From: an uncultured Verrucomicrobiae bacterium
GTDB taxonomy: Bacteria; Verrucomicrobiota; Verrucomicrobiia; Limisphaerales; Palsa-1400
NCBI GenBank assembly: GCA_963707025.1
Contig: CAVPOM010000005.1
Location: forward strand, 576,001-640,000
DNA: 64,000 bases
Reading direction: 5' to 3'
Shown in pieces: positions 1 to 64,000 of the stretch. The notes beneath the pieces were generated by a model. That model saw only the letters and a program-made list of their open reading frames with translations, had not been told where the DNA came from and ran no database searches. The position numbers were made by a program, and so were the translations under genes. How positions within the stretch are numbered: position 1 is the stretch's first letter; each line of letters opens with the position of its first letter.

Positions 1-507
1 GGAGCGGACAAAGCGGGCGCGCTGATGCAATCGGTAGTCGTGGGATTGACCAATCTGGTGATGACACTGGCCGGCATGGCGCTGATTGATCGTGTGGGCC
101 GCAAGGCGCTGTTGCTGGTAGGATCGGTGACGTTTGTGATGTCGCACGCGCTGGCGGCGTGGGTCTTTGCCACCCATGCGCAAGGCTGGATTGTGATGGC
201 CGCCATGATGGGCGTGGTTGGTTCTCACGCTTACTCACAAGGAGCGGTTGTATGGGTGGTGATCAACGAGTTGCTGCCGAACGCCGTCCGCGCCTCGGGT
301 TCGGCAGTTGCGTGCTTTTTGATGTGGGTGCTGTGCGCCATTATCGGCTGGGTATTCCCCGTCATCGCCAAGGCCTCCGGCTCGATGGCCTTCGGATTCT
401 TTGCACTCATGATGGTGCTTCAATTCGTGCTCGTCGCCAAATTCCTGCCAGAAACCAAGGGCGTCAGCCTGGAAGAATTGCAAAAGCGGCTCGGCGGCCA
501 GCCTTAG
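1..507 (+). CDS. Sugar porter family MFS transporter, C-terminal part (5' end outside window)
   Basis: Hydrophobic helices with DRVGRKALL, ELLPNAVRA and LPETKGVSLEE sugar-porter motifs. Confidence 0.9.
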   Translation, partial: GADKAGALMQSVVVGLTNLVMTLAGMALIDRVGRKALLLVGSVTFVMSHALAAWVFATHAQGWIVMAAMMGVVGSHAYSQGAVVWVVINELLPNAVRASGSAVACFLMWVLCAIIGWVFPVIAKASGSMAFGFFALMMVLQFVLVAKFLPETKGVSLEELQKRLGGQP

Positions 508-1433
508 ATTGGCGCTACCGTCCTGCCGCGAGCGGACTCGAACAGCGCAAGCGGGTTTTCCTTCAACCCGTTCAAACCGGCCATGACGCACTCGGAATTG
601 ATGACCGCGCCGTCCCATCCGGTATGGAGTTTCTCCGTTGGGGATGGAACGTAGAGCTGGTCCACTTTTTCCTGGCCGAGGGATTGGTATTTGCGCGCGA
701 TCAGTTCGTAAAGATCCACGAACGGCGTGCTGGATTCCCTTGCGACTTGGGCGGCCCAGGCGGCATGGGTGGTGTTGTCCCGCCGGAAATGTCCGTCGCC
801 CGTCCATGCCTTGCGAGGCGTCAGGGAGCAAATAATGGGGGTGCCGCCCTGTTCGCGGGTTTCTTTCACGAACTGCTTCAAATACCAGCCGAAGCTGTGG
901 ACGGTCTCCGTTTTTCCAGCCAGCACGACGTCCCGGGTTTCCTCCCCGACACCAGTGAGGGCGCCTTTGCCGTTGGCTCCGCCGTTGTCGTTGGCTCCGA
1001 ATTGCAGCATGACGAAATCGCCCTTTTTTATTTGCGGCTTCAAGTTTTGCCAGAAGAAGCCGGTGTAAAAACTGCGGCTGCTCGTGCCGCCAAAAGCGCG
1101 GTTGACGACGTTGATTTTCTCCGGGTCGAAATCCAGCACAATCGGCGCGCCCCAGCCCCATTGCCCCAGGTTGGAGCCGTCGCCCAGCGTGCCGTTGCGC
1201 ACCGTTGAATCGCCGATGATCCACAACGTCGGCAATGCGGGATTCCTGGGCGAGGGCGGAAAATACCTGCCGTTGCCGGGAGCACCGTCCGGCGCGGGCG
1301 GACTGCCCATTTGCGTGTAACGCGGCACGTCACTGATTTTAACCGGCTCGTGGTCGTTGGACAAAGCTTCTGCTGCAAACGCAGGCGCGGTGATCAAAAG
1401 ACCGAGAAGCAATGGAGAAACAAAAGTTTTCAT
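504..1433 (-). CDS. Secreted SGNH/GDSL esterase, rhamnogalacturonan acetylesterase (CE12)-like
   Basis: Signal peptide; IIGDST, NRAFGGTSSRSF, QFGAND; C-terminal EKLHT. Confidence 0.85.
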   Translation of the reverse strand: MKTFVSPLLLGLLITAPAFAAEALSNDHEPVKISDVPRYTQMGSPPAPDGAPGNGRYFPPSPRNPALPTLWIIGDSTVRNGTLGDGSNLGQWGWGAPIVLDFDPEKINVVNRAFGGTSSRSFYTGFFWQNLKPQIKKGDFVMLQFGANDNGGANGKGALTGVGEETRDVVLAGKTETVHSFGWYLKQFVKETREQGGTPIICSLTPRKAWTGDGHFRRDNTTHAAWAAQVARESSTPFVDLYELIARKYQSLGQEKVDQLYVPSPTEKLHTGWDGAVINSECVMAGLNGLKENPLALFESARGRTVAPI

Positions 1434-1445
1434 GGGTCTGTTTTC

Positions 1446-2318
1446 CTATTTCGCGGGCGCGGAATTATCGCTGACATATTTCGCGGCGGCGGGTTGGACT
1501 GCCTTGCCCTTTTCCGAAAGCAGCGGCAGGAACGGGCTGTTCTTGAAAGCCTTGAGGCCGGAGACGATGGAGGAGGCGACGATTTCTGCGCCGGGCACAT
1601 AAGTATGGTTATGGTCGCTGAATAATTTGTTCACATCTTCGCGTCCCGTCGCCTCGAATTTGTCGGCGCAAAAATCGGTGAGATCGAAAACAGGAAGGTG
1701 AAGCTCCGCTCCGACGTCCTTCGTCCATTGCGTGAATTTTCCGCCGGCCGTGCCGCGCTCGATTTTATCCTGTTTGGGATCATAGTCGGCGGGTAACGGA
1801 GCGACCGGGGTGCCATCGGTGAATTGCACCCTCGGATTGCTCCAGATGTTGCGCGCAGTGACGGTCAGCAAGAAAACGCGCGCGCCTTTCTCCAGCGCTT
1901 CGGTGGCCATCTTGGACATATACCAGCCGTAAGTGTGGACTGGCTGACCGTTCCGCTCGACCGTTTCATTGCCAAGACCCGGAGGAGTGGAACCGTCGTT
2001 GATTCCAAACACCACCAGCACAAAATCACCCGATTTGATTTGCGGGAGAACATTCGGCCAGTCCCCGTTGTAATAGGCAAGGCTGGATCTCCCCGCGTGG
2101 CCGACATTTTTAACGATCACCTTGTCGGGATCAAAAAAGCTGGCGATGGGCGTGCCCCAGCCAGCCACCGGCTGGCCATTTCTTCCGTGGCCGGAGTTTT
2201 TTGCCGTCGAGTCGCCGCAGACGAAAATTGCGGGTTTGTTCGTGCTATTTTGCGCGCGAACCCATTCCGCCATGCCGAGCAGACCCATGAAAAGTGCCAG
2301 CACTAATTTGGTTGTCAT
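1446..2318 (-). CDS. Secreted SGNH/GDSL esterase, CE12-like
   Basis: Signal peptide; VCGDST, GHAGRSS, FGIND, DHNHT. Confidence 0.85.
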   Translation of the reverse strand: MTTKLVLALFMGLLGMAEWVRAQNSTNKPAIFVCGDSTAKNSGHGRNGQPVAGWGTPIASFFDPDKVIVKNVGHAGRSSLAYYNGDWPNVLPQIKSGDFVLVVFGINDGSTPPGLGNETVERNGQPVHTYGWYMSKMATEALEKGARVFLLTVTARNIWSNPRVQFTDGTPVAPLPADYDPKQDKIERGTAGGKFTQWTKDVGAELHLPVFDLTDFCADKFEATGREDVNKLFSDHNHTYVPGAEIVASSIVSGLKAFKNSPFLPLLSEKGKAVQPAAAKYVSDNSAPAK

Positions 2319-2643
2319 TTTTTAGTTCTACTAAAGGTCTTTGCATTTAAGCATCGGCATCGCCTTGCAAGCAAATGCAATATATGAGAACAGCGATATC
2401 CACTCGCTCGCTTCACAAATCGCCGCTGCAATAGATGATGCAAAGGGCGGTGGAAGCGAAGCCATTCTCCCGTCACCAACCCATCCGCCCATCGTTACCC
2501 CGCTCCTTTAAACCTGCCTTTCGCCAGTCTATGGCAAATTTCCGTTCTGATAATCGATTCCCTGGATTTGTTGAGCGAAATTGCAGGCAAGCGGCTGCAC
2601 GCCGGCCGTAAACGACAGTAGGATGGCGAATCCGGCCAATATT

Positions 2644-3414
2644 TTATCGGCTAAGTTTTGCGGCCGAATCATTGTCCAAAAAAAGCATGGCAGCAGGATG
2701 GCGGCGCAGGATGGTGGCGGGACAGGCCGCCGAGACCGGCCCTTGGAGGGTCGCGGCCACGGCGGCCGCCTTGCGCGGACCGGGCACGACGCAGACCAGC
2801 GCCCGTGCGGACATGATGGTGGGACAGGTGAGCGTGATCGCTTGCCGAGGCACATCTTCCAAACTCGGAAAGCACCCGTCATGGACCTGCTGGCAACGGC
2901 AGGCGTGATCGAGGGTCACCACTTTGACGGCCGCAGGATCGTTGAAATCGGCGAGGGGCGGGTCGTTAAAGGCGATGTGCCCATTTTCGCCGATGCCGAG
3001 GCAAACCAGGTCAATTGGCCCTTGCGCGAGCAGCGCGCCATAGCGCGCGCATTCGGCCTCGGGATCAGGCGATTCGCCGGCGATGCCGTGAAATTTGGCC
3101 GGCGTCACCATCCGAAGGAGCGACTGGTGTTGATAATGGCGGAAAGACGCGGGGTGATCGGCGGACAGGCCGACATATTCGTCAAGATGGAAAATGGTGA
3201 CGCGGGTCCAGTCGCTCCTCGCCGCCGCGCCCAGGCCGGCAAGCAATTCATTCTGCGAGGGGGCGCTGGCCACGATGATCCGGGCGGCAGCCTGGCGTTC
3301 GAGGGCGCGGCGCAAGATCCGCGCTGCCTGGAGCGCGGCGGCCCGGCCGGCGTCGGCGCGGTTGGAATGGATTTCCACCTGAAGCTTGTCCACTTTAAAC
3401 ATTTGATTGTTCAT
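2644..3414 (-). CDS. nagB: Glucosamine-6-phosphate deaminase
   Basis: FHLDEYVGL..HPASF and LGIGENGHIAFNDP motifs; start overlaps the nagA stop (ATGA). Confidence 0.85.
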   Translation of the reverse strand: MNNQMFKVDKLQVEIHSNRADAGRAAALQAARILRRALERQAAARIIVASAPSQNELLAGLGAAARSDWTRVTIFHLDEYVGLSADHPASFRHYQHQSLLRMVTPAKFHGIAGESPDPEAECARYGALLAQGPIDLVCLGIGENGHIAFNDPPLADFNDPAAVKVVTLDHACRCQQVHDGCFPSLEDVPRQAITLTCPTIMSARALVCVVPGPRKAAAVAATLQGPVSAACPATILRRHPAAMLFLDNDSAAKLSR

Positions 3415-4349
3415 TTGATTGCGGGTAACGCGATGTCAAACGCGGCGGCGACCGCCGTTGAAAACAAACGGCGCGCCTCCGTCGGCGGCAGGCCGAGCCA
3501 TTTTTCCACATTGCGCACGCCTGCGGCGGGACAAAGCGACGAACCGGCAAAATGCCGCGTGCCGGGAGAATACACGACCCCATCGCCGCCAACTTCGGTG
3601 GCGATGTGCCCGAGAGTGTAGCGCCCGGGAGGAGCGCCCGCTGCGGCCATGCAATCGGTGGTGAACAACGCTTTCCCAGCCAGTTTGGCGCGGAAGAAAT
3701 TCCGCAGCACATTTGGCGGCAAATGAATGCCGTCCGGGATAAAAAACGCCGTCAATTCATCGCGCGCCAGCAAGCGTTGAATAACATTGTCGTGGCGGGG
3801 CAATTCCAACGGCACGGCGTTGCCCAAATGAGTGCAAAAGCGCGCGCCGGCATCAATGGCAGCATCAATGTCGCGGTTGCTGGCGTTGGTATGGCCGAGG
3901 GAGACCCGCACTCCCATGGCCGCTGCTGCGGCAATCAACTCGACGGCTCCCGGGATTTCCGGCGCGATGGTCAACAATCGGATGTTTCCACCCGCAGCCT
4001 CCTGCAGGCGTGCAAACGCACTGATCTCCGCAGCAGGAAGCGCCTTTGGATTGTGAGCCCCGCGATAGCCCGGTTCGGGCGACAGCCACGGCCCTTCGAG
4101 ATGATAGCCGCAAATGGCTTCGGCGATAGAGCGGTCGGAGGCGCGGCTGCGCTCGAGATTCTGAAATTTTTGCGCGAGCATGGCGATTTCATCCGTGATC
4201 AAGGTGACGAAGAAGCGCGCCGTCTCGTGCGCGGCCAGGGCATCCACCGCCCGGCGCACGGCGGCGGCGGAGAGGCCGGGCTGCTGAAAATCGACTCCGG
4301 CGAAACCATTGACCTGGACATCGAACAGACTGGATTGGGGCGTGCTCAC
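3411..4349 (-). CDS. nagA: N-acetylglucosamine-6-phosphate deacetylase (start uncertain, GTG at 4349 preferred; ORF open to 4400)
   Basis: DVQVNGFAG, HLEGPWLS, LGHTNA, THLGNA, DGIHLP, TDCMAAAG amidohydrolase motifs. Confidence 0.85.
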   Translation of the reverse strand: MSTPQSSLFDVQVNGFAGVDFQQPGLSAAAVRRAVDALAAHETARFFVTLITDEIAMLAQKFQNLERSRASDRSIAEAICGYHLEGPWLSPEPGYRGAHNPKALPAAEISAFARLQEAAGGNIRLLTIAPEIPGAVELIAAAAAMGVRVSLGHTNASNRDIDAAIDAGARFCTHLGNAVPLELPRHDNVIQRLLARDELTAFFIPDGIHLPPNVLRNFFRAKLAGKALFTTDCMAAAGAPPGRYTLGHIATEVGGDGVVYSPGTRHFAGSSLCPAAGVRNVEKWLGLPPTEARRLFSTAVAAAFDIALPAIK

Positions 4350-4683
4350 GCGATCAGGAACGGCGGCGCGTGCCGGCGAACCCATCGCTCGCCAGAACAA
4401 GCTGGATCAGGCCCTGAAAGCCGATCAAATTCAGCAGGGACGCTCGGCGCACATTCACGCGTTGAGTTTAGCGAAGGGCTTGTTCCGTCCCAAGCTCAAT
4501 TTCGACCCTCGTTGCGTCGGCGGCCAGGACGGGCAGATGAACCATCAGGCGTGTGGGTCAACCTCAGTAAAACTCTGCGCCGCGGCGACAGCATGAGGGC
4601 AGGCCAGGCGCAGCGTTTGTAATTGGCGGCTGCGCTCTTCAGGCAGAAGGCGGCCAGCAAAGGCAGGCTGGGCATCCGGGCGA

Positions 4684-5901
4684 TCATGCGGCGGGAACTT
4701 CGGATGGGCCGGTGTTCGGGAGAAATTTCCAAACCACCAGGAATGCCAACGGGTGCATCAGGGCGGCCCCAATAAACATCGGCGTGTAAGAAACATGGGA
4801 GACGACGTATCCGGTGCAGAGGTTCGCCAGAACGCCGCCGACCGCGCCACCCATTCCGGAGAGACCGGCGGCGGTGCCGATTTCCCATGGGTGAAACAGG
4901 TCGGCCGGAAGCGTCATCAAGTTGGTGACCCAGATGGCGTGCCCAAATACGATGCCGCAGGTCACGCCAATCGCCACTGCGGCGGAGGGAGCGAACGGCA
5001 CAAGCGCCGCAACGGGCAAGACGGCGGCGCCCAGTCCCATTGCCACTTTGCGGGCTCGGGACACGCTCGGTTGAAAACGGGTGAAACGACCGGAAAGCCA
5101 GCCGCCGAAAACATAGCCGACATCACCGAAGACGTAAGGCATCCAAGCGAATTCGCCAATCCTATTCAAATCGAAACCGCGCTCCTTTTGCAGATAAGCC
5201 GGGAACCAGAAAATGACGAAATAAATCACCGGGTCGGTCAAAAACCGCGCCACCATCAGGACCGCGCAAGGGCGGGTCAAAAGAACGTCGCGCCAGTGCG
5301 CGCGGCGCCGGGTTGCGGTGCCAATGGCCCTGAAACCGGGATAAATGAGCAACCAGAAGAGCAGCCAGATCACGCCCAGTGCGCCGGTAAAAACGAAGGC
5401 GCTGCGCCAGCCATAGCGCAATCCGAGCCACGCCGCGAGGGGCGCCGCCAAAGCGGCCCCAAGGGACGAACCCGCATTGAAAATCCCGACTCCCACGGCG
5501 CGTTGCTCCGGCGGGAACCATTCTCCTACGGCCCTCGTGGCAGCGGGAAAACTTCCCGGTTCGCTCAACCCGAGCAAAAACCGGCAGAAGCCAAGGCTCC
5601 ATTTCCCCCGGGCGAGCGCGTGCAACATTTGCGCCACCGACCATGTGAAGACGAACAACGCCATCCCCATTTTTGTTCCCAACTGATCCACAATGTATCC
5701 CGCCCCGGCGTACATAATCGCGTAGGCGACCAAAAACAAACTGACGATGTGGGCGTAATCCATTTCGCTCAACCCCAGGCTGGAACTGACGGTTGTCACC
5801 AACACACCCAAGGCGCCGCGATCGGTATAATTGATGACTGTAACCAGGAGCAGCAAGGCCGCGATGGTCCACTTCATCAGGCGCGTTCGCCCTGCCTTCA
5901 T
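4684..5901 (-). CDS. MFS transporter (ExuT/ACS-like)
   Basis: About 12 hydrophobic segments; INYTDR, EWFPPEQRA, RFLTDPVIYF motifs. Confidence 0.85.
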   Translation of the reverse strand: MKAGRTRLMKWTIAALLLLVTVINYTDRGALGVLVTTVSSSLGLSEMDYAHIVSLFLVAYAIMYAGAGYIVDQLGTKMGMALFVFTWSVAQMLHALARGKWSLGFCRFLLGLSEPGSFPAATRAVGEWFPPEQRAVGVGIFNAGSSLGAALAAPLAAWLGLRYGWRSAFVFTGALGVIWLLFWLLIYPGFRAIGTATRRRAHWRDVLLTRPCAVLMVARFLTDPVIYFVIFWFPAYLQKERGFDLNRIGEFAWMPYVFGDVGYVFGGWLSGRFTRFQPSVSRARKVAMGLGAAVLPVAALVPFAPSAAVAIGVTCGIVFGHAIWVTNLMTLPADLFHPWEIGTAAGLSGMGGAVGGVLANLCTGYVVSHVSYTPMFIGAALMHPLAFLVVWKFLPNTGPSEVPAA

Positions 5902-7064
5902 GGCTGCGCCTTCCGCAAGAGTTCAATGATCAGGATGGCGGCCCGCGGAAGGTGGAACGGGTCTTTGACCGGCAGCGCCACCACTGTGTTGATGGGGCGT
6001 CCCTGACGGTCCAGGCGCTGGCGCCACTCGCCCACTCCGGGCATCAAAAAATGGTCGAACGCCCAGCGATGGACCCGTTCATACCATTGCTGGCACCAGC
6101 TTTCGCCGGTGAGATGATGCGCCAGCAGCAAGGCGTAAAGGGCCTCCGTGTGGGGCCACCAGATTTTGGTGTCGGAATGCGCCTGGAAAGGCGCGCCGCC
6201 CTCGGCGTCAATACCAAGAAACAGGCCGCCGTATTCCGGATCCCATCCTTTTTCGAGATGCCAGCGAATAACTTTCGCGGCGGAACCAACCGTCTCCCGG
6301 TCGCCACGCGCCACCGCGCGATGGATCGTAAACCACATCGATTCGATGGCGTGTCCGGGCATGACAAACGTTCCTTCCGGGCCGGGAATTTCATTGTAAT
6401 TGCGGTCGAGAAATTCGATCAGGCATTGCCGCTGCGGACGAACAAAGTGACGCATGACGCGGTCCGAATAAGCATCGGCCGCGCCAGCAAGCCGGCGGTC
6501 GTTGAGGGTGCGCGCGTATTCCCCGGCAACCTCGGTGAGGATCATGGGGATGCCGTGATTGCGCCGATTGGGCGGCAACTGGTACGGCGCCGTCTCGGAG
6601 AAATCCAGAGCTTCTACCCGCTGCTGGATTCGGTCGAAAATGGCGCGCGCTTCAGCGAGGAACCTCGAATCAGGCGAGGCGCGGCAATATTCAGAAATTC
6701 CGTACACCACGAAACAATCCGAATAAATGCTGATCGGGCCATCCAGGATGTGGCCGGCGCGGTTGGTGCGATAAGCAAAACGTCCCTGTTCGTCGCGGCA
6801 ATTCTTGAGCAGGAACTCGATGGCCGCCCGCGCCCACTCCAGGAATTGCGGACGTTTCTCGATGCGATTGTAGAGTGCGGAACAGACCCACGCCCAGCGG
6901 GCTTGAGACCAAACATATTTGTCATCGCTGACGCGCCGGCCATCTTCCTCCATGCACGACAACACGCCGCCATACTTTTCATCAACGCCATATCGTGTCC
7001 AGAAGGGCACGACGCCATCGAGCAGTAATTCCGTGTAATCGCGCAACAGTTGGTTTCCAGTCAT
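5898..7064 (-). CDS. AGE-family epimerase, N-acylglucosamine 2-epimerase-like
   Basis: VPFW..D..YGG, DKYVWSQAR, PGHAIESMWF, KIWWPHTEALY, KDPFHLPR. Confidence 0.85.
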   Translation of the reverse strand: MTGNQLLRDYTELLLDGVVPFWTRYGVDEKYGGVLSCMEEDGRRVSDDKYVWSQARWAWVCSALYNRIEKRPQFLEWARAAIEFLLKNCRDEQGRFAYRTNRAGHILDGPISIYSDCFVVYGISEYCRASPDSRFLAEARAIFDRIQQRVEALDFSETAPYQLPPNRRNHGIPMILTEVAGEYARTLNDRRLAGAADAYSDRVMRHFVRPQRQCLIEFLDRNYNEIPGPEGTFVMPGHAIESMWFTIHRAVARGDRETVGSAAKVIRWHLEKGWDPEYGGLFLGIDAEGGAPFQAHSDTKIWWPHTEALYALLLAHHLTGESWCQQWYERVHRWAFDHFLMPGVGEWRQRLDRQGRPINTVVALPVKDPFHLPRAAILIIELLRKAQP

Positions 7065-7435
7065 GGGCCGGAGGGAGAATGCTCCCGGACGGTTCGATAG
7101 ATTCCACCCGGGTCAAGGCGCATGGCGCAGGACATCAGCATAAACATCGAAAGCTGAGTCAGGGATGGATCCTTGTCAAATATAGCTTCCAGCCGGTGCA
7201 GATCGGCGTCGCCCAGCGCGGCCAATTGGGCGCCATCGGGCCGGCGTGGGGAAAAGACGTGTTCATGGAAAGGCAATCCGCCGAATTTCATTCCCCAGCC
7301 CTGTGTCGGTGGCCATTGCCGGGCCGGGATCGGCAGGCTTTGATGGTGGGTGATCCAATTAAAACACCAGGCGACTTTCGCATCCGCGCCGCAAAAGAGG
7401 ACAAGCGACAAGGAAAGAATCCGGAGACGTTTCAT
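7061..7435 (-). CDS. Small hypothetical protein or gene remnant with signal-peptide-like N-terminus
   Basis: MKRLRILSLSLVLFCGADA start; stop overlaps the epimerase ATG; no family recognised. Confidence 0.3.
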   Translation of the reverse strand: MKRLRILSLSLVLFCGADAKVAWCFNWITHHQSLPIPARQWPPTQGWGMKFGGLPFHEHVFSPRRPDGAQLAALGDADLHRLEAIFDKDPSLTQLSMFMLMSCAMRLDPGGIYRTVREHSPSGP

Positions 7436-7552
7436 GAAAAGAAAATTATATGCCTGGCAGGGTAATGGCTTCGTTGGTGGCAGGCTTCCAGTTGACCGTC
7501 GCCTCGTGTCCATCCACAAAGCCGGTATTGGCATTGCCATTATGACGGGTAG

Positions 7553-8122
7553 TTAACCGGGATTTCCCATTTGATTTCTTGCCCACGAACAGCGCGGGCC
7601 TTTTTTATGATTTTTCGCCTGCTCCTCAGATTTGCAACTCTTTTTTCCGGTCCATCCTCCAGATTTCCTCCGGCAAAGGGGTGCTTCGCTGCGATTTGTG
7701 CCCTTCCGCACGCTTTGCGGAGTGATTTCGTCGAGTTGAAGTTCCCACAGGCCCGGCCACGATTTTTCAATTTTCAACAGACACAACAACCGATATTCCC
7801 TGCTGCGCGGTTTGATCCCCAAGTCATTTTCAAGCTCCCGTTTGAACGCTTCCGCGGCTTCACTGAATTTTGGCGGAGCGATTCGCTGGCGGATCTCTTG
7901 ATGCTTTTTCAAAAAGTCGGTCAGCCGCAGCTTTGCGGTTGTCCAAACATTCGTGTCCAGAGTCTCACGAATGATCTTGCCGCCGACTTTTATTCGGCCA
8001 TAATAATTATCGTTGCTGGCGTATTGCAGCAGATGCGGCACTTTCGGAAAAGAGCGCCATTTGCCATCTCTGGACAAATGTTCCTCTCGTTTCCGATCCG
8101 CAGGCTCGGTATCCGATTTCAT
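7553..8122 (-). pseudogene. Truncated tyrosine recombinase/integrase (N-terminal arm-binding and SAM-like part only)
   Basis: YYGRIKVGGKIIRETLDT...AKLRL..LDEITP resembles integrase N-termini; the catalytic R-H-R-Y domain is absent; adjacent to a tRNA. Confidence 0.65.
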
Positions 8123-8196
8123 GAAATGATTTTACGGGATGCAAAGAAAAAATGGGGGCAATTTGCGTATTTGTAAGTGCTTGATAATCAACATGC

Positions 8197-8286
8197 GGAA
8201 GGGTGGCTGAGTGGTTGAAGGCACCTGACTCGAAATCAGGCTTAGGGGTAACCCTAACGTGGGTTCGAATCCCACCCCTTCCGCCA
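8197..8286 (+). tRNA. tRNA-Ser(CGA)
   Basis: GGAAGGG/CCCTTCC acceptor stem, anticodon arm CCTGA-CTCGAAA-TCAGG, long variable arm, GGTTCGAATCC T-arm, encoded CCA. Confidence 0.97.
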
Positions 8287-8313
8287 TTTGTGTAAATACA
8301 TGGACATAAATGA

Positions 8314-8366
8314 GTTATGAGTTTCTTGATCTTCTCAAACAATAAGTCATAACTTAAAGTCATAAC
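8314..8366. repeat. Integrase arm-site-like repeats 3' of the tRNA
   Basis: AAGTCATAAC at 8344-8353 and 8357-8366; inverted 1-mismatch copy GTTATGAGTT at 8314-8323. Confidence 0.55.
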
Positions 8367-9640
8367 ACCGCCAAGGGTTTCCACCCCAGTTCAAGGCTGC
8401 TCACGGCTGTATTTGACACGCTGAGAAGGCTCTCGCGGCGCTCGCAGCACTGCTTCCCCCACCGCTGGCGCGAGTTGGCTGCGACCACCGGTGATGGATT
8501 GCGGAAACTCCTTGCCAGTGGCGAAGACCTGCAGGAGGCCACCTTCCACTGCGCCAACAGTCTGCTGTTGCGGCGCAATGCCACCGCGGACCAGCTTAAA
8601 GACATCGGACTCCGCCTGCTCACCTTTGCCATCGAGCCGCTTGAACAAAGCGGCAGAGCATGATCACGAGTCCAACTACAACTACGACAACAACTGCCGC
8701 TACGACACCACCATCACCACCACCAGCAGCACCACCGGCAGCATGAACACCAGCACCACCAGCAGCAGCAAGCGCCCCGGCGGCGGCGGTAACGCCGGCC
8801 GCGGTGGCGGCACCACCCGCGACCGCGTTGGCACCGACGGGAGTGCCCGCATTTAATCATGCGTCGGCATTGTCCCAGGAGAATATTCAATGCCACGCAA
8901 TAATAATGTAGCTTATTCTTAAGTGCCTATACCACAGCTACTTCTGAATTAAATACTGAATTTTCCGGCGCATTTATTTAATTCGATTATTGCCGGCATG
9001 AAATAATATTCTCCGGAAATTCGATTAAATTGCAACTGTTTGCAGGGCAAAGACTTACATTTCAATAAAACAATTAAATAATCGCCCGGATTTACAGGAT
9101 TTTCCCCGGAATAAATTCGATTTAATTGCGGGAATTGCCTGGATATTCAGAATTAAATGGCCGGCCGGGATATTATCAATCCACGGTGTATTGCGCCGCC
9201 CTGGCCGCCTGCGGAGCCGTTTTTGGGTCCGCAAATCCCTGCTGCATTTGCCCGCCAAACTGGCACGGCACAATTAGGCTGGTGATGCCGGCGGCTGGCG
9301 GATGGGTCGGCGGCCTGCTCCCCCGTGGGGAGTTAACACCGGGGCGCCGGTCGCACCGATTTCCTTGCGCACACTTTGGACAGGCGGGCATCGGCTCGCG
9401 GGGATGAGTCCATGTCGGATCCTCCGCAGTTGTAACCCGGCATGGCTGGGCCGTGGCTGACATGCCGGTCTATCAGCGGGAAGGAGCGGAGCACCATTGG
9501 GGCCGGCTGCTCGCTCTCTTCAGTGCGACTTTGCAGGCCGGGTGAGAGAATTCCCCCCAAATAGCCTCGAACTGCTGGAATTAATCGGACACCTCTTGCA
9601 ATAGCACCTGCCGCATGGTCATCGGAGAACTGCCGCACAT

Positions 9641-10865
9641 TCAGCGGGCCGTCACATCCAAACAAACCAAGTCGCCTTTGTTGTTCCGGCAGTAAATCCG
9701 GCCATTCGCCAACGTCGGCGGCGTCCAACACGTTGCCGGCAGGATTTGGACGCGCGAAATCGGGGCAAACCCGCTCGGCGAGACTTCCCCCACCGCCAAC
9801 TCACCCAGTTCGCTTAACACGATGAGCTTGTGATCGGCCACGATGAACCCGCCCGCCCCCAGGCCTGGAAAACTCCATTTCTGCGCCCCCGTGGCAAAGT
9901 CAAGGCACTGCAACGTCGCGCTGCCCGTCACCGAGCCCGCCGCGCCATACAAATATCCATCAACCAGAACCGATGAGGCGACGTGATTTTCGAAACTTTG
10001 GTTCGCCCAAACTTGCGTGACTTGAGTACCCGTCGAACCGCGCCCTCACACCGGCATGAACTCCCGACGACATGAAGAAATCGTTGCCGGAAACCACCAC
10101 GTCGGCGATGTTGATCGGAAACTGCGACTTGAAGGGAAAACTCCAAAGTTGCTTGCCGGTTTTCGCCTCAACGCCATAGGCGGTATCCGAGGAAAGAATA
10201 GCCACCGCCGGCGCGCCCCGGAAGGACCACGGCACCGGCGTCGAATAGCCTGGCGCGTCCTTGTCCGAAGTCCACGCCACTTTTCCGGTGGCCTTCTCCA
10301 CTGCCGTGCCCGCGCCGCCGATGTCAAGGATCAGCAAATCGTCCTGCGCGAGAGCCGAACTGGCGAAACCCCACGTCGGCTTGGTCACCCCCAGATTGGC
10401 GAAAAGGTCGTTCGACCAGATCACTCCCCCGCTCTGGCTCTGCAACGCATACAAACAGCCGTCTCCGCTCAGGAAATAAAGCCGGTCCCCCTCAACCGTC
10501 GGCGACCCGCTGGTGCCCCCCAGCCCTTTCGGCCCGTTGGAAACTGAATAAAGCTGGCTCGGATAGGTGAACTTCCACAAAACGCTCCCCGTCGCCGCGT
10601 CGAAGCAATAAAGCGTGGCATTCGTGCCGTTGTTCCCCGAGGCATAGACGCGAGCCTTTGCGACGCTAATCGGCGCGTAACCGACCCCAAGTGACGCCTT
10701 CCACAACACCTTCGGCCCTTCATCCCCCCATTTCGCCACCCAGCCCGTCTCAGTGGAAATGCCATTGTGAGCAGGCCCCCGGTAATTGGGCCAATCCGCC
10801 GCGCGCGCATAACGACCGCCCAAGCCGGCCGCCACCATCAAGCCCAAAGGGAGAATCCTCTTCAT
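9641..10865 (-). CDS. Secreted PQQ-like beta-propeller repeat protein, split by one frameshift near 10030
   Basis: DWPNYRGP..NG, W-repeat blades, CWTPPTLANGRIYCRN..GDLVCLD end; removing one base at 10029-10031 joins ORFs 9960-10865 and 9641-9952. Confidence 0.85.
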
Positions 10866-10897
10866 CCTCCGAGGTTAGGCAGAACATACACGGCGAG

Positions 10898-11170
10898 TCA
10901 ATTTCTCCAATGCTCTTCTGCTCCAGCCCGCACTGAGCTTTCCCGCCAACGCGATTGCACTGTCGTTGAGCAGTCCACTCCATGTTTTTTGAGTGCCGGC
11001 GCGTATTTATTCGTGGAGGCGGAGGGGATGTAGCAAAACCGGCATGCATGTGAGCAGCCGACCGAGATGTTGAAGGCCCAGTTGGAGAGGCTCTTGTACT
11101 TGAACTTGTTCGGCGCAATGACAGCGGCAGATTTCCAAAAGTCGAACGGCTCTTTGGTGGATTTGGCCAT
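10898..11170 (-). pseudogene. Radical SAM protein N-terminal fragment (SPL/SplB-like)
   Basis: NISVGCSHACRFCY (CxxxCxxC); ends after about 65 plausible residues. Confidence 0.65.
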
Positions 11171-11307
11171 GCGGGTTCAAAAGTGGAAGTTCCTGGGCAG
11201 CGGGTCAAATAAAAACAAGGGACGCCAGCACCCTCAACCCCGGCCGTCATCCGCAAAATCCGCTCAATTGACCGTGCCCCCTTCCGGCCTGTCCATCTGC
11301 GCAAACC

Positions 11308-11343
11308 GTGCAGCCTTTGCACAGTCAAGCGCATCCTTTGCGC
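11308..11343. promoter_or_regulatory. Paired palindromes, candidate enhancer-binding-protein UAS
   Basis: GTGCA-GCCTT-TGCAC (11308-11322) and GCGCA-TCCTT-TGCGC (11329-11343), 21 bp apart, upstream of a sigma54 box. Confidence 0.5.
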
Positions 11344-11408
11344 GTCTTTATCCGTGTTTTGAGCGAGAAAGCAACCCTTTTGCCTGGGGAAAGCGCCGCT
11401 TTCCCGAT

Positions 11409-11424
11409 TGGCACGTTAGTTGCA
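11409..11424 (+). promoter_or_regulatory. Sigma54 (-24/-12) promoter
   Basis: TGGCACG-TTAG-TTGCA matches the TGGCACG-N4-TTGCW consensus. Confidence 0.75.
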
Positions 11425-11441
11425 TAAGAATGGATCGGGTG

Positions 11442-11690
11442 ATGAATATGAACGCAACATTACACGTAGAACAGCCCATGAATACGACGATATTGAATTA
11501 TCCGGGTTTCCAAACCTTGCCAAAAGGGGTCCGGCAGATGTTGCTGGTTTCCGAGGCATACTTTTTCAATGAACCCGCGTCGGATCATCAGGAGCAAAAG
11601 GTTGCGGCCAGGCGAGCCAACCGGGGTTCAATGGACTTTATGGGAATCCCATTCCTCCCGGCGGGGTTCGCGCTGGATGTGCCAGCCTGA
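11442..11690 (+). CDS. Small hypothetical protein (~80 aa)
   Basis: In-frame ATGs just after the sigma54 promoter; MNATLHVEQPMNTTILNYPGFQTLPKGVRQMLLVSEAYFF. Confidence 0.55.
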   Translation: MNMNATLHVEQPMNTTILNYPGFQTLPKGVRQMLLVSEAYFFNEPASDHQEQKVAARRANRGSMDFMGIPFLPAGFALDVPA

Positions 11691-11696
11691 TGGCGC

Positions 11697-11830
11697 GGGA
11701 CACGCCGCGCTCAGTCGCGGCCAGTCCGTGGCGTGACGGCAAAAGGAGACGAGGTGCGGGAGGTGGCCAATGCCGCGCGCGCCCACGGCCTCAAGCTAGC
11801 CGTTTACCTTTCGCCTGCGGACCTTTACCC
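11697..11830 (+). pseudogene. GH29 alpha-L-fucosidase internal fragment
   Basis: With one frameshift it reads [42 protein letters not shown], a GH29 signature segment. Confidence 0.65.
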
Positions 11831-12041
11831 GTTGAGAACCAAAAAGTCCAGTTTCGCGGTCATCGTGAATAATGATTAACTTTTGGGACCGCCTGGAAAC
11901 TCTACGGCACGTTGGCGGCGTCGCTGCCGACGCTGACCAGTTCGCGTGGACCGCGGGGCGTCAAGCCGTTCTCCGCTTCGGCCAAATTAAACTTGCCGGA
12001 CACTTGTTACGCGAAGAAACTGCCGGCAAATCCGCAATTTT

Positions 12042-13647
12042 ATGCCAGGTAGAATTGATATCAAACGAAAAGCAGGTTGTCTCGCTCTCGGCCTCGCGAC
12101 GTTCTTCGCCGCCATGGATTTGTCGGTCGCCGCCACCAACGATAACGCGCGGCGGGTCTCGGTTGACTTGCGGCAAACAAACGGCCCGCTTGACACCATG
12201 TTCAAATTTTGCGTCGGTGCGGGCCGCGCGAACGAGGGGCTGCGTGCCGACTGGCAGCGTCAACTGGCCTATGCCCATCGCGAATGCGGCTTCCAATACA
12301 TCCGCATGCACGGTCTGTTCACCGACGACATGGGCGTTTATCGGGAGGACAACCACGGCAACCCGGAATACAACTGGCAATACATTGACGAGCTTTACGA
12401 CTTCCTCGAAAGCATCGGCATGAAGCCGTTTGTGGAATTGAGCTTCATGCCCAATGCGCTGGCCAGTGGCCGCAAAACCATTTTCTGGTGGCGCGGCAAT
12501 GTGACTCCGCCCAGAGACATGACAAAATGGGCGAACTTCATTCGCGCTTTCGTCCTCCACGAACGGGAACGCCACGGCGACGCGGAAGTGCGCACATGGT
12601 ATTTCGAGGTCTGGAACGAGCCGAACTTGAGCGGTTTTTGGGCCGGCACGCAGCAGCAGTATTTCGATCTCTACGCCGCCACGGCCCGCGCCATCAAGAG
12701 CGTTTCCCCGGATTACAAAGTAGGCGGCCCAGCGACGGCGGGTTGCGCCTGGGTGCCGGAGTTCATTCATTTCTGCGACACGAACCACGCGCCGGTGGAT
12801 TTCATTTCCACGCACACCTATGGCGTGGAAAGCGCTTTTTTTGGACGAACTTGGCGACGCTGGCACGGTGCTTTCACAAAACCCCAATTCCATTTTCGGC
12901 GATGTGAAATCCGTGCGTCAGCAGATTGCCGAATCGGCAATGCCCAAGCTGGAACTCCACTTCACTGAATGGAGCACGTCCTACACGCCGTCCGATCCAA
13001 TTCACGACAGCTACCACAGCGCGGCTTACATTTTGAACAAACTCAAGAAATGCGGCGACGCCGCGCAATCCATGTCTTACTGGACGTTCACAGACATTTT
13101 TGAGGAAACCGGGCCGCGCTGGGAGGCCTTTCACGGCGGCTTCGGCCTGATCAATTACGAGGACATCAACAAGCCGTCGTTTTATGCGTATCAATTTTTG
13201 AACCGGCTTGGCCCGACGGAATTGAAAGACAGCGACCCGTCCTCGTGGATTTGCGCCGACAAATCCGGCGGCGTGCAGGCGTTGGTTTGGGATTTCACCA
13301 ACACGCATCCCGGCAAGCAAGTTCACAACCAGGAATTCTACAAACGCGATTTGCCGTCTCGGCCAAAAAACAGAGTAACGCTGAATCTGTCACACCTGCC
13401 CAAAGGCAAATACACGGTGGAAACTTACAAAGTCGGCTACCGGGTTAACGACGCCTACGCCACCTATCGCGATCTGGGCGCGCCCTCGCAAATGACCAAA
13501 GCACAGGTCGCCGAAATCAAATCCAAAAACAGCGGTGCACCCATAGACATTCACACCATAGAGATTGGGCGGGACGGAAAATACGAGCAGCAGTTTGACC
13601 TCCGGGAAAATGATGTCGTGCTGATCACGCTCAAGCCGCAGCACTGA
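12042..13647 (+). CDS. GH39 beta-xylosidase, frameshifted at T7 run 12836-12842
   Basis: YIRMHGLF, FEVWNEPNL (acid/base), HFTEWS (nucleophile), MSYWTFTDIFEE, FHGGFGL across two overlapping ORFs. Confidence 0.9.
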
Positions 13648-13753
13648 AAAGTTGTGCGATATGTTCCCCGCAGATTTGTTTGGCAGGTTCTGAAAATGGC
13701 GGCGACATCAAACTACCGATGATACGAGCAGATATGCGCGCAAAACGTGTAGT

Positions 13754-13774
13754 CCAGTCAGACTTTCTGACTGG
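13754..13774. promoter_or_regulatory. Perfect inverted repeat upstream of GH29 (operator or hairpin)
   Basis: CCAGTCAGA-CTT-TCTGACTGG. Confidence 0.35.
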
Positions 13775-13800
13775 GCATTAACTTTATACAAAATAGGATC

Positions 13801-16161
13801 ATGCACTCCAAAATCATCCACGACAACCGAGTTTTTCTGTTCGGATTATTGCTGGTTTCCGCCGGTTTGGCTTCGGCCATCGCCGCTGAAAAGCAGACGT
13901 TCGAAGCGGAAGCCGCCATACGCACCGGCGAGGCGTCCAAAGTGGCCGAGCGCGGCGCCTCCGGGGGTTCTTTAGTCGGTTTGAGCAAACCCGGCCAGGG
14001 CGTCAAATTCGCCCGCTTGCCGGCTGCCAGCAAATTGGCGATTCGTTATGCGTCGGTGGAAGTGGGCACGATCAGCGTTTCGGTCAACGGCCAGGCGGCG
14101 CGCGAGGTTAACATTCATTCATCGGGAGCGCTCACCAATTCTTTTCTCAATGCGATCATTGACATTGCGATTCCCGCTGATTCCACGCTGACTATCAGTC
14201 TGGCGACCAACGATGTCGCGGTGAACGTTGATCGCATCGTGGTCGGCGACGGAGACTTGGGGATGCCGCCGGATATTTGGAACCTGCCGCCATTGCCGGT
14301 CGCACCGGGTCCCTATTCCCCTGACTGGAAAGATATCAGCCGGCTTTACACCGTGCCGGAGTGGTGGCGCGATGCGAAGTTCGGCGCGTGGGCGCACTGG
14401 GACCCGCAATCCATGCCCGAGCAGGGAGATTGGTATGCGCGCGGCATGTATATTCAAGGCAGCGCGCAGTATGATTACAACCTCGAACACTTCGGCCATC
14501 CGTCGGCATATGGTTACAAGGACCTCTGCCACAACTGGGTGATTGACCGCTGGAATCCCGATGAGTTGATGGATTTGTATGTCGAAATGGGTGCCCGCTA
14601 CTTCATGGCGATGGGCTGTCATCATGACAATTTCGACTGCTATGATTCGAAATATCAGCCGTGGAACTCGGTGCGCGTCGGCCCCAAGGTTGACATCGTC
14701 GGCACATGGGAAAAAAACGCGCGCCAACACGGTCTGCGTTTCGGCATCGGTTTTCACGACACCCCGGCTCGAACCTGGGGCCAGTTCATGCCGGTGCGTT
14801 ACAGCAGCGACAAGACGGGGCCGATGAAGGGCGTGCCTTACGATGCGCTGCAAACAATTCTGGACGGGAAAGGAAAATGGTGGGAAGGGATGGATCCGGT
14901 GGACCTTTATGGCCCGGTTCACAACAAAAAAGATCCGCTGCTCTCGCCCTTCGCCAACCAGTTCATGTGGCGGGTGGAAGATGCCATCACCAAGTATCAT
15001 CCCGATGTGATTTACTTCGACGAGCACGCGGGCGATTCGCAAATGGATATGGGCGTTAACATGGGACTCGGATTTCTCGCTCCACCGCTGGCCGCCAATT
15101 ACTACAACAAGTCCCTGAAGTGGAACCAGGGGAAAATGGAGGTTGTGCTCAACCTCAAAGGCGTGGGCGGGCGTTACAACAGCTTCCAAGACCACCCCGA
15201 ACTCCTCCCCTACGTTGACCGATCCTTGGTCAAGAGCACTGAAGCCATCATTGAACCGGAGATCATGGCCTATCCGTTCCAGACCGAGACGAGCATCGCC
15301 GATTGGCACTACAAAACCGGGCAGAGATACATGGATGCCAGAAACGTAGTCCGTTCGCTGATGCAGAACATGTGCCGCAACGGAACGATTTTGCTCAACC
15401 TCACCCAGCACGGTTGCGGCGATCTTGATCCACAAGTGATTCAGATATGCAAAGACGTCGGCGCTTGGTTGAGAGTCAACGGCGAAGCTGTTTATGCCTC
15501 CCGTCCGTTTGAAGTCTACGGGGAAAATGGGGTTTGCTACACGCGCAATCAAGGTAATGTCTATGCCACGCTCCTGGACTGGCAAGGCGGTTTGATCACA
15601 CTCAAGGCTTTGCGCGCCGGCGGGGCGACCCTGGGCAAAGTGTCCAGAGTTGAAATGCTCGGCTCCGATGTTGCGCTGACGTTTGTTCAAGACGATCAGG
15701 GGCTGACGGTGACGCCCAGAGGAGCGGTGCAGCCGCTGCCGGGGATTACCAACCAGCCGCTGGCATCGGCGTGCCGGGTTCTGCTCATCACTCATGACAA
15801 GGGCTGGTTCAACGACGACGACCCGGGTGTGGTGGCTGCCGGATGGGTTCGCCGCTGCAACCTGGGTACCGGCGACTTCAACAACGACCTCACGACCAGC
15901 GACACGCCCGGTGATGTCTGGAGGTGTTCGTTTACCGGCACGAGCGTCTCAGTCATCGCTCCGAAAGAAGAAGGAGCAGGAAAGATCGAAATTCAGATTG
16001 ACGGCCAAAGCCGTGCGACGGCGGATCTGTCCACCACTGGACCGCGCCAGGACCAGCAGGTTGCATGTGAAGTGACCGGTCTGACTGCCGGCACACATGC
16101 CATTAGCATTGTCAATCGCGGCCCCGGCCCGGTGGCCGTGGATGCCCTGGTCGTCCGCTGA
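13801..16161 (+). CDS. GH29 alpha-L-fucosidase with N- and C-terminal CBM-like beta-sandwich domains
   Basis: Signal peptide; EAEAA CBM start; PEWWRDAKFGAWAHW, HHDNF, VIYFD, NGEAVYASRP. Confidence 0.88.
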   Translation: MHSKIIHDNRVFLFGLLLVSAGLASAIAAEKQTFEAEAAIRTGEASKVAERGASGGSLVGLSKPGQGVKFARLPAASKLAIRYASVEVGTISVSVNGQAAREVNIHSSGALTNSFLNAIIDIAIPADSTLTISLATNDVAVNVDRIVVGDGDLGMPPDIWNLPPLPVAPGPYSPDWKDISRLYTVPEWWRDAKFGAWAHWDPQSMPEQGDWYARGMYIQGSAQYDYNLEHFGHPSAYGYKDLCHNWVIDRWNPDELMDLYVEMGARYFMAMGCHHDNFDCYDSKYQPWNSVRVGPKVDIVGTWEKNARQHGLRFGIGFHDTPARTWGQFMPVRYSSDKTGPMKGVPYDALQTILDGKGKWWEGMDPVDLYGPVHNKKDPLLSPFANQFMWRVEDAITKYHPDVIYFDEHAGDSQMDMGVNMGLGFLAPPLAANYYNKSLKWNQGKMEVVLNLKGVGGRYNSFQDHPELLPYVDRSLVKSTEAIIEPEIMAYPFQTETSIADWHYKTGQRYMDARNVVRSLMQNMCRNGTILLNLTQHGCGDLDPQVIQICKDVGAWLRVNGEAVYASRPFEVYGENGVCYTRNQGNVYATLLDWQGGLITLKALRAGGATLGKVSRVEMLGSDVALTFVQDDQGLTVTPRGAVQPLPGITNQPLASACRVLLITHDKGWFNDDDPGVVAAGWVRRCNLGTGDFNNDLTTSDTPGDVWRCSFTGTSVSVIAPKEEGAGKIEIQIDGQSRATADLSTTGPRQDQQVACEVTGLTAGTHAISIVNRGPGPVAVDALVVR

Positions 16162-16405
16162 AGGAGATTCAGTCAGAAGACGAAAAACAGGAACAATACG
16201 ATTCTCACCAGCCTGTAAACCCTCAAAAGAAACCGACCAGTTTCCCGGACCGGTTCTCATTGCGTGGGAACCCCAATAAGAAAGAAACTGATGTGGTTGG
16301 AACTGGTTGACTTGGCCGGAACTGAAATCTGCTAAACCGATAGAGTTTCTGTAACCTTCACCCGCTTCGACTGCCTCATGCTGGCCAGTTGTTCAATTTG
16401 ACCGG

Positions 16406-16645
16406 GTGGATATCGGAAAGAAAGGATTGAAGTCAGTGAATGTTCGGTCCGCTTCAGCCGCTGGCGGATTGATTGAAATCCGCCTTGATAAAGTGGATGG
16501 CCCGGTTCTTGCAGAGGTTGAAATCGGGAAAGGTTCCGAATGGAGGGTCGTCAACGCAAAGCTCAACTTCATTCCGACGGGCGTGCATGACCTGGTGGTG
16601 ACTCAAGGGACAAACACCAGCATTGATTTGGATTGGGTGGGCTTC
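16406..16645 (+). pseudogene. CBM6-like domain remnant
   Basis: GGLIEIRLDKVDGPVLAEV...TGVHDLVV...IDLDWVGF with no gene start. Confidence 0.65.
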
Positions 16646-16867
16646 GTCCCACTTCGAGTCATTGAACGCGACGGCGTCCGCGCCTGCCATGTCGCCGAGT
16701 TGAAATTTCCAGTCACGATTGAAGTTGATGGCTTGCCGAAGATCGGCGGCAGGCAACGCAGCCATAGAACCGGCGATGATCGCGAGGAAAATGAAGATAC
16801 ATTTCGCGCGGTGGCTCGCGGTCGCCATTGGCTGCGAGAGACAAGGCTTGCCGGGATGTGACCGCAT
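16640..16867 (-). pseudogene. GH2 N-terminal remnant
   Basis: Signal peptide plus RQAINFNRDWKFQLGD..A....FNDSKW, then an abrupt loss of similarity. Confidence 0.6.
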
Positions 16868-16934
16868 ATTCGTTTGTTCGCTCCAAATGTTCGCGGGAAC
16901 CTTCCAGCGCCAGAAATGAATTTTGCGAGAAGAG

Positions 16935-19286
16935 CTATGACGCAGGTTTAAGCTCGGAGTTCAATTGAACCGCGCCTCCGGACTTCAGTTTGATTTCCGC
17001 GGTGCGGTCGCCATAACGGACGGTCGCCGCGCGGCCGCCGACGGATTTGATTTTAACGCTCGTCAGCTTGCCATCGTTCCAAGCCAGATCAATTTCAAAG
17101 CTGCCGCGCGCGCGCAAACCGGTGACGTGCCCGGCGGGCCAGGCGTCCGGCAGCGCGGGGAGCAATTCGATTTCGCCGGTCTGGGTTTGGAGCAGCATTT
17201 CGGCGATGGCAGAGGTGCCGCCGAAGTTGCCGTCAATCTGGAACGGCGGATGGGCGTCGAACATATCGGGGTAAGTGCGCGACGGATCAAAGAGGTGATT
17301 GAGGATGCTGAAGGCGCGGTTGCCGTCGTGCAGCCGCGCCCAACAGTTGATGCGCCAGGCGATGGCCCAGCCGGTTGTGATGTCGCCGCGTTTATTGAGG
17401 CTGACTTTGGCGGCTTCGGCCAGTTCCGGGGTGCCGCGCGGCGTGATTTGGGCGCTGGGGAAAAGGGCGTACAAATGGGAAATGTGGCGGTGCTGCTGCT
17501 CCCGTGCTTGCGCATCCCAATCGCCAAGCCATTCCTGCAGCTGGCCTTGTTTTCCAATCTGAAGCGGCGCAAGTCTTGTGCGCGCTTGTTCCAGCTGTTT
17601 GCGGAAGTCGGAATCAGTGTCGAGAATTATCGAGGCCTGAATGCAATTGGTGAACAAGTCGCGGAGGATTTCCTCGTCCATGGCCGGCCCCGCGCAGACG
17701 GCCGAGCCGAACGGATGCTGGTTTTCGGGAGAGACGGAGGGACAGGTCACGAGCCAGTGGTTGGTTGGGTCTTCCACGAGGGTGTCGAGGAAGAATTGGG
17801 CGGCGCCGCGCATGACGGGATAGATGGCTTTCAGATATCTCTTGTCGCCGCTGAACTGATAGCGGTCCCACAAGTGGTCGCACAACCACGCGCCGCCGCT
17901 CGGCCACATGCCCGAATCCGCGAAATCGATGGGGCCGGTGGCGCGCCAAAGGTCGGTATTGTGGTGGGCGACCCAGCCGCGCGCACCATACATTTCCTGC
18001 GCCGTGCGCGCGCCGGTCTTGGAAAGGTCTTTCACCATCGCGATGAGCGGCTCGACGCATTCGCCGAGGTTGCACTCTTCCGCCGGCCAGTAATTCATTT
18101 CGGTGTTGATGTTGATGGTGTATTTGCTTTGCCACGGCGGGTTCATGCTTTGATTCCACAACCCCTGCAGATTCGCCGGCTGCCCGCCGGGACGCGAAGA
18201 GCTGATGAGCAGATAGCGGCCGAACTGGAAATAGAGCGTGGCAAACTGCGGGTCCTGGCCGTTGCGAAAATTCTTGATCCGCTCGTCGGTCGGCAGTTTC
18301 ACGCCGTCGCTGGTGCCCACATCAAGCGCTACGCGCCGGAACAGCCGCCGGTGTTCCTGAATGTGCGCGGCGAGGAGTTTATCGAATTTCTTCTTCGCGG
18401 CGGCGGCGATTTGGCCTTTGACGACGGACTCCGGGTCACCGCTCACGTCCTGGTAATTTTTGTAGCTCGTTGCCGCAGCGATCAGGATCGTGACCGAATC
18501 CGCGTTCGTGACCGCGACGGAATCGGAAGTGGTGCTGATCGTTCCGCCGTCAGCCAGCACGCGCGCGCGCACTTGGAGCTTCAGCGCCCCTTTGATGCCT
18601 GACGAAGCCGCATTCGTGCCCCGCATCAACAGAGTGTTTCTGGACTCGGTTTCAATGGTGACTCTTTGGGGGGTTTTGAATCCGGCGGCAAATGAAATCG
18701 AACCTTTTTTGTCAGCCGTGAGATGAACGACGATCACCTGATCCGCCGGGCTGGCAAAGACCTGTCGCGTGAACCGCGTGCCACCATCGGTGTATTCAAC
18801 CGTGGCCACGGCGGTGTCCAGGTTGAGATCGCGCCGGTAATTTTCAACGGAGGCCGAATCGGGAAAGGTGAGCATCAAAACGCCCGCGGTTTCATATGGC
18901 ATCTGGCCCGACGGACGGGAAATGACTTTGGAGTTGATCAGTTTCCCGGCATCGGAATATTTCCCGTCGAAGACGAGTTGGCGGACTTGCGGAAGAGCTG
19001 CCTTGGCCTGCGGATTGACGGGGTCGTAAGGGCCGCCACCCCAAAGCGTATCCTCATTTAGTTGGAGTGTTTCACTCGTGACATGGCCGAAAACCATCGC
19101 GCCGATTCGTCCATTGCCCACGGGCAGCGCCTCTTCCCACCTAATGGCTGGTTGGCGATACCAAAGGCTCAAGGGGCCGTCGGGCGCCGAGGCGTTTCCG
19201 GTCGGTTGAGGTTCGGCCGCGAACAATTCCGTGAAGCAACAAAGGAGAATGAGCGACGGAACTATCTGGGGGATGGAGAGATTCAT
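16935..19286 (-). CDS. GH95 alpha-1,2-L-fucosidase / L-galactosidase
   Basis: LWYRQPA..WEEALPVGNGRIGAM, QFGRYLLISSSR, YTININTEMNYW, HRHISHLY, HPPFQIDGNFG. Confidence 0.95.
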   Translation of the reverse strand: MNLSIPQIVPSLILLCCFTELFAAEPQPTGNASAPDGPLSLWYRQPAIRWEEALPVGNGRIGAMVFGHVTSETLQLNEDTLWGGGPYDPVNPQAKAALPQVRQLVFDGKYSDAGKLINSKVISRPSGQMPYETAGVLMLTFPDSASVENYRRDLNLDTAVATVEYTDGGTRFTRQVFASPADQVIVVHLTADKKGSISFAAGFKTPQRVTIETESRNTLLMRGTNAASSGIKGALKLQVRARVLADGGTISTTSDSVAVTNADSVTILIAAATSYKNYQDVSGDPESVVKGQIAAAAKKKFDKLLAAHIQEHRRLFRRVALDVGTSDGVKLPTDERIKNFRNGQDPQFATLYFQFGRYLLISSSRPGGQPANLQGLWNQSMNPPWQSKYTININTEMNYWPAEECNLGECVEPLIAMVKDLSKTGARTAQEMYGARGWVAHHNTDLWRATGPIDFADSGMWPSGGAWLCDHLWDRYQFSGDKRYLKAIYPVMRGAAQFFLDTLVEDPTNHWLVTCPSVSPENQHPFGSAVCAGPAMDEEILRDLFTNCIQASIILDTDSDFRKQLEQARTRLAPLQIGKQGQLQEWLGDWDAQAREQQHRHISHLYALFPSAQITPRGTPELAEAAKVSLNKRGDITTGWAIAWRINCWARLHDGNRAFSILNHLFDPSRTYPDMFDAHPPFQIDGNFGGTSAIAEMLLQTQTGEIELLPALPDAWPAGHVTGLRARGSFEIDLAWNDGKLTSVKIKSVGGRAATVRYGDRTAEIKLKSGGAVQLNSELKPAS

Positions 19287-19429
19287 ACTATTGTAGTTTA
19301 GCTATGGGAGGAGGACCCAATCAAAATAGCCTTTCGAATTATTGAGGTGGAACCGACACGTTGGTACTGGAACCTGGGTTTGGATGACTTTTACGAGGCT
19401 AACTCTAATGATATCACGGATTGGTCGGA

Positions 19430-19447
19430 ATACGACAAACGTCGTAT
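19430..19447. promoter_or_regulatory. Palindromic operator (candidate NarL/LuxR-type site) in the divergent GH95/GH51 intergenic region
   Basis: ATACGAC-AAAC-GTCGTAT; its reverse complement shares ATACGACGTTTG with sites at 57008 and 57920. Confidence 0.65.
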
Positions 19448-19620
19448 ATTCACACTTGTGACATTTTAGTAGCCTTCCCACATATTCAACTGTTTACATC
19501 TATGTCGGCCGGCGCTATCGGCTCCTGAGTTGGAGATGATTCGTTGTCTCGCGCACAATGGCGGACTGAATCTACCTATCAGCATACACCGCAGGGTCGC
19601 CGGAAGCGAAAAGCGTTTCC

Positions 19621-19800
19621 GTGAGCCTCCAAGGTGGCCGCGGTACGAAAGGAGGCGATGGGGTTTGGACCATAACTACCGCGCCGCTCGCGCCTGGATT
19701 TCACTACTACACCATCACGATAGATGGCGCGCAGGCATCGGACCCGGCCAGCGACAGCTCCTTCGGCACCGGAAAGATGAGCAGCGCCATTTGCCATTCC
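19621..19800 (+). pseudogene. Remnant of the CBM48-like N-terminal domain of a CE1-type esterase
   Basis: KGGDGVWTITTAPLAPGFHYYTITIDGAQASDPAS resembles the same segment of the 59068 and 60528 proteins. Confidence 0.65.
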
Positions 19801-19943
19801 ACTGGAATGAATGGTTGCGCCTTCGGACAACCAGAATCGACTTTCAGACGCGAGACTGAATTCAAATCGCCAGCCCATCACGCCCTCCACACAGTTCGAT
19901 TCAGTACCAACAATGCTTTTTGCAGCGCCATCATAACTCGCCT

Positions 19944-22041
19944 ATGAAAACGTCCTGTTCCCTACTGTTTCTCTTTGCTGCGTTCGCCAGCGGGGCTCAA
20001 ACGCCCGGCTCCAGCCAGCCTGTCACTGCCACCATTGATGCCTCGAAGATCGGGCCGCCGATTTCTCCCTATGTTTACGGTCAGTTTCTCGAGCACGGCG
20101 GCAACCTTATTTACAACAGCCTTTGGTGCGAGATGCTCGATGACCGCAAGTTCTATTACGCCGTCGGGCCCGCCCCCGCAGGAGGCCCCAACCTTGGCCG
20201 GGGCGGTTTCGGAGCGAATCGCGGCCGCGGACGCGGCGGTCGTGGCGGGGCCGGCCCGGGACGCTGGAATCCTATAGGCCCCGTGGATTCTGTCGTAATG
20301 GACACCAACAAACCGTTCGTTGGGGACCACACGCCTTTGATCAAACTTGCGGGCACTGAGCCGCGCGGCATACGGCAGACCGGTCTCAACTTCCTTCAAG
20401 CCGCCACCTACAACGGCCGCATCCAGTTGGCCGGCGATCCCGCCGCGAAAGTTTCCATCAACATCGTTTGGGGCACTAACGCTGATTCGGGTGACGCGGG
20501 TCTGACCATATCAACCATGCAGTTGGACAAAAACTACAGGAAATTCACTTTCTCTTTCAAATCTGATAAATCAGGCCCTGCCCGTTTTGAGATCGCCGGC
20601 ACCGGCACCGGTTCATTCCATGTCGGCGCGGTGTCACTTATGCCCGCCGATAATCTCGAAGGATTCAAACCCGATGCCATCGCTGCGCTCAGGAGTCTTC
20701 GCTCTGGTGTTTATCGTTTCCCTGGCGGCAATTTCGTTTCCGCACACGAATGGCACTATGCGATTGGCGACCCAGACAAACGTCCGCCGATCTATGACCC
20801 AGTTTGGCGTGCGCTGCAACCCAACGACATCGGCACTGACGAGTTTATGACGATGTGCAAACTCCTCGGTGTCGAGCCATATATCACCGTCAATGCCGGC
20901 ACCGGCGATGACTGGTCCGCCGCTGAATACGTCGAATACTGCAACAGTGATGTCTCCACACCGATGGGCAAACAGCGCGCGGCCAACGGGCATCCCGAAC
21001 CTTATCACGTAAGGTTCTGGGGCATCGGCAACGAAATGTGGGGGATCACTTACCAGTATGGCGCGATGAGGCTCAACCAGTTTGCGTATAAGCACAACCA
21101 GTTCGCCAAGGCCATGAAGGGAGTGGACCCGACCATAAAACTAATCGCCTGCGGCGCCATGCCGGACACGATGACTGGTTCCAAGGAAGCGTTGAGCCTG
21201 GGCACCAATCTGGTGCCGGCTTACCTCTCATCGGCTGACTGGACCGGCGGCCTGCTTTCCAATTGCTTCGACAACATTGATCTGCTCAGTGATCACTTCT
21301 ACAACTACGGTGCCACGCACTTCAGCCTCGCGGAAGGCCGCCAGGTGCAGAACGATCCCAACGAACCGATCACCGACTGGATGCGCCGGCCAGGCCAACC
21401 ATATCCGCATCAAATACGAGGAATACAAGGAATACGAGAAGTTGATCCCGGCACTCGTCACTCATCCGAAACCGCTCAACATTGACGAGTGGGCTTACAG
21501 CGGCAGCACTCACCCCGTTTATCCCTCCTATGCGTGGGTTTTCCATGAGATGTTCCGGCACACGGATGTTTTCCAAATGGCGGCTTACACTTTTGCCACG
21601 TCGCTTCTTTCCCGCAACGGAACCAACGCCTCGCTCAACGCCAACGGCCTCGTTTTCAAACTCTATCGCGATCACTTTGGCTCCATCCCGGTTGATGTCT
21701 CCGGCAACTCGCCCCAGCCCAAACCGACCGACCCACCCGGTGGCGAGCAGCCCGTCGTCAACGCCGGCAGCGATACCTTCCCGCTCGATGTTGTCGCCGC
21801 GTGGACCGAAGACCGCCGCACGCTCACGGTGGCCGTCCTGAATCCCACCGAGGTCGTTCAACCGCTCAAGCTCAATATCGCCGGCGCTGCGTTGTCGGGC
21901 AAGGGCACGGTGTGTCGGCTTGCCTCCGCTGACAATACCGGCCAAAACCCCGGCATCAGCAATTCCCCCATTGATTCCGTCCCCGATTCCCTCTCCTTTC
22001 CACCCTTCAGCGTCAGCATTTTCGATCTTCCTGTGAGATAG
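19944..22041 (+). CDS. GH51 alpha-L-arabinofuranosidase, frameshifted near 21393
   Basis: ISPYVYGQFLEH, RFPGGNF, GTDEF, WGIGNEMWG, IDEW across two ORFs. Confidence 0.88.
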
Positions 22042-22089
22042 CGAGGCGTTTGTACGATTCAGAACTAGCAACATGACGACAGCACAAAA

Positions 22090-24932
22090 ATGAAAAATCT
22101 AATTGCAAATCCGCCGTTCGATCGCATGGAAACCCCCTTAGTGCGCCGCGAGGCTCAACTCCGTGCCGGGAGACCTCGAAGCACTTTGCCGAGTTTTGGA
22201 AGTCTTCCCCTGTCACTGGCCGTGGGAACACTGGCGTGGCTCGCGTCCTCATGGCTTGGCGCGCCGACGGCCTTTGCGGCTGATGAGATCTGCGCCTCTT
22301 GCGGCCAGCAGGTGAGCATCAGCGGAGACTTCGCGCATCGCAAGGACCGCGGGTCTGTCACAGTCGAGGGCGCGACCGATGCGGCGGCATTTCGCGAAGA
22401 GATCAACGGCAGCAATTTCACCGTCACCATCGAGCATTTGCCCGCGGGCAAGTACACCGATTTCCATCGGCGAAGCGGAAACATCGGCGGGCGCAGCCAG
22501 GCGAAAGGGTGTTCGATGTGACTTCGGGTGACGCTTCGCTGGCCCGGGACTTCGACATCTTTGGCACGGCCGGCGGTGTGCGGAAAGTCTGTTACATCAA
22601 TGGCACGGTCGAGCATGAGGACGACTCGATCAAGGGACCGCTGAAGATTTCATTTGCGGCGAGCCAGGGCGCCGCGAAATTCAACACATTCGAGATAAAG
22701 AATTCCTCGGGCGCCTCTGTCGTTGCGTTCAGCGCTTCGGAAATGGCGGAACCTTTCACCGCCGCCGCCATGCATGTGCCGGAAATAAACGAGCCGGCCA
22801 TCTGGAAAGACCCATCGAAGCCATTGCAAGCGCGTGCGGATGATTTGATCCGCCGGATGTCGCTGGCCGAAAAGGTGGCGCAGTTGCAGAACGGGGCGCC
22901 GGGCATTCCGAGAATTGGGCTTCCGGCTTATAATTACTGGAACGAAGCGTTGCATGGCGTGGCGAACGACGGCATCGCCACCGTGTTCCCGGAGCCGGTC
23001 GGCATGGCCTCCACCTGGAATCCGGAATTGCTGCATCAGGAAGGACACGTCGTAGGCGTTGAAGGCCGTGCGAAATTCAACGATTACATCGCCAAACATA
23101 ATGGCGACTCCAAATGGTGGACGGGGCTGACGTTCTGGACGCCGAACATCAACATTTTCCGCGACCCGCGCTGGGGCCGCGGCCAGGAAACCTACGGAGA
23201 AGATCCGTATCTTACGGGCGCCATCGGTGTGGAGTTCGTCAAAGGAGTCCAAGGGGACGACCCCAATTATATGCTGGCGATGGCTTGCGCCAAACATTAC
23301 GCGGTCCACAGCGGCCCGGAAGCGGAGCGGCATCGTTTCGATGCCCAGCCGTCGGAGCGCGATTTGTACGAGATCTACCTTCCGCAGTTTGAGCGGGTGG
23401 TGCGCGAGGGGCACGTCGGCGGCGTCATGGGAGCCTACAGCGCGCTGAATGGCGTGCCTTGCTGCGCCAGCTCTTTCCTGCTCGACGACCTGTTGCGCAA
23501 GCAATGGGGATTTGACGGTTACGTCGTCTCGGATTGCGACGCGATCCATGACATCTGGGGCGCGCAGCAGCATCATTATGTGAGCACGTCCGAAGAGGCC
23601 GCGGCCGCCGCAGTAAAGGCTGGCTGCAATCTCTGTTGCGGCGGAGATTACAACGCTTTGGTGCGGGCAGCGCAAAAAGGATTGATCACGGAAAAGGAAA
23701 TTGATCGAGCATTGTATTACACCTTGTGGACCCGCTTCCGGCTCGGCTTGTTTGATCCGGCGGAAAGGGTTCCTTATTCGAAAATCACCATTAGCGACAA
23801 CGATAAGCCCGAGCACCGCCAGCTTGCTCTGCAAATCGCGCGGCAATCGTTGGTGTTGCTCAAGAATGACGGCATCCTCCCGCTCAACCGGGCAAAGATC
23901 AAGCATATCGCTGTTATCGGCCCCAATGCCGATTCGGTGGGGGTGCTGCAGGGCAATTACAACGGCTCGGCGTCGCATCCGGTGAAGATTTTGAATGGCA
24001 TCAAGGAACTGGCCGGGACGAACATTGATGTGACCTATGCCCAGGGCAGTCCGCTGACCACTGAAGCCGGTCGTGGGCGGGGTTTTGGCGGCCGGGGGGC
24101 CTCCGCCCCGTCCCGTCCGCTTCCGGAACTTCAGGCGCAAGCCATGAGCAACGCGGCCAATGCCGACATCGTCATCTACGTCGGCGGCATCAGCCCCCAG
24201 CTCGAAGGCGAGCAACACGACCGCACCAGCATTGAGTTGCCCAAGGTGCAAGAGGATCTGGTGCGCGCGCTTTACAAGACCGGCAAGCCGCTCATCATGG
24301 TTAATGGCAGTGGTTCCGCCATTGCCCTGCCGTGGGAAGCCGAGCACCTGCCCGCGATTCTTCAGGCCTGGTATCCGGGCGAGGAAGGCGGACGCGCGGT
24401 TGGCGAGGTTCTATTCGGCGAGGTGAATCCCTCCGGCCACCTCCCGTTGACATTCTACCGGGCCACTGGGGACCTGCCGGGCTTCACGGATTACTCAATG
24501 GCCAATCGCACCTACCGCTACTTCAGCGGCACTCCTTTATTCGCGTTCGGCCACGGCCTGAGCTACACAAAGTTCGATTTCAAGAGCGGCAAGCTGGAGT
24601 CGAAGAAAATCCCGGCCGGCGGCACGGCGAAAGTGACGTTCACGGTGAGGAATTCCGGCAAACGCGATGGCGACGAAGTGGCGCAGGTTTATTTCCGCCA
24701 CGTCAAATCCGCGGTTCCGCAGCCGAAGCTTGCGCTGTGCGGTTTCACCCGCGTGCAACTGAAACACGGCGAATCAACCCGAATGACGGTCGAAGTTCCC
24801 GCCCAACGGCTGCGCTACTGGGACACGCAGAAAAAGCAGTATGTGGTTGAGCCGGGTGACTATGAAATTTTCATCGGCGCGGCATCCGACGACATCCGGC
24901 TGAAATTACCCATGACAATCACCGCCCGGTGA
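22090..24932 (+). CDS. GH3 beta-xylosidase/glucosidase with N-terminal malectin-like region, two +1 indels near 22459 and 22490
   Basis: WNEALHG, WTPNINIFRDPRWGRGQETYGEDP, ACAKHY, YVVSDC, WYPGEEGG, Fn3-like tail. Confidence 0.9.
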
Positions 24933-24969
24933 AACGAGAAAACAACAAGAACAACAACAAAAAACAACT

Positions 24970-25599
24970 ATGCGAAACATTCTTACTCAAACACTGACGG
25001 TCTGTGCAACCGCTTGCGCTTTGACCTTCGTGACCGGCTGCCAGAGCAACGATCATGGCTCCGCGCAGGCTTCGGCGCAACCCGCGCCGGCTGTGGCAAC
25101 GCCTCCGGCAAGGCCCTCCGCTGCGCCCGCTCCAGCGGCAACGCAGTCGGTTGTCCGCATTAAAGCCGGCGTGTCAGAGCCGTTCACCGATTCCAGCGGC
25201 AACGTCTGGCAACCCGAACAGGGGTTTGACGGCGGGAGCGTGATTTCACGCGATGCGGGCACAGCCGTTGCCAACACCAAAGACGCCGCGCTTTATCTGT
25301 CGGAACATTACGGGATGAGCTCCTTTTCCTGCAGTGTTCCCAACGGCAAATACATTGCCAAACTTCACTTCGCCGAAACCTTTGAGGGCGTCACCGGCGC
25401 AGGCGAGCGCGTTTTCTCCTTCAATGTCCAAGGGCACGAGTTCAAGGATTTTGATGTTTTTGTCAAGGCCGGCGGTTCAAACCGTGCCTACATCGAAACC
25501 GTCCCGGTGGAGGTCACCAACGGGAAATTTACAATTGTCTTCACCAGCAACATCGAGAATCCCGAAATCAACGCGATCGAGCTTATTCCGCAGAAGTAA
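24970..25599 (+). CDS. Malectin-domain lipoprotein
   Basis: Lipobox VTG-C, Pro/Ala linker, PNGKY.AKLHFAETF....[11 protein letters not shown]....DFDV...AGG. Confidence 0.85.
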   Translation: MRNILTQTLTVCATACALTFVTGCQSNDHGSAQASAQPAPAVATPPARPSAAPAPAATQSVVRIKAGVSEPFTDSSGNVWQPEQGFDGGSVISRDAGTAVANTKDAALYLSEHYGMSSFSCSVPNGKYIAKLHFAETFEGVTGAGERVFSFNVQGHEFKDFDVFVKAGGSNRAYIETVPVEVTNGKFTIVFTSNIENPEINAIELIPQK

Positions 25600-25849
25600 T
25601 GGCTGTTTACCTGCCTTGCGCCCATGACAATAAAGGCGATTCCCACTTTGTTATTCGCTGGCGCGGAGCTGACCGGCGAACGGAGATCGCGTGATCTTTT
25701 AACACACCAAGACGTCAGCACGTTGGCGGAGAATGCTATTCGAGGGCGTGTTCCGCGCCGCGTCGGGCCGTACCGTGAGTTGCCTCCAGAATCCGCGCGC
25801 GAATGAAACGACCGAACGGAGCCGTTGCGGCGATCACGAGTCCGATGCA

Positions 25850-27841
25850 ATGACTAAAAACCAGAAACTGAATATGAGAAAAGTAAATCAAGCTCAATTG
25901 GCCACCTTGGTGCTTGGCTGCTCGCTGGCAACGGCGATGGCGCAAACCAACTCACTGCAACTGCCGATTGCCAAAGGCCCGTTTGTCGGGACGATGGATT
26001 CGCTCACCAATTACGCCTGCCCGGAGTGGTTTCGCGATGCGAAGTTCGGCATTTGGGCGCATTGGGGACCGCAGGCGGTGCCGATGGAGGGCGACTGGTA
26101 TGCCCGCAAGATGTATCAGCAAGGCCAGTCCGACTACAACGATCATCTCCAGCGTTGGGGCCATCCGTCCACCAACGGCTGGAAGGACATCATCCCGCTC
26201 TGGAAAGCGGAGAAGTGGGACCCGGAGAAATTGATCGAACTCTACAAGAAAGCCGGCGCGCACTATTTCGTCAGCATGGGCTCGCACCACGACAACTTCT
26301 TTTTGTGGAACTCGAAACTGCACCGTTGGAATTCGGTGCAAATGGGGCCGCACCGCGACGTCGTCGGCGAATGGCAGAAGGCGGCTAAGAAGAACGGGCT
26401 GCGCTTCGGCGTGTCCGAACATCTGGGGGCGAGCTTCACCTGGTTTCAGGACGCCCACAAGTCCGACAGGACGGGACCGTTGGCCGGCGTGCCTTACGAC
26501 GGCGCCAACTCCAATTACTGGGACCTCTACCATTTTCCCGCAGACCCTGGTGACACCGGCTGGTATTCCAAAAACCCCCGCTGGCAGCAGGAGTGGTTCA
26601 ACGAAATCGAGGAACTGGTGGACAACTACAAGCCCGACCTGCTTTACACCGATGGCGGAGTGGCTTTCGGCAACACAGTCGGTTTGAGCCAGATCGCGAA
26701 TTTTTACAATGTCAACTCTGCCACCCACCGCGGCAAATCCCAGGCCGTCTATACCTGCAAACAACCCTCCAACGGACGCTGGGTGCAAGACTACGAACGC
26801 GGCGTCAACGGCGGCATCAGCCCGTATCCGTGGCAGACGGACACCTCCATCGGCGACTGGTTCTACAACAAGAACTGGAAATACCAGCCATTGAGCTGGA
26901 CTGTCCACATGCTCGTGGACATCGTCAGCAAAAATGGAAATCTCCTGCTCAACGTCGTCCTGCGCCCCGACGGCACGCTGGATCCCGAAGTGGAAACGAT
27001 GCTCCATCAAATGGCCGACTGGACGGCAGTAAACGGCGAGGCAATTTACGGCACGCGTCCCTGGCTGGTGTATGGCGAAGGCTCGGTGCAAGCCCGAGGT
27101 GGCGCATTCCGGGAGAACATGACATACACGGCTAAAGACATCCGCTTCACCACCAAAGACAAAACGCTCTACGCCATTGCGCTCGGTTGGCCGGACGATG
27201 GCAAAATCCTTATCAAATCACTGGCCAGGACTGCTGACCCGGTGCAGAACAAAATCAAGAAAGTTGAATTGCTTGGCTATAAGGGCAAGCTGAATTTCGA
27301 ACAGACGCCAGATGGACTGGCGGTGGAATTGCCGAGCGAGAAATTGAGCGACCTCACCTGCGCGTTGCGCATCACCGGCGGCAACTTGCAGCCGGCGCCA
27401 TTGGCGAACACTTCGACGCTGGTAACGCCGGATTCCATGGGTCGGCTTGTTTTCACCGCTGCCGCCGCCACGCTGCACGGCACAAAGTTGCAACTGGAAG
27501 AGCAGGGCGGCAAACCAAACATCGGCTATTGGGACGATCCTGCCGAATGGGTTTCGTGGAAAGCGCGTTTTCTAAAAACAGGCATTTACAAAGTCAGCGC
27601 GACGATTGCCGCGGCGGACGGCGACGGAGCATGTGTCATAAGTATCAATGATGAAAGCCTTCCCGCCAAAGTGGCAAACACCGGCGGGTGGAGTCGGTTC
27701 TCGGATATCGATCCTGGCACCATCGAAGTCAAGCAGGCTGGCGAACTGACCGTGAGCGTTCGCGCCAAAGATGCGCCAAGCTGGAAGGCTATCAATCTCA
27801 ATTCCCTCCGCTTGGAACCTGTCAACGACGGCCGGCCATAA
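25850..27841 (+). CDS. GH29 alpha-L-fucosidase with C-terminal beta-sandwich domain (start 25850 or 25874)
   Basis: PEWFRDAKFGIWAHWGPQ, HHDNF, LLYTD, DIVSKNGNLLLN, NGEAIYGTRPW. Confidence 0.92.
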   Translation: MTKNQKLNMRKVNQAQLATLVLGCSLATAMAQTNSLQLPIAKGPFVGTMDSLTNYACPEWFRDAKFGIWAHWGPQAVPMEGDWYARKMYQQGQSDYNDHLQRWGHPSTNGWKDIIPLWKAEKWDPEKLIELYKKAGAHYFVSMGSHHDNFFLWNSKLHRWNSVQMGPHRDVVGEWQKAAKKNGLRFGVSEHLGASFTWFQDAHKSDRTGPLAGVPYDGANSNYWDLYHFPADPGDTGWYSKNPRWQQEWFNEIEELVDNYKPDLLYTDGGVAFGNTVGLSQIANFYNVNSATHRGKSQAVYTCKQPSNGRWVQDYERGVNGGISPYPWQTDTSIGDWFYNKNWKYQPLSWTVHMLVDIVSKNGNLLLNVVLRPDGTLDPEVETMLHQMADWTAVNGEAIYGTRPWLVYGEGSVQARGGAFRENMTYTAKDIRFTTKDKTLYAIALGWPDDGKILIKSLARTADPVQNKIKKVELLGYKGKLNFEQTPDGLAVELPSEKLSDLTCALRITGGNLQPAPLANTSTLVTPDSMGRLVFTAAAATLHGTKLQLEEQGGKPNIGYWDDPAEWVSWKARFLKTGIYKVSATIAAADGDGACVISINDESLPAKVANTGGWSRFSDIDPGTIEVKQAGELTVSVRAKDAPSWKAINLNSLRLEPVNDGRP

Positions 27842-27952
27842 CCAATGATCAACGCCATGAGACCTGTCCTTGAGCTAGGACGTCGGCGGCCACCGAGTTG
27901 GCGGCTGGAATCCACGAGAAGGTGAGGAGCCAGAAGCAAGAGCCAATTCGTT

Positions 27953-30334
27953 ATGAGAAAACGTCTGTCCTTTACCTTGATCGTTGGAGTTTTGGCCATG
28001 ACCTTTGCACCCGCGCGGGCTGCGATTACGGCATCGAAGAAGTTGCCCGATGGCGCGCAATTCACCGTTGATGGCGGCACGCTGAGTGTTCAGTTCTGGT
28101 CGCCGGACATTGTCCGGGTCACCGCCGCCGCCGCGGAACTTCCGGCGCTCAAGAGTCTCTCCGTTGTCGCAAGCCCGGCCGCGGTTCATTTGAAACGCGA
28201 CGAAAACGGCCAGGCGTTCACCCTGTCATCACCAAGCGTTAAAGTGAGAATTGAAAAGCAGACTGGCGCAGTGAGTTTTCTCGACGCTACCGGTCACGTT
28301 CTGCTTCGAGAAGCGGCGGATGGTCGCAAGTTCCAGCCTGCCACGATAGCGGGCGCTTCCGTCACTTCGTGCGCGCAGTCTTTCGAGACGGCGCCGGATG
28401 AAGGCATTTACGGCCTTGGCCAGCATCAGCGCGGCGCGTGGAACTATAACAGTGGTGGCAGCGTCAGGCTCGCGCAGGCAAATATGGACGTGGGCGTTCC
28501 GGTGATCACATCGAGCAAGGGCTACATGCTCCTTTGGGACAATCCCGCCGTGACGACCATTACATCGAGCACGGCTGATCCCAACCCCAGCCCGAAAGTG
28601 CTGCGCTGGTCATCGGAATTTGGCAAAGCCATTGACTACTACTTCTGCTATGGCGACGGGACCATTGCGACGGCCATGAAAGCCTACCGCCATCTGACCG
28701 GCGATGCTCCGCTGATGCCCAAGTGGGAGTTGGGCTTCTGGCAGTGCAAGGAGCGTTACGCGTCCCAGGACGAATTGCTCGGTGTGGCAAGAAAGTTGCG
28801 TGAACTCAAAGTCCCCGTGGATGGGATTATTCAGGACTGGCAGTACTGGCCGCCCGGCACCAACACCTGGGGCTCGCACCAGTTCGACCCGGCGCGCTAC
28901 CCGGACCCGGCGGGTATGTTCAAGGAACTGCACGGCATGAACTACCACACGCTCATTTCCGTCTGGGCGAAATTCGACCTTGGCAGTGACAACAGCAAGG
29001 AACTCAATGCCGTCGGGGGCATGTTCCCGCAGATCACGCGCTATGTCTTTCCACCCGGCCAGGGGCAATGGTACGATCCTTTCAGCGCCAAGGGCCGGGA
29101 GACGTATTGGCGGCAGATGCGCGATCAACTCTTCGCCAAGGGCGTTGACGGCTGGTGGCTGGACGCGCCCGAGCCGGAAATCAACGGCATGGGTTTCCGC
29201 TCCTACACTACCCCCATGGGGCCGGGCTACGAGGTTTATAACGCCTATCCACTGATGCACTCGACTGGCATCTATCAGGGGCAGCGAGCCACAACCGATG
29301 CAAAACGCGTCGTCATTCTCACGCGATCGGCCTACGCCGGCCAGCAGCGCAACAGCGCGATCACCTGGTCGGGCGACATCCAAGGGACCTGGCAGGTTCT
29401 CCGCAATCAAATCCCCGCCGGGCTGAACTTCTCCCTTTCCGGCATCCCTTATTGGAACACCGATACCGGCGGCTTCTTCAACAACCGCGAAACCGGCAAC
29501 GGCAATCCCAACAACCCGCAATTTCAGGAGTTCTTCGCCCGCTGGTTCCAGTTCAGTTCCTTCTGCCCCATGTTTCGCGTTCACAGTTCCTCCGGCCTCA
29601 ACCCGGGCCGGGAATTCTATCGGTTCGACGAGAAGACTCAAGGGATCCTGCGGACGTATCTGGACTTGCGCTACCGTCTCCTGCCTTACCTCTACTCGGT
29701 GACTTGGCAAGTGACGACCAACGGCAGCACCTTCATGCGGCCGTTGGTTATGGATTTTCCTAAGGACCCGCAAGTGTTGGGCATCGGCGACCAGTATTTT
29801 TTTGGCCCGTCCATCATGGTGACTCCCGTCACCACTGCCGGGGCGACGACGCGGTCCGTTTATCTGCCAGCCAGCGGCGCCCCGTGGTACAACTTTTGGA
29901 CCGGCGAATCTTCCCCCGCCGGCCAGCGCGTCGAGGCCGCGGCCCCCGTCCAAACCCTGCCGCTGTTCGTCCGACCAGGTTCGATCATTCCCATGGGGCC
30001 GTTCCTTCAGTATTCCAGCGAGAAACCCGCCGATCCCCTTGAACTTCGCGTTTACCCCGGCGCCAATGGCTCTTTCACCCTCTACGAGGATGAAGGCGAC
30101 AGCTACAACTATGAAAAAGGAAAAAACGCCACGATTCCCATTTTCTGGAACGATGCCAAGCACACCTTGGAAATTGGGAAGCGCAAGGGCGAATTCCCCG
30201 GCATGTTGAAAGAACGCACGTTCAACATCGTTTGGATTTCAGAAAACCGCGGGGCGGGAATTCCTTCCACTGAAAAGCCAGATGCCGTGATCCATTACAA
30301 AGGCGATGCCGTAAGAATTTCCGGACCGCAATGA
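27953..30334 (+). CDS. GH31 alpha-xylosidase-like
   Basis: GIIQDWQYW, GVDGWWLDAPEPE nucleophile motif, WSGDI, PYWNTDTGGF, FTLYEDEGDSYNYE. Confidence 0.9.
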   Translation: MRKRLSFTLIVGVLAMTFAPARAAITASKKLPDGAQFTVDGGTLSVQFWSPDIVRVTAAAAELPALKSLSVVASPAAVHLKRDENGQAFTLSSPSVKVRIEKQTGAVSFLDATGHVLLREAADGRKFQPATIAGASVTSCAQSFETAPDEGIYGLGQHQRGAWNYNSGGSVRLAQANMDVGVPVITSSKGYMLLWDNPAVTTITSSTADPNPSPKVLRWSSEFGKAIDYYFCYGDGTIATAMKAYRHLTGDAPLMPKWELGFWQCKERYASQDELLGVARKLRELKVPVDGIIQDWQYWPPGTNTWGSHQFDPARYPDPAGMFKELHGMNYHTLISVWAKFDLGSDNSKELNAVGGMFPQITRYVFPPGQGQWYDPFSAKGRETYWRQMRDQLFAKGVDGWWLDAPEPEINGMGFRSYTTPMGPGYEVYNAYPLMHSTGIYQGQRATTDAKRVVILTRSAYAGQQRNSAITWSGDIQGTWQVLRNQIPAGLNFSLSGIPYWNTDTGGFFNNRETGNGNPNNPQFQEFFARWFQFSSFCPMFRVHSSSGLNPGREFYRFDEKTQGILRTYLDLRYRLLPYLYSVTWQVTTNGSTFMRPLVMDFPKDPQVLGIGDQYFFGPSIMVTPVTTAGATTRSVYLPASGAPWYNFWTGESSPAGQRVEAAAPVQTLPLFVRPGSIIPMGPFLQYSSEKPADPLELRVYPGANGSFTLYEDEGDSYNYEKGKNATIPIFWNDAKHTLEIGKRKGEFPGMLKERTFNIVWISENRGAGIPSTEKPDAVIHYKGDAVRISGPQ

Positions 30335-30338
30335 CTCT

Positions 30339-30470
30339 AGCATGGCCAGTGCAACCGATGGCGGCGAGATCGAGCTTCGGCACGACAGTCTGTCTGGGGA
30401 AATTGGGCGGAACTCTCGAAGCAAAGCCTTTCGGTGACCTGGTCAAACGGGAGAAGCAATCGTGCGCCGC
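30339..30470 (+). pseudogene. Degenerate CBM6 fragment paralogous to the downstream GH43 (33100-33232)
   Basis: First 48 nt match 33100 onward at 40/48 positions; reads SMASATDGGEIELRHD...GTLEAKP...QSC. Confidence 0.7.
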
Positions 30471-30495
30471 GGCCGTAGTCCAAGCAAAAATGAAC

Positions 30496-31946
30496 CACAG
30501 CCATCCCACAGGAAATTGGAAAAAAGTGTTGGCTTGACCATTTGAACCTGCCACAAGGCAGGCATGAAAAACAAAAAAATCAAACCGACACGGTCCCGGT
30601 TTAACGTTTTGCGCCAGATTTGCAATCTCATTCCTGCGCATGAAGTCTCCAAAATAGCGCGGGAGACCGGGGCTCTGGATAAGTCGCGCACCTTCAGTCC
30701 GTGGAGTCACACGGTCAGTTTGCTGGACGCGCAACTCACCCATTGCATCGGACTCAACGATCTGTGCGACTCGCTGCAATTGCATTCCGGGCCGCTGTCC
30801 ACTTTGCGCGGCGCCAGCGCCCCCAGCCGCAACGGCCTCTCCCACGCCAACCGGGAGCGTCCGGCCCAGATGGCCGAACAACTCTTCTGGCGGGTCCTGG
30901 AGCATTTGAAAGCACAGACGCCCGGCTTTGCCGCGGGCCAGCGCCGTGGCCCCGCCTTCCGTTTCAAGATGCCCATCCATGTGATTGATAGCACGACCAT
31001 GGAACTGGTGGCCAACTGCCTGGACTGGGCCAAGCACCGCCGGCGCAAGGCCGCCGCCAAAACCCATATGCGGTTGAATCTGCAGAATCTTTTGCCCGGT
31101 TTTGTCATTGTGGACACTGCCGCCGAGCACGACAACCGACGGGCGCGGGAACTGTGCGCCGACTTGAAGAGCGGCGAAATCGCCTTGTTCGACAAGGGTT
31201 ATGTGGACTTCGGCCACTTGCGGGATTTGGACGGGCGCGGGGTCTTTTGGGTGACGCGGGCCAAGGAGAACATGGGCTATGAGGTGGTGCGGAAAATGCC
31301 CGCCTCCAGAGACCCGAAGATTTTGCGCGACGAAGTGATCGTCCTGAGCAACGAGAACAAACCCGCGCCGGAGTTGATGCGCCGGGTGGTGGCGCTGGTC
31401 GAGATTGATGGAGAGGAACGGGAAATGACCTTCCTGACCAACAACCTGGAGTGGAGTCCGCGCAGCGTGGCCGACCTTTACCGCTGCCGCTGGCAGATCG
31501 AAGTCTTCTTCAAACAAATCAAGCAGACCTTGCAGTTGGCGGATTTTCTGGGCCACAACGCCAACGCCGTGCGCTGGCAGGTGTGGACGGCGCTGTTGAC
31601 CTACGTGCTGTTGCGCTACCTCAGTCACCTCTCCAACTGGGCGCACAGCTTCACCCGGCTGTTCACGATTTTGCGGGCGGCGCTCTGGGAGAAATATGAT
31701 CTGCTCAATTTGCTGGCGTGCTATGGGACAGCAGGCGGCAGCTTTCGCCACTTGGCGCGGCCCGAGCAGGCGTATTTCCCCGGCTTCCAATAAAGCTATG
31801 GGACAGCACACGCGCCCAAACAGGCGCATACCAAACCCAAAAGCCAAACTCGGAAAAATCAAAATCTCATTTTACCCCGAAGACCAATTAAACCCTTGCA
31901 AATGAACAGGTCAGCACCAGACTTTTCCCCTTATGAGACGGGTGTG
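30496..31946 (+). mobile_element. IS4-family insertion sequence (1451 bp) with 9-bp target-site duplication
   Basis: TSD AAAATGAAC at 30487-30495 and 31947-31955; imperfect terminal IRs CACAGCCATCCCACAGG / CTTATGAGACGGGTGTG. Confidence 0.88.
30564..31793 (+). CDS. IS4-family DDE transposase
   Basis: IDSTT, FDKGY and LYRCRWQIEVFFKQIKQ (YREK) motifs. Confidence 0.95.
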   Translation: MKNKKIKPTRSRFNVLRQICNLIPAHEVSKIARETGALDKSRTFSPWSHTVSLLDAQLTHCIGLNDLCDSLQLHSGPLSTLRGASAPSRNGLSHANRERPAQMAEQLFWRVLEHLKAQTPGFAAGQRRGPAFRFKMPIHVIDSTTMELVANCLDWAKHRRRKAAAKTHMRLNLQNLLPGFVIVDTAAEHDNRRARELCADLKSGEIALFDKGYVDFGHLRDLDGRGVFWVTRAKENMGYEVVRKMPASRDPKILRDEVIVLSNENKPAPELMRRVVALVEIDGEEREMTFLTNNLEWSPRSVADLYRCRWQIEVFFKQIKQTLQLADFLGHNANAVRWQVWTALLTYVLLRYLSHLSNWAHSFTRLFTILRAALWEKYDLLNLLACYGTAGGSFRHLARPEQAYFPGFQ

Positions 31947-31971
31947 AAAATGAACAAATACTGACATAACT

Positions 31972-33321
31972 ATGAAAAAATCTGCAATCCAGAAGCTCGT
32001 CGTTGGTGCCGCAGTGGCTGCCGCAACAATTCTCGGGACAATGTGTTTTGCGGACAACCCGGTGGTGCAAACGTGTTTTACCGCCGATCCCGCGCCGATG
32101 GTCTATAACGACACGGTATATCTTTATACCAGCCATGACGAAGACGATGCCTTCGGTTTCAAGATGTTCAATTGGAAGTGTTTTACGACGACGGATATGG
32201 TGAACTGGACGGATCATGGAACGGTCGCGTCCATGTCAACATTCACTTGGACAGCTAGAAATGGCGCGTGGGCACCGCAGTGCATCTTCAGAAACGGCAA
32301 GTTTTATATTTATGTTCCTGTGGCCCAAAAGAACGGCGGCATGGCCATCGGCGTAGCGGTTTCAACCAATGCCTTCGGACCGTTTGTGGATGCCATCGGA
32401 AAACCCTTGATTGCCAACAGCCGGGAAGACATCGATCCCACCGTGTACATTGATGATGACGGGCAGGCCTACCTGTATTGGGGAAATCCCAACCTTTGGT
32501 ATGTGAAATTGAATGAGGATATGATTGCTTATTCGGGCAGCATCGTCAAGGAACCCACGAAACCGAGGAATTACCAGGAAGGCCCATGGTTCTATCGGCG
32601 AAATAACAAATACTACATGGCGTATGCGTCCACTTGCTGTCCTGAAGGCATTGGGTATTGCATGAGCGACAGCCCCACCGGCCCCTGGACGTATGAGGGA
32701 ATGATCATGGACCCAAACCGCGCCTCGTCCGGGAACCATCCGGGAATCATTGACTACAAGGGGAGTTCATACGTTTTCGGCTTCAATTACTTTCTGAATC
32801 TCGCTCTGACGCCCACGCACCGTGAAAGGCGTTCGGTATGTGTGGCGAAAATGACCTATAATGCCGACGGCACGATTCCGACGGTTCCATGGTGGACCCC
32901 GGAGGGCGTTCCACAAATCGGCACTTGCAATCCGTATGTTCAAACTGATGCGGCGACCGTCTGCTGGGAAACGGGTGTCAAAACGATGAGCCGGGGCGGC
33001 GACAAGCTGGGCGTCTATGTCTCGGCCGATACCAACGGCGCTTACATCAAGGTCAAGGGTGTGGATTTCGGCGGCAAGGGGGCGGCGAAATTCCTCGCCA
33101 GCGTGGCCAGTGCCACTAATGGCAGCGCGATCGAGCTGCGGCTCGACGGTGAAACCGGCACGTTGATCGGAACCCTCGAAGTCAAGCCCACCGGAGCCGT
33201 GGACAAATGGGAGGCGCAATCGTGCCCCGCAAGCGGCGCAAAGGGCGTCCACGATCTGTATTTGAAATTCACTGGTGGCAGTTCGCCGTTGATGAACTTC
33301 GACTGGTGGAAGTTCGAGTAA
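31972..33321 (+). CDS. GH43 xylosidase/arabinofuranosidase with C-terminal CBM6
   Basis: TADPAP, AWAPQ, IDPTVYIDDDGQAYLYWG, EGPW; CBM6 tail GVHDLYLKF..NFDWWKF. Confidence 0.92.
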   Translation: MKKSAIQKLVVGAAVAAATILGTMCFADNPVVQTCFTADPAPMVYNDTVYLYTSHDEDDAFGFKMFNWKCFTTTDMVNWTDHGTVASMSTFTWTARNGAWAPQCIFRNGKFYIYVPVAQKNGGMAIGVAVSTNAFGPFVDAIGKPLIANSREDIDPTVYIDDDGQAYLYWGNPNLWYVKLNEDMIAYSGSIVKEPTKPRNYQEGPWFYRRNNKYYMAYASTCCPEGIGYCMSDSPTGPWTYEGMIMDPNRASSGNHPGIIDYKGSSYVFGFNYFLNLALTPTHRERRSVCVAKMTYNADGTIPTVPWWTPEGVPQIGTCNPYVQTDAATVCWETGVKTMSRGGDKLGVYVSADTNGAYIKVKGVDFGGKGAAKFLASVASATNGSAIELRLDGETGTLIGTLEVKPTGAVDKWEAQSCPASGAKGVHDLYLKFTGGSSPLMNFDWWKFE

Positions 33322-33342
33322 ATAGAAGCAAATGAGTCTAAT

Positions 33343-34767
33343 ATGATCGGATATATTCAACTCTTAATATTCTCTGTGCTAACGGCGACTACTGTCCAAG
33401 CCGAGCCAACCTTCTGGTCGTGGGCAAAGACCCCGCCGATGGGTTGGAACTCGTGGGACTGTTTCGGCGCCGGCGTCTGGGAATCAAATGTGATTGAAAA
33501 CGCCGATTACATGGCGCACTTCCTCAAGCCGCACGGCTGGGACATTATCACGATTGACATCCAGTGGTATGAGCCGCTCGCGCACACGACCGCGTATCGC
33601 CGTGGCGCCGTGCTGGAGATGGATGGGAACGGACGATTGTTGCCGGCCACGAATCGTTTCCCGATGACGGCGGCGACACACTCGTTCAAACCGATTGCAG
33701 ATTATTTACATTCGAAAGCTCTCAAATTCGGTCTGCACCTGTTGCGCGGCATTCCGCGGCGGGCCGTGGCCACAAAGCTGCCCGTCCTTGGAACCTCCTA
33801 CACCGCCGCCGACATCGCCAACACGAATTCCATCTGTGCATGGAACGGCGACATGTATGGCGTGGACATGACCAAACCCGGCGCGCAGGAATATTACGAT
33901 TCCGTGTTCGCCCTGTTTGCATCTTGGGGCCTGGATTATGTGAAAGTGGATGACCTCTCCTCGCCATACCACAAGGACGAGATTGAAGGCATCCGCAAGG
34001 CAATTGATCACTCGGGCCGGGCGATTGTTTTTTCAACTTCGCCGGGCGCAACCCCCGTGAATCAAGGACCACACATCGAGACACACGCGAACCTGTGGCG
34101 GGTCAGCAACGATTTTTGGGATGACTGGCGCTCGCTCTACGCCCAGTTCGCGCGGCTAAACAGTTGGACGCCCTTCCGCGGCTCCGGCCACTGGCCCGAC
34201 GCCGACATGCTGCCGCTCGGCAACGTTCGGGCGTGGCAGACACGGGACAACTGGACGCATTTCACCAAGGACGAACAGTTCACGCTGATGACCCTCTGGT
34301 GCATCGCCCGCTCCCCGTTGATCCTGGGCGGCAACCTGCCGAAGAACGATGACTTCACCCTCGCGCTCCTGACCAACGATGAATTGCTCGCGGTAAACCA
34401 GAACTCCGCGAACAACCGACAACTCTTAAACACCAATAATATGGTTGCATGGATTGCGGACGTGCCGGGGTCGAAAGACAAATATGTTGCGCTCTTCAAC
34501 ACCTCCCCTGCGCCCGTTTCTGGCGGTCGGCGCGGTGGCGGCTTCGGTGGGCTGGGTGCAACAGCCCCGTCCTCAACAAACGCGCCGGCTGCGGACCCGC
34601 GAGTGACCGACCCCCGGGATGTTTCGGTTTCCCTGGCGGACATCGGTCTCGCCGGACCCGTCAAGATCCGTGATCTTTGGCATCATAAAGACCTCGGCAC
34701 CGTCACGGGCACACTTACGCAGGCGATTAATTCCCACGGCGCGGGCCTCTACCGGGTCCAGCCGTAG
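33343..34767 (+). CDS. GH27 alpha-galactosidase / beta-L-arabinopyranosidase
   Basis: TPPMGWNSW, IDIQWY, DYVKVDD, WRVSNDFWD, WPDADMLPLG. Confidence 0.92.
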   Translation: MIGYIQLLIFSVLTATTVQAEPTFWSWAKTPPMGWNSWDCFGAGVWESNVIENADYMAHFLKPHGWDIITIDIQWYEPLAHTTAYRRGAVLEMDGNGRLLPATNRFPMTAATHSFKPIADYLHSKALKFGLHLLRGIPRRAVATKLPVLGTSYTAADIANTNSICAWNGDMYGVDMTKPGAQEYYDSVFALFASWGLDYVKVDDLSSPYHKDEIEGIRKAIDHSGRAIVFSTSPGATPVNQGPHIETHANLWRVSNDFWDDWRSLYAQFARLNSWTPFRGSGHWPDADMLPLGNVRAWQTRDNWTHFTKDEQFTLMTLWCIARSPLILGGNLPKNDDFTLALLTNDELLAVNQNSANNRQLLNTNNMVAWIADVPGSKDKYVALFNTSPAPVSGGRRGGGFGGLGATAPSSTNAPAADPRVTDPRDVSVSLADIGLAGPVKIRDLWHHKDLGTVTGTLTQAINSHGAGLYRVQP

Positions 34768-34783
34768 AATCAGATCATATGTT

Positions 34784-36910
34784 ATGAAGACCATGAATAT
34801 AATGCGCTCCTCCTTGCTTGTCGCTCTGCTGGTTTGGGCCGCCTGCCCTGCTTTTGGGCAGGTCGTTTTGACACCCAAGATTCCCCCTGCCGCGGCAAAA
34901 CACTGGACGGCCGACAACGGCAACGGCACTTACTCCAACCCCCTGTTCTATGAGGAGTTCGAGGACCCCGACGTCATCCGTGTCGGCGAAGATTATTGCC
35001 TCGCCGGCACCACCATGCACATGAATCCCGCGGTTCAGATCATGCATTCCAAGGACCTGGTGAACTGGGAACTGGCCGGCTATTGCACGAACAAGCTCGA
35101 TCTTGGCCCGGTCTATCGCCTTGAAGGCGGTAATATCTATGGCCGTGGCATCTGGGCGCCCTGCATACGCTATCACAAAGGTCTTTTCTACATTTTCGCA
35201 AACGTCAACGGCGCCGGCTTGATGGTTTACCGTTCCAAGTCCATTCAGGGTCCATGGGAGTGGAACCAGTTGCCCGGCAGACATGATATATCAGTCCTCT
35301 TCGATGACGATGAGAAGATCTACGTCATCTCCGGTAACAACAACCCTTATCCTATTGACGAGATCGCACCGGACCTCAAGTCCTTCATCCCCAATGCCCG
35401 CCACCAGCTCGTGGTCCCGCCGGACCAACGGATGGGGGAAGGCCACCATCTCTACAAGATCAAGGGCAAGTATTACGACATTTCGGCCATCCCCGGCGGG
35501 GCAGTCAACCAGGTGATTGCCAAGGCAGACTCTATTGATGGCCCTTGGACCGTCACGACCATGGTCGAGAGTGAATCGCTGGGCGTGACCTCCGTGGCAC
35601 CGGCGAGGGCCCAACCGAACGACCGCGGCCTGTGGCTGCACCAAGGTGGCATGTGCGATACGCCCTCGGGCGAATGGTGGAGTATCATCATGTCGGACCA
35701 TGGCAGCGCTGGCCGGATGGTGTCGCTGGTTCCCATCACTTGGGACAACGACTTCCCGCTCATCGGCCTGCCAGGCAACCTTCGCAAGGCACCCAATACC
35801 TGGCTCAAGCCCAACACTGGGTTTACTCAGGCTCCCAGGCCGGCATTTGTCCATGACGACAACTTTGACAGTGGCAAGCTGAACCCGCTGTGGCAGTGGA
35901 ATCACGTTCCGGACGATTCCAAGTGGTCTCTGACTGAAAGGCCGGGTGTGCTTCGTCTGCATTCCTTGCCAGCCACTAGTTTCTGGACTGCCCGCAACAG
36001 CCTTTGCCAGCGGCCGCCGGGGCCCGAGTCCATCATGACTGTCGAAATGGACACGGCCGGCATGGTTGCTGGCGACACGGCGGGTTTGGCGCTGTTGAGC
36101 ACTCCCTATGCCTGGATTGGCGTGGTGAAAACCGCCGAAGGCGCCACGCTCCAGATGTTCCAAGGCTCAGGTGGTGGCGGGCGCCGTGGCGGGGCCGCTG
36201 CTCCGAGCAGTACGCCTGCCCTGGGTCCGACCAATCCCCCGAGCCACCTGTGGTTGCGTGTCGCTTGCAACTTTGACACGGACGGGGCCATCTTCAGTTG
36301 GAGTGCCGATGGCAAGCAGTTCACACCTCTGGGCAAGCCCTTCACCATGACCTTCCAGTTGACTACATTCCAGGGTGTTCGTCCAGCTCTGTTCAACTTC
36401 AACACCTCAGACCAGCCCGGTGGCTATGCCGACTTTGATAACTACGTCGTGGACGAGCCTCGCGCCTGCGGCATCGAGCGAGAAATTCCCATGGGCAAGA
36501 CCATCACGCTGACCAGCGGCGCTGACGGCAGCTTCTTGGCCGCCGATGCCCAAAGCAATGTCTTGGTCAATGTGGCGGCAGATTCAGCCGAGACAACGAC
36601 ACCCAATGTGTGTTTTCAAGTCGTTGATCTCGGCAAGGGGCGCGTTGCATTGAAGGTTGCCAACGGCCGGTTCGTCTCTGCCCCTGAAGAGGGAGTCACA
36701 TTGAAGGATCTCGCGGGCAATGCACCGGGTGACGCGGAGTCGTTCCAATGGATCAACCTGATGCGCGGCGACACCATGCTCATGTCGCTTGTCAACCATC
36801 GCTATTTGGCCACCCAACCCAACAACCCCGGACCGGTCACAGTTTCTGCTGCCGGCCCGCGCCCGGCCCGCAAGGGCGGCGCTGAGTTCCAGTGGAAAAC
36901 AGCCGAATGA
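34784..36910 (+). CDS. GH43 beta-xylosidase/arabinofuranosidase with GH43 C-terminal sandwich and beta-trefoil tail
   Basis: ADNGNGTYSNP, DPDVIRVG, GIWAP, GEGHH, HQGG, WQWNH motifs. Confidence 0.9.
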   Translation: MKTMNIMRSSLLVALLVWAACPAFGQVVLTPKIPPAAAKHWTADNGNGTYSNPLFYEEFEDPDVIRVGEDYCLAGTTMHMNPAVQIMHSKDLVNWELAGYCTNKLDLGPVYRLEGGNIYGRGIWAPCIRYHKGLFYIFANVNGAGLMVYRSKSIQGPWEWNQLPGRHDISVLFDDDEKIYVISGNNNPYPIDEIAPDLKSFIPNARHQLVVPPDQRMGEGHHLYKIKGKYYDISAIPGGAVNQVIAKADSIDGPWTVTTMVESESLGVTSVAPARAQPNDRGLWLHQGGMCDTPSGEWWSIIMSDHGSAGRMVSLVPITWDNDFPLIGLPGNLRKAPNTWLKPNTGFTQAPRPAFVHDDNFDSGKLNPLWQWNHVPDDSKWSLTERPGVLRLHSLPATSFWTARNSLCQRPPGPESIMTVEMDTAGMVAGDTAGLALLSTPYAWIGVVKTAEGATLQMFQGSGGGGRRGGAAAPSSTPALGPTNPPSHLWLRVACNFDTDGAIFSWSADGKQFTPLGKPFTMTFQLTTFQGVRPALFNFNTSDQPGGYADFDNYVVDEPRACGIEREIPMGKTITLTSGADGSFLAADAQSNVLVNVAADSAETTTPNVCFQVVDLGKGRVALKVANGRFVSAPEEGVTLKDLAGNAPGDAESFQWINLMRGDTMLMSLVNHRYLATQPNNPGPVTVSAAGPRPARKGGAEFQWKTAE

Positions 36911-37003
36911 AATACTGCCGCAGTTTCAAACTGGTTCACCCATCAAACCCCCATCAACGATCATCACAGACCAATACCAAACGGTTCCATCAAAAGGAAT
37001 ATT

Positions 37004-39230
37004 ATGAACGTCATCAACTCCACCCTCCGGCAAGTGACAACTTGCCTTTTCCACAGACACAGCCTTGCTCCTCACTTGAAATCCCCCATGAATCCTCCCT
37101 TCCATCTGGTTTCTCGCCGTGTCCTCTTCGGGCTGGCTGCCCTGAGCGCGGTCCTGGTCTTCACCAGCCAAGTATCCGCCGCCGACCCTGGCAAGATCGT
37201 CGTCCAAGTTGACAAACCCGGCGCGAAAATCAGCCCGACATTCTACGGCCTGATGACCGAGGAAATCAATTACTCCTACGATGGCGGCCTCTACGGGGAG
37301 CTGATCCAGAACCGCATCTTCAAGAATGCTCCTCGCGGCGGACGCGGCGGACGCGAAGGCGGCGGTCCGAGGGCCACCAACACCGCGCCAGCAGTTCCAG
37401 CGCCTGTGGCGATCCCTCACTGGTCCGTGCTCAATTCCGAGGGCGCAAAGGGAGTAGTCTCCCTGGACACGAACGATCCGATCAACACGGTTGCGCTGAC
37501 CACCAGCCTCAAGCTGGACATCACCTCCGTTGGCCGCCGCCAGCGCGTCGGCGTGGCCAACGACGGCTACTGGGGCATCCCGGTTCGGCCCAACACCACC
37601 TACCGGGCTTCGTTTTTTGCCAAAGCTTCGAAGGGCTTTTCGTGGCCATTGACCGTCAATATCGAATCCAATGACGGCCAGACCACATTCGCCTCCGCCA
37701 CTTTGAGCGGCGTCAAAAATAAGTGGCAGAAATACACCGTCACCCTCAAGACCGGTGACGTTCCAGCCCACCGCCGCCGCGCGCTTCGTCATTTCCGCCG
37801 CTTCCAAGGGCACGCTGAACTTCAACCTCGTGTCTCTGTTCCCGCCGACCTACAAGGATCGCCTCAATGGCGACCGCATGGATATCAGCCAACTTCTGGC
37901 CGACATGAAGCCGACCTTCCTGCGCTTCCCTGGCGGCAACTATGTTGAAGGCAATGATTATGCAAATCGCTGGGATTGGCCCCGGACGATCGGGCCGATC
38001 GAGGAGCGCCCCACGCACATGAGCCCGTGGGGCTATCGCTCGACGGATGGCATGGGACTTCTGGAGTACCTCGAATGGTGCGAGGACCTGAACATGGAGC
38101 CGGTCCTGGCGGTCTTCGCCGCCTACACGCTCAACCGCCAGAGCTATCCCGGTGAGTACGACCGGTTCGCGCAGGAGGCAGTGGACGAAATTGAATATGC
38201 CACCGGCGGTGTGAGCACCAAATGGGGCGCGCAGCGCGCGAAGGGCGGCCACCCAAAACCCTTCAAACTGACCTATGTCGAAGTCGGCAACGAGGATCCG
38301 GGTGGCGGCAGAGGGGGTCAGCGGGCGACCTACCCTGATCGCTTCCCCCTCTTCTATCTCGCCATCAAGGCCGAGTTTCCCAACATACAGGTCATCTCCA
38401 CCACACGCAGCGGTTTTGGCAACTACAGCCCCGATGTCATTGACGAGCATTATTATATGAACTACAACAGCGCGCTGGTCAACGCCCACATGTATGACAA
38501 CCGCCCGCGCACGACCACGAACGGCACGCCGGTTCCCAGGATCTTCGTGGGCGAATGGGCCACGCGCGACAATAACAACTCCATCCCCACGCCCACATTC
38601 CATGCAGCCCTGACCGACGCCGCGTTTCTCACCGGCTTGGAGCGCAATGCCGACCTGGTCATCATGTCCTGCTACGCGCCTCTGTTCGTCAACGTGAGCC
38701 AGATCAGCGGCCCCGCCTCCTCGATGCAGTGGGCCACCGATTTGATCGGCTACAACACCCTGACCTCCTTCGGCTCGCCCTCCTACTACGTGCAGAAGAT
38801 GTTTTACAACAACAAGGGCGATGTCGTGCTCCCGATTTCGCTAACGCCGCAGATCGAGCCGGCTCCCGTCGCCACGAACGCCGAGGCGGCCGGCGGGCCG
38901 GGCGGCTTTGGCGGGCGCGGGCGCGGCCCGACTACCCCGCCGCAGACCCTGTTTGCCTCCTCGTCACTCGATGAGGCCACCGGTGATGTGATCCTTAAAG
39001 TCATCAACGCGGTGGAAACGCCGCAGCAAATGGAAATCAGCCTGGAAGGCGCGCCGGTGATCGGCAAAACGGCCAGGATGGAAGTGCTCACCGGTGGTCT
39101 GACGGAGGTGAACAGCATCGCTGAGCCGGTGAAAGTTGCTCCTAAGAGTTCCACCATCGCCGCGAGCGCGAAGTTTGTGTGCGAATTCTCAGAGCATTCG
39201 GTTACAGTGATCCGCTTTTCGACGAAATAA
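37004..39230 (+). CDS. GH51 alpha-L-arabinofuranosidase, frameshifted near 37763 (start may be 37088)
   Basis: GLMTEEINYSYDGGLYGELIQNR, FLRFPGGNYVEG, VEVGNE, DEHYY, VGEWAT, GLERNAD. Confidence 0.9.
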
Positions 39231-39337
39231 CCACCCATCACTGAAGGAAAATCCCATGAGCCAGCACGTTGTTCCGGACTTTCCCCCCTTGCTGAAGAGA
39301 TGAGGCAATGCCTCCAACCAATCAACAGACAAATCCC

Positions 39338-40888
39338 ATGAGAATCCTCCTCCTCACCGCAGCTATTCTTCCCCTGGCCGCGCCCGTGTGGGCTCTCGAC
39401 GGCCAAGTTGGAATTCACGACCCCTCCACTGTAATCCAATGCGACGGCAAGTACTACGCATTCGGCACCGGCAGCGGAGGCTTGATCTCCGACGACGGTT
39501 GGACCTGGCGCAGCGGCGCCGTGCGTCCCGGCGGCGGAGTGGCCCCCGACGTCATCCACATCGGGGATCGCTACCTTGTGGCTTATGCCGGAAGCGGGGT
39601 CCACACGATGTGGACCAAGACTCTTGACCCCAACTCGCCCGACTTCGAATTTCACGACGACACCGTCGTCGCCACGGGTGACTTGGATTGCAATGCGATT
39701 GACCCGGGTTTCATGCTGGACCCCACTGACGGCAGGCTGTGGCTGACATACGGGTCGTATATTGGCTACATCCGGCTGGTCGAACTCGACCGCAAGACCG
39801 GCAAGCGCGTCAACCCGAACGACCAGCCCGTCAATATTGCCATCAATTGCGAAGCTTCGGACATGATTTATCACGAGGGTTGGTATTACCTCCTGGCCGA
39901 CCACGGCTCCTGCTGCGCCGGGGCGGCCTCGGGCTACAACATCCGCGTGGGCCGCGCGATAAAGGTGACCGGCCCCTTCTTCGACAACATGGGCGTTGAT
40001 ATGCTCCAAGGCGGCGGCAAGCTCTTCGTCGGCTCCAGCGGCCGCGTCGTCGGTCCCGGCCATTTCGGCCTGCTCGACTTGGGCGACGGCGTGCAAAAAT
40101 TCTCCTGTCATTATGAAGCGGACCTGGATCGGGGCGGCGCCAGCGTGCTCGATATCCGGCCGCTGCTATGGAAAGACGGCTGGCCCGTTGCCGGTGACAA
40201 CTTCAAGGAAGGCACTTATGAAATCGAATCAATCCGAACCGGCACGGCACTGGAACTTGCCGTGGAAGGTGTCCCGGTTGGTGGCGCACGCGGCAGAGGA
40301 GCCCGCGGCGCGGGGGTTGGCAGACGAGGCGCCCCCGGCGGCGGAACCAATGGACCCGCCGGAAGCGGCGGCCAAATCGCCCCCGGTGGCCTCGGTGAAA
40401 CCAACGCAGCCGGTGGACTCGGTGCGCGCGGCGGCGGAGGGGGCGGACGAGGTATGTTCGGTGGCCAGGGTGGCGTCATTCCGCCACAGGATGTCGCCCA
40501 GGTCTCGACGAATTGGCCGGCCGGCAACATTGACACGCGCATGGCCAACTACATGGACCAAGCCCAGCAGAAATGGGCCGCTACCGCCGTCACCCATGCC
40601 GGCGGTTATCCCGGCTCCCCGTATTTCAAAATCACCATCGCCGGCACGGATCGCGCGCTGGCCGCGACCGGGGACGGAGAATTGGTTGTGCTCCCCTCCT
40701 TTACCGGCGAACCACAACAGCTCTGGCGGCTTGATCAGCTTGCCGACGGCTCCTGGCGCATCATGCCCAAGTCTGTTCCGAATACCAAAGAACCGCTGGC
40801 ACTCTCGGCCATCGGCAGCAGTTTCGCAACGCTGGCCAAATTCAATCCCGACAGCGACAAGCAACGCTGGCTGTTCAAAGCTCCATGA
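39338..40888 (+). CDS. GH43 arabinanase-like with ricin-type lectin C-terminus
   Basis: IHDPS, APDV, NAIDP, CEAS, GPGH motifs; QQKW/QQLW/KQRW repeats. Confidence 0.85.
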   Translation: MRILLLTAAILPLAAPVWALDGQVGIHDPSTVIQCDGKYYAFGTGSGGLISDDGWTWRSGAVRPGGGVAPDVIHIGDRYLVAYAGSGVHTMWTKTLDPNSPDFEFHDDTVVATGDLDCNAIDPGFMLDPTDGRLWLTYGSYIGYIRLVELDRKTGKRVNPNDQPVNIAINCEASDMIYHEGWYYLLADHGSCCAGAASGYNIRVGRAIKVTGPFFDNMGVDMLQGGGKLFVGSSGRVVGPGHFGLLDLGDGVQKFSCHYEADLDRGGASVLDIRPLLWKDGWPVAGDNFKEGTYEIESIRTGTALELAVEGVPVGGARGRGARGAGVGRRGAPGGGTNGPAGSGGQIAPGGLGETNAAGGLGARGGGGGGRGMFGGQGGVIPPQDVAQVSTNWPAGNIDTRMANYMDQAQQKWAATAVTHAGGYPGSPYFKITIAGTDRALAATGDGELVVLPSFTGEPQQLWRLDQLADGSWRIMPKSVPNTKEPLALSAIGSSFATLAKFNPDSDKQRWLFKAP

Positions 40889-40947
40889 ACACCTGTTGAA
40901 AACCGGAATCCACACTTGAAAATCCAAATTCTCGCAAACGGCCTCAT

Positions 40948-41643
40948 ATGACCACTCTTCGCACCATCCTGATCCCGGCATCCGCCGTCCTGGCCGCCAC
41001 CGTACTGTTGACCTCCGCCGCTGCTCAAGGCGTGCCGGCTCAGGCTCCCGTCACGCTTACGCCCCCAGACTCCCCAACCAAGGCACCCAGCCCGGAGGGT
41101 TTCCTGCAGCGCTGGATCATCCTGGATCCAATCCGCGTCAGCGGAGTCACCCAGAGCGCCGTCCAGGCGGCGGTCAAGAAAGAGTACTTTCCCAACCAGT
41201 TCACCGTCATTCCGCACGACGGCGACAAGGTGACTGCTGGCGACGCGGAACTCACCTGGCACGCTGTGGATACCAAGGACTACAACGTGAACCTCTATCA
41301 CTTCGCCTATGCGCTGAACAAGCCGTCGTCCGGCGTCCTGTTTTGGGCCGTCACCATCGTCAACTGCCCGGAAGAAATGCGCGGTGTTCGTCTGGCCATC
41401 GGTTCCAACGACGCTTCTGTCTGGTGGGTCAACGGCCAGGAGGTCATTGGCATCTACGGTGACCGCCAGACCGTCATCGACGACGGGGTCTCGAAAAAAC
41501 TCACGCTCAAAAAGGGACCTAATGTGATACGTTGCGCAGTCCACAACCAAGGCGGCGCGACCGACTTTTGCGCCCGGTTTCTCGACGGGGATGACAAGCC
41601 GCTAAAGGGATTCACCCTGAGTGTGGGTGACGTCGGGAAGTAA
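40948..41643 (+). CDS. Secreted hypothetical beta-sandwich protein
   Basis: Signal peptide; LAIGSNDASVWWVNG..LTLKKGPNVI resembles PA14/galactose-binding folds; no catalytic motif recognised. Confidence 0.6.
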   Translation: MTTLRTILIPASAVLAATVLLTSAAAQGVPAQAPVTLTPPDSPTKAPSPEGFLQRWIILDPIRVSGVTQSAVQAAVKKEYFPNQFTVIPHDGDKVTAGDAELTWHAVDTKDYNVNLYHFAYALNKPSSGVLFWAVTIVNCPEEMRGVRLAIGSNDASVWWVNGQEVIGIYGDRQTVIDDGVSKKLTLKKGPNVIRCAVHNQGGATDFCARFLDGDDKPLKGFTLSVGDVGK

Positions 41644-41647
41644 GCCT

Positions 41648-42539
41648 GTGAAGACAGGAAGACTGCAGGTTGCGCTGATTACCCTGCTGGGCTGCGGAGT
41701 CTGTGCCGGGAAGGATTCCTGCCTTGATTGTCACCGCATCATGGAAGGTATGATCCCAACCAAATTCTGGCGAACCTCTACATCGCCATCACCTACTATC
41801 AGTACCCCAATTTCATGTTTTCGTTCGGCGGCGGCGGAACGGAGGATTATTCGATTGTGCCCTGCACCCTCGCCTACATGTTTCTGCAAAGTTACCAAAC
41901 CAACCTTCACCTTTTCCCCAATTGGCCAGCGAACCAGAATGCTTTTTTCGGCAATTTGAACGCCTGCAACGGGTTTTTGGTCTCCAGCGCCATGACCAAT
42001 GGCTTGATCTCCTGCGTGCAAATCACCAGCACAGCCGGTCATTTATTGAATCTGGCCAAACGCTGGCCGCAGACACCTTGAGCCTGAAAGCGCGCTTGGC
42101 GAGCGACGCCTCCGGCGGCAATATCGAACTGCGTCTGGGCACGACCAACGGCCCGCTGATTGGCGTCCTCACGGTGACAAACACCGGCGGGTGGCAAACC
42201 TGGACGACGGTGAGCACGGCGTTGACGAATGCCAGTGGTGTCCAGAACCTGGTGCTGCGGTTTGTGGGCGGGAGTGGGTATTTGTTGAACGTGGAATGGC
42301 TGGGGTTCACCCCGATCTCGTCGGCGCCGGTGCAACTGGGCTGGCAACGCAGCGGCTGGCAATTGCAGTTCAATTGGCCCGCGGACCACACCGGATGGCG
42401 GTTGGAAGCCCAGGCCAATGCGCTTGGCGCCGGCCTGGGCACGAATTGGCTGACGGTTCCAAGCTCAACCTCAACAAACACTGTTTCCATTCCCATCACC
42501 ACCAATGACAGCGCCTTTTTCCGGCTCGTTTACCCTTGA
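41648..42539 (+). pseudogene. Chimeric remnant: cytochrome c N-terminus + GH95-like C-terminus + CBM6 and FFRL-type C-terminal domain
   Basis: Signal plus CLDCH (to ~41748); LQSYQTNLHLFPNWP..NLNA.NGFLVSS (to ~42075); GGNIELRL..NTGGWQTW; WPADHTGWRL..SAFFRLVYP. Confidence 0.65.
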
Positions 42540-42759
42540 ACTCCGGTGGCGTCAGTCTGGTTTGCGTCCGGCTCGGTTCTTGTCACGTCCTATACGTTCG
42601 AGAAAAATCCTGCTTCGAAGGAATCTCCGTGCAAAAGCCGTTCTTCGGCCGGCCTACAGCGGTTGGACAAGGATGGAGGTCTCCCGAGGGATATACGGAT
42701 ATATTGCAACTCCCGACCCGAACTTGACTGAACGCTTTTTTCCGGCAGTATGGCGTGTC

Positions 42760-45700
42760 ATGCGCTGCGTCGTTGTTGCACCGGTCAATCGCGGATTTTG
42801 TGTCCTTGCCGCGTTACTGACGTGTGGATTGTGCGCCGCAGTGGCAGCAGCGGAGAAGCCCGCCAGCCCGGCGCAAGCGGAATTGCTCACCAACTTATTC
42901 CAGCTCCGGCGTTGTGCCCATCAAGAGCAAGCAGTTGTCCATCCCTTCCGAATCGCGGCGGATGTCTGCGACGTCGATTCTGCAGGCGGTGTGTTAGTCC
43001 TCCGCGATCTTTCCGGCGTGGAGTTCATTCGGTTGGATCTCCAAGGCCGCGCCATTGAAGCGGGAGCAACTGTGTGTCTGGAAGGAAAAGGATGCGGTTT
43101 GAAGCCGAAGAGCTTCGGACTGGCCGTTGTTCCCGGAATGGTTGTGGATAACGACGGTCTCCATAGAATGACAGTTGAATCCGGCGCGGCCTTTCTCCGT
43201 GCCGGCGTCAACCCGATTACGGTTCAGTGGTTCAACCACACCGGAGACTTTGGCTTGAGCGTGGAATATGAAGGACCGGGCTTGCCACAGCAACGAATAC
43301 AAGGCGCCGTTCTGTCAAGAGCGAACACTAATCCCGCGACAAGCACCGCCAATTTTTCCGCCGGACTCGATTATCGGTGTTACCAAGGCGCCTGGGGTAA
43401 CCTGCCGGATTTCGGGATGCTCCATCCGGTAAAGACCGGAGTTGCTACCAACTTCGATCTCGATGTTCGAACACGGAACGAAGCTGTGGGGCTGGAATTC
43501 AACGGCTTTATCACCATTCCACGCGATGGCTTATACACATTCCATCTCGCGTCTGACGACGGAAGCCGACTATTTGTCGGCGAGTCGTCCTTGGACGTTC
43601 GCGTCTTGAGCCAAGGCTCTCCGCCGACTGCGATTGAGGAATTACCTGCAACCGATGTCCAGAGGAAAAGCCGTCCCTGGGTTACCCTTGAAGGGACGGT
43701 TGACTTCGTCGGCGTCCGGGGCGCCGGTGGGGAACTTCAGATTCGAGTCGGAAACGATGAAATCCGGGTGGATATTTTCGAGAGCGGCGATTTCGTTCCC
43801 AACTTCCCGTCGGGCACCAAAGTTCGGGTTACCGGAGTTTATCAGGATATCGTCACAGAGGATGGCTCATGGGTCCCGGGGTTATTGCTGGTTTCGAGTT
43901 GGAAAGATGTCCGTCCTGCCCTCGCTTCCTCTGAACGGCGTTCAGCAAAGGCGATCGGTGATCGAGCGACATTGAACCCATCGGCATTTGATACGGATTC
44001 GGCGCCAAATGGGATCCCGGCAATCCGGACCATAGCGGAAATCAAGATGCTTCCCTCCGACCTGGCCAAGCAGCAGCTTCCCGTATCGATCCGCGGAGTT
44101 GTAACTGCTTTTCTCTTCCAGGGTGCAGTCGTCCAGGATTCCACAAGGGGCATTTATGTTTATCTGCAGGATTTGGATAAGTCCGAACCGCTGAAGTGTG
44201 GGGAATTCTACCAGATCGACGGAGTTACGGGCCCGGGTATGTTCGCGCCGGTGATTGTTGCCCGCAGGATAAGTCACCTCGGGTCCGGTCAATGGCCGCA
44301 GCCGCTGCACGCGACGTGGGCTCAGCTTGTGAACGGAAGCCTGGATACCCAATACGTAGAAATTGATGGCGTTGTCACTGCCGTCAAGGATCAGAGCGTG
44401 TTGCTGTTCACCGAGGGCGGGAAGATTACGCTGGATCTGAGTGACTTTCGGACTGGAGTCCTCGGCGGCTACGTGAACGCACTTATTCGGATTCGCGGCT
44501 GTATTCTTGCTGCATTCAATGAGCAAACGCGCGAGCTTGAACCGCGATTGCTTCGTATCGTGGATGGCGCCGTGGATGTCATTCAGCCAGCGCCCCATGA
44601 TCTTTTTGACGTGCCGCAAAAGAGCATCGGTGCGCTTCTGCTCTACGATCCGAAAGCGGCGTCGTTCAGGCTCCTGAAAGTGAGCGGCCAAATTATCTAT
44701 GGTCGGGCAGGAGAGTATTTCCTGACCGACGGCACAAATGGCATGCATGTGACAACCAGCAATTCTGATCATTTTGCAATCGGCGAACTGGTGGACGCGG
44801 TCGGTTTTCTCGATCTCGGAGGTCCTGCTGCCGGACTCAAGGAGGCGGTGCTGCGTAAGACCGGCCTCGCTCCCTTGCCCGCGCCAACAAAGCTCAATCC
44901 GAATCACCTGCTGGCGGCCAACTGCGCCGACACGCTGGTCCAGCTGGACGCTACGCTGATGAATGAATGGGTGGATGGCTCCGAACACGTCCTGGAGCTC
45001 CAGTCAGGGTTTCTTGCGTTCAGGGCGCGGATCAACAGCCGTGGGCAATCCACCGCGTTGCCACCGCCCGGGAGCCGACTGGAATTGACCGGCGTCTATG
45101 TGCCTAAAGGTAATCGTCCAAGCGACGGTGATGTAACCGGCTTTGAGTTGCTGCTTTACTCGCCGTCGGGCGTTCGCGTTCTGGCAACTCCTCCTTGGTG
45201 GACTTTGAAGCGCGTGCTCATCCTTGCAGTAATCCTTGCCGCGCTGCTCTGCGCTGTTGTGGTTTGGAACAAAGAACTGAAGCGGAAGGTTCAAGAACGC
45301 GGCCGCCAATTGGAAACCGAAATTCGCAGTCGCCAAGGGGCCGAATTGCGGCACGCCGCCGAAGAGGAACGCTCGCGAATTGCGCGCGACCTGCATGACG
45401 AACTTGGAACGGGTCTCACTGAAGTAAGCTTGCTGGCCAGCGCCGGACTGGGTGAATTCCGGGACATGGAGAAGAATGACGACCGCTTCCACGTCATTGC
45501 AGAGAAAGCCCGCGCTCTTGTGTCGGGGCTTGACGTTATTGTTTGGGCGATTGATCCAAAACGTAATTCACTGCAATCCTTTGCCGACTACCTGGGGAGC
45601 TATGCCGAGGAGCTTCTATCCGCATCGAATATCGTTTGCCGGCTTAGGATTCCAATCGAGTGCGACCCGGTCAATCTGACCGGAACCGCGCGGCACAGCC

Positions 45701-45975
45701 TGTTCCTTGCCATCAAAGAAGCTTTGAACAATGTCATCCGCCACGCGTCCGCAACGCAAGTGGAGCTGCAGATGACGCAATTCGAAAATCGCCTCGAAAT
45801 CGTCATCGCCGACAATGGCCGCGGCTTCGATTGGAACGCCATTCGGCCTGGTAATGGTCTGACGAATATTCGTGAGCGCTTGGAAGCGTTGTGCGGCCAG
45901 TGCCAGATCGAATCACAACCCGGAAAAGGGACCACAGTCAAATGCGCTGTGCCCTTGCCCCACGATCCAAGGTAG
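42760..45975 (+). CDS. Sensor histidine kinase (HisKA_3 + HATPase) with large extracytoplasmic region including permuted PA14
   Basis: N-terminal hydrophobic segment; SDDGSRL; PWWT + TM; ERSRIARDLHDELG; EALNNVIRHA; DNGRGF..GNGL. Confidence 0.92.
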   Translation: MRCVVVAPVNRGFCVLAALLTCGLCAAVAAAEKPASPAQAELLTNLFQLRRCAHQEQAVVHPFRIAADVCDVDSAGGVLVLRDLSGVEFIRLDLQGRAIEAGATVCLEGKGCGLKPKSFGLAVVPGMVVDNDGLHRMTVESGAAFLRAGVNPITVQWFNHTGDFGLSVEYEGPGLPQQRIQGAVLSRANTNPATSTANFSAGLDYRCYQGAWGNLPDFGMLHPVKTGVATNFDLDVRTRNEAVGLEFNGFITIPRDGLYTFHLASDDGSRLFVGESSLDVRVLSQGSPPTAIEELPATDVQRKSRPWVTLEGTVDFVGVRGAGGELQIRVGNDEIRVDIFESGDFVPNFPSGTKVRVTGVYQDIVTEDGSWVPGLLLVSSWKDVRPALASSERRSAKAIGDRATLNPSAFDTDSAPNGIPAIRTIAEIKMLPSDLAKQQLPVSIRGVVTAFLFQGAVVQDSTRGIYVYLQDLDKSEPLKCGEFYQIDGVTGPGMFAPVIVARRISHLGSGQWPQPLHATWAQLVNGSLDTQYVEIDGVVTAVKDQSVLLFTEGGKITLDLSDFRTGVLGGYVNALIRIRGCILAAFNEQTRELEPRLLRIVDGAVDVIQPAPHDLFDVPQKSIGALLLYDPKAASFRLLKVSGQIIYGRAGEYFLTDGTNGMHVTTSNSDHFAIGELVDAVGFLDLGGPAAGLKEAVLRKTGLAPLPAPTKLNPNHLLAANCADTLVQLDATLMNEWVDGSEHVLELQSGFLAFRARINSRGQSTALPPPGSRLELTGVYVPKGNRPSDGDVTGFELLLYSPSGVRVLATPPWWTLKRVLILAVILAALLCAVVVWNKELKRKVQERGRQLETEIRSRQGAELRHAAEEERSRIARDLHDELGTGLTEVSLLASAGLGEFRDMEKNDDRFHVIAEKARALVSGLDVIVWAIDPKRNSLQSFADYLGSYAEELLSASNIVCRLRIPIECDPVNLTGTARHSLFLAIKEALNNVIRHASATQVELQMTQFENRLEIVIADNGRGFDWNAIRPGNGLTNIRERLEALCGQCQIESQPGKGTTVKCAVPLPHDPR

Positions 45976-46006
45976 GTTGCGAATCTGAGAAATCTCACGA
46001 CATCAC

Positions 46007-46630
46007 ATGACCACAGTTGCCATTATCGAAGACAACGATACGATGCGCAAAATGCTCGTAGAGCTGATTAACAGCGAGGCGGATTACCGTTGCGTCTGCG
46101 CGTGCTCGACTTCCAAAGAGGCTCTCATTGAGGTGCCGAAACACCAGCCCAATGTTGCGTTGATGGACATTCACCTGCCGGACGAGTCCGGAATAGCCTG
46201 CACGGCGGAATTAACCGAGAAGATGCCCGAGCTTCAGGTCATCATGGTGACCGTTTACAAAGAGACCGACCTCATCTTTCAAGCGCTCAAAGCCGGCGCC
46301 TGCGGGTATATCCTCAAACGTTTCCGCCCGGGGGAAATCATCCAAGCCATCGCCGAAGTGCGGGCAGGCGGCGCGCCCATGACGAGCGAGATCGCGCGCA
46401 TGATCGTGCGGTCTTTTCGCGCGCCGTCGGCTGCACCCGACCCAAACGGTTTGACGGCCCGCGAAGCGGAGATCCTCATGCTGCTCGCGGAAGGACTCTC
46501 GAACAAAGAGATTGCGCAAAGAGCGAATATCAGTGCCGGGACCGTTCGCATCCATTTAGGAAACATGTTCAAGAAGCTTCACGTTCGCAGCCGAACCGAA
46601 GCAGCCGTCAAATACTCGCGCAAGAATTAG
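46007..46630 (+). CDS. NarL/LuxR-family response regulator
   Basis: IIED, LMDIHLP, GACGYILK; LTAREAEIL..GLSNKEIA HTH. Confidence 0.95.
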   Translation: MTTVAIIEDNDTMRKMLVELINSEADYRCVCACSTSKEALIEVPKHQPNVALMDIHLPDESGIACTAELTEKMPELQVIMVTVYKETDLIFQALKAGACGYILKRFRPGEIIQAIAEVRAGGAPMTSEIARMIVRSFRAPSAAPDPNGLTAREAEILMLLAEGLSNKEIAQRANISAGTVRIHLGNMFKKLHVRSRTEAAVKYSRKN

Positions 46631-46692
46631 CACGGAGCCGCCGGCGCTCCAAACAAGACCATCGGCGCTGCCAACGGGGTAACCGGGTCGAA

Positions 46693-46722
46693 TATGACAT
46701 GTGTCATACGCCATATGTCGGA
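46693..46722. promoter_or_regulatory. Tandem 7-2-7-type palindromes upstream of the LamG/Ig gene
   Basis: TATGACA-TG-TGTCATA (46693-46708) overlapping TACGCC-ATAT-GTCGGA (46707-46722). Confidence 0.6.
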
Positions 46723-46859
46723 TTTCATTTGCTCCCGATTCCCGCTAGTCTCTGCCTGAAATCCAACTTGTTAGGTAAGGCTTCGTGAGTACCTATGGCC
46801 GTGCTTGCGCGACGAAACTGATGCCCTTGAGTTGGAAAAAAGTACTGAACATTAAGCTT

Positions 46860-49800
46860 ATGAATCCAAACAACCCAAGACTTGCTCCATCCTCCCGAAA
46901 CTCACAGGCACGGTTCCGTTTGCTTCCCTTCACGGCCAGCCGAGTCGGCAAGCTTGCCGCCTGCCTCATACTGGGCGTCGCGGCGCTCTCGCAATCGGCC
47001 CGCTCTCAGCCGCCCAGTTACGCGGCATCGGCCTTGTCCAATAAGCCGGTTGCTTTTTGGCAGTTGAATGAAGCCAACGGAGCTACGCAGGCTAAGGATT
47101 CCAGCCCCAACGGACTCAATGGGACCTATGGAGTGGATGCTGTACTGGGCGTCTTTTTTGCGCCCTATACTCCTTACCTTGGATTTGCAATCAACCAAAC
47201 TGCGCTGCTATGTACGGCCGGCGATTTAACTTCGGTGGCCACAATTCCGCCTTTGAATTTGAACACCAACGCCGTGACCATCGCCATGTGGATCAATCCC
47301 ACTGCCGAGGTAAGCACCGGCTTTACGGGATTGCTCATGACCCGAACCTCCGGAGGCGACGCGGCTGGCTTTGGGTTTGGGGGAAGCTCGAACAGCCTCG
47401 GCATGGTCGAACTGGGTTACACTTGGAACACGAACAACGCCGCGACGTACAACTTCAATTCGGGGCTTTATCCGCTGGTCGCCCAATGGCAGTTTGTGGC
47501 CTTGGTGGTCCAATCAAATTCGGCGACCATCTATCTGTATTACGTTGATTACTCCGGGAATACGCAATTGCAGTCGGCCGTCAATCCCATTGCGCACGGC
47601 CCCGAAGCGTTCAGTTTCAGCGACGGAGTGAACGGATTGATTTTGCTGGGCTCCGATGTGAACGGGACTACCGTCGCTGCGGCCAACAACGTGTTCCCCG
47701 GTGAAATTTCCGATGCGGCCGTGTATAAATCGGCCCTCTCTTCCGACCAGATTCTGGCCTTGTTCGCCGCGGGCGTCGGCGTGGAGGGATTTGCGCCAGA
47801 GATAACCGGGCAGCCCCAATCCGAATACGTCGTGTCGGGCGCACCGGCACACCTGACGGCCACTGGCATCAACGGCACCACCAACATTTCGTTTCAGTGG
47901 CAGTTGAACGGCACCAATGTCAATGCCCTGGCGGACAGCGCCAATTTCACCGGCGCCACAAGTTCGAACGTATTGACTATTCTCAGTGCAACGCTGGCCG
48001 ATGCGGGTACTTATCAGTTGATTCTCACGAACACTTATGGCACGAACTACAGCAGCAATGCGGTTCTTGTCATTCAGGCTCCGGCCTTGGTGGGTGAATG
48101 GCTTACCAATGGCATTTTGGCCGATGTTTCGGGCTATTCGCCGGCCGGCACCCACGACGGTTACGACATCGTTGGCAATGGCGCCTTTTTGTTCACCAAT
48201 GATGTGCCGGTCGGCAAGGCCGGTCAATCGATTTGGTTCACCAATCTTACCGGCATCGCCATCAGTAACTCGTCCACATTGGACGGGACGACCTACACCA
48301 ACACTTTCGATAACGTCATCAACAACGCTTTCACCGTCTCATGCTGGGGGAAGGGTTTGCCGGGAAGTTGGAATCCGTTTGTGTCCAAGTGGGGTGAAGG
48401 CAGGCCCTACAGTTCGCCCGACGGCGGCTTTCAGCTCCGCACGGACGGTAATGGCAATGATTCGTGCTTCACCGTTCGCTGCGAACAAAGGGGCACGCTC
48501 CTCTTTGGGAACGCGGCCGACGCTATTGATGACATGGCCACCACAACCGTTCCCACCGCGGATGGCAAATGGCACTTCTATGCCGGCACTTACGACGCCG
48601 GGACGGGCATCCGCAGCCTGTGGGTGGACGCGATCCTGGCCGCCCAGGAGAGCAACAACGTGCTTTATGACCTGGCCCCGTATTCACACCTTTGCATCGG
48701 CGCCAAAGACAGCTCTCCGGGCAACACCTTTGGCCAGTACACCAGCAACCTGCTGGTTTACGACGTGCGCATCTATAACTACGCGCTCGCCCAATCCAAT
48801 GTTCTGAAATTGTATGGCGCAGTTCCGGCAGTGATCAACGGGCAGCCGCCTTCCGCTTACCCCTTCGCGGGCCAATCGGCAACGATAGGAGCCGTTGTCG
48901 GCGGCACCCAACCCATTACGTATCAGTGGACGTTGAACGGCACCCCTGTCAACCTCCTGCCTGACGCCGCCAATTTCACCGGCGCCACAAATTCGAACGT
49001 ATTGACGATTGCCAGTGCGTCGGCGGCCGACCAGGGTGTGTATGTGTTGGCTATCACGAACGCCTTCGGATGGGCAATCAGCAGCAATGCGGTCCTGACA
49101 CTTTCCGTTCCGAGCCTGGTGGGTGAATGGTTTAACGGACCAGCCATCCTGAACGATGTTTCGGGCTATTCGCCCACGAACACACACGACGGTTTCGCCA
49201 CCGGCGCTCAGAGCTATGCGTTCACAACTGATGTGCCGGCCTACAGATCCGGAAACTCGCTTAGTTTCGGAGCCTCCAGTGCATCGGGCATCTCCATCAG
49301 TAACTCATCCACAGGTTACCCGGGCTACACCAACACGTTCGATAACCAGGTGTACACCTATCTCACCGTCTCGATGTGGGTGAAAGGCACTTTCGCCGCG
49401 TATTCCTCCGCCGGCTGGCCGGCCTTCGCAGTCAAGAATGGTGAAAGTGGCGGATGGCAGCTGCGCGGTGACCAATGGGCCGCGCCCGGTTGGACCGTTC
49501 GAGACAATAACGCGGGCACGATGTTCAATGGCCAAAACGGGGGGTGGGACGGTAACGACGATATGTCCGCGAATGCTGGTTTTGATGGCAAATGGCATCT
49601 CTATACCGGCACATACAACTCCCTATCGGGCTATCGCGCCCTGTATATTGATGGCCAACCTACTGTTTACGAGACCGGCAACAAGCCATATATCACGGCC
49701 ACGGCTTCACACGTCACTATCAACGGCGAAGACTCTGGCAATGGCAATTATAATTTCACCACGCCCGCGTTTGAATACTACGACCTGCGCATCTATAACT

Positions 49801-51050
49801 ACGAACTCAGTGCTGCCCAGGCTTCGGATCTCTACAACATTCTGCCCCCTGGCACTCCGGCACAAATAGGCATCCAGCCGCCAGCCAGCATCAGCACCAC
49901 TTGTCAGGGTGTAACTGTTCAGATCCGTGCCGCTAGTGGTGGCAGCCCACCGGTTACCAATCAGTGGCAGTTCAACGGCACCAACTTGGTGGACGGCAAC
50001 TATGGCGGCGTCATTATTAGCGGCTCAAGTTCGAACGTCCTGACGATCGCCGATGTGACGACGAACTACCAGGGTGTATATGACTTGGTTGCCACGAACG
50101 CGTTTGGCGGGCAAGTCAGCAGCAATGCGACTCTCACCATTGGTGTTTTGCCCACTGCGCCCGCACCGCCGGGGACACTCGTGGGTGCATGGCTTACCGG
50201 AGCAGCGACTCTGGCCGACACTTCGCGCTATTCGCCGGCGGGGACACACGACGCTTGGCAAACGGCCGGCAGCACCTCTTGGACCAATGACCTGCCGCCC
50301 ATGGCCACGCCGGGCGGTTCCTCGCTGTATTTCACCAACGCCGGTCTGGCGATTAGCAATTCCTCCACGCTGGATCCCGGCTACACCAGCACGTTCGATG
50401 CCGCCATCACCAACAGTATGACCGTCATGTGCTGGGCGAAGGGTTGGCCGGGCACATGGAATCCGTGGGTGTCCAAGTATGGTGAAAACGGTGCGGGCTG
50501 GCAGCTCCGCGTCAATGCTTCGGACACTGCGTGTTGGACCATTCGCGGCACGGGTGGCAATGAGGATATGGGAGCGCCCAATAGCAGCGATGACGGCGGT
50601 TGGCACAGCTATGTCGGCACTTACGACGTGCCGTCGGGTATCCGCAGCCTCTATATAGACGGAGTGCTGGCCGTTACGCAGACCGGCCAGGGACCATATA
50701 ACGAGTCCACTCCCTCGCAGCTTATGATTGGCGCCAAAGACAGCGGTGGCAACAAGTTTGGCAACTACTACACCGGCGAAATCTACGGCGTGTACATTTA
50801 CGACACCGCACTCAGCGCAGCCCAAGTTAACGGCGTCTTAATAACGCCGCCGCCGCCACTGCCGTCGTTTAATGGCCTGCCAGGCATCACAACAGGCCCC
50901 AGTGGCCCTGAATTCGTGCTGACGTGGGTAGGCGGCAGGTTGCTCGGAGCGACGAACGTGACTGGCCCGTGGACGCCAACCGGGGCAACATCGCCTTACA
51001 CGAACTTCATGACAAATACGCACATGTTCTTCCAATTGGTTAATCCGTAA
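46860..51050 (+). CDS. Large secreted protein, 4 LamG-like jelly-roll domains alternating with 3 Ig-like domains, FFQL-type C-terminus
   Basis: Signal peptide; repeats of QWQxNGTN..SNVLTI..D.G.Y.L..TN and LVGEW..DVSGYSP.GTHD..DGKWH.Y.GTY..RIYNY.L. Confidence 0.88.
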   Translation: MNPNNPRLAPSSRNSQARFRLLPFTASRVGKLAACLILGVAALSQSARSQPPSYAASALSNKPVAFWQLNEANGATQAKDSSPNGLNGTYGVDAVLGVFFAPYTPYLGFAINQTALLCTAGDLTSVATIPPLNLNTNAVTIAMWINPTAEVSTGFTGLLMTRTSGGDAAGFGFGGSSNSLGMVELGYTWNTNNAATYNFNSGLYPLVAQWQFVALVVQSNSATIYLYYVDYSGNTQLQSAVNPIAHGPEAFSFSDGVNGLILLGSDVNGTTVAAANNVFPGEISDAAVYKSALSSDQILALFAAGVGVEGFAPEITGQPQSEYVVSGAPAHLTATGINGTTNISFQWQLNGTNVNALADSANFTGATSSNVLTILSATLADAGTYQLILTNTYGTNYSSNAVLVIQAPALVGEWLTNGILADVSGYSPAGTHDGYDIVGNGAFLFTNDVPVGKAGQSIWFTNLTGIAISNSSTLDGTTYTNTFDNVINNAFTVSCWGKGLPGSWNPFVSKWGEGRPYSSPDGGFQLRTDGNGNDSCFTVRCEQRGTLLFGNAADAIDDMATTTVPTADGKWHFYAGTYDAGTGIRSLWVDAILAAQESNNVLYDLAPYSHLCIGAKDSSPGNTFGQYTSNLLVYDVRIYNYALAQSNVLKLYGAVPAVINGQPPSAYPFAGQSATIGAVVGGTQPITYQWTLNGTPVNLLPDAANFTGATNSNVLTIASASAADQGVYVLAITNAFGWAISSNAVLTLSVPSLVGEWFNGPAILNDVSGYSPTNTHDGFATGAQSYAFTTDVPAYRSGNSLSFGASSASGISISNSSTGYPGYTNTFDNQVYTYLTVSMWVKGTFAAYSSAGWPAFAVKNGESGGWQLRGDQWAAPGWTVRDNNAGTMFNGQNGGWDGNDDMSANAGFDGKWHLYTGTYNSLSGYRALYIDGQPTVYETGNKPYITATASHVTINGEDSGNGNYNFTTPAFEYYDLRIYNYELSAAQASDLYNILPPGTPAQIGIQPPASISTTCQGVTVQIRAASGGSPPVTNQWQFNGTNLVDGNYGGVIISGSSSNVLTIADVTTNYQGVYDLVATNAFGGQVSSNATLTIGVLPTAPAPPGTLVGAWLTGAATLADTSRYSPAGTHDAWQTAGSTSWTNDLPPMATPGGSSLYFTNAGLAISNSSTLDPGYTSTFDAAITNSMTVMCWAKGWPGTWNPWVSKYGENGAGWQLRVNASDTACWTIRGTGGNEDMGAPNSSDDGGWHSYVGTYDVPSGIRSLYIDGVLAVTQTGQGPYNESTPSQLMIGAKDSGGNKFGNYYTGEIYGVYIYDTALSAAQVNGVLITPPPPLPSFNGLPGITTGPSGPEFVLTWVGGRLLGATNVTGPWTPTGATSPYTNFMTNTHMFFQLVNP

Positions 51051-51081
51051 GGCAGACGCTTGTAATTGAGATCTAAATCAC

Positions 51082-51117
51082 AGAGGCAGAGGTTTTCACC
51101 TCTGCCTCTTCTTTTTT
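51082..51117 (+). terminator. Intrinsic terminator
   Basis: 12-bp stem AGAGGCAGAGGT/ACCTCTGCCTCT, TTTC loop, then TCTTTTTT. Confidence 0.88.
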
Positions 51118-51359
51118 GTCACCCTTCGGTGGTCATGGCGGTTTTTGGAATGACTTCTTGAATTGAAAACGGCCTGGTTTCCAGCCTGCAAGAAACCGCG
51201 ATGCGCCCCGTCTTCTGCGCGGGACAAAATAATCCTCGACCGAATCCCGCCTCGCCATTATCATACCCGCATCAATGTGGACCGTTTTCCGAGAGTGTTT
51301 CCGGTTCTGCGCGCGTGAGAAGAAATGGTGGTTGCACTTGACAGCATGTTTTGAACGTT

Positions 51360-53816
51360 ATGAGCTGCCGGAAACCAAAGCGTAACTCCCCCAAGGGTCC
51401 CGCCGTGCCATTATCCAGGAGAAAACTTTGGCGTTTCCGGCTGATGGCACTAATCGGAGTGCCGCTGCTCTTCTTCGGCCTGCTGGAATTGGGTCTCCGC
51501 CTGGCCGGTTTTGGATACCCAACCGCATTCCTGCTGAAATCCTCCAACCACGGTGAAAACACCTTTGTGCAGAACAACCAGTTTGGCTGGCGTTTTTTTG
51601 GCCCACGCGCGACCCGCGTGCCGGAGGCAATTTCCATCCCGCGCGAGAAACCGCCCGGCACCGTTCGGATTTTTGTCTTTGGCGAATCCGCCGCCTATGG
51701 CGATCCGCAACCTCGCTTCGGCCTGCCCCGCATGTTGGAAGCCATGCTTGACTTGCGGCATCCCGACAAAAAGTTTGAAGTGCTCAACGCCGCCATGACC
51801 GGCATCAATTCGCACGTCATCCTGCCCCTGGCCCGCGACTGCGCGGAGGCCCGCGGGGACGTTTGGGTGATTTACATGGGAAACAATGAAGTCATCGGGC
51901 CGTTCGGCGCCGGGACGGTCTTTGGCAGCCAAACGATGCCGCTGCCATTGATCCGCGCCGGGCTCGCGCTCAAAGCGACACGGACCGGCCAGTTGCTCGG
52001 CGCATTGCAGGGAGCGTCGGAGAAAACCGCCGCCGGGAAAGACGAATGGAAGGGCATGAGGATGTTCGTCAAATACAAACTGGCGGGTTCCGACCCGCGC
52101 CTCGGCGCGGTCTATGATAATTTCGGGCACAATCTGAAAGACATCATCGCCGCTGGCCAAAACAGCGGCGCGAAAATCGTATTAAGCACGGTGGCGGTAA
52201 ACCTGAAGGACTGCGCCCCATTCGCGTCGCTGCACCGCCACGATCTTTCGGAATCCCGGCTCAATGACTGGCAACGCTTCTTTGATGCCGGCGTGAAAGC
52301 CCAGGTGGGCGGGAATTTTCGGCAGGCGGCCACGGACTATGATCAGGCGGAACAAACCGACGAAAGCTTTGCGGAGTTGCGTTTCCGCCGCGGCCAATGC
52401 GATCTGGCGATGAATGATGCCGGGTCGGCCCAAAAGGAATTTGCCGCCGCGCGCGATCTGGATGCCTTGCGTTTTCGATGTGACAGCCGGCTCAATGTCA
52501 TCATCCGGCAGCAGGCGGTGGGCGATGCGGTGCTGGCCGACGGTGAACGGACGCTGGCGGAGGCGAGTCCAGACGGCATTCCCGGCGCCGAATTATTTTA
52601 TGAACACGTCCATCTCACATTTCAGGGCAACTATGTTCTTGCCCGCGCCATCGCGGAAAAAGTGGAAAGAACATTGAGGCTTCCGGAAAGCGCGCCTTGG
52701 CCGGACATGGCCGAATGCGCGCGACGCCTCGGCCACACGCCGCGCGACACGCAAGCGGCCCTGTCAGTCCTGTTCGGGCGCCTTGGGGACGTTCCCTTCA
52801 CGTTTCAAGCCAACCACGACGAGCAGATGCGCCGTCTGACCGAAGCCGCGCGCGAATTGCCGCCGCCCGATTCGGCCGCGTCGCTTCGCGGGGCGCAATC
52901 CGCCGCCGAGGCCGCGCTGGCGCGGTGGCCCGACGATGCCGCGCTGTGGAAACAACTGAGTGAAATCAAGCAGGCGGAGGGGGATTACGCCGGGGGGGTT
53001 GCCGCGGCTCAACGTTCGCTCGACCAGACGCCCAGCAGCGCCGAGTGCTGGCTGCTTTACGGCACTCTGCTGGCGCACGAAGACAAATACGAGGATGCAG
53101 CCGCGGCCTTTAAGCGGGTGTTTGCGCTCGATCCGCGAGCCGTTTGGGGCAGGCTCAACCTCGCTTCGTGCCTGGAGAAACTTGGCCGCCGCGACGAGGC
53201 TCTGGTCGAGTTCAAACGCACGCTTGCCCTGAAACCGGATTATGGCACGGCCTGGCTGTTGCTGGGTCAACTCTATGAAGAAATGGGGCGCACCAACGAC
53301 GCGGGACAATGCTTCAACACGGCGTTGACCAATCGCGTCAACCAGACGGACGACCTGGCCGCGCTGGCGCGCTTTTGCTTCAGCCGCCGCTGGTTTGGAC
53401 TGGCCGTCACCAATTTTGCCGCCGCCATTGAGCTTAGCCCGTCGGATCCCGGCTTGCACATGGAAGCCGGACGGGCGCTGTCGGCGCTCGGCCAGCATGA
53501 CGAGGCAGCGCGGCAATATCAGTCGGCCGTTGAGCTGGAGCCCGGTCAGCCTCAACCGCACATACAACTGGGTTTTGAACTTGGTCGTCTTGGGAAGCCC
53601 GCTCTGGCCGAGCCGGAGTTTCGCCAAGCCCTGCGACTTGATCCCAATTTAATTGAGGCGCGTGTGGACTTGGGCATCGCCTTATACGAACAGGAAAAGC
53701 TTGATGATGCCCTCAAACAATTTGAGGACGTTCTTCAGCGCAACCCCAAGGATGCAACCGCCCTGCGCTATGCCCAGCTATTGCGGAGTCGGACACCTTT
53801 GCCCGCAGCCCGATAG
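51360..53816 (+). CDS. Membrane-anchored SGNH-like + TPR repeat protein
   Basis: N-terminal TM; FVFGESAAYG, NAAMTGINSH, YMGNNE, FYEHVH; many TPR helices in the C-terminal half. Confidence 0.8.
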   Translation: MSCRKPKRNSPKGPAVPLSRRKLWRFRLMALIGVPLLFFGLLELGLRLAGFGYPTAFLLKSSNHGENTFVQNNQFGWRFFGPRATRVPEAISIPREKPPGTVRIFVFGESAAYGDPQPRFGLPRMLEAMLDLRHPDKKFEVLNAAMTGINSHVILPLARDCAEARGDVWVIYMGNNEVIGPFGAGTVFGSQTMPLPLIRAGLALKATRTGQLLGALQGASEKTAAGKDEWKGMRMFVKYKLAGSDPRLGAVYDNFGHNLKDIIAAGQNSGAKIVLSTVAVNLKDCAPFASLHRHDLSESRLNDWQRFFDAGVKAQVGGNFRQAATDYDQAEQTDESFAELRFRRGQCDLAMNDAGSAQKEFAAARDLDALRFRCDSRLNVIIRQQAVGDAVLADGERTLAEASPDGIPGAELFYEHVHLTFQGNYVLARAIAEKVERTLRLPESAPWPDMAECARRLGHTPRDTQAALSVLFGRLGDVPFTFQANHDEQMRRLTEAARELPPPDSAASLRGAQSAAEAALARWPDDAALWKQLSEIKQAEGDYAGGVAAAQRSLDQTPSSAECWLLYGTLLAHEDKYEDAAAAFKRVFALDPRAVWGRLNLASCLEKLGRRDEALVEFKRTLALKPDYGTAWLLLGQLYEEMGRTNDAGQCFNTALTNRVNQTDDLAALARFCFSRRWFGLAVTNFAAAIELSPSDPGLHMEAGRALSALGQHDEAARQYQSAVELEPGQPQPHIQLGFELGRLGKPALAEPEFRQALRLDPNLIEARVDLGIALYEQEKLDDALKQFEDVLQRNPKDATALRYAQLLRSRTPLPAAR

Positions 53817-53853
53817 ATGGCGAACGCGCGCCCTTTAACGCAGCGGAAAGACG

Positions 53854-53881
53854 TTGACGGAGTGATATTAACAGGTACAAT
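53854..53881 (+). promoter_or_regulatory. Sigma70-like promoter for the second kinase
   Basis: TTGACG-16 bp-TACAAT just upstream of the ORF. Confidence 0.5.
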
Positions 53882-53889
53882 GCACAGCG

Positions 53890-56800
53890 ATGCACTTCCC
53901 AATGAAGAGGCGGCTTTCTGCCACTGTGGTCTTCTCCATCCGGGTGGCCTTGGTCTTGGGCGCGATGGCGTCCGGTGCTCCTCTTGACGCCCAAACGGAC
54001 CCTGTCATCACCAATCTTGCACAGCTCACACCGGCTCTCGGTCGTGAAAATCCTATAGTGCGGGACATCAAGCTGGATGCAACAGTCTTCGCCTGCAACA
54101 CGAACTCCGGCGCGTTGGTCGTGCAGGATGAAAGCGGCGCCGAACTTCTCGAAATGGACGGCCTCGGGCAAGTGCTTCAGCCCGGGGACAAAATCCGAAT
54201 CCAGTTCTCGCGGTGTTTCTTCCGTCGCAGCGATCTCGGGATTTTCGTCTCCGCCGCCCCAACGGTTGACAACGACGGAACTCATAGCGCAAGAACATGT
54301 AGCGGTGAATATCGGCTGAAGGCGGGCCGATTTCCTCTTCGAGTAGACTGGTTCAATCAGTACGGCGCGGCTGCTTTGGAGGTTTTCTGTTCGGCAACCA
54401 ATTCTGCGCCGCAGGGGGCCGCAACGGGTGCCGAGGTGACGGCAGCTATGATCCACGTGCTTCGCGCGGAATGTTATGAAGGGAACTGGCTCAGGCTGCC
54501 AAATTTTCAACTGCTGCGACCGGCAAAAGTCGGGAATGTCACTAATTTCGACATTGCGTTCCGGACTCGCGACGAGTTGGCTGGAATCCGGTTCTACGGT
54601 TACGTTGATATTCCACAAAGCGGTAGGTATCGTTTCGCTCTGCGCTCGGACGACGGCAGCCAATTATGGGTTGGAGATGCTGCGGTGCCTTTAGAGAAAC
54701 TCGGCACGAACTCCCCGCCGCTCGCCCCAACGGCCGCAAACGGCGAACCGATGAACAACCTGGATGAACGACGACTGGCGACGGTGGAAGGACGTGTCGG
54801 TTTTGTTTCGCGTATTGGAAAAGGATTGCGCTTTGAAATGCTCTCGGACCTGAATCGCGTGTCCGTGGCGATGGCCGATGCAGGGTCTCTGGAACAAGAA
54901 AGCCTTTTAAATGCTTACGTGCGGGTATCGGGTGTTGCGTCGGGGGTTTTAATTGGAGATCACCGAGTGGTGCTCGGCAGTCTTACTGCGGCAAGCTCGA
55001 AGGAACTGACGATCATCGAAAATGCTCCCGGAAAGGGAAAGCTGCCTCCGCTGCTGACAACCATGCTGCAAGTTCAAAGTCTCACGACGAACGATGCCGC
55101 GCGCGAACTGCCGGTAAAAATTCGCGGGGTTGTCACCGCGGTCGCATTTGGACTGGGACGTTGGATTGCAATTCAGGACGATACGCACGGAGGTTTTGTT
55201 CGGATCAACGTGATATCGAATGACGTCCCGAAGGTCGGCGAATTCTGGGAAATCATGGGCCACACGCAGCTGGGGGACTTTGCCCCGATCATTGTGGCAA
55301 CAAAGGGCACGTTGCTCGGCGAAGGCCAGCTTCCCGAACCGGCGCACCCGACGTGGGATCAATTGCTCAATGGCAGCATGGATGTTCAATGGACCGAACT
55401 GCAAGGCGTGGTCACTGGAGTACACAGTAATTGGATTTCGCTTCTCCTCCCAGAAGGACGGCAAGAAATTAGAATGGAGGGGTGGGGTGAATCTGAGTTA
55501 AAGGAGTTCTATAATTCAGTCGTCCGCATCCACGGCGCTCTGTTTGCGACCTGGAATGCCCAGACTCACGAAGTTCGGGTCGGCAGCATCGAGTTTCGCA
55601 ATGCCTCGGTGGCGGTGGACAAACCGGCCAGCGCCAATCCGTTCGATGTGCCGGAAAAAACCCCGCGCGGCCTGTTTCTCTTCGACGCCAAAGCCACGTT
55701 GTTTCAGCAAGTGAAGGTTCGCGGCCAAGTTACCTACGCCGATTCAGAGTGCGTCTTCATCGAACGCGGCGCGGGAATACAAGTTTTTCCGGCCAGCAGT
55801 GTGACGCTCAGCCTGGGCGACATCGTGGAAGCGGTTGGGTATCCGAAACTGTCCGGCGCATCCCCGGTCCTGCGGGAAGCGCTGATGCGCAAGATACAAG
55901 ACGGTGTGCTTCCGAGTCCTCGCCTGGTCTCTGATTCGGAATTGGCACAGGAACGACTGGCTGCAACGCGAATTCGCATCGAAGGAAACCTCCTCGCGCA
56001 ACACCGTGAAGACAGCTGGTTGGTTCTGCAAATGCAAACTCATACGCACCTTTTTCTCGCCCGCATCACCTCCGTTGATTCCCTGAGTTCGTTGCGGCCG
56101 GGAAGCGAGCTGTCGCTGACCGGAATTTACACTTTGCCTGGAAACGACGCGTCGCATTTCGAATTGCTCCTCAATGCGCCGGGCGACATCGTGGTCCTGT
56201 CCGAGCCGTCCTGGTGGACGCTCCGGCGTCTGCTTTGCGCGGCCGGTGCAATGATGGTGACATTGGCAGTCGCCGCTGTTTGGATTACAGCGCTGCGACG
56301 CCAGGTCGCCCAACGAACCCACCAACTTCAGCGCGAAATCCGCGAGCGCGAACGCGCCGAACGCCAGCAGGCGATCGAAGCGGAACGCTCCCGCATTGCC
56401 CGCGACCTTCATGACGATCTTGGTTCCAGCCTGACCGAAATCAATGTACTCGCCAGCACCGGCCAGCGGCCCCCTCAAGGAAACAGCGCGCATGCTGCGT
56501 TGTTCAAAGCGATTGCGGACAAAGCGCGAAGCCTTATCGTGGCACTCGATGGCATCGTATGGGCGGTTGACCCCGAGGACAATTCATTGCAGTCGCTCGC
56601 TGATTATCTTAGCGGTTACACTCGCGAATATTTATCCAAGTGGGATATTGCGTGCCGGTTTAAGATTCCCATCACACTCCCGGACGTTAAACTCGATGGC
56701 GAAACCCGGCACGAGTTGCTCATGGTCGTAAAAGAGATTTTGAACAATATTGTCCGCCACGCCGAAGCCAGCGGAGTCGAATTCCAGATGAATCTCGTGG

Positions 56801-57024
56801 ATGACATTCTGGAAATAGCGATTGCCGACAACGGGAGAGGTTTTGACACGGCCACCGAGGCTGACGGACACGGATTGAAAAACCTTCCTGCCCGGCTGAA
56901 GAAAGTGGGCGGCAGTTGCCGTATCGAATCCCTCTCCGCCATAGGCACGACCGTCTGCATGCATCTTCCTCTGCCTACGGCCCTCGCCAGTCGAGACGAA
57001 GAAGCAAATACGACGTTTGTTTGA
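53890..57024 (+). CDS. Second sensor histidine kinase, paralog of 42760-45975
   Basis: Same architecture: VDNDGTH..SDDGSQL, PSWWT + TM, ERSRIARDLHDDLG, DNGRGF..GHGL. Confidence 0.92.
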   Translation: MHFPMKRRLSATVVFSIRVALVLGAMASGAPLDAQTDPVITNLAQLTPALGRENPIVRDIKLDATVFACNTNSGALVVQDESGAELLEMDGLGQVLQPGDKIRIQFSRCFFRRSDLGIFVSAAPTVDNDGTHSARTCSGEYRLKAGRFPLRVDWFNQYGAAALEVFCSATNSAPQGAATGAEVTAAMIHVLRAECYEGNWLRLPNFQLLRPAKVGNVTNFDIAFRTRDELAGIRFYGYVDIPQSGRYRFALRSDDGSQLWVGDAAVPLEKLGTNSPPLAPTAANGEPMNNLDERRLATVEGRVGFVSRIGKGLRFEMLSDLNRVSVAMADAGSLEQESLLNAYVRVSGVASGVLIGDHRVVLGSLTAASSKELTIIENAPGKGKLPPLLTTMLQVQSLTTNDAARELPVKIRGVVTAVAFGLGRWIAIQDDTHGGFVRINVISNDVPKVGEFWEIMGHTQLGDFAPIIVATKGTLLGEGQLPEPAHPTWDQLLNGSMDVQWTELQGVVTGVHSNWISLLLPEGRQEIRMEGWGESELKEFYNSVVRIHGALFATWNAQTHEVRVGSIEFRNASVAVDKPASANPFDVPEKTPRGLFLFDAKATLFQQVKVRGQVTYADSECVFIERGAGIQVFPASSVTLSLGDIVEAVGYPKLSGASPVLREALMRKIQDGVLPSPRLVSDSELAQERLAATRIRIEGNLLAQHREDSWLVLQMQTHTHLFLARITSVDSLSSLRPGSELSLTGIYTLPGNDASHFELLLNAPGDIVVLSEPSWWTLRRLLCAAGAMMVTLAVAAVWITALRRQVAQRTHQLQREIRERERAERQQAIEAERSRIARDLHDDLGSSLTEINVLASTGQRPPQGNSAHAALFKAIADKARSLIVALDGIVWAVDPEDNSLQSLADYLSGYTREYLSKWDIACRFKIPITLPDVKLDGETRHELLMVVKEILNNIVRHAEASGVEFQMNLVDDILEIAIADNGRGFDTATEADGHGLKNLPARLKKVGGSCRIESLSAIGTTVCMHLPLPTALASRDEEANTTFV

Positions 57025-57025
57025 T
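57008..57025. promoter_or_regulatory. Operator-like motif upstream of the second regulator
   Basis: ATACGACGTTTGTTTGAT, 16/18 identical to 57920-57937. Confidence 0.55.
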
Positions 57026-57146
57026 TTGTTGAAACGACCGATGTCCTGTACAATGACAAACAATCGCCTAAAATGTCCTTCAAACTCGTTTGCACAAAAC
57101 TATGTTGACACCGTCCTTACCGAGTCGGAATCCCAATTCAAGTTTG

Positions 57147-57809
57147 ATGACCAAAATCGCCATTGTCGAAGATAACACGACCTTTCGCCAGTATCTCGCG
57201 GATTTGATAAGTGCGGCTCCGGATCTCACCTGCGTCTGCGCCTGCGGGTCCGCGGAAGAGGCGCTGGTCGAAATCCCCTCGAAGCGTCCGGACGTGGTGC
57301 TGATGGACATTCATCTTCCTGGCGAATCGGGCATCGCCTGCACCGCGCGACTGCGCGTAAAAATGCCCGACCTGCAAATCATCATGCTGACCGTTTACAA
57401 GGACATCAAGACGATCTTCGAGGCTCTGAAGGTGGGCGCTTGCGGTTACGTGTTAAAGCGGGCAGACGAAATGGAAATTCTCCTCGCCATTGCCGAGGTG
57501 CGGGCAGGCGGTGCGCCGATGACGAGTGAAATCGCGCGCATGGTTGTGCGATCCTTCATGGAACCGCCAACCACTCCGCTGTCGGAGACCGTACAACTCT
57601 CGGCGCGCGAAACGGAAATTCTGGCCGTATTGGCCGAAGGTCTGTCGAACAAGGAAATCGGCGCGCGATTGCATATCACCTCCGCCACCGTCCGCACCCA
57701 CTTGATGCACATTTACGAAAAGTTGCACGTCCGCTGCCGCACAGAAGCCGCGGGGAAATACCTTCGACAACTCCATCCGGCGGTTCCGGGTCTCCAGGGA
57801 CGCAGGTGA
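57147..57809 (+). CDS. Second NarL/LuxR-family response regulator
   Basis: MTKIAIVED, LMDIHLPGESG, LSARETEIL..GLSNKEI; close paralog of 46007-46630. Confidence 0.93.
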   Translation: MTKIAIVEDNTTFRQYLADLISAAPDLTCVCACGSAEEALVEIPSKRPDVVLMDIHLPGESGIACTARLRVKMPDLQIIMLTVYKDIKTIFEALKVGACGYVLKRADEMEILLAIAEVRAGGAPMTSEIARMVVRSFMEPPTTPLSETVQLSARETEILAVLAEGLSNKEIGARLHITSATVRTHLMHIYEKLHVRCRTEAAGKYLRQLHPAVPGLQGRR

Positions 57810-57919
57810 GAAGCAAATCACGCATAAAACGACGTTCTGAACGTAATCAGGCCCTGCCAGCATGATCCCGCACGACGGCGGCACAAACCCGCAGACCCAT
57901 TCCGAGGTCCGCGGCCGGC

Positions 57920-57937
57920 ATACGACGTTTGGCTGAT
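57920..57937. promoter_or_regulatory. Operator-like motif upstream of the prepilin gene
   Basis: ATACGACGTTTGGCTGAT, about 105 bp before the ATG. Confidence 0.55.
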
Positions 57938-58041
57938 ACCAACCGGCCTGCATTTCTGCTACGGTGACCATCAAATCAGCCCGAAATGTCAGCAGACCTG
58001 ACGATATCGGCCTTGACGAACGCACAACATAGTCCAATTGA

Positions 58042-58941
58042 ATGAAACCTCGACACAGTTCTTGTGGACTGCCCTGGCACCCGGAATCCCGGCCTCGGGC
58101 AGTGTGCGGCTTTACTTTGATCGAACTGCTCGTGGTCATCGCCATCATCGCCATTCTGGCGGCCTTGTTGCTCCCGGTTCTGGCCAACGCCAAAAAGAAA
58201 GCCCAGGAAACTTACTGCCGGAACAATGAAAAGCAGTTTGTCCTGGGTTTGACAATGTATGCGGACGACTACCGCAATGTGGTGTTGCCATTTTTTCTGG
58301 ATGCAAACGGTGACGATGCCGGCGGCTATTATGGATGGCCCACCCTGTCTCAAGGGAATGATTTTCCAGGTGTGAGTCAGGCGGCGGCCCTGGAAAACGC
58401 CAAAGAGGCACTGACGAACAGCATCCTCTACCCCTACGTCAAGAACGTGAATAGTTTCCATTGCCCGGGCGATACGCGCATCTCCCGGCCCACCGGCGGG
58501 GGCGGATTTGCCTTCTGCACTTATTCCAAGACGCAGAACTACGGCGGCGAATCCTACGATAGTTATTGGGGTCAGGGCGCCACCATTAACAAAGCGTCCG
58601 ACATTACGGCTCCCTCCATGACCTTTGCAGAGGTGGAGGATACTGACTGGCGCGGATTTGACGAGGGAACCTTCGTCTTGAATGGCGTGGTGGGCACCAC
58701 CCCCTGGGTGTTCACCCCGGAGGATCCGCTGGGCATGTATCATGTCAATGTGAATGTTTGGGGCTTCGTGGACGGCCATGTGGAGAGTCATAAATGGACC
58801 TACCAATCGGCCATCACGGCCGGCCTGGAAGCCTCCACGGGACAAAACACGGCGGGCCAGTGGATGCTCCCCAATGGAGGCGCCTCGGCCAAGGATTACC
58901 AGTACATTCAAAACCGCTGGCGATTTCCAGGGTGGCATTGA
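58042..58941 (+). CDS. Prepilin-type N-terminal cleavage/methylation protein with H-X9-DG motif (PVC DUF1559-like)
   Basis: [46 protein letters not shown]. Confidence 0.92.
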
Positions 58942-59029
58942 CGGACGGACTTGTGAGCTTTTCAACCGTGCTTTGACTGATGCGGAAGTGCATGACATTT
59001 ATACGGAAGGGAAACGGCTGGAGCCCTAA
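58942..59029 (+). pseudogene. C-terminal remnant of a LamG-domain gene
   Basis: ELFNRALTDAEVHDIYTEGK resembles the end of a LamG-like domain. Confidence 0.5.
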
Positions 59030-59067
59030 CCACCGGCTGAATTTCTCCAAATGACCAAGAACACTCT

Positions 59068-60471
59068 ATGAAAACACTATTCTCACTTCTCCCGCTTGCT
59101 TCCATGTTGGCGGGCCAGCTATGCCCCGCCCAAACCAATAAACCGGCGGACGACTGGAAACCAGCGACATCCAACCAGCAGGGCAAACAGTATCCCCAGG
59201 TCAACTCGGAAAGGCGCATCCGCGCCCGCGTCGTCGCGCCGCAAGCCACGAGCGTCTTGTTCGATATCAGCGCCGTAAAATACCCCCTGACCAAGGGCGA
59301 AGACGGCGCCTGGATCGGCGTCACGCAGCCCCAGGACGAAGGTTTCCACTACTACCAGATATGGGTTGATGGCGCTGCGGTTCCGGACCCCGGCAGCCTG
59401 TACTTCTACGGCGCCAGCCGCTGGGGCAGCGGCATCGAAATCCCCGCCGAGGACCAGGACTTCTACGCCCTCAAGAACGTGCCCCATGGCCAGTTGCGGG
59501 AGGTCCACTACTTTTCCAAAACCAGCAGTTCGACCCGTCGCTGCTTCGTTTACACCCCGCCCGATTATGACAAGAATCCGAACACGCGCTTCCCGGTGCT
59601 CTATCTGCAGCACGGCGCGGGCGAAGATGAAACCGGTTGGGGCAACCAGGGCCATGCCAACCTGATCATGGACAACCTGATTGCCGATGGCAAAGCCAAG
59701 CCCTTCATCATTGTGATGGAAAACGGCCTCAACGCCGGTGGTGCTGGCGGCGGTGGTCGGCGAGGCGGCGGTCGCGGCGTTGCGGCTCCGGCTGCCGCAC
59801 CTCCCGCCAACACCAACCTGCACGTTGTGGTGGTCCAGGCCGATGCTGCGGACGCGCCGGCTGGTGCGGCTCCTGGCGGCGCGACGAACAGCGCTCCGAC
59901 TCGCGGCGGTCGTGGCGGTTTCGGCGGCTTTAACTTCACCGCCTTCGAGCAAGTTCTCACTGATGACCTAATCCCGTATATTGACAGCAACTTTCGCACT
60001 ATTGCAGATCAGCCCCACCGGGCGATGGCCGGCCTCTCCATGGGCGGCATGCAGACCCGAACGATTACCATGGCCCACCTCGACACGTTCTCCCACATAG
60101 GTATTTTCAGCGGCGGCAGCATCGGCACGAACGACATCACCGACATGGCGGCCTTCCAGCAGAAGGTCAAACTCGTGTTCGTCAGCTACGGCAGCCGCGA
60201 ACTTGACTCCGGCAACCGCAGAGGCGGAGGCCCTCCAGGCGCGGCTCCTGGCGGCGCTCCTGCTGGCGATACAAACGCGGCCCCGGCTCGCGGCGGGCGC
60301 GGCGGCCGTGGGGGCTTTGGCGGCTTTGGCGGCGACCCCAAGGCGAACGCCGACGCGCTCAAAGAGGCTGGCATCAACAGTCACTACTACATATCTCCGC
60401 TGACTGCTCACGAATGGCAGTCCTGGCGGCGCAGCCTGTTTCAATTTGCCCCGCTGCTTTTCCAGGATTGA
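59068..60471 (+). CDS. Secreted CBM48-like + CE1-type esterase
   Basis: [32 protein letters not shown] nucleophile elbow, HEWQSWR. Confidence 0.9.
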   Translation: MKTLFSLLPLASMLAGQLCPAQTNKPADDWKPATSNQQGKQYPQVNSERRIRARVVAPQATSVLFDISAVKYPLTKGEDGAWIGVTQPQDEGFHYYQIWVDGAAVPDPGSLYFYGASRWGSGIEIPAEDQDFYALKNVPHGQLREVHYFSKTSSSTRRCFVYTPPDYDKNPNTRFPVLYLQHGAGEDETGWGNQGHANLIMDNLIADGKAKPFIIVMENGLNAGGAGGGGRRGGGRGVAAPAAAPPANTNLHVVVVQADAADAPAGAAPGGATNSAPTRGGRGGFGGFNFTAFEQVLTDDLIPYIDSNFRTIADQPHRAMAGLSMGGMQTRTITMAHLDTFSHIGIFSGGSIGTNDITDMAAFQQKVKLVFVSYGSRELDSGNRRGGGPPGAAPGGAPAGDTNAAPARGGRGGRGGFGGFGGDPKANADALKEAGINSHYYISPLTAHEWQSWRRSLFQFAPLLFQD

Positions 60472-60518
60472 TTGCCCAGGCTGTCAACCACGCCCCATTA
60501 TTAATTCTCAACTAATGA

Positions 60519-63230
<2,712 letters not shown>

Positions 63231-63377
63231 GCGAACCACGAAGAACCGCTGTTTGGGAGAAGCAACCGCTCACCAGCGGCGGCACCGTCAGATTTTGACT
63301 CATGACTCGGATAGGAGCAAATCTTGGCGACCAAACAAACTCCCCGCCAAAACCAATTGAATCCAAACCCCACACTC

Positions 63378-64000
63378 ATGAAGACCCGCATCCCAATCAT
63401 CAACTCTCACTTCAGCCTGCTGACCTCCGCCTTTCTGGCAATTGGTGCAACGGCACGGTCCGCCGACACGTCCACCCTCAAGGACGCCTACAAAGACCAG
63501 TTCTATGTTGGCGTGGCCATCAACCGCACCATCGCGATGAGCGTAGCGGTCCGCGCGGACAACGTCAACCGAAACCAGGAACAGGTCAACAAAGACATCT
63601 CTCTCGTCAAGGAACAGTTCAACCAGATTTCTCCGGAGAACGACCTGAAGTGGGCACTCATCCATCCGCAGGAAGGCCCGGACGGCTATAATTTCGGCCC
63701 GGCTGACGCTTACGTGAACTTCGGCCTGAGCAATCACATGTATATCGTGGGTCACACACTCGTCTGGCACGGCCAGACACCCAACTGGGTATTCGCCGGA
63801 ACGAATCTCCCGCCGGGAGACACCAACGCCGCCGCCAGCGCCGTTACGGACGCGAATCCGCCCGGGACAAACGCGCCAGGGCGTGGAAGAGCAGGCCGTG
63901 GTTTCGGCGGCGGCTTCGGTCGTGGCGGTCTTAGCGGACCGCGCGCGTCGCGCGACGAGTTGCTCCAGCGGATGCGCGATCACATTCACACCGTCGTTGG
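63378..64000 (+). CDS. GH10 endo-1,4-beta-xylanase, N-terminal part (runs off window)
   Basis: Own translation from ATG 63378: signal peptide, LKDAYKDQFYVGVA, QFNQISPENDLKW, GHTLVWHGQTPNWVF, RMRDHIHTVVG. Confidence 0.92.
   Translation, partial: MKTRIPIINSHFSLLTSAFLAIGATARSADTSTLKDAYKDQFYVGVAINRTIAMSVAVRADNVNRNQEQVNKDISLVKEQFNQISPENDLKWALIHPQEGPDGYNFGPADAYVNFGLSNHMYIVGHTLVWHGQTPNWVFAGTNLPPGDTNAAASAVTDANPPGTNAPGRGRAGRGFGGGFGRGGLSGPRASRDELLQRMRDHIHTVV

Follow-up and report, generated by a model that had tools for sequence, protein, structure and literature searches.

The window, a 64,000-nucleotide stretch of contig C5 from the genome of an uncultured Verrucomicrobiae bacterium, contains seven genes in the order HK1-RR1-LamG/Ig-SGNH-TPR-HK2-RR2-prepilin. 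Open reading frames and Pfam matches showed these to be real, intact and all on the plus strand, and Pfam analysis of the window genes bore out their CAZyme environment, both as proposed in a first-pass annotation; the Pfam runs covered genes above a lower limit of 150–200 aa. The genes and related features are:

16935..19286, minus strand: GH95 alpha-L-fucosidase/galactosidase-family gene (Pfam GH95), a predicted regulon member
41749..42539, plus strand: left remnant, the 3' part of a GH95-like/LamG/CBM6 gene that has lost its 5' part; CBM_6 match
42760..45975, plus strand: HK1, with signal/TM segment, predicted OB array and permuted PA14, TM, HisKA_3 and HATPase_c
46007..46630, plus strand: RR1, NarL/LuxR-type, recognition helix TVRIHL
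46860..51050, plus strand: LamG/Ig secreted-type protein, 4 LamG (Laminin_G_3) and 3 Ig
51082..51119, plus strand: terminator-like hairpin (12 pairs; 51082-51109) and T run, after LamG/Ig
51351 or 51444..53816, plus strand: SGNH-TPR, with N-terminal anchor, SGNH-like domain, TPR insert and C-terminal TPRs
53890..57024, plus strand: HK2, of HK1-like architecture but a different clade
57147..57809, plus strand: RR2, NarL/LuxR-type, recognition helix TVRTHL
58042..58941, plus strand: H-X9-DG/DUF1559 prepilin, N_methyl and DUF1559, G|F site and E5 intact
58958..59008, plus strand: possible LamG C-terminal remnant (weak), 17 LamG-tail-like codons
59068..64000, plus strand: two esterase genes (one with malectin) and GH10 (Pfam), in the same orientation behind the prepilin

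Gene remnants had been proposed on both flanks of the block. The left one stands: it carries an internal deletion of ~520 bp, and its parent gene is complete in two related loci (L052 and L055, 84–91% nucleotide identity). On the right there are only weakly supported LamG-tail-like codons (blastp-short E 0.006; rank 2 of 2880 intergenic regions yet E 0.74), and ordinary blast found no remnant next to the block on that side. Several split CAZyme ORFs and one IS4 element also lie in the window. The block is probably not one operon, because the strong terminator-like hairpin at 51082-51109 follows LamG/Ig; this hairpin is kept in L033, L034 and L099, and the counts of sigma-70 and terminator sites in the scan were at or near chance. 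No terminator-like site was among those listed between the prepilin and the esterase genes (58941-59068), and the esterase-GH10 run may possibly be transcribed from the prepilin promoter; in L098 and L105 its orthologues are preceded by a box of their own. Sequencing runs gave short contigs, none of which bridged any block junction.

HK1 and HK2 share 37% identity over 1053 columns, and Pfam assigned to both a partial PA14 (PF07691, over the cut-off), HisKA_3 and HATPase_c. Both belong with HisKA_3/NarL two-component systems by their H-box (DLHD), HATPase_c domain and neighbouring regulator with a receiver Asp, REC and LuxR HTH. The earlier label of PA14 kinases was correct in that PA14 is present; this domain, however, makes up only ~150 of the roughly 790 extracytoplasmic residues, and it is circularly permuted, with its halves in reversed order by comparison with 9s8a and with two canonical PA14 domains. 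Structural models predict that the outer domain is an array of about six OB-fold barrels into which the single permuted PA14 is inserted (at about 43135-43584 in HK1). Repeats 3 and 5 form five-stranded barrels like solved OB domains (Z 11.9, rmsd 2.0, 80 aligned; and Z 10.5, rmsd 2.2, 78 aligned, respectively). Repeat 3 dominated the whole-model structure search, multi-OB proteins headed the Foldseek list, and hhalign comparisons among the six repeats were weak (best probability 53). The closest structural neighbours of the array are nucleic-acid-binding OB arrays; OB folds are typical nucleic-acid binders too, and PA14 domains are known for Ca2+-dependent sugar binding. The PA14 Asp-Asp pair is invariant in 111 sequences. 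A four-barrel form lacking PA14 is common, and is also present on a diguanylate cyclase in Acidisarcina.

The sensor PA14 matched PDB 6qdi, which we take to be the pectin-binding PA14 tandem of a clostridial RsgI anti-sigma factor. As in RsgI, an extracytoplasmic PA14 with an acidic pair sits on a transmembrane signalling protein; here, however, the domain is single, circularly permuted and nested in a barrel array, and the output is a histidine kinase rather than an anti-sigma factor. Our literature search found no paper on a sensor with an OB array around a permuted PA14, and we regard these kinases as a candidate sensor family.

Pfam assigned REC and GerE to RR1 and RR2, which aligned with NarL, DevR and VraR at E 1e-32 to 1e-25. 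Like these NarL/FixJ regulators they have a REC-LuxR architecture and an inverted-repeat site, the predicted operator being an 18-bp palindrome, ATAYGAC-N4-GTCRTAT (7-4-7), which matched no known site among those comparable. In the window it occurs at:

19430..19447: perfect box of the ATACGAC (RR2-like) type, 0 mismatches, 144 bp upstream of GH95
46692..46723: tandem pair before LamG/Ig, one box of the ATATGAC type (46692) and one of the ATACG type (46706)
57008..57025: degenerate box upstream of RR2, over the last HK2 codons
57920..57937: degenerate box upstream of the prepilin

Allowing up to two mismatches, the pattern has three sites in the 6.96 Mb genome, all within the window (two at LamG/Ig and one at GH95), with none for the reversed control. 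The 19430 box, in the divergent gap between GH95 and a GH51-like gene, came out at ranks 1 to 3 among 3331 intergenic regions when scored with three matrices built from other genomes; these are not fully independent, as the box was first noticed in an alignment of which the window was part. The tandem pair at LamG/Ig arises by a 14-bp insertion relative to L032/L033. The prepilin box has the same first 12 bases as the RR2 and GH95 boxes, a 12-mer that a post hoc count found at no other place in the genome. With a matrix from HK2-clade loci and L091/L098, the GH95, LamG, pilin and RR2 sites ranked 1, 2, 6 and 13 of 3331, whereas an HK1-clade matrix placed the pilin site only at rank 63 and the RR2 site only at rank 56. 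The box at 57008 predicts autoregulation of RR2, and a box upstream of the regulator is also present in L052, L053, L055 and L059. A loose consensus occurs in the window at chance level (6 versus 5.9 expected), and most of the window's CAZyme gaps lack a box. The palindrome common to the block and to CAZyme genes ties the two together.

Among relatives, the first matrix gave 19 intergenic matches, 8 of them seed sites, spread over 11 of 33 kinase-region loci, and none in 16 background windows. Eleven of 12 held-out sites with 0–1 mismatches precede a CAZyme, a CBM/LamG/fn3 protein or a prepilin, including orthologues of the window's GH95, esterase-GH10 run and LamG/Ig; behind one held-out site lies the gene of an FG-GAP/ASPIC protein. 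The GH95 orthologue in L104 (79% identical) also has a box upstream. Among those listed, 0–1-mismatch sites are confined to 7 of 31 genomes, each of which carries HK1/HK2-clade genes. Separate boxes and enzyme sets go with two further kinase clades (GH53; alpha-mannanases), and kinase clade tracks enzyme class in a quick version of the kinase tree. For the GH53 and starch clades a first de novo search for boxes was weak; the GH53 box emerged on the second try, and the starch-clade box was not found by de novo search. Two kinases in another class adjoin GH30/MFS and GH53/GH13 genes. Sequence and comparison together establish the gene anatomy, the permuted PA14 with its invariant Asp-Asp pair, the boxes with the genes downstream of them, and the clade-specific boxes and enzyme sets.

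The base at arm position 4 covaries with the recognition helix, a feature that also sets these regulators apart from known NarL/FixJ members: it is T in 30 of the 32 arms that belong to Ile/Asn regulators and in 0 of 8 for Thr regulators, the latter class comprising two loci, L036 (selected because it resembles the window) and L059. L035 lacks a site, and Thr is also the residue in mannan-clade regulators, which use another box.

Gene counts, tallied by hand over related genomes with differing E-value cut-offs and with L039 and L042 genes labelled by likeness rather than Pfam, showed a prepilin in 18 of 29 kinase loci compared with 3 of 16 background windows, and CAZymes as 36 of 179 genes compared with 11 of 176. 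The proportion of loci with any CAZyme did not differ significantly (19 of 29 versus 8 of 16, p 0.35), ten kinase loci showing none. The 29 loci are those remaining once L063 (a duplicate of L032) and L060-L062 (extensions) are set aside.

In Bacteroidota, hybrid two-component systems (HTCS) that control polysaccharide utilisation loci (PULs) carry a Reg_prop/Y_Y_Y sensor, HisKA and an AraC output in one chain. HK1 and HK2 are comparable in being membrane sensors with a large outer domain encoded among CAZymes and with clade-specific targets, and Reg_prop/Y_Y_Y (HTCS-type) kinases occupy the equivalent slot in L055 and L060. They differ in that kinase and regulator are separate genes, with HisKA_3 and a NarL/LuxR (GerE) output instead of AraC; in having the OB array with permuted PA14 in place of Reg_prop/Y_Y_Y; and in targets that include prepilins and LamG/Ig proteins with no SusC/SusD. 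The first-pass annotation had assigned to the block the sensing task of HTCS, and this half of its proposal is supported by the clade-specific CAZyme sets, the Reg_prop/Y_Y_Y slot replacement and the palindrome shared by LamG/Ig, prepilin and CAZyme genes in the window and in relatives. Sensing and co-regulation in the manner of HTCS are, on this comparative evidence, well supported.

A general surface or adhesion programme set in CAZyme-rich DNA, whose kinases use the OB barrels and SGNH-TPR to sense nucleic acid, the state of the envelope or contact with a surface, would account for the nucleic-acid-binding nearest structures, the four-barrel relatives, the high CAZyme background (8 of 16 windows) and the site before the FG-GAP/ASPIC gene. 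We consider it improbable given that kinase clade follows enzyme class, that boxes lie directly before CAZymes and that the Asp-Asp pair never varies.

The proposal that all seven genes form one module was not supported by the gene-neighbourhood comparison. Their order was found in none of 29 related kinase loci, RR2 followed directly by a pilin in none of four HK2-clade loci, and none of eight fetched pilin orthologues lay beside such a kinase. Judged from these neighbourhoods, the block is a junction of a conserved HK1-RR1-LamG/Ig-SGNH-TPR unit with a separately derived HK2-RR2-pilin unit. Decaying, rearranged cassettes piled up by chance, with no joint function in this strain, would fit the left-edge remnants, the split ORFs, the IS4 element and a gene order unique to this genome; the seven ORFs are nevertheless intact and the boxes kept, three with the identical genome-unique 12-mer, and we hold this to be very improbable.

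The LamG/Ig label was confirmed by the four Laminin_G_3 and three Ig stretches, and no catalytic domain was detected by Pfam. Full-length orthologues are 72% (L033) and 52% (L099) identical, a PDB sequence search returned Ig relatives only, and a home-made C-terminal-tail HMM gave the protein no score. Only 5 of 36 strictly defined pilins of this genome have such a protein within 500 bp.

For SGNH-TPR, Pfam confirmed the TPR part of the name and gave no SGNH match on the whole protein. The SGNH-like domain is a putative assignment from four invariant blocks in seven homologues, with Ser, Asn and His in order as in SGNH/GDSL hydrolases and O-acyl esterases/transferases, and from weak Lipase_GDSL_2 matches in six of the seven (best 6e-6; window protein 0.05). 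It differs from that family in having Glu for Asp in block V (Glu-x-x-His), a TPR insert and tail and an N-terminal anchor; the block II Gly is not invariant, and there was no SGNH chain among the 60 of 99 PDB rows listed. SGNH-TPR has no box upstream and is probably outside the induced set; it is likely to be a constitutive periplasmic accessory of the kinases.

The prepilin was correctly recognised: the H-X9-DG motif is literally in the sequence and DUF1559 scored over the cut-off. It is absent from six TIGR04294 matches (150 of 238 candidates scored with a 22-position model). It shares with DUF1559 (PF07596)/H-X9-DG (TIGR04294) prepilins of PVC bacteria the N-methylation motif, the domain, the motif and a large paralogue set (70 motif ORFs in this genome, counting all pilin kinds), and differs in that a predicted operator places it in a two-component regulon alongside CAZymes. 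A copy on contig C12 is 96.5% identical in nucleotides and has different neighbours; sequencing-run pieces without differences matched the window version, and the C12 version was absent from these short contigs, an absence that carries no weight. The model (pLDDT 94.8) predicts a type IV pilin-like fold. Its top 20 VIA rows were all pilins or pseudopilins with Z at most 4.9; Foldseek gave no match at E 0.001, and no lectin stood among the rows of these fold searches, though the head could still be one. Four of the eight closest orthologues lie near GH29/GH95/GH43 genes and four have no CAZyme nearby.

The explanation we favour, and consider probable from the sequence evidence, is that two two-component systems of different clades sense hemicellulose fragments and switch on LamG/Ig, prepilin and CAZyme genes through the box; as it precedes all three kinds of gene, they are likely to be switched on together. 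A decorated plant hemicellulose fragment would bind the PA14 Asp-Asp site and/or the OB barrels, and the kinase would phosphorylate its NarL-type partner, a dimer of which would bind the 7-4-7 palindrome and activate the gene behind it. RR1 (helix Ile) would prefer ATATGAC and RR2 (helix Thr) ATACGAC; with these preferences RR2 would act on its own gene, on GH95 and on the pilin together with the esterase-GH10 run, and both regulators would act on the LamG promoter. In the last and weakest step, pilin and LamG/Ig may work at the cell surface in glycan use, where LamG/Ig would most likely be a multivalent binder, partnered for display or capture by the pilin on shared type IV/T2SS machinery.

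What the pilin does within this predicted regulon may be read in two ways. The first-pass annotation had the block do the capture job of SusC/SusD; in its fuller form, pilin and LamG/Ig would capture polysaccharide, import it via a secretin and replace SusC/SusD, the block being a functional unit. SusC/SusD PULs likewise link a regulator, surface non-catalytic proteins and CAZymes, and are recognised by an adjacent TonB transporter with SusD; here the genome search gave no SusD match and the five TonB receptors of this genome all lie on contigs other than C5, while six secretin and many T2SSE-family ATPase matches, the shared box and the pilin orthologues near GH29/GH95/GH43 genes are in keeping with such import. 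Against these stand a gene order seen in none of the 29 loci, a block with no channel gene, a pilin model that resembles only type IV pilins, the four orthologues with no CAZyme nearby and a SusD absence drawn from an 88% complete genome, and we find capture and import in this form doubtful. The pilin could instead serve, without binding sugar itself, as a pseudopilin-type adaptor dedicated to exporting or anchoring LamG/Ig and multi-domain CAZymes, a possible though not a likely role. In most pilin-bearing kinase loci (L038-L041, L043, L045, L046, L053, L054, L057 and L060) the pilin is co-oriented with and adjoins a large secreted-type protein; the intact G|F and E5, the T2SS/T4P machinery and the possible LamG tail just behind the window pilin agree with this, but a partner-specific adaptor fits poorly with two near-identical copies that have different neighbours and with window-pilin orthologues that usually have no large partner. 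Overall, an export-adaptor role fits as well as SusC/SusD-like capture.

Returning to the co-regulation that we favour, the locus bears on SusC/SusD-independent polysaccharide sensing and uptake in PVC bacteria, and a single predicted regulon here takes in prepilins, LamG/Ig proteins and CAZymes, H-X9-DG prepilins being a very large family. It is a speculative extension that soil and peat Verrucomicrobiota of this family might have a SusC/SusD-free mode of polysaccharide use, with OB/PA14 sensors that each read one glycan type, a one-residue NarL-helix operator code and capture and import by pilin and LamG/Ig. As the predicted operators are exact, the idea is cheaply testable, and they would allow regulons, and hence the likely glycan targets of unannotated pilins, to be read from the genomes of uncultured soil bacteria.

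The seven open reading frames proposed by the first-pass annotation are all present, intact and on the forward strand:

42760–45975, forward strand: sensor kinase HK1
46007–46630, forward strand: regulator RR1
46860–51050, forward strand: LamG/Ig protein
51351–53816, forward strand: SGNH-TPR protein
53890–57024, forward strand: sensor kinase HK2
57147–57809, forward strand: regulator RR2
58042–58941, forward strand: prepilin (pilin)

Pfam likewise bore out the surrounding CAZyme cluster, with GH39, two GH29, GH95, GH3, GH31, three GH43, GH27 and GH51 genes to the left, and two esterases and GH10 to the right; no xyloglucanase family was seen within the 64-kb window. In composition it resembles enzyme sets directed at decorated arabinoxylan and xyloglucan side chains. 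Names on the homologues' records include Verrucomicrobiota and Limisphaerales. The left-edge remnant is the tail of a GH95-like gene, an intact version of which lies behind RR2 orthologues at L052 and L055 (loci of related genomes). Several CAZyme genes (GH39, GH51-like, GH3, GH51 and CBM6; 12042–13647, 19944–22038, 22186–24932, 37004–39230 and 16406–16861) appear split over two frames or fragmentary, reflecting either decay or assembly indels. The window also holds a secreted-type ORF of 231 aa with no Pfam or NCBIfam match (40948–41643) and an IS4-family transposase (30564–31793), whose contig depth in two sequencing runs, 13–54 versus ~3, points to a high copy number.

HK1 and HK2 had been described as PA14 kinases; PA14 is present in both, but the Pfam match spans only ~35 residues in each and the rest of the outer region is predicted to be OB-like. 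An AlphaFold model of HK1 residues 31–797, built from 111 sequences, is nearly all beta (mean pLDDT 87.5), and multi-OB proteins ranked top in a Foldseek search with it. The third and fifth repeats matched OB folds (VIA) with Z 11.9 (rmsd 2.0, 80 aligned) and Z 10.5 respectively; profile scores between repeats were weak. The strand pattern points to six OB barrels, of which the first is the least tested. The PA14 domain of HK1 is circularly permuted: query residues 107–183 and 52–96 align with 526–605 and 634–679 of 9s8a, and against two canonical PA14 domains its first half falls on their end and its second half on their middle. An Asp-Asp pair is invariant and DNDG.H almost so; the ESM Atlas returned a single, unnamed Verrucomicrobiota PA14 cluster.

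Counting the own genome, 17 of the family's 31 genomes carry near-full-length relatives of this OB-array kinase, rising to 22 with the shorter form that lacks PA14 and the first two barrels; one of 160 other genomes in a phylum-wide sample gave a match. One genome of another class has two such kinases, near GH30/MFS and GH53/GH13 genes, with no pilin in the stretches read. An Acidisarcina diguanylate cyclase also carries the four-barrel part (26% identity). We found no published description of such a system in a literature search that covered few subscription journals.

The block had been read as one module, yet its seven-gene order occurs in none of 29 related kinase loci (all 28 near-full-length places outside the own genome plus L031) on which genes were called. 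HK1-RR1-LamG/Ig-SGNH-TPR order is retained in L033, L034 and L031, the last carrying an inserted IS and having its SGNH-TPR split; L032 differs, with RR1 followed by GH3 and SGNH-TPR upstream of HK1. None of the four HK2-clade loci has the pilin behind RR2 (0/4); the gene in that place encodes GH27, a GH95-like protein, a ROK protein or GH3, and two of these loci have some pilin gene nearby. The best eight pilin orthologue loci outside the own genome have CAZymes in four cases, chiefly GH29/GH95/GH43, and no OB-array kinase beside the pilin (0/8). The block therefore joins two units. What stands of the proposed co-occurrence is a looser linkage and not a fixed gene order: in a hand tally over related genomes, with unequal window sizes and cut-offs, prepilins were found in 18/29 kinase loci versus 3/16 background windows at fixed coordinates, SGNH-TPR no more than 10 kb from an OB-array kinase in 11/72 cases versus ~1.1 expected, and CAZyme genes at 36/179 versus 11/176, the number of loci with any CAZyme (19/29 versus 8/16) not differing significantly.

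In a quick tree, kinase clade tracks enzyme class, with GH53 in 9/12 rows of one clade and GH76/GH92/GH125/GH38 in 3/4 rows of a mannan clade; the HK1 and HK2 clades go with GH29, GH95-like, GH31, GH3, GH2, GH27, GH97 and GH127. A third full-type kinase of the own genome (contig C10:118364–124994; GH53 clade) lies with a pilin, an Ig protein and GH53, its kinase and regulator ORFs in pieces.

Comparison of upstream regions revealed a palindrome common to LamG/Ig, pilin, GH2 and GH3 genes, a predicted operator. A first matrix, built from eight sites in other genomes, gave 19 intergenic matches across 11 of 33 kinase-region loci, a single one of them outside HK1/HK2-clade context. Nine further loci yielded one match, upstream of a pilin orthologue, and 320 kb of background yielded none. 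When the 3331 intergenic regions of the own genome were ranked, the GH95, LamG, pilin and RR2 sites came 1, 2, 6 and 13 with a matrix from the HK2 clade, L091 and L098, and 3, 1, 63 and 56 with an HK1-clade matrix. A 12-mer common to the GH95, RR2 and pilin sites, chosen post hoc, has three copies in this genome, all in the window (0.36 expected genome-wide), and the pattern ATAYGACRWWYGTCRTAT, two mismatches allowed, likewise has three sites, all inside it. SGNH-TPR has no box upstream, and most CAZyme gaps in the window hold none. C6:2241 (another contig) is a strong matrix match that fails this pattern, upstream of a 405-aa secreted-type gene near a prepilin.

A forward test took all 12 listed, previously unused sites with 0–1 mismatches in relatives. 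Eleven lay upstream of LamG/Ig (four), prepilin (two), CBM6/fn3-type protein (two), esterase run (two, one with a short unlabelled ORF in between) or GH95 orthologue (one) genes, and the twelfth upstream of an FG-GAP/ASPIC protein; an extra two-mismatch site, picked for its kinase contig, preceded GH3.

Other clades have boxes of their own upstream of their pilin, LamG/Ig and enzyme genes, CCWCAC-N4-GTGWGG-like in the GH53 clade and ATCATCC-N4-GGATGAT in the mannan clade. Within the HK1/HK2 clades the regulator residue after TVR covaries with box arm position 4, where T occupies 30/32 arms for Ile or Asn regulators versus 0/8 for Thr, a class of two loci. This residue, Ile in RR1 and Thr in RR2, aligns with the Val of NarL TVKVH, a DNA contact. 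Owing to a 14-bp insertion, the LamG promoter carries both kinds of box, one of each.

The pilin model (pLDDT 94.8) has a weak likeness to type IV pilins and nothing else clear, and the genome encodes secretins and assembly ATPases. Pfam finds no catalytic domain in LamG/Ig, whose orthologues vary in domain make-up; SGNH-TPR has a single N-terminal membrane segment and SGNH-like blocks. That the pilin and LamG/Ig capture glycan, as first suggested, we consider improbable, and that the pilin instead exports or anchors its partner proteins is doubtful; the two readings differ only on this last step, and the regulon fits both.

Two prepilin copies (58104–58939 and C12:315630–316466, or L100:10632–11453) share 96.5% identity over the stretch between the FTLIELL codons and the stop, with ~550 bp exactly identical mid-gene and diverged ends; either gene conversion has occurred or one copy contains an assembly artefact. 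Next to the C12 copy is an IS4 transposase with the same sequence as the one in the window. A further set of three prepilins (C16:176761, C7:543374, C3:119717) shows 95% and 85% nucleotide identity, and C13:44302–44889 is a relative of the window prepilin with an internal deletion. Pfam-less secreted-type proteins of 540–820 aa, some mutually related, lie beside pilins and kinases (L050, L051, L053, L058, L059, C6:678113). In L099 (11794–14007) two genes, one carbamoyltransferase-like by eye, separate LamG from SGNH-TPR, perhaps a hint that the latter works in acyl transfer. Some 107 own-genome proteins share a C-terminal tail with a consensus ending FYRL, possibly a domain by which secreted proteins are sorted or anchored.

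The block does not belong to the SusC/SusD systems to which it had been likened; SusD has no match in the own genome (88% complete), and the genome's five TonB receptors are all on contigs other than the window's. The predicted system would work like an HTCS-controlled PUL, yet is not itself an HTCS. A kinase with a sensor of the HTCS type (Reg_prop/Y_Y_Y/HisKA_3) stands at the head of the same regulator-LamG-(pilin or SGNH-TPR) order in L055 and L060. As a single proposal, it is probable that the kinases sense glycan, that their regulators bind the box and that the genes behind it are jointly induced. What is new here is the sensor family, together with its predicted operator code.
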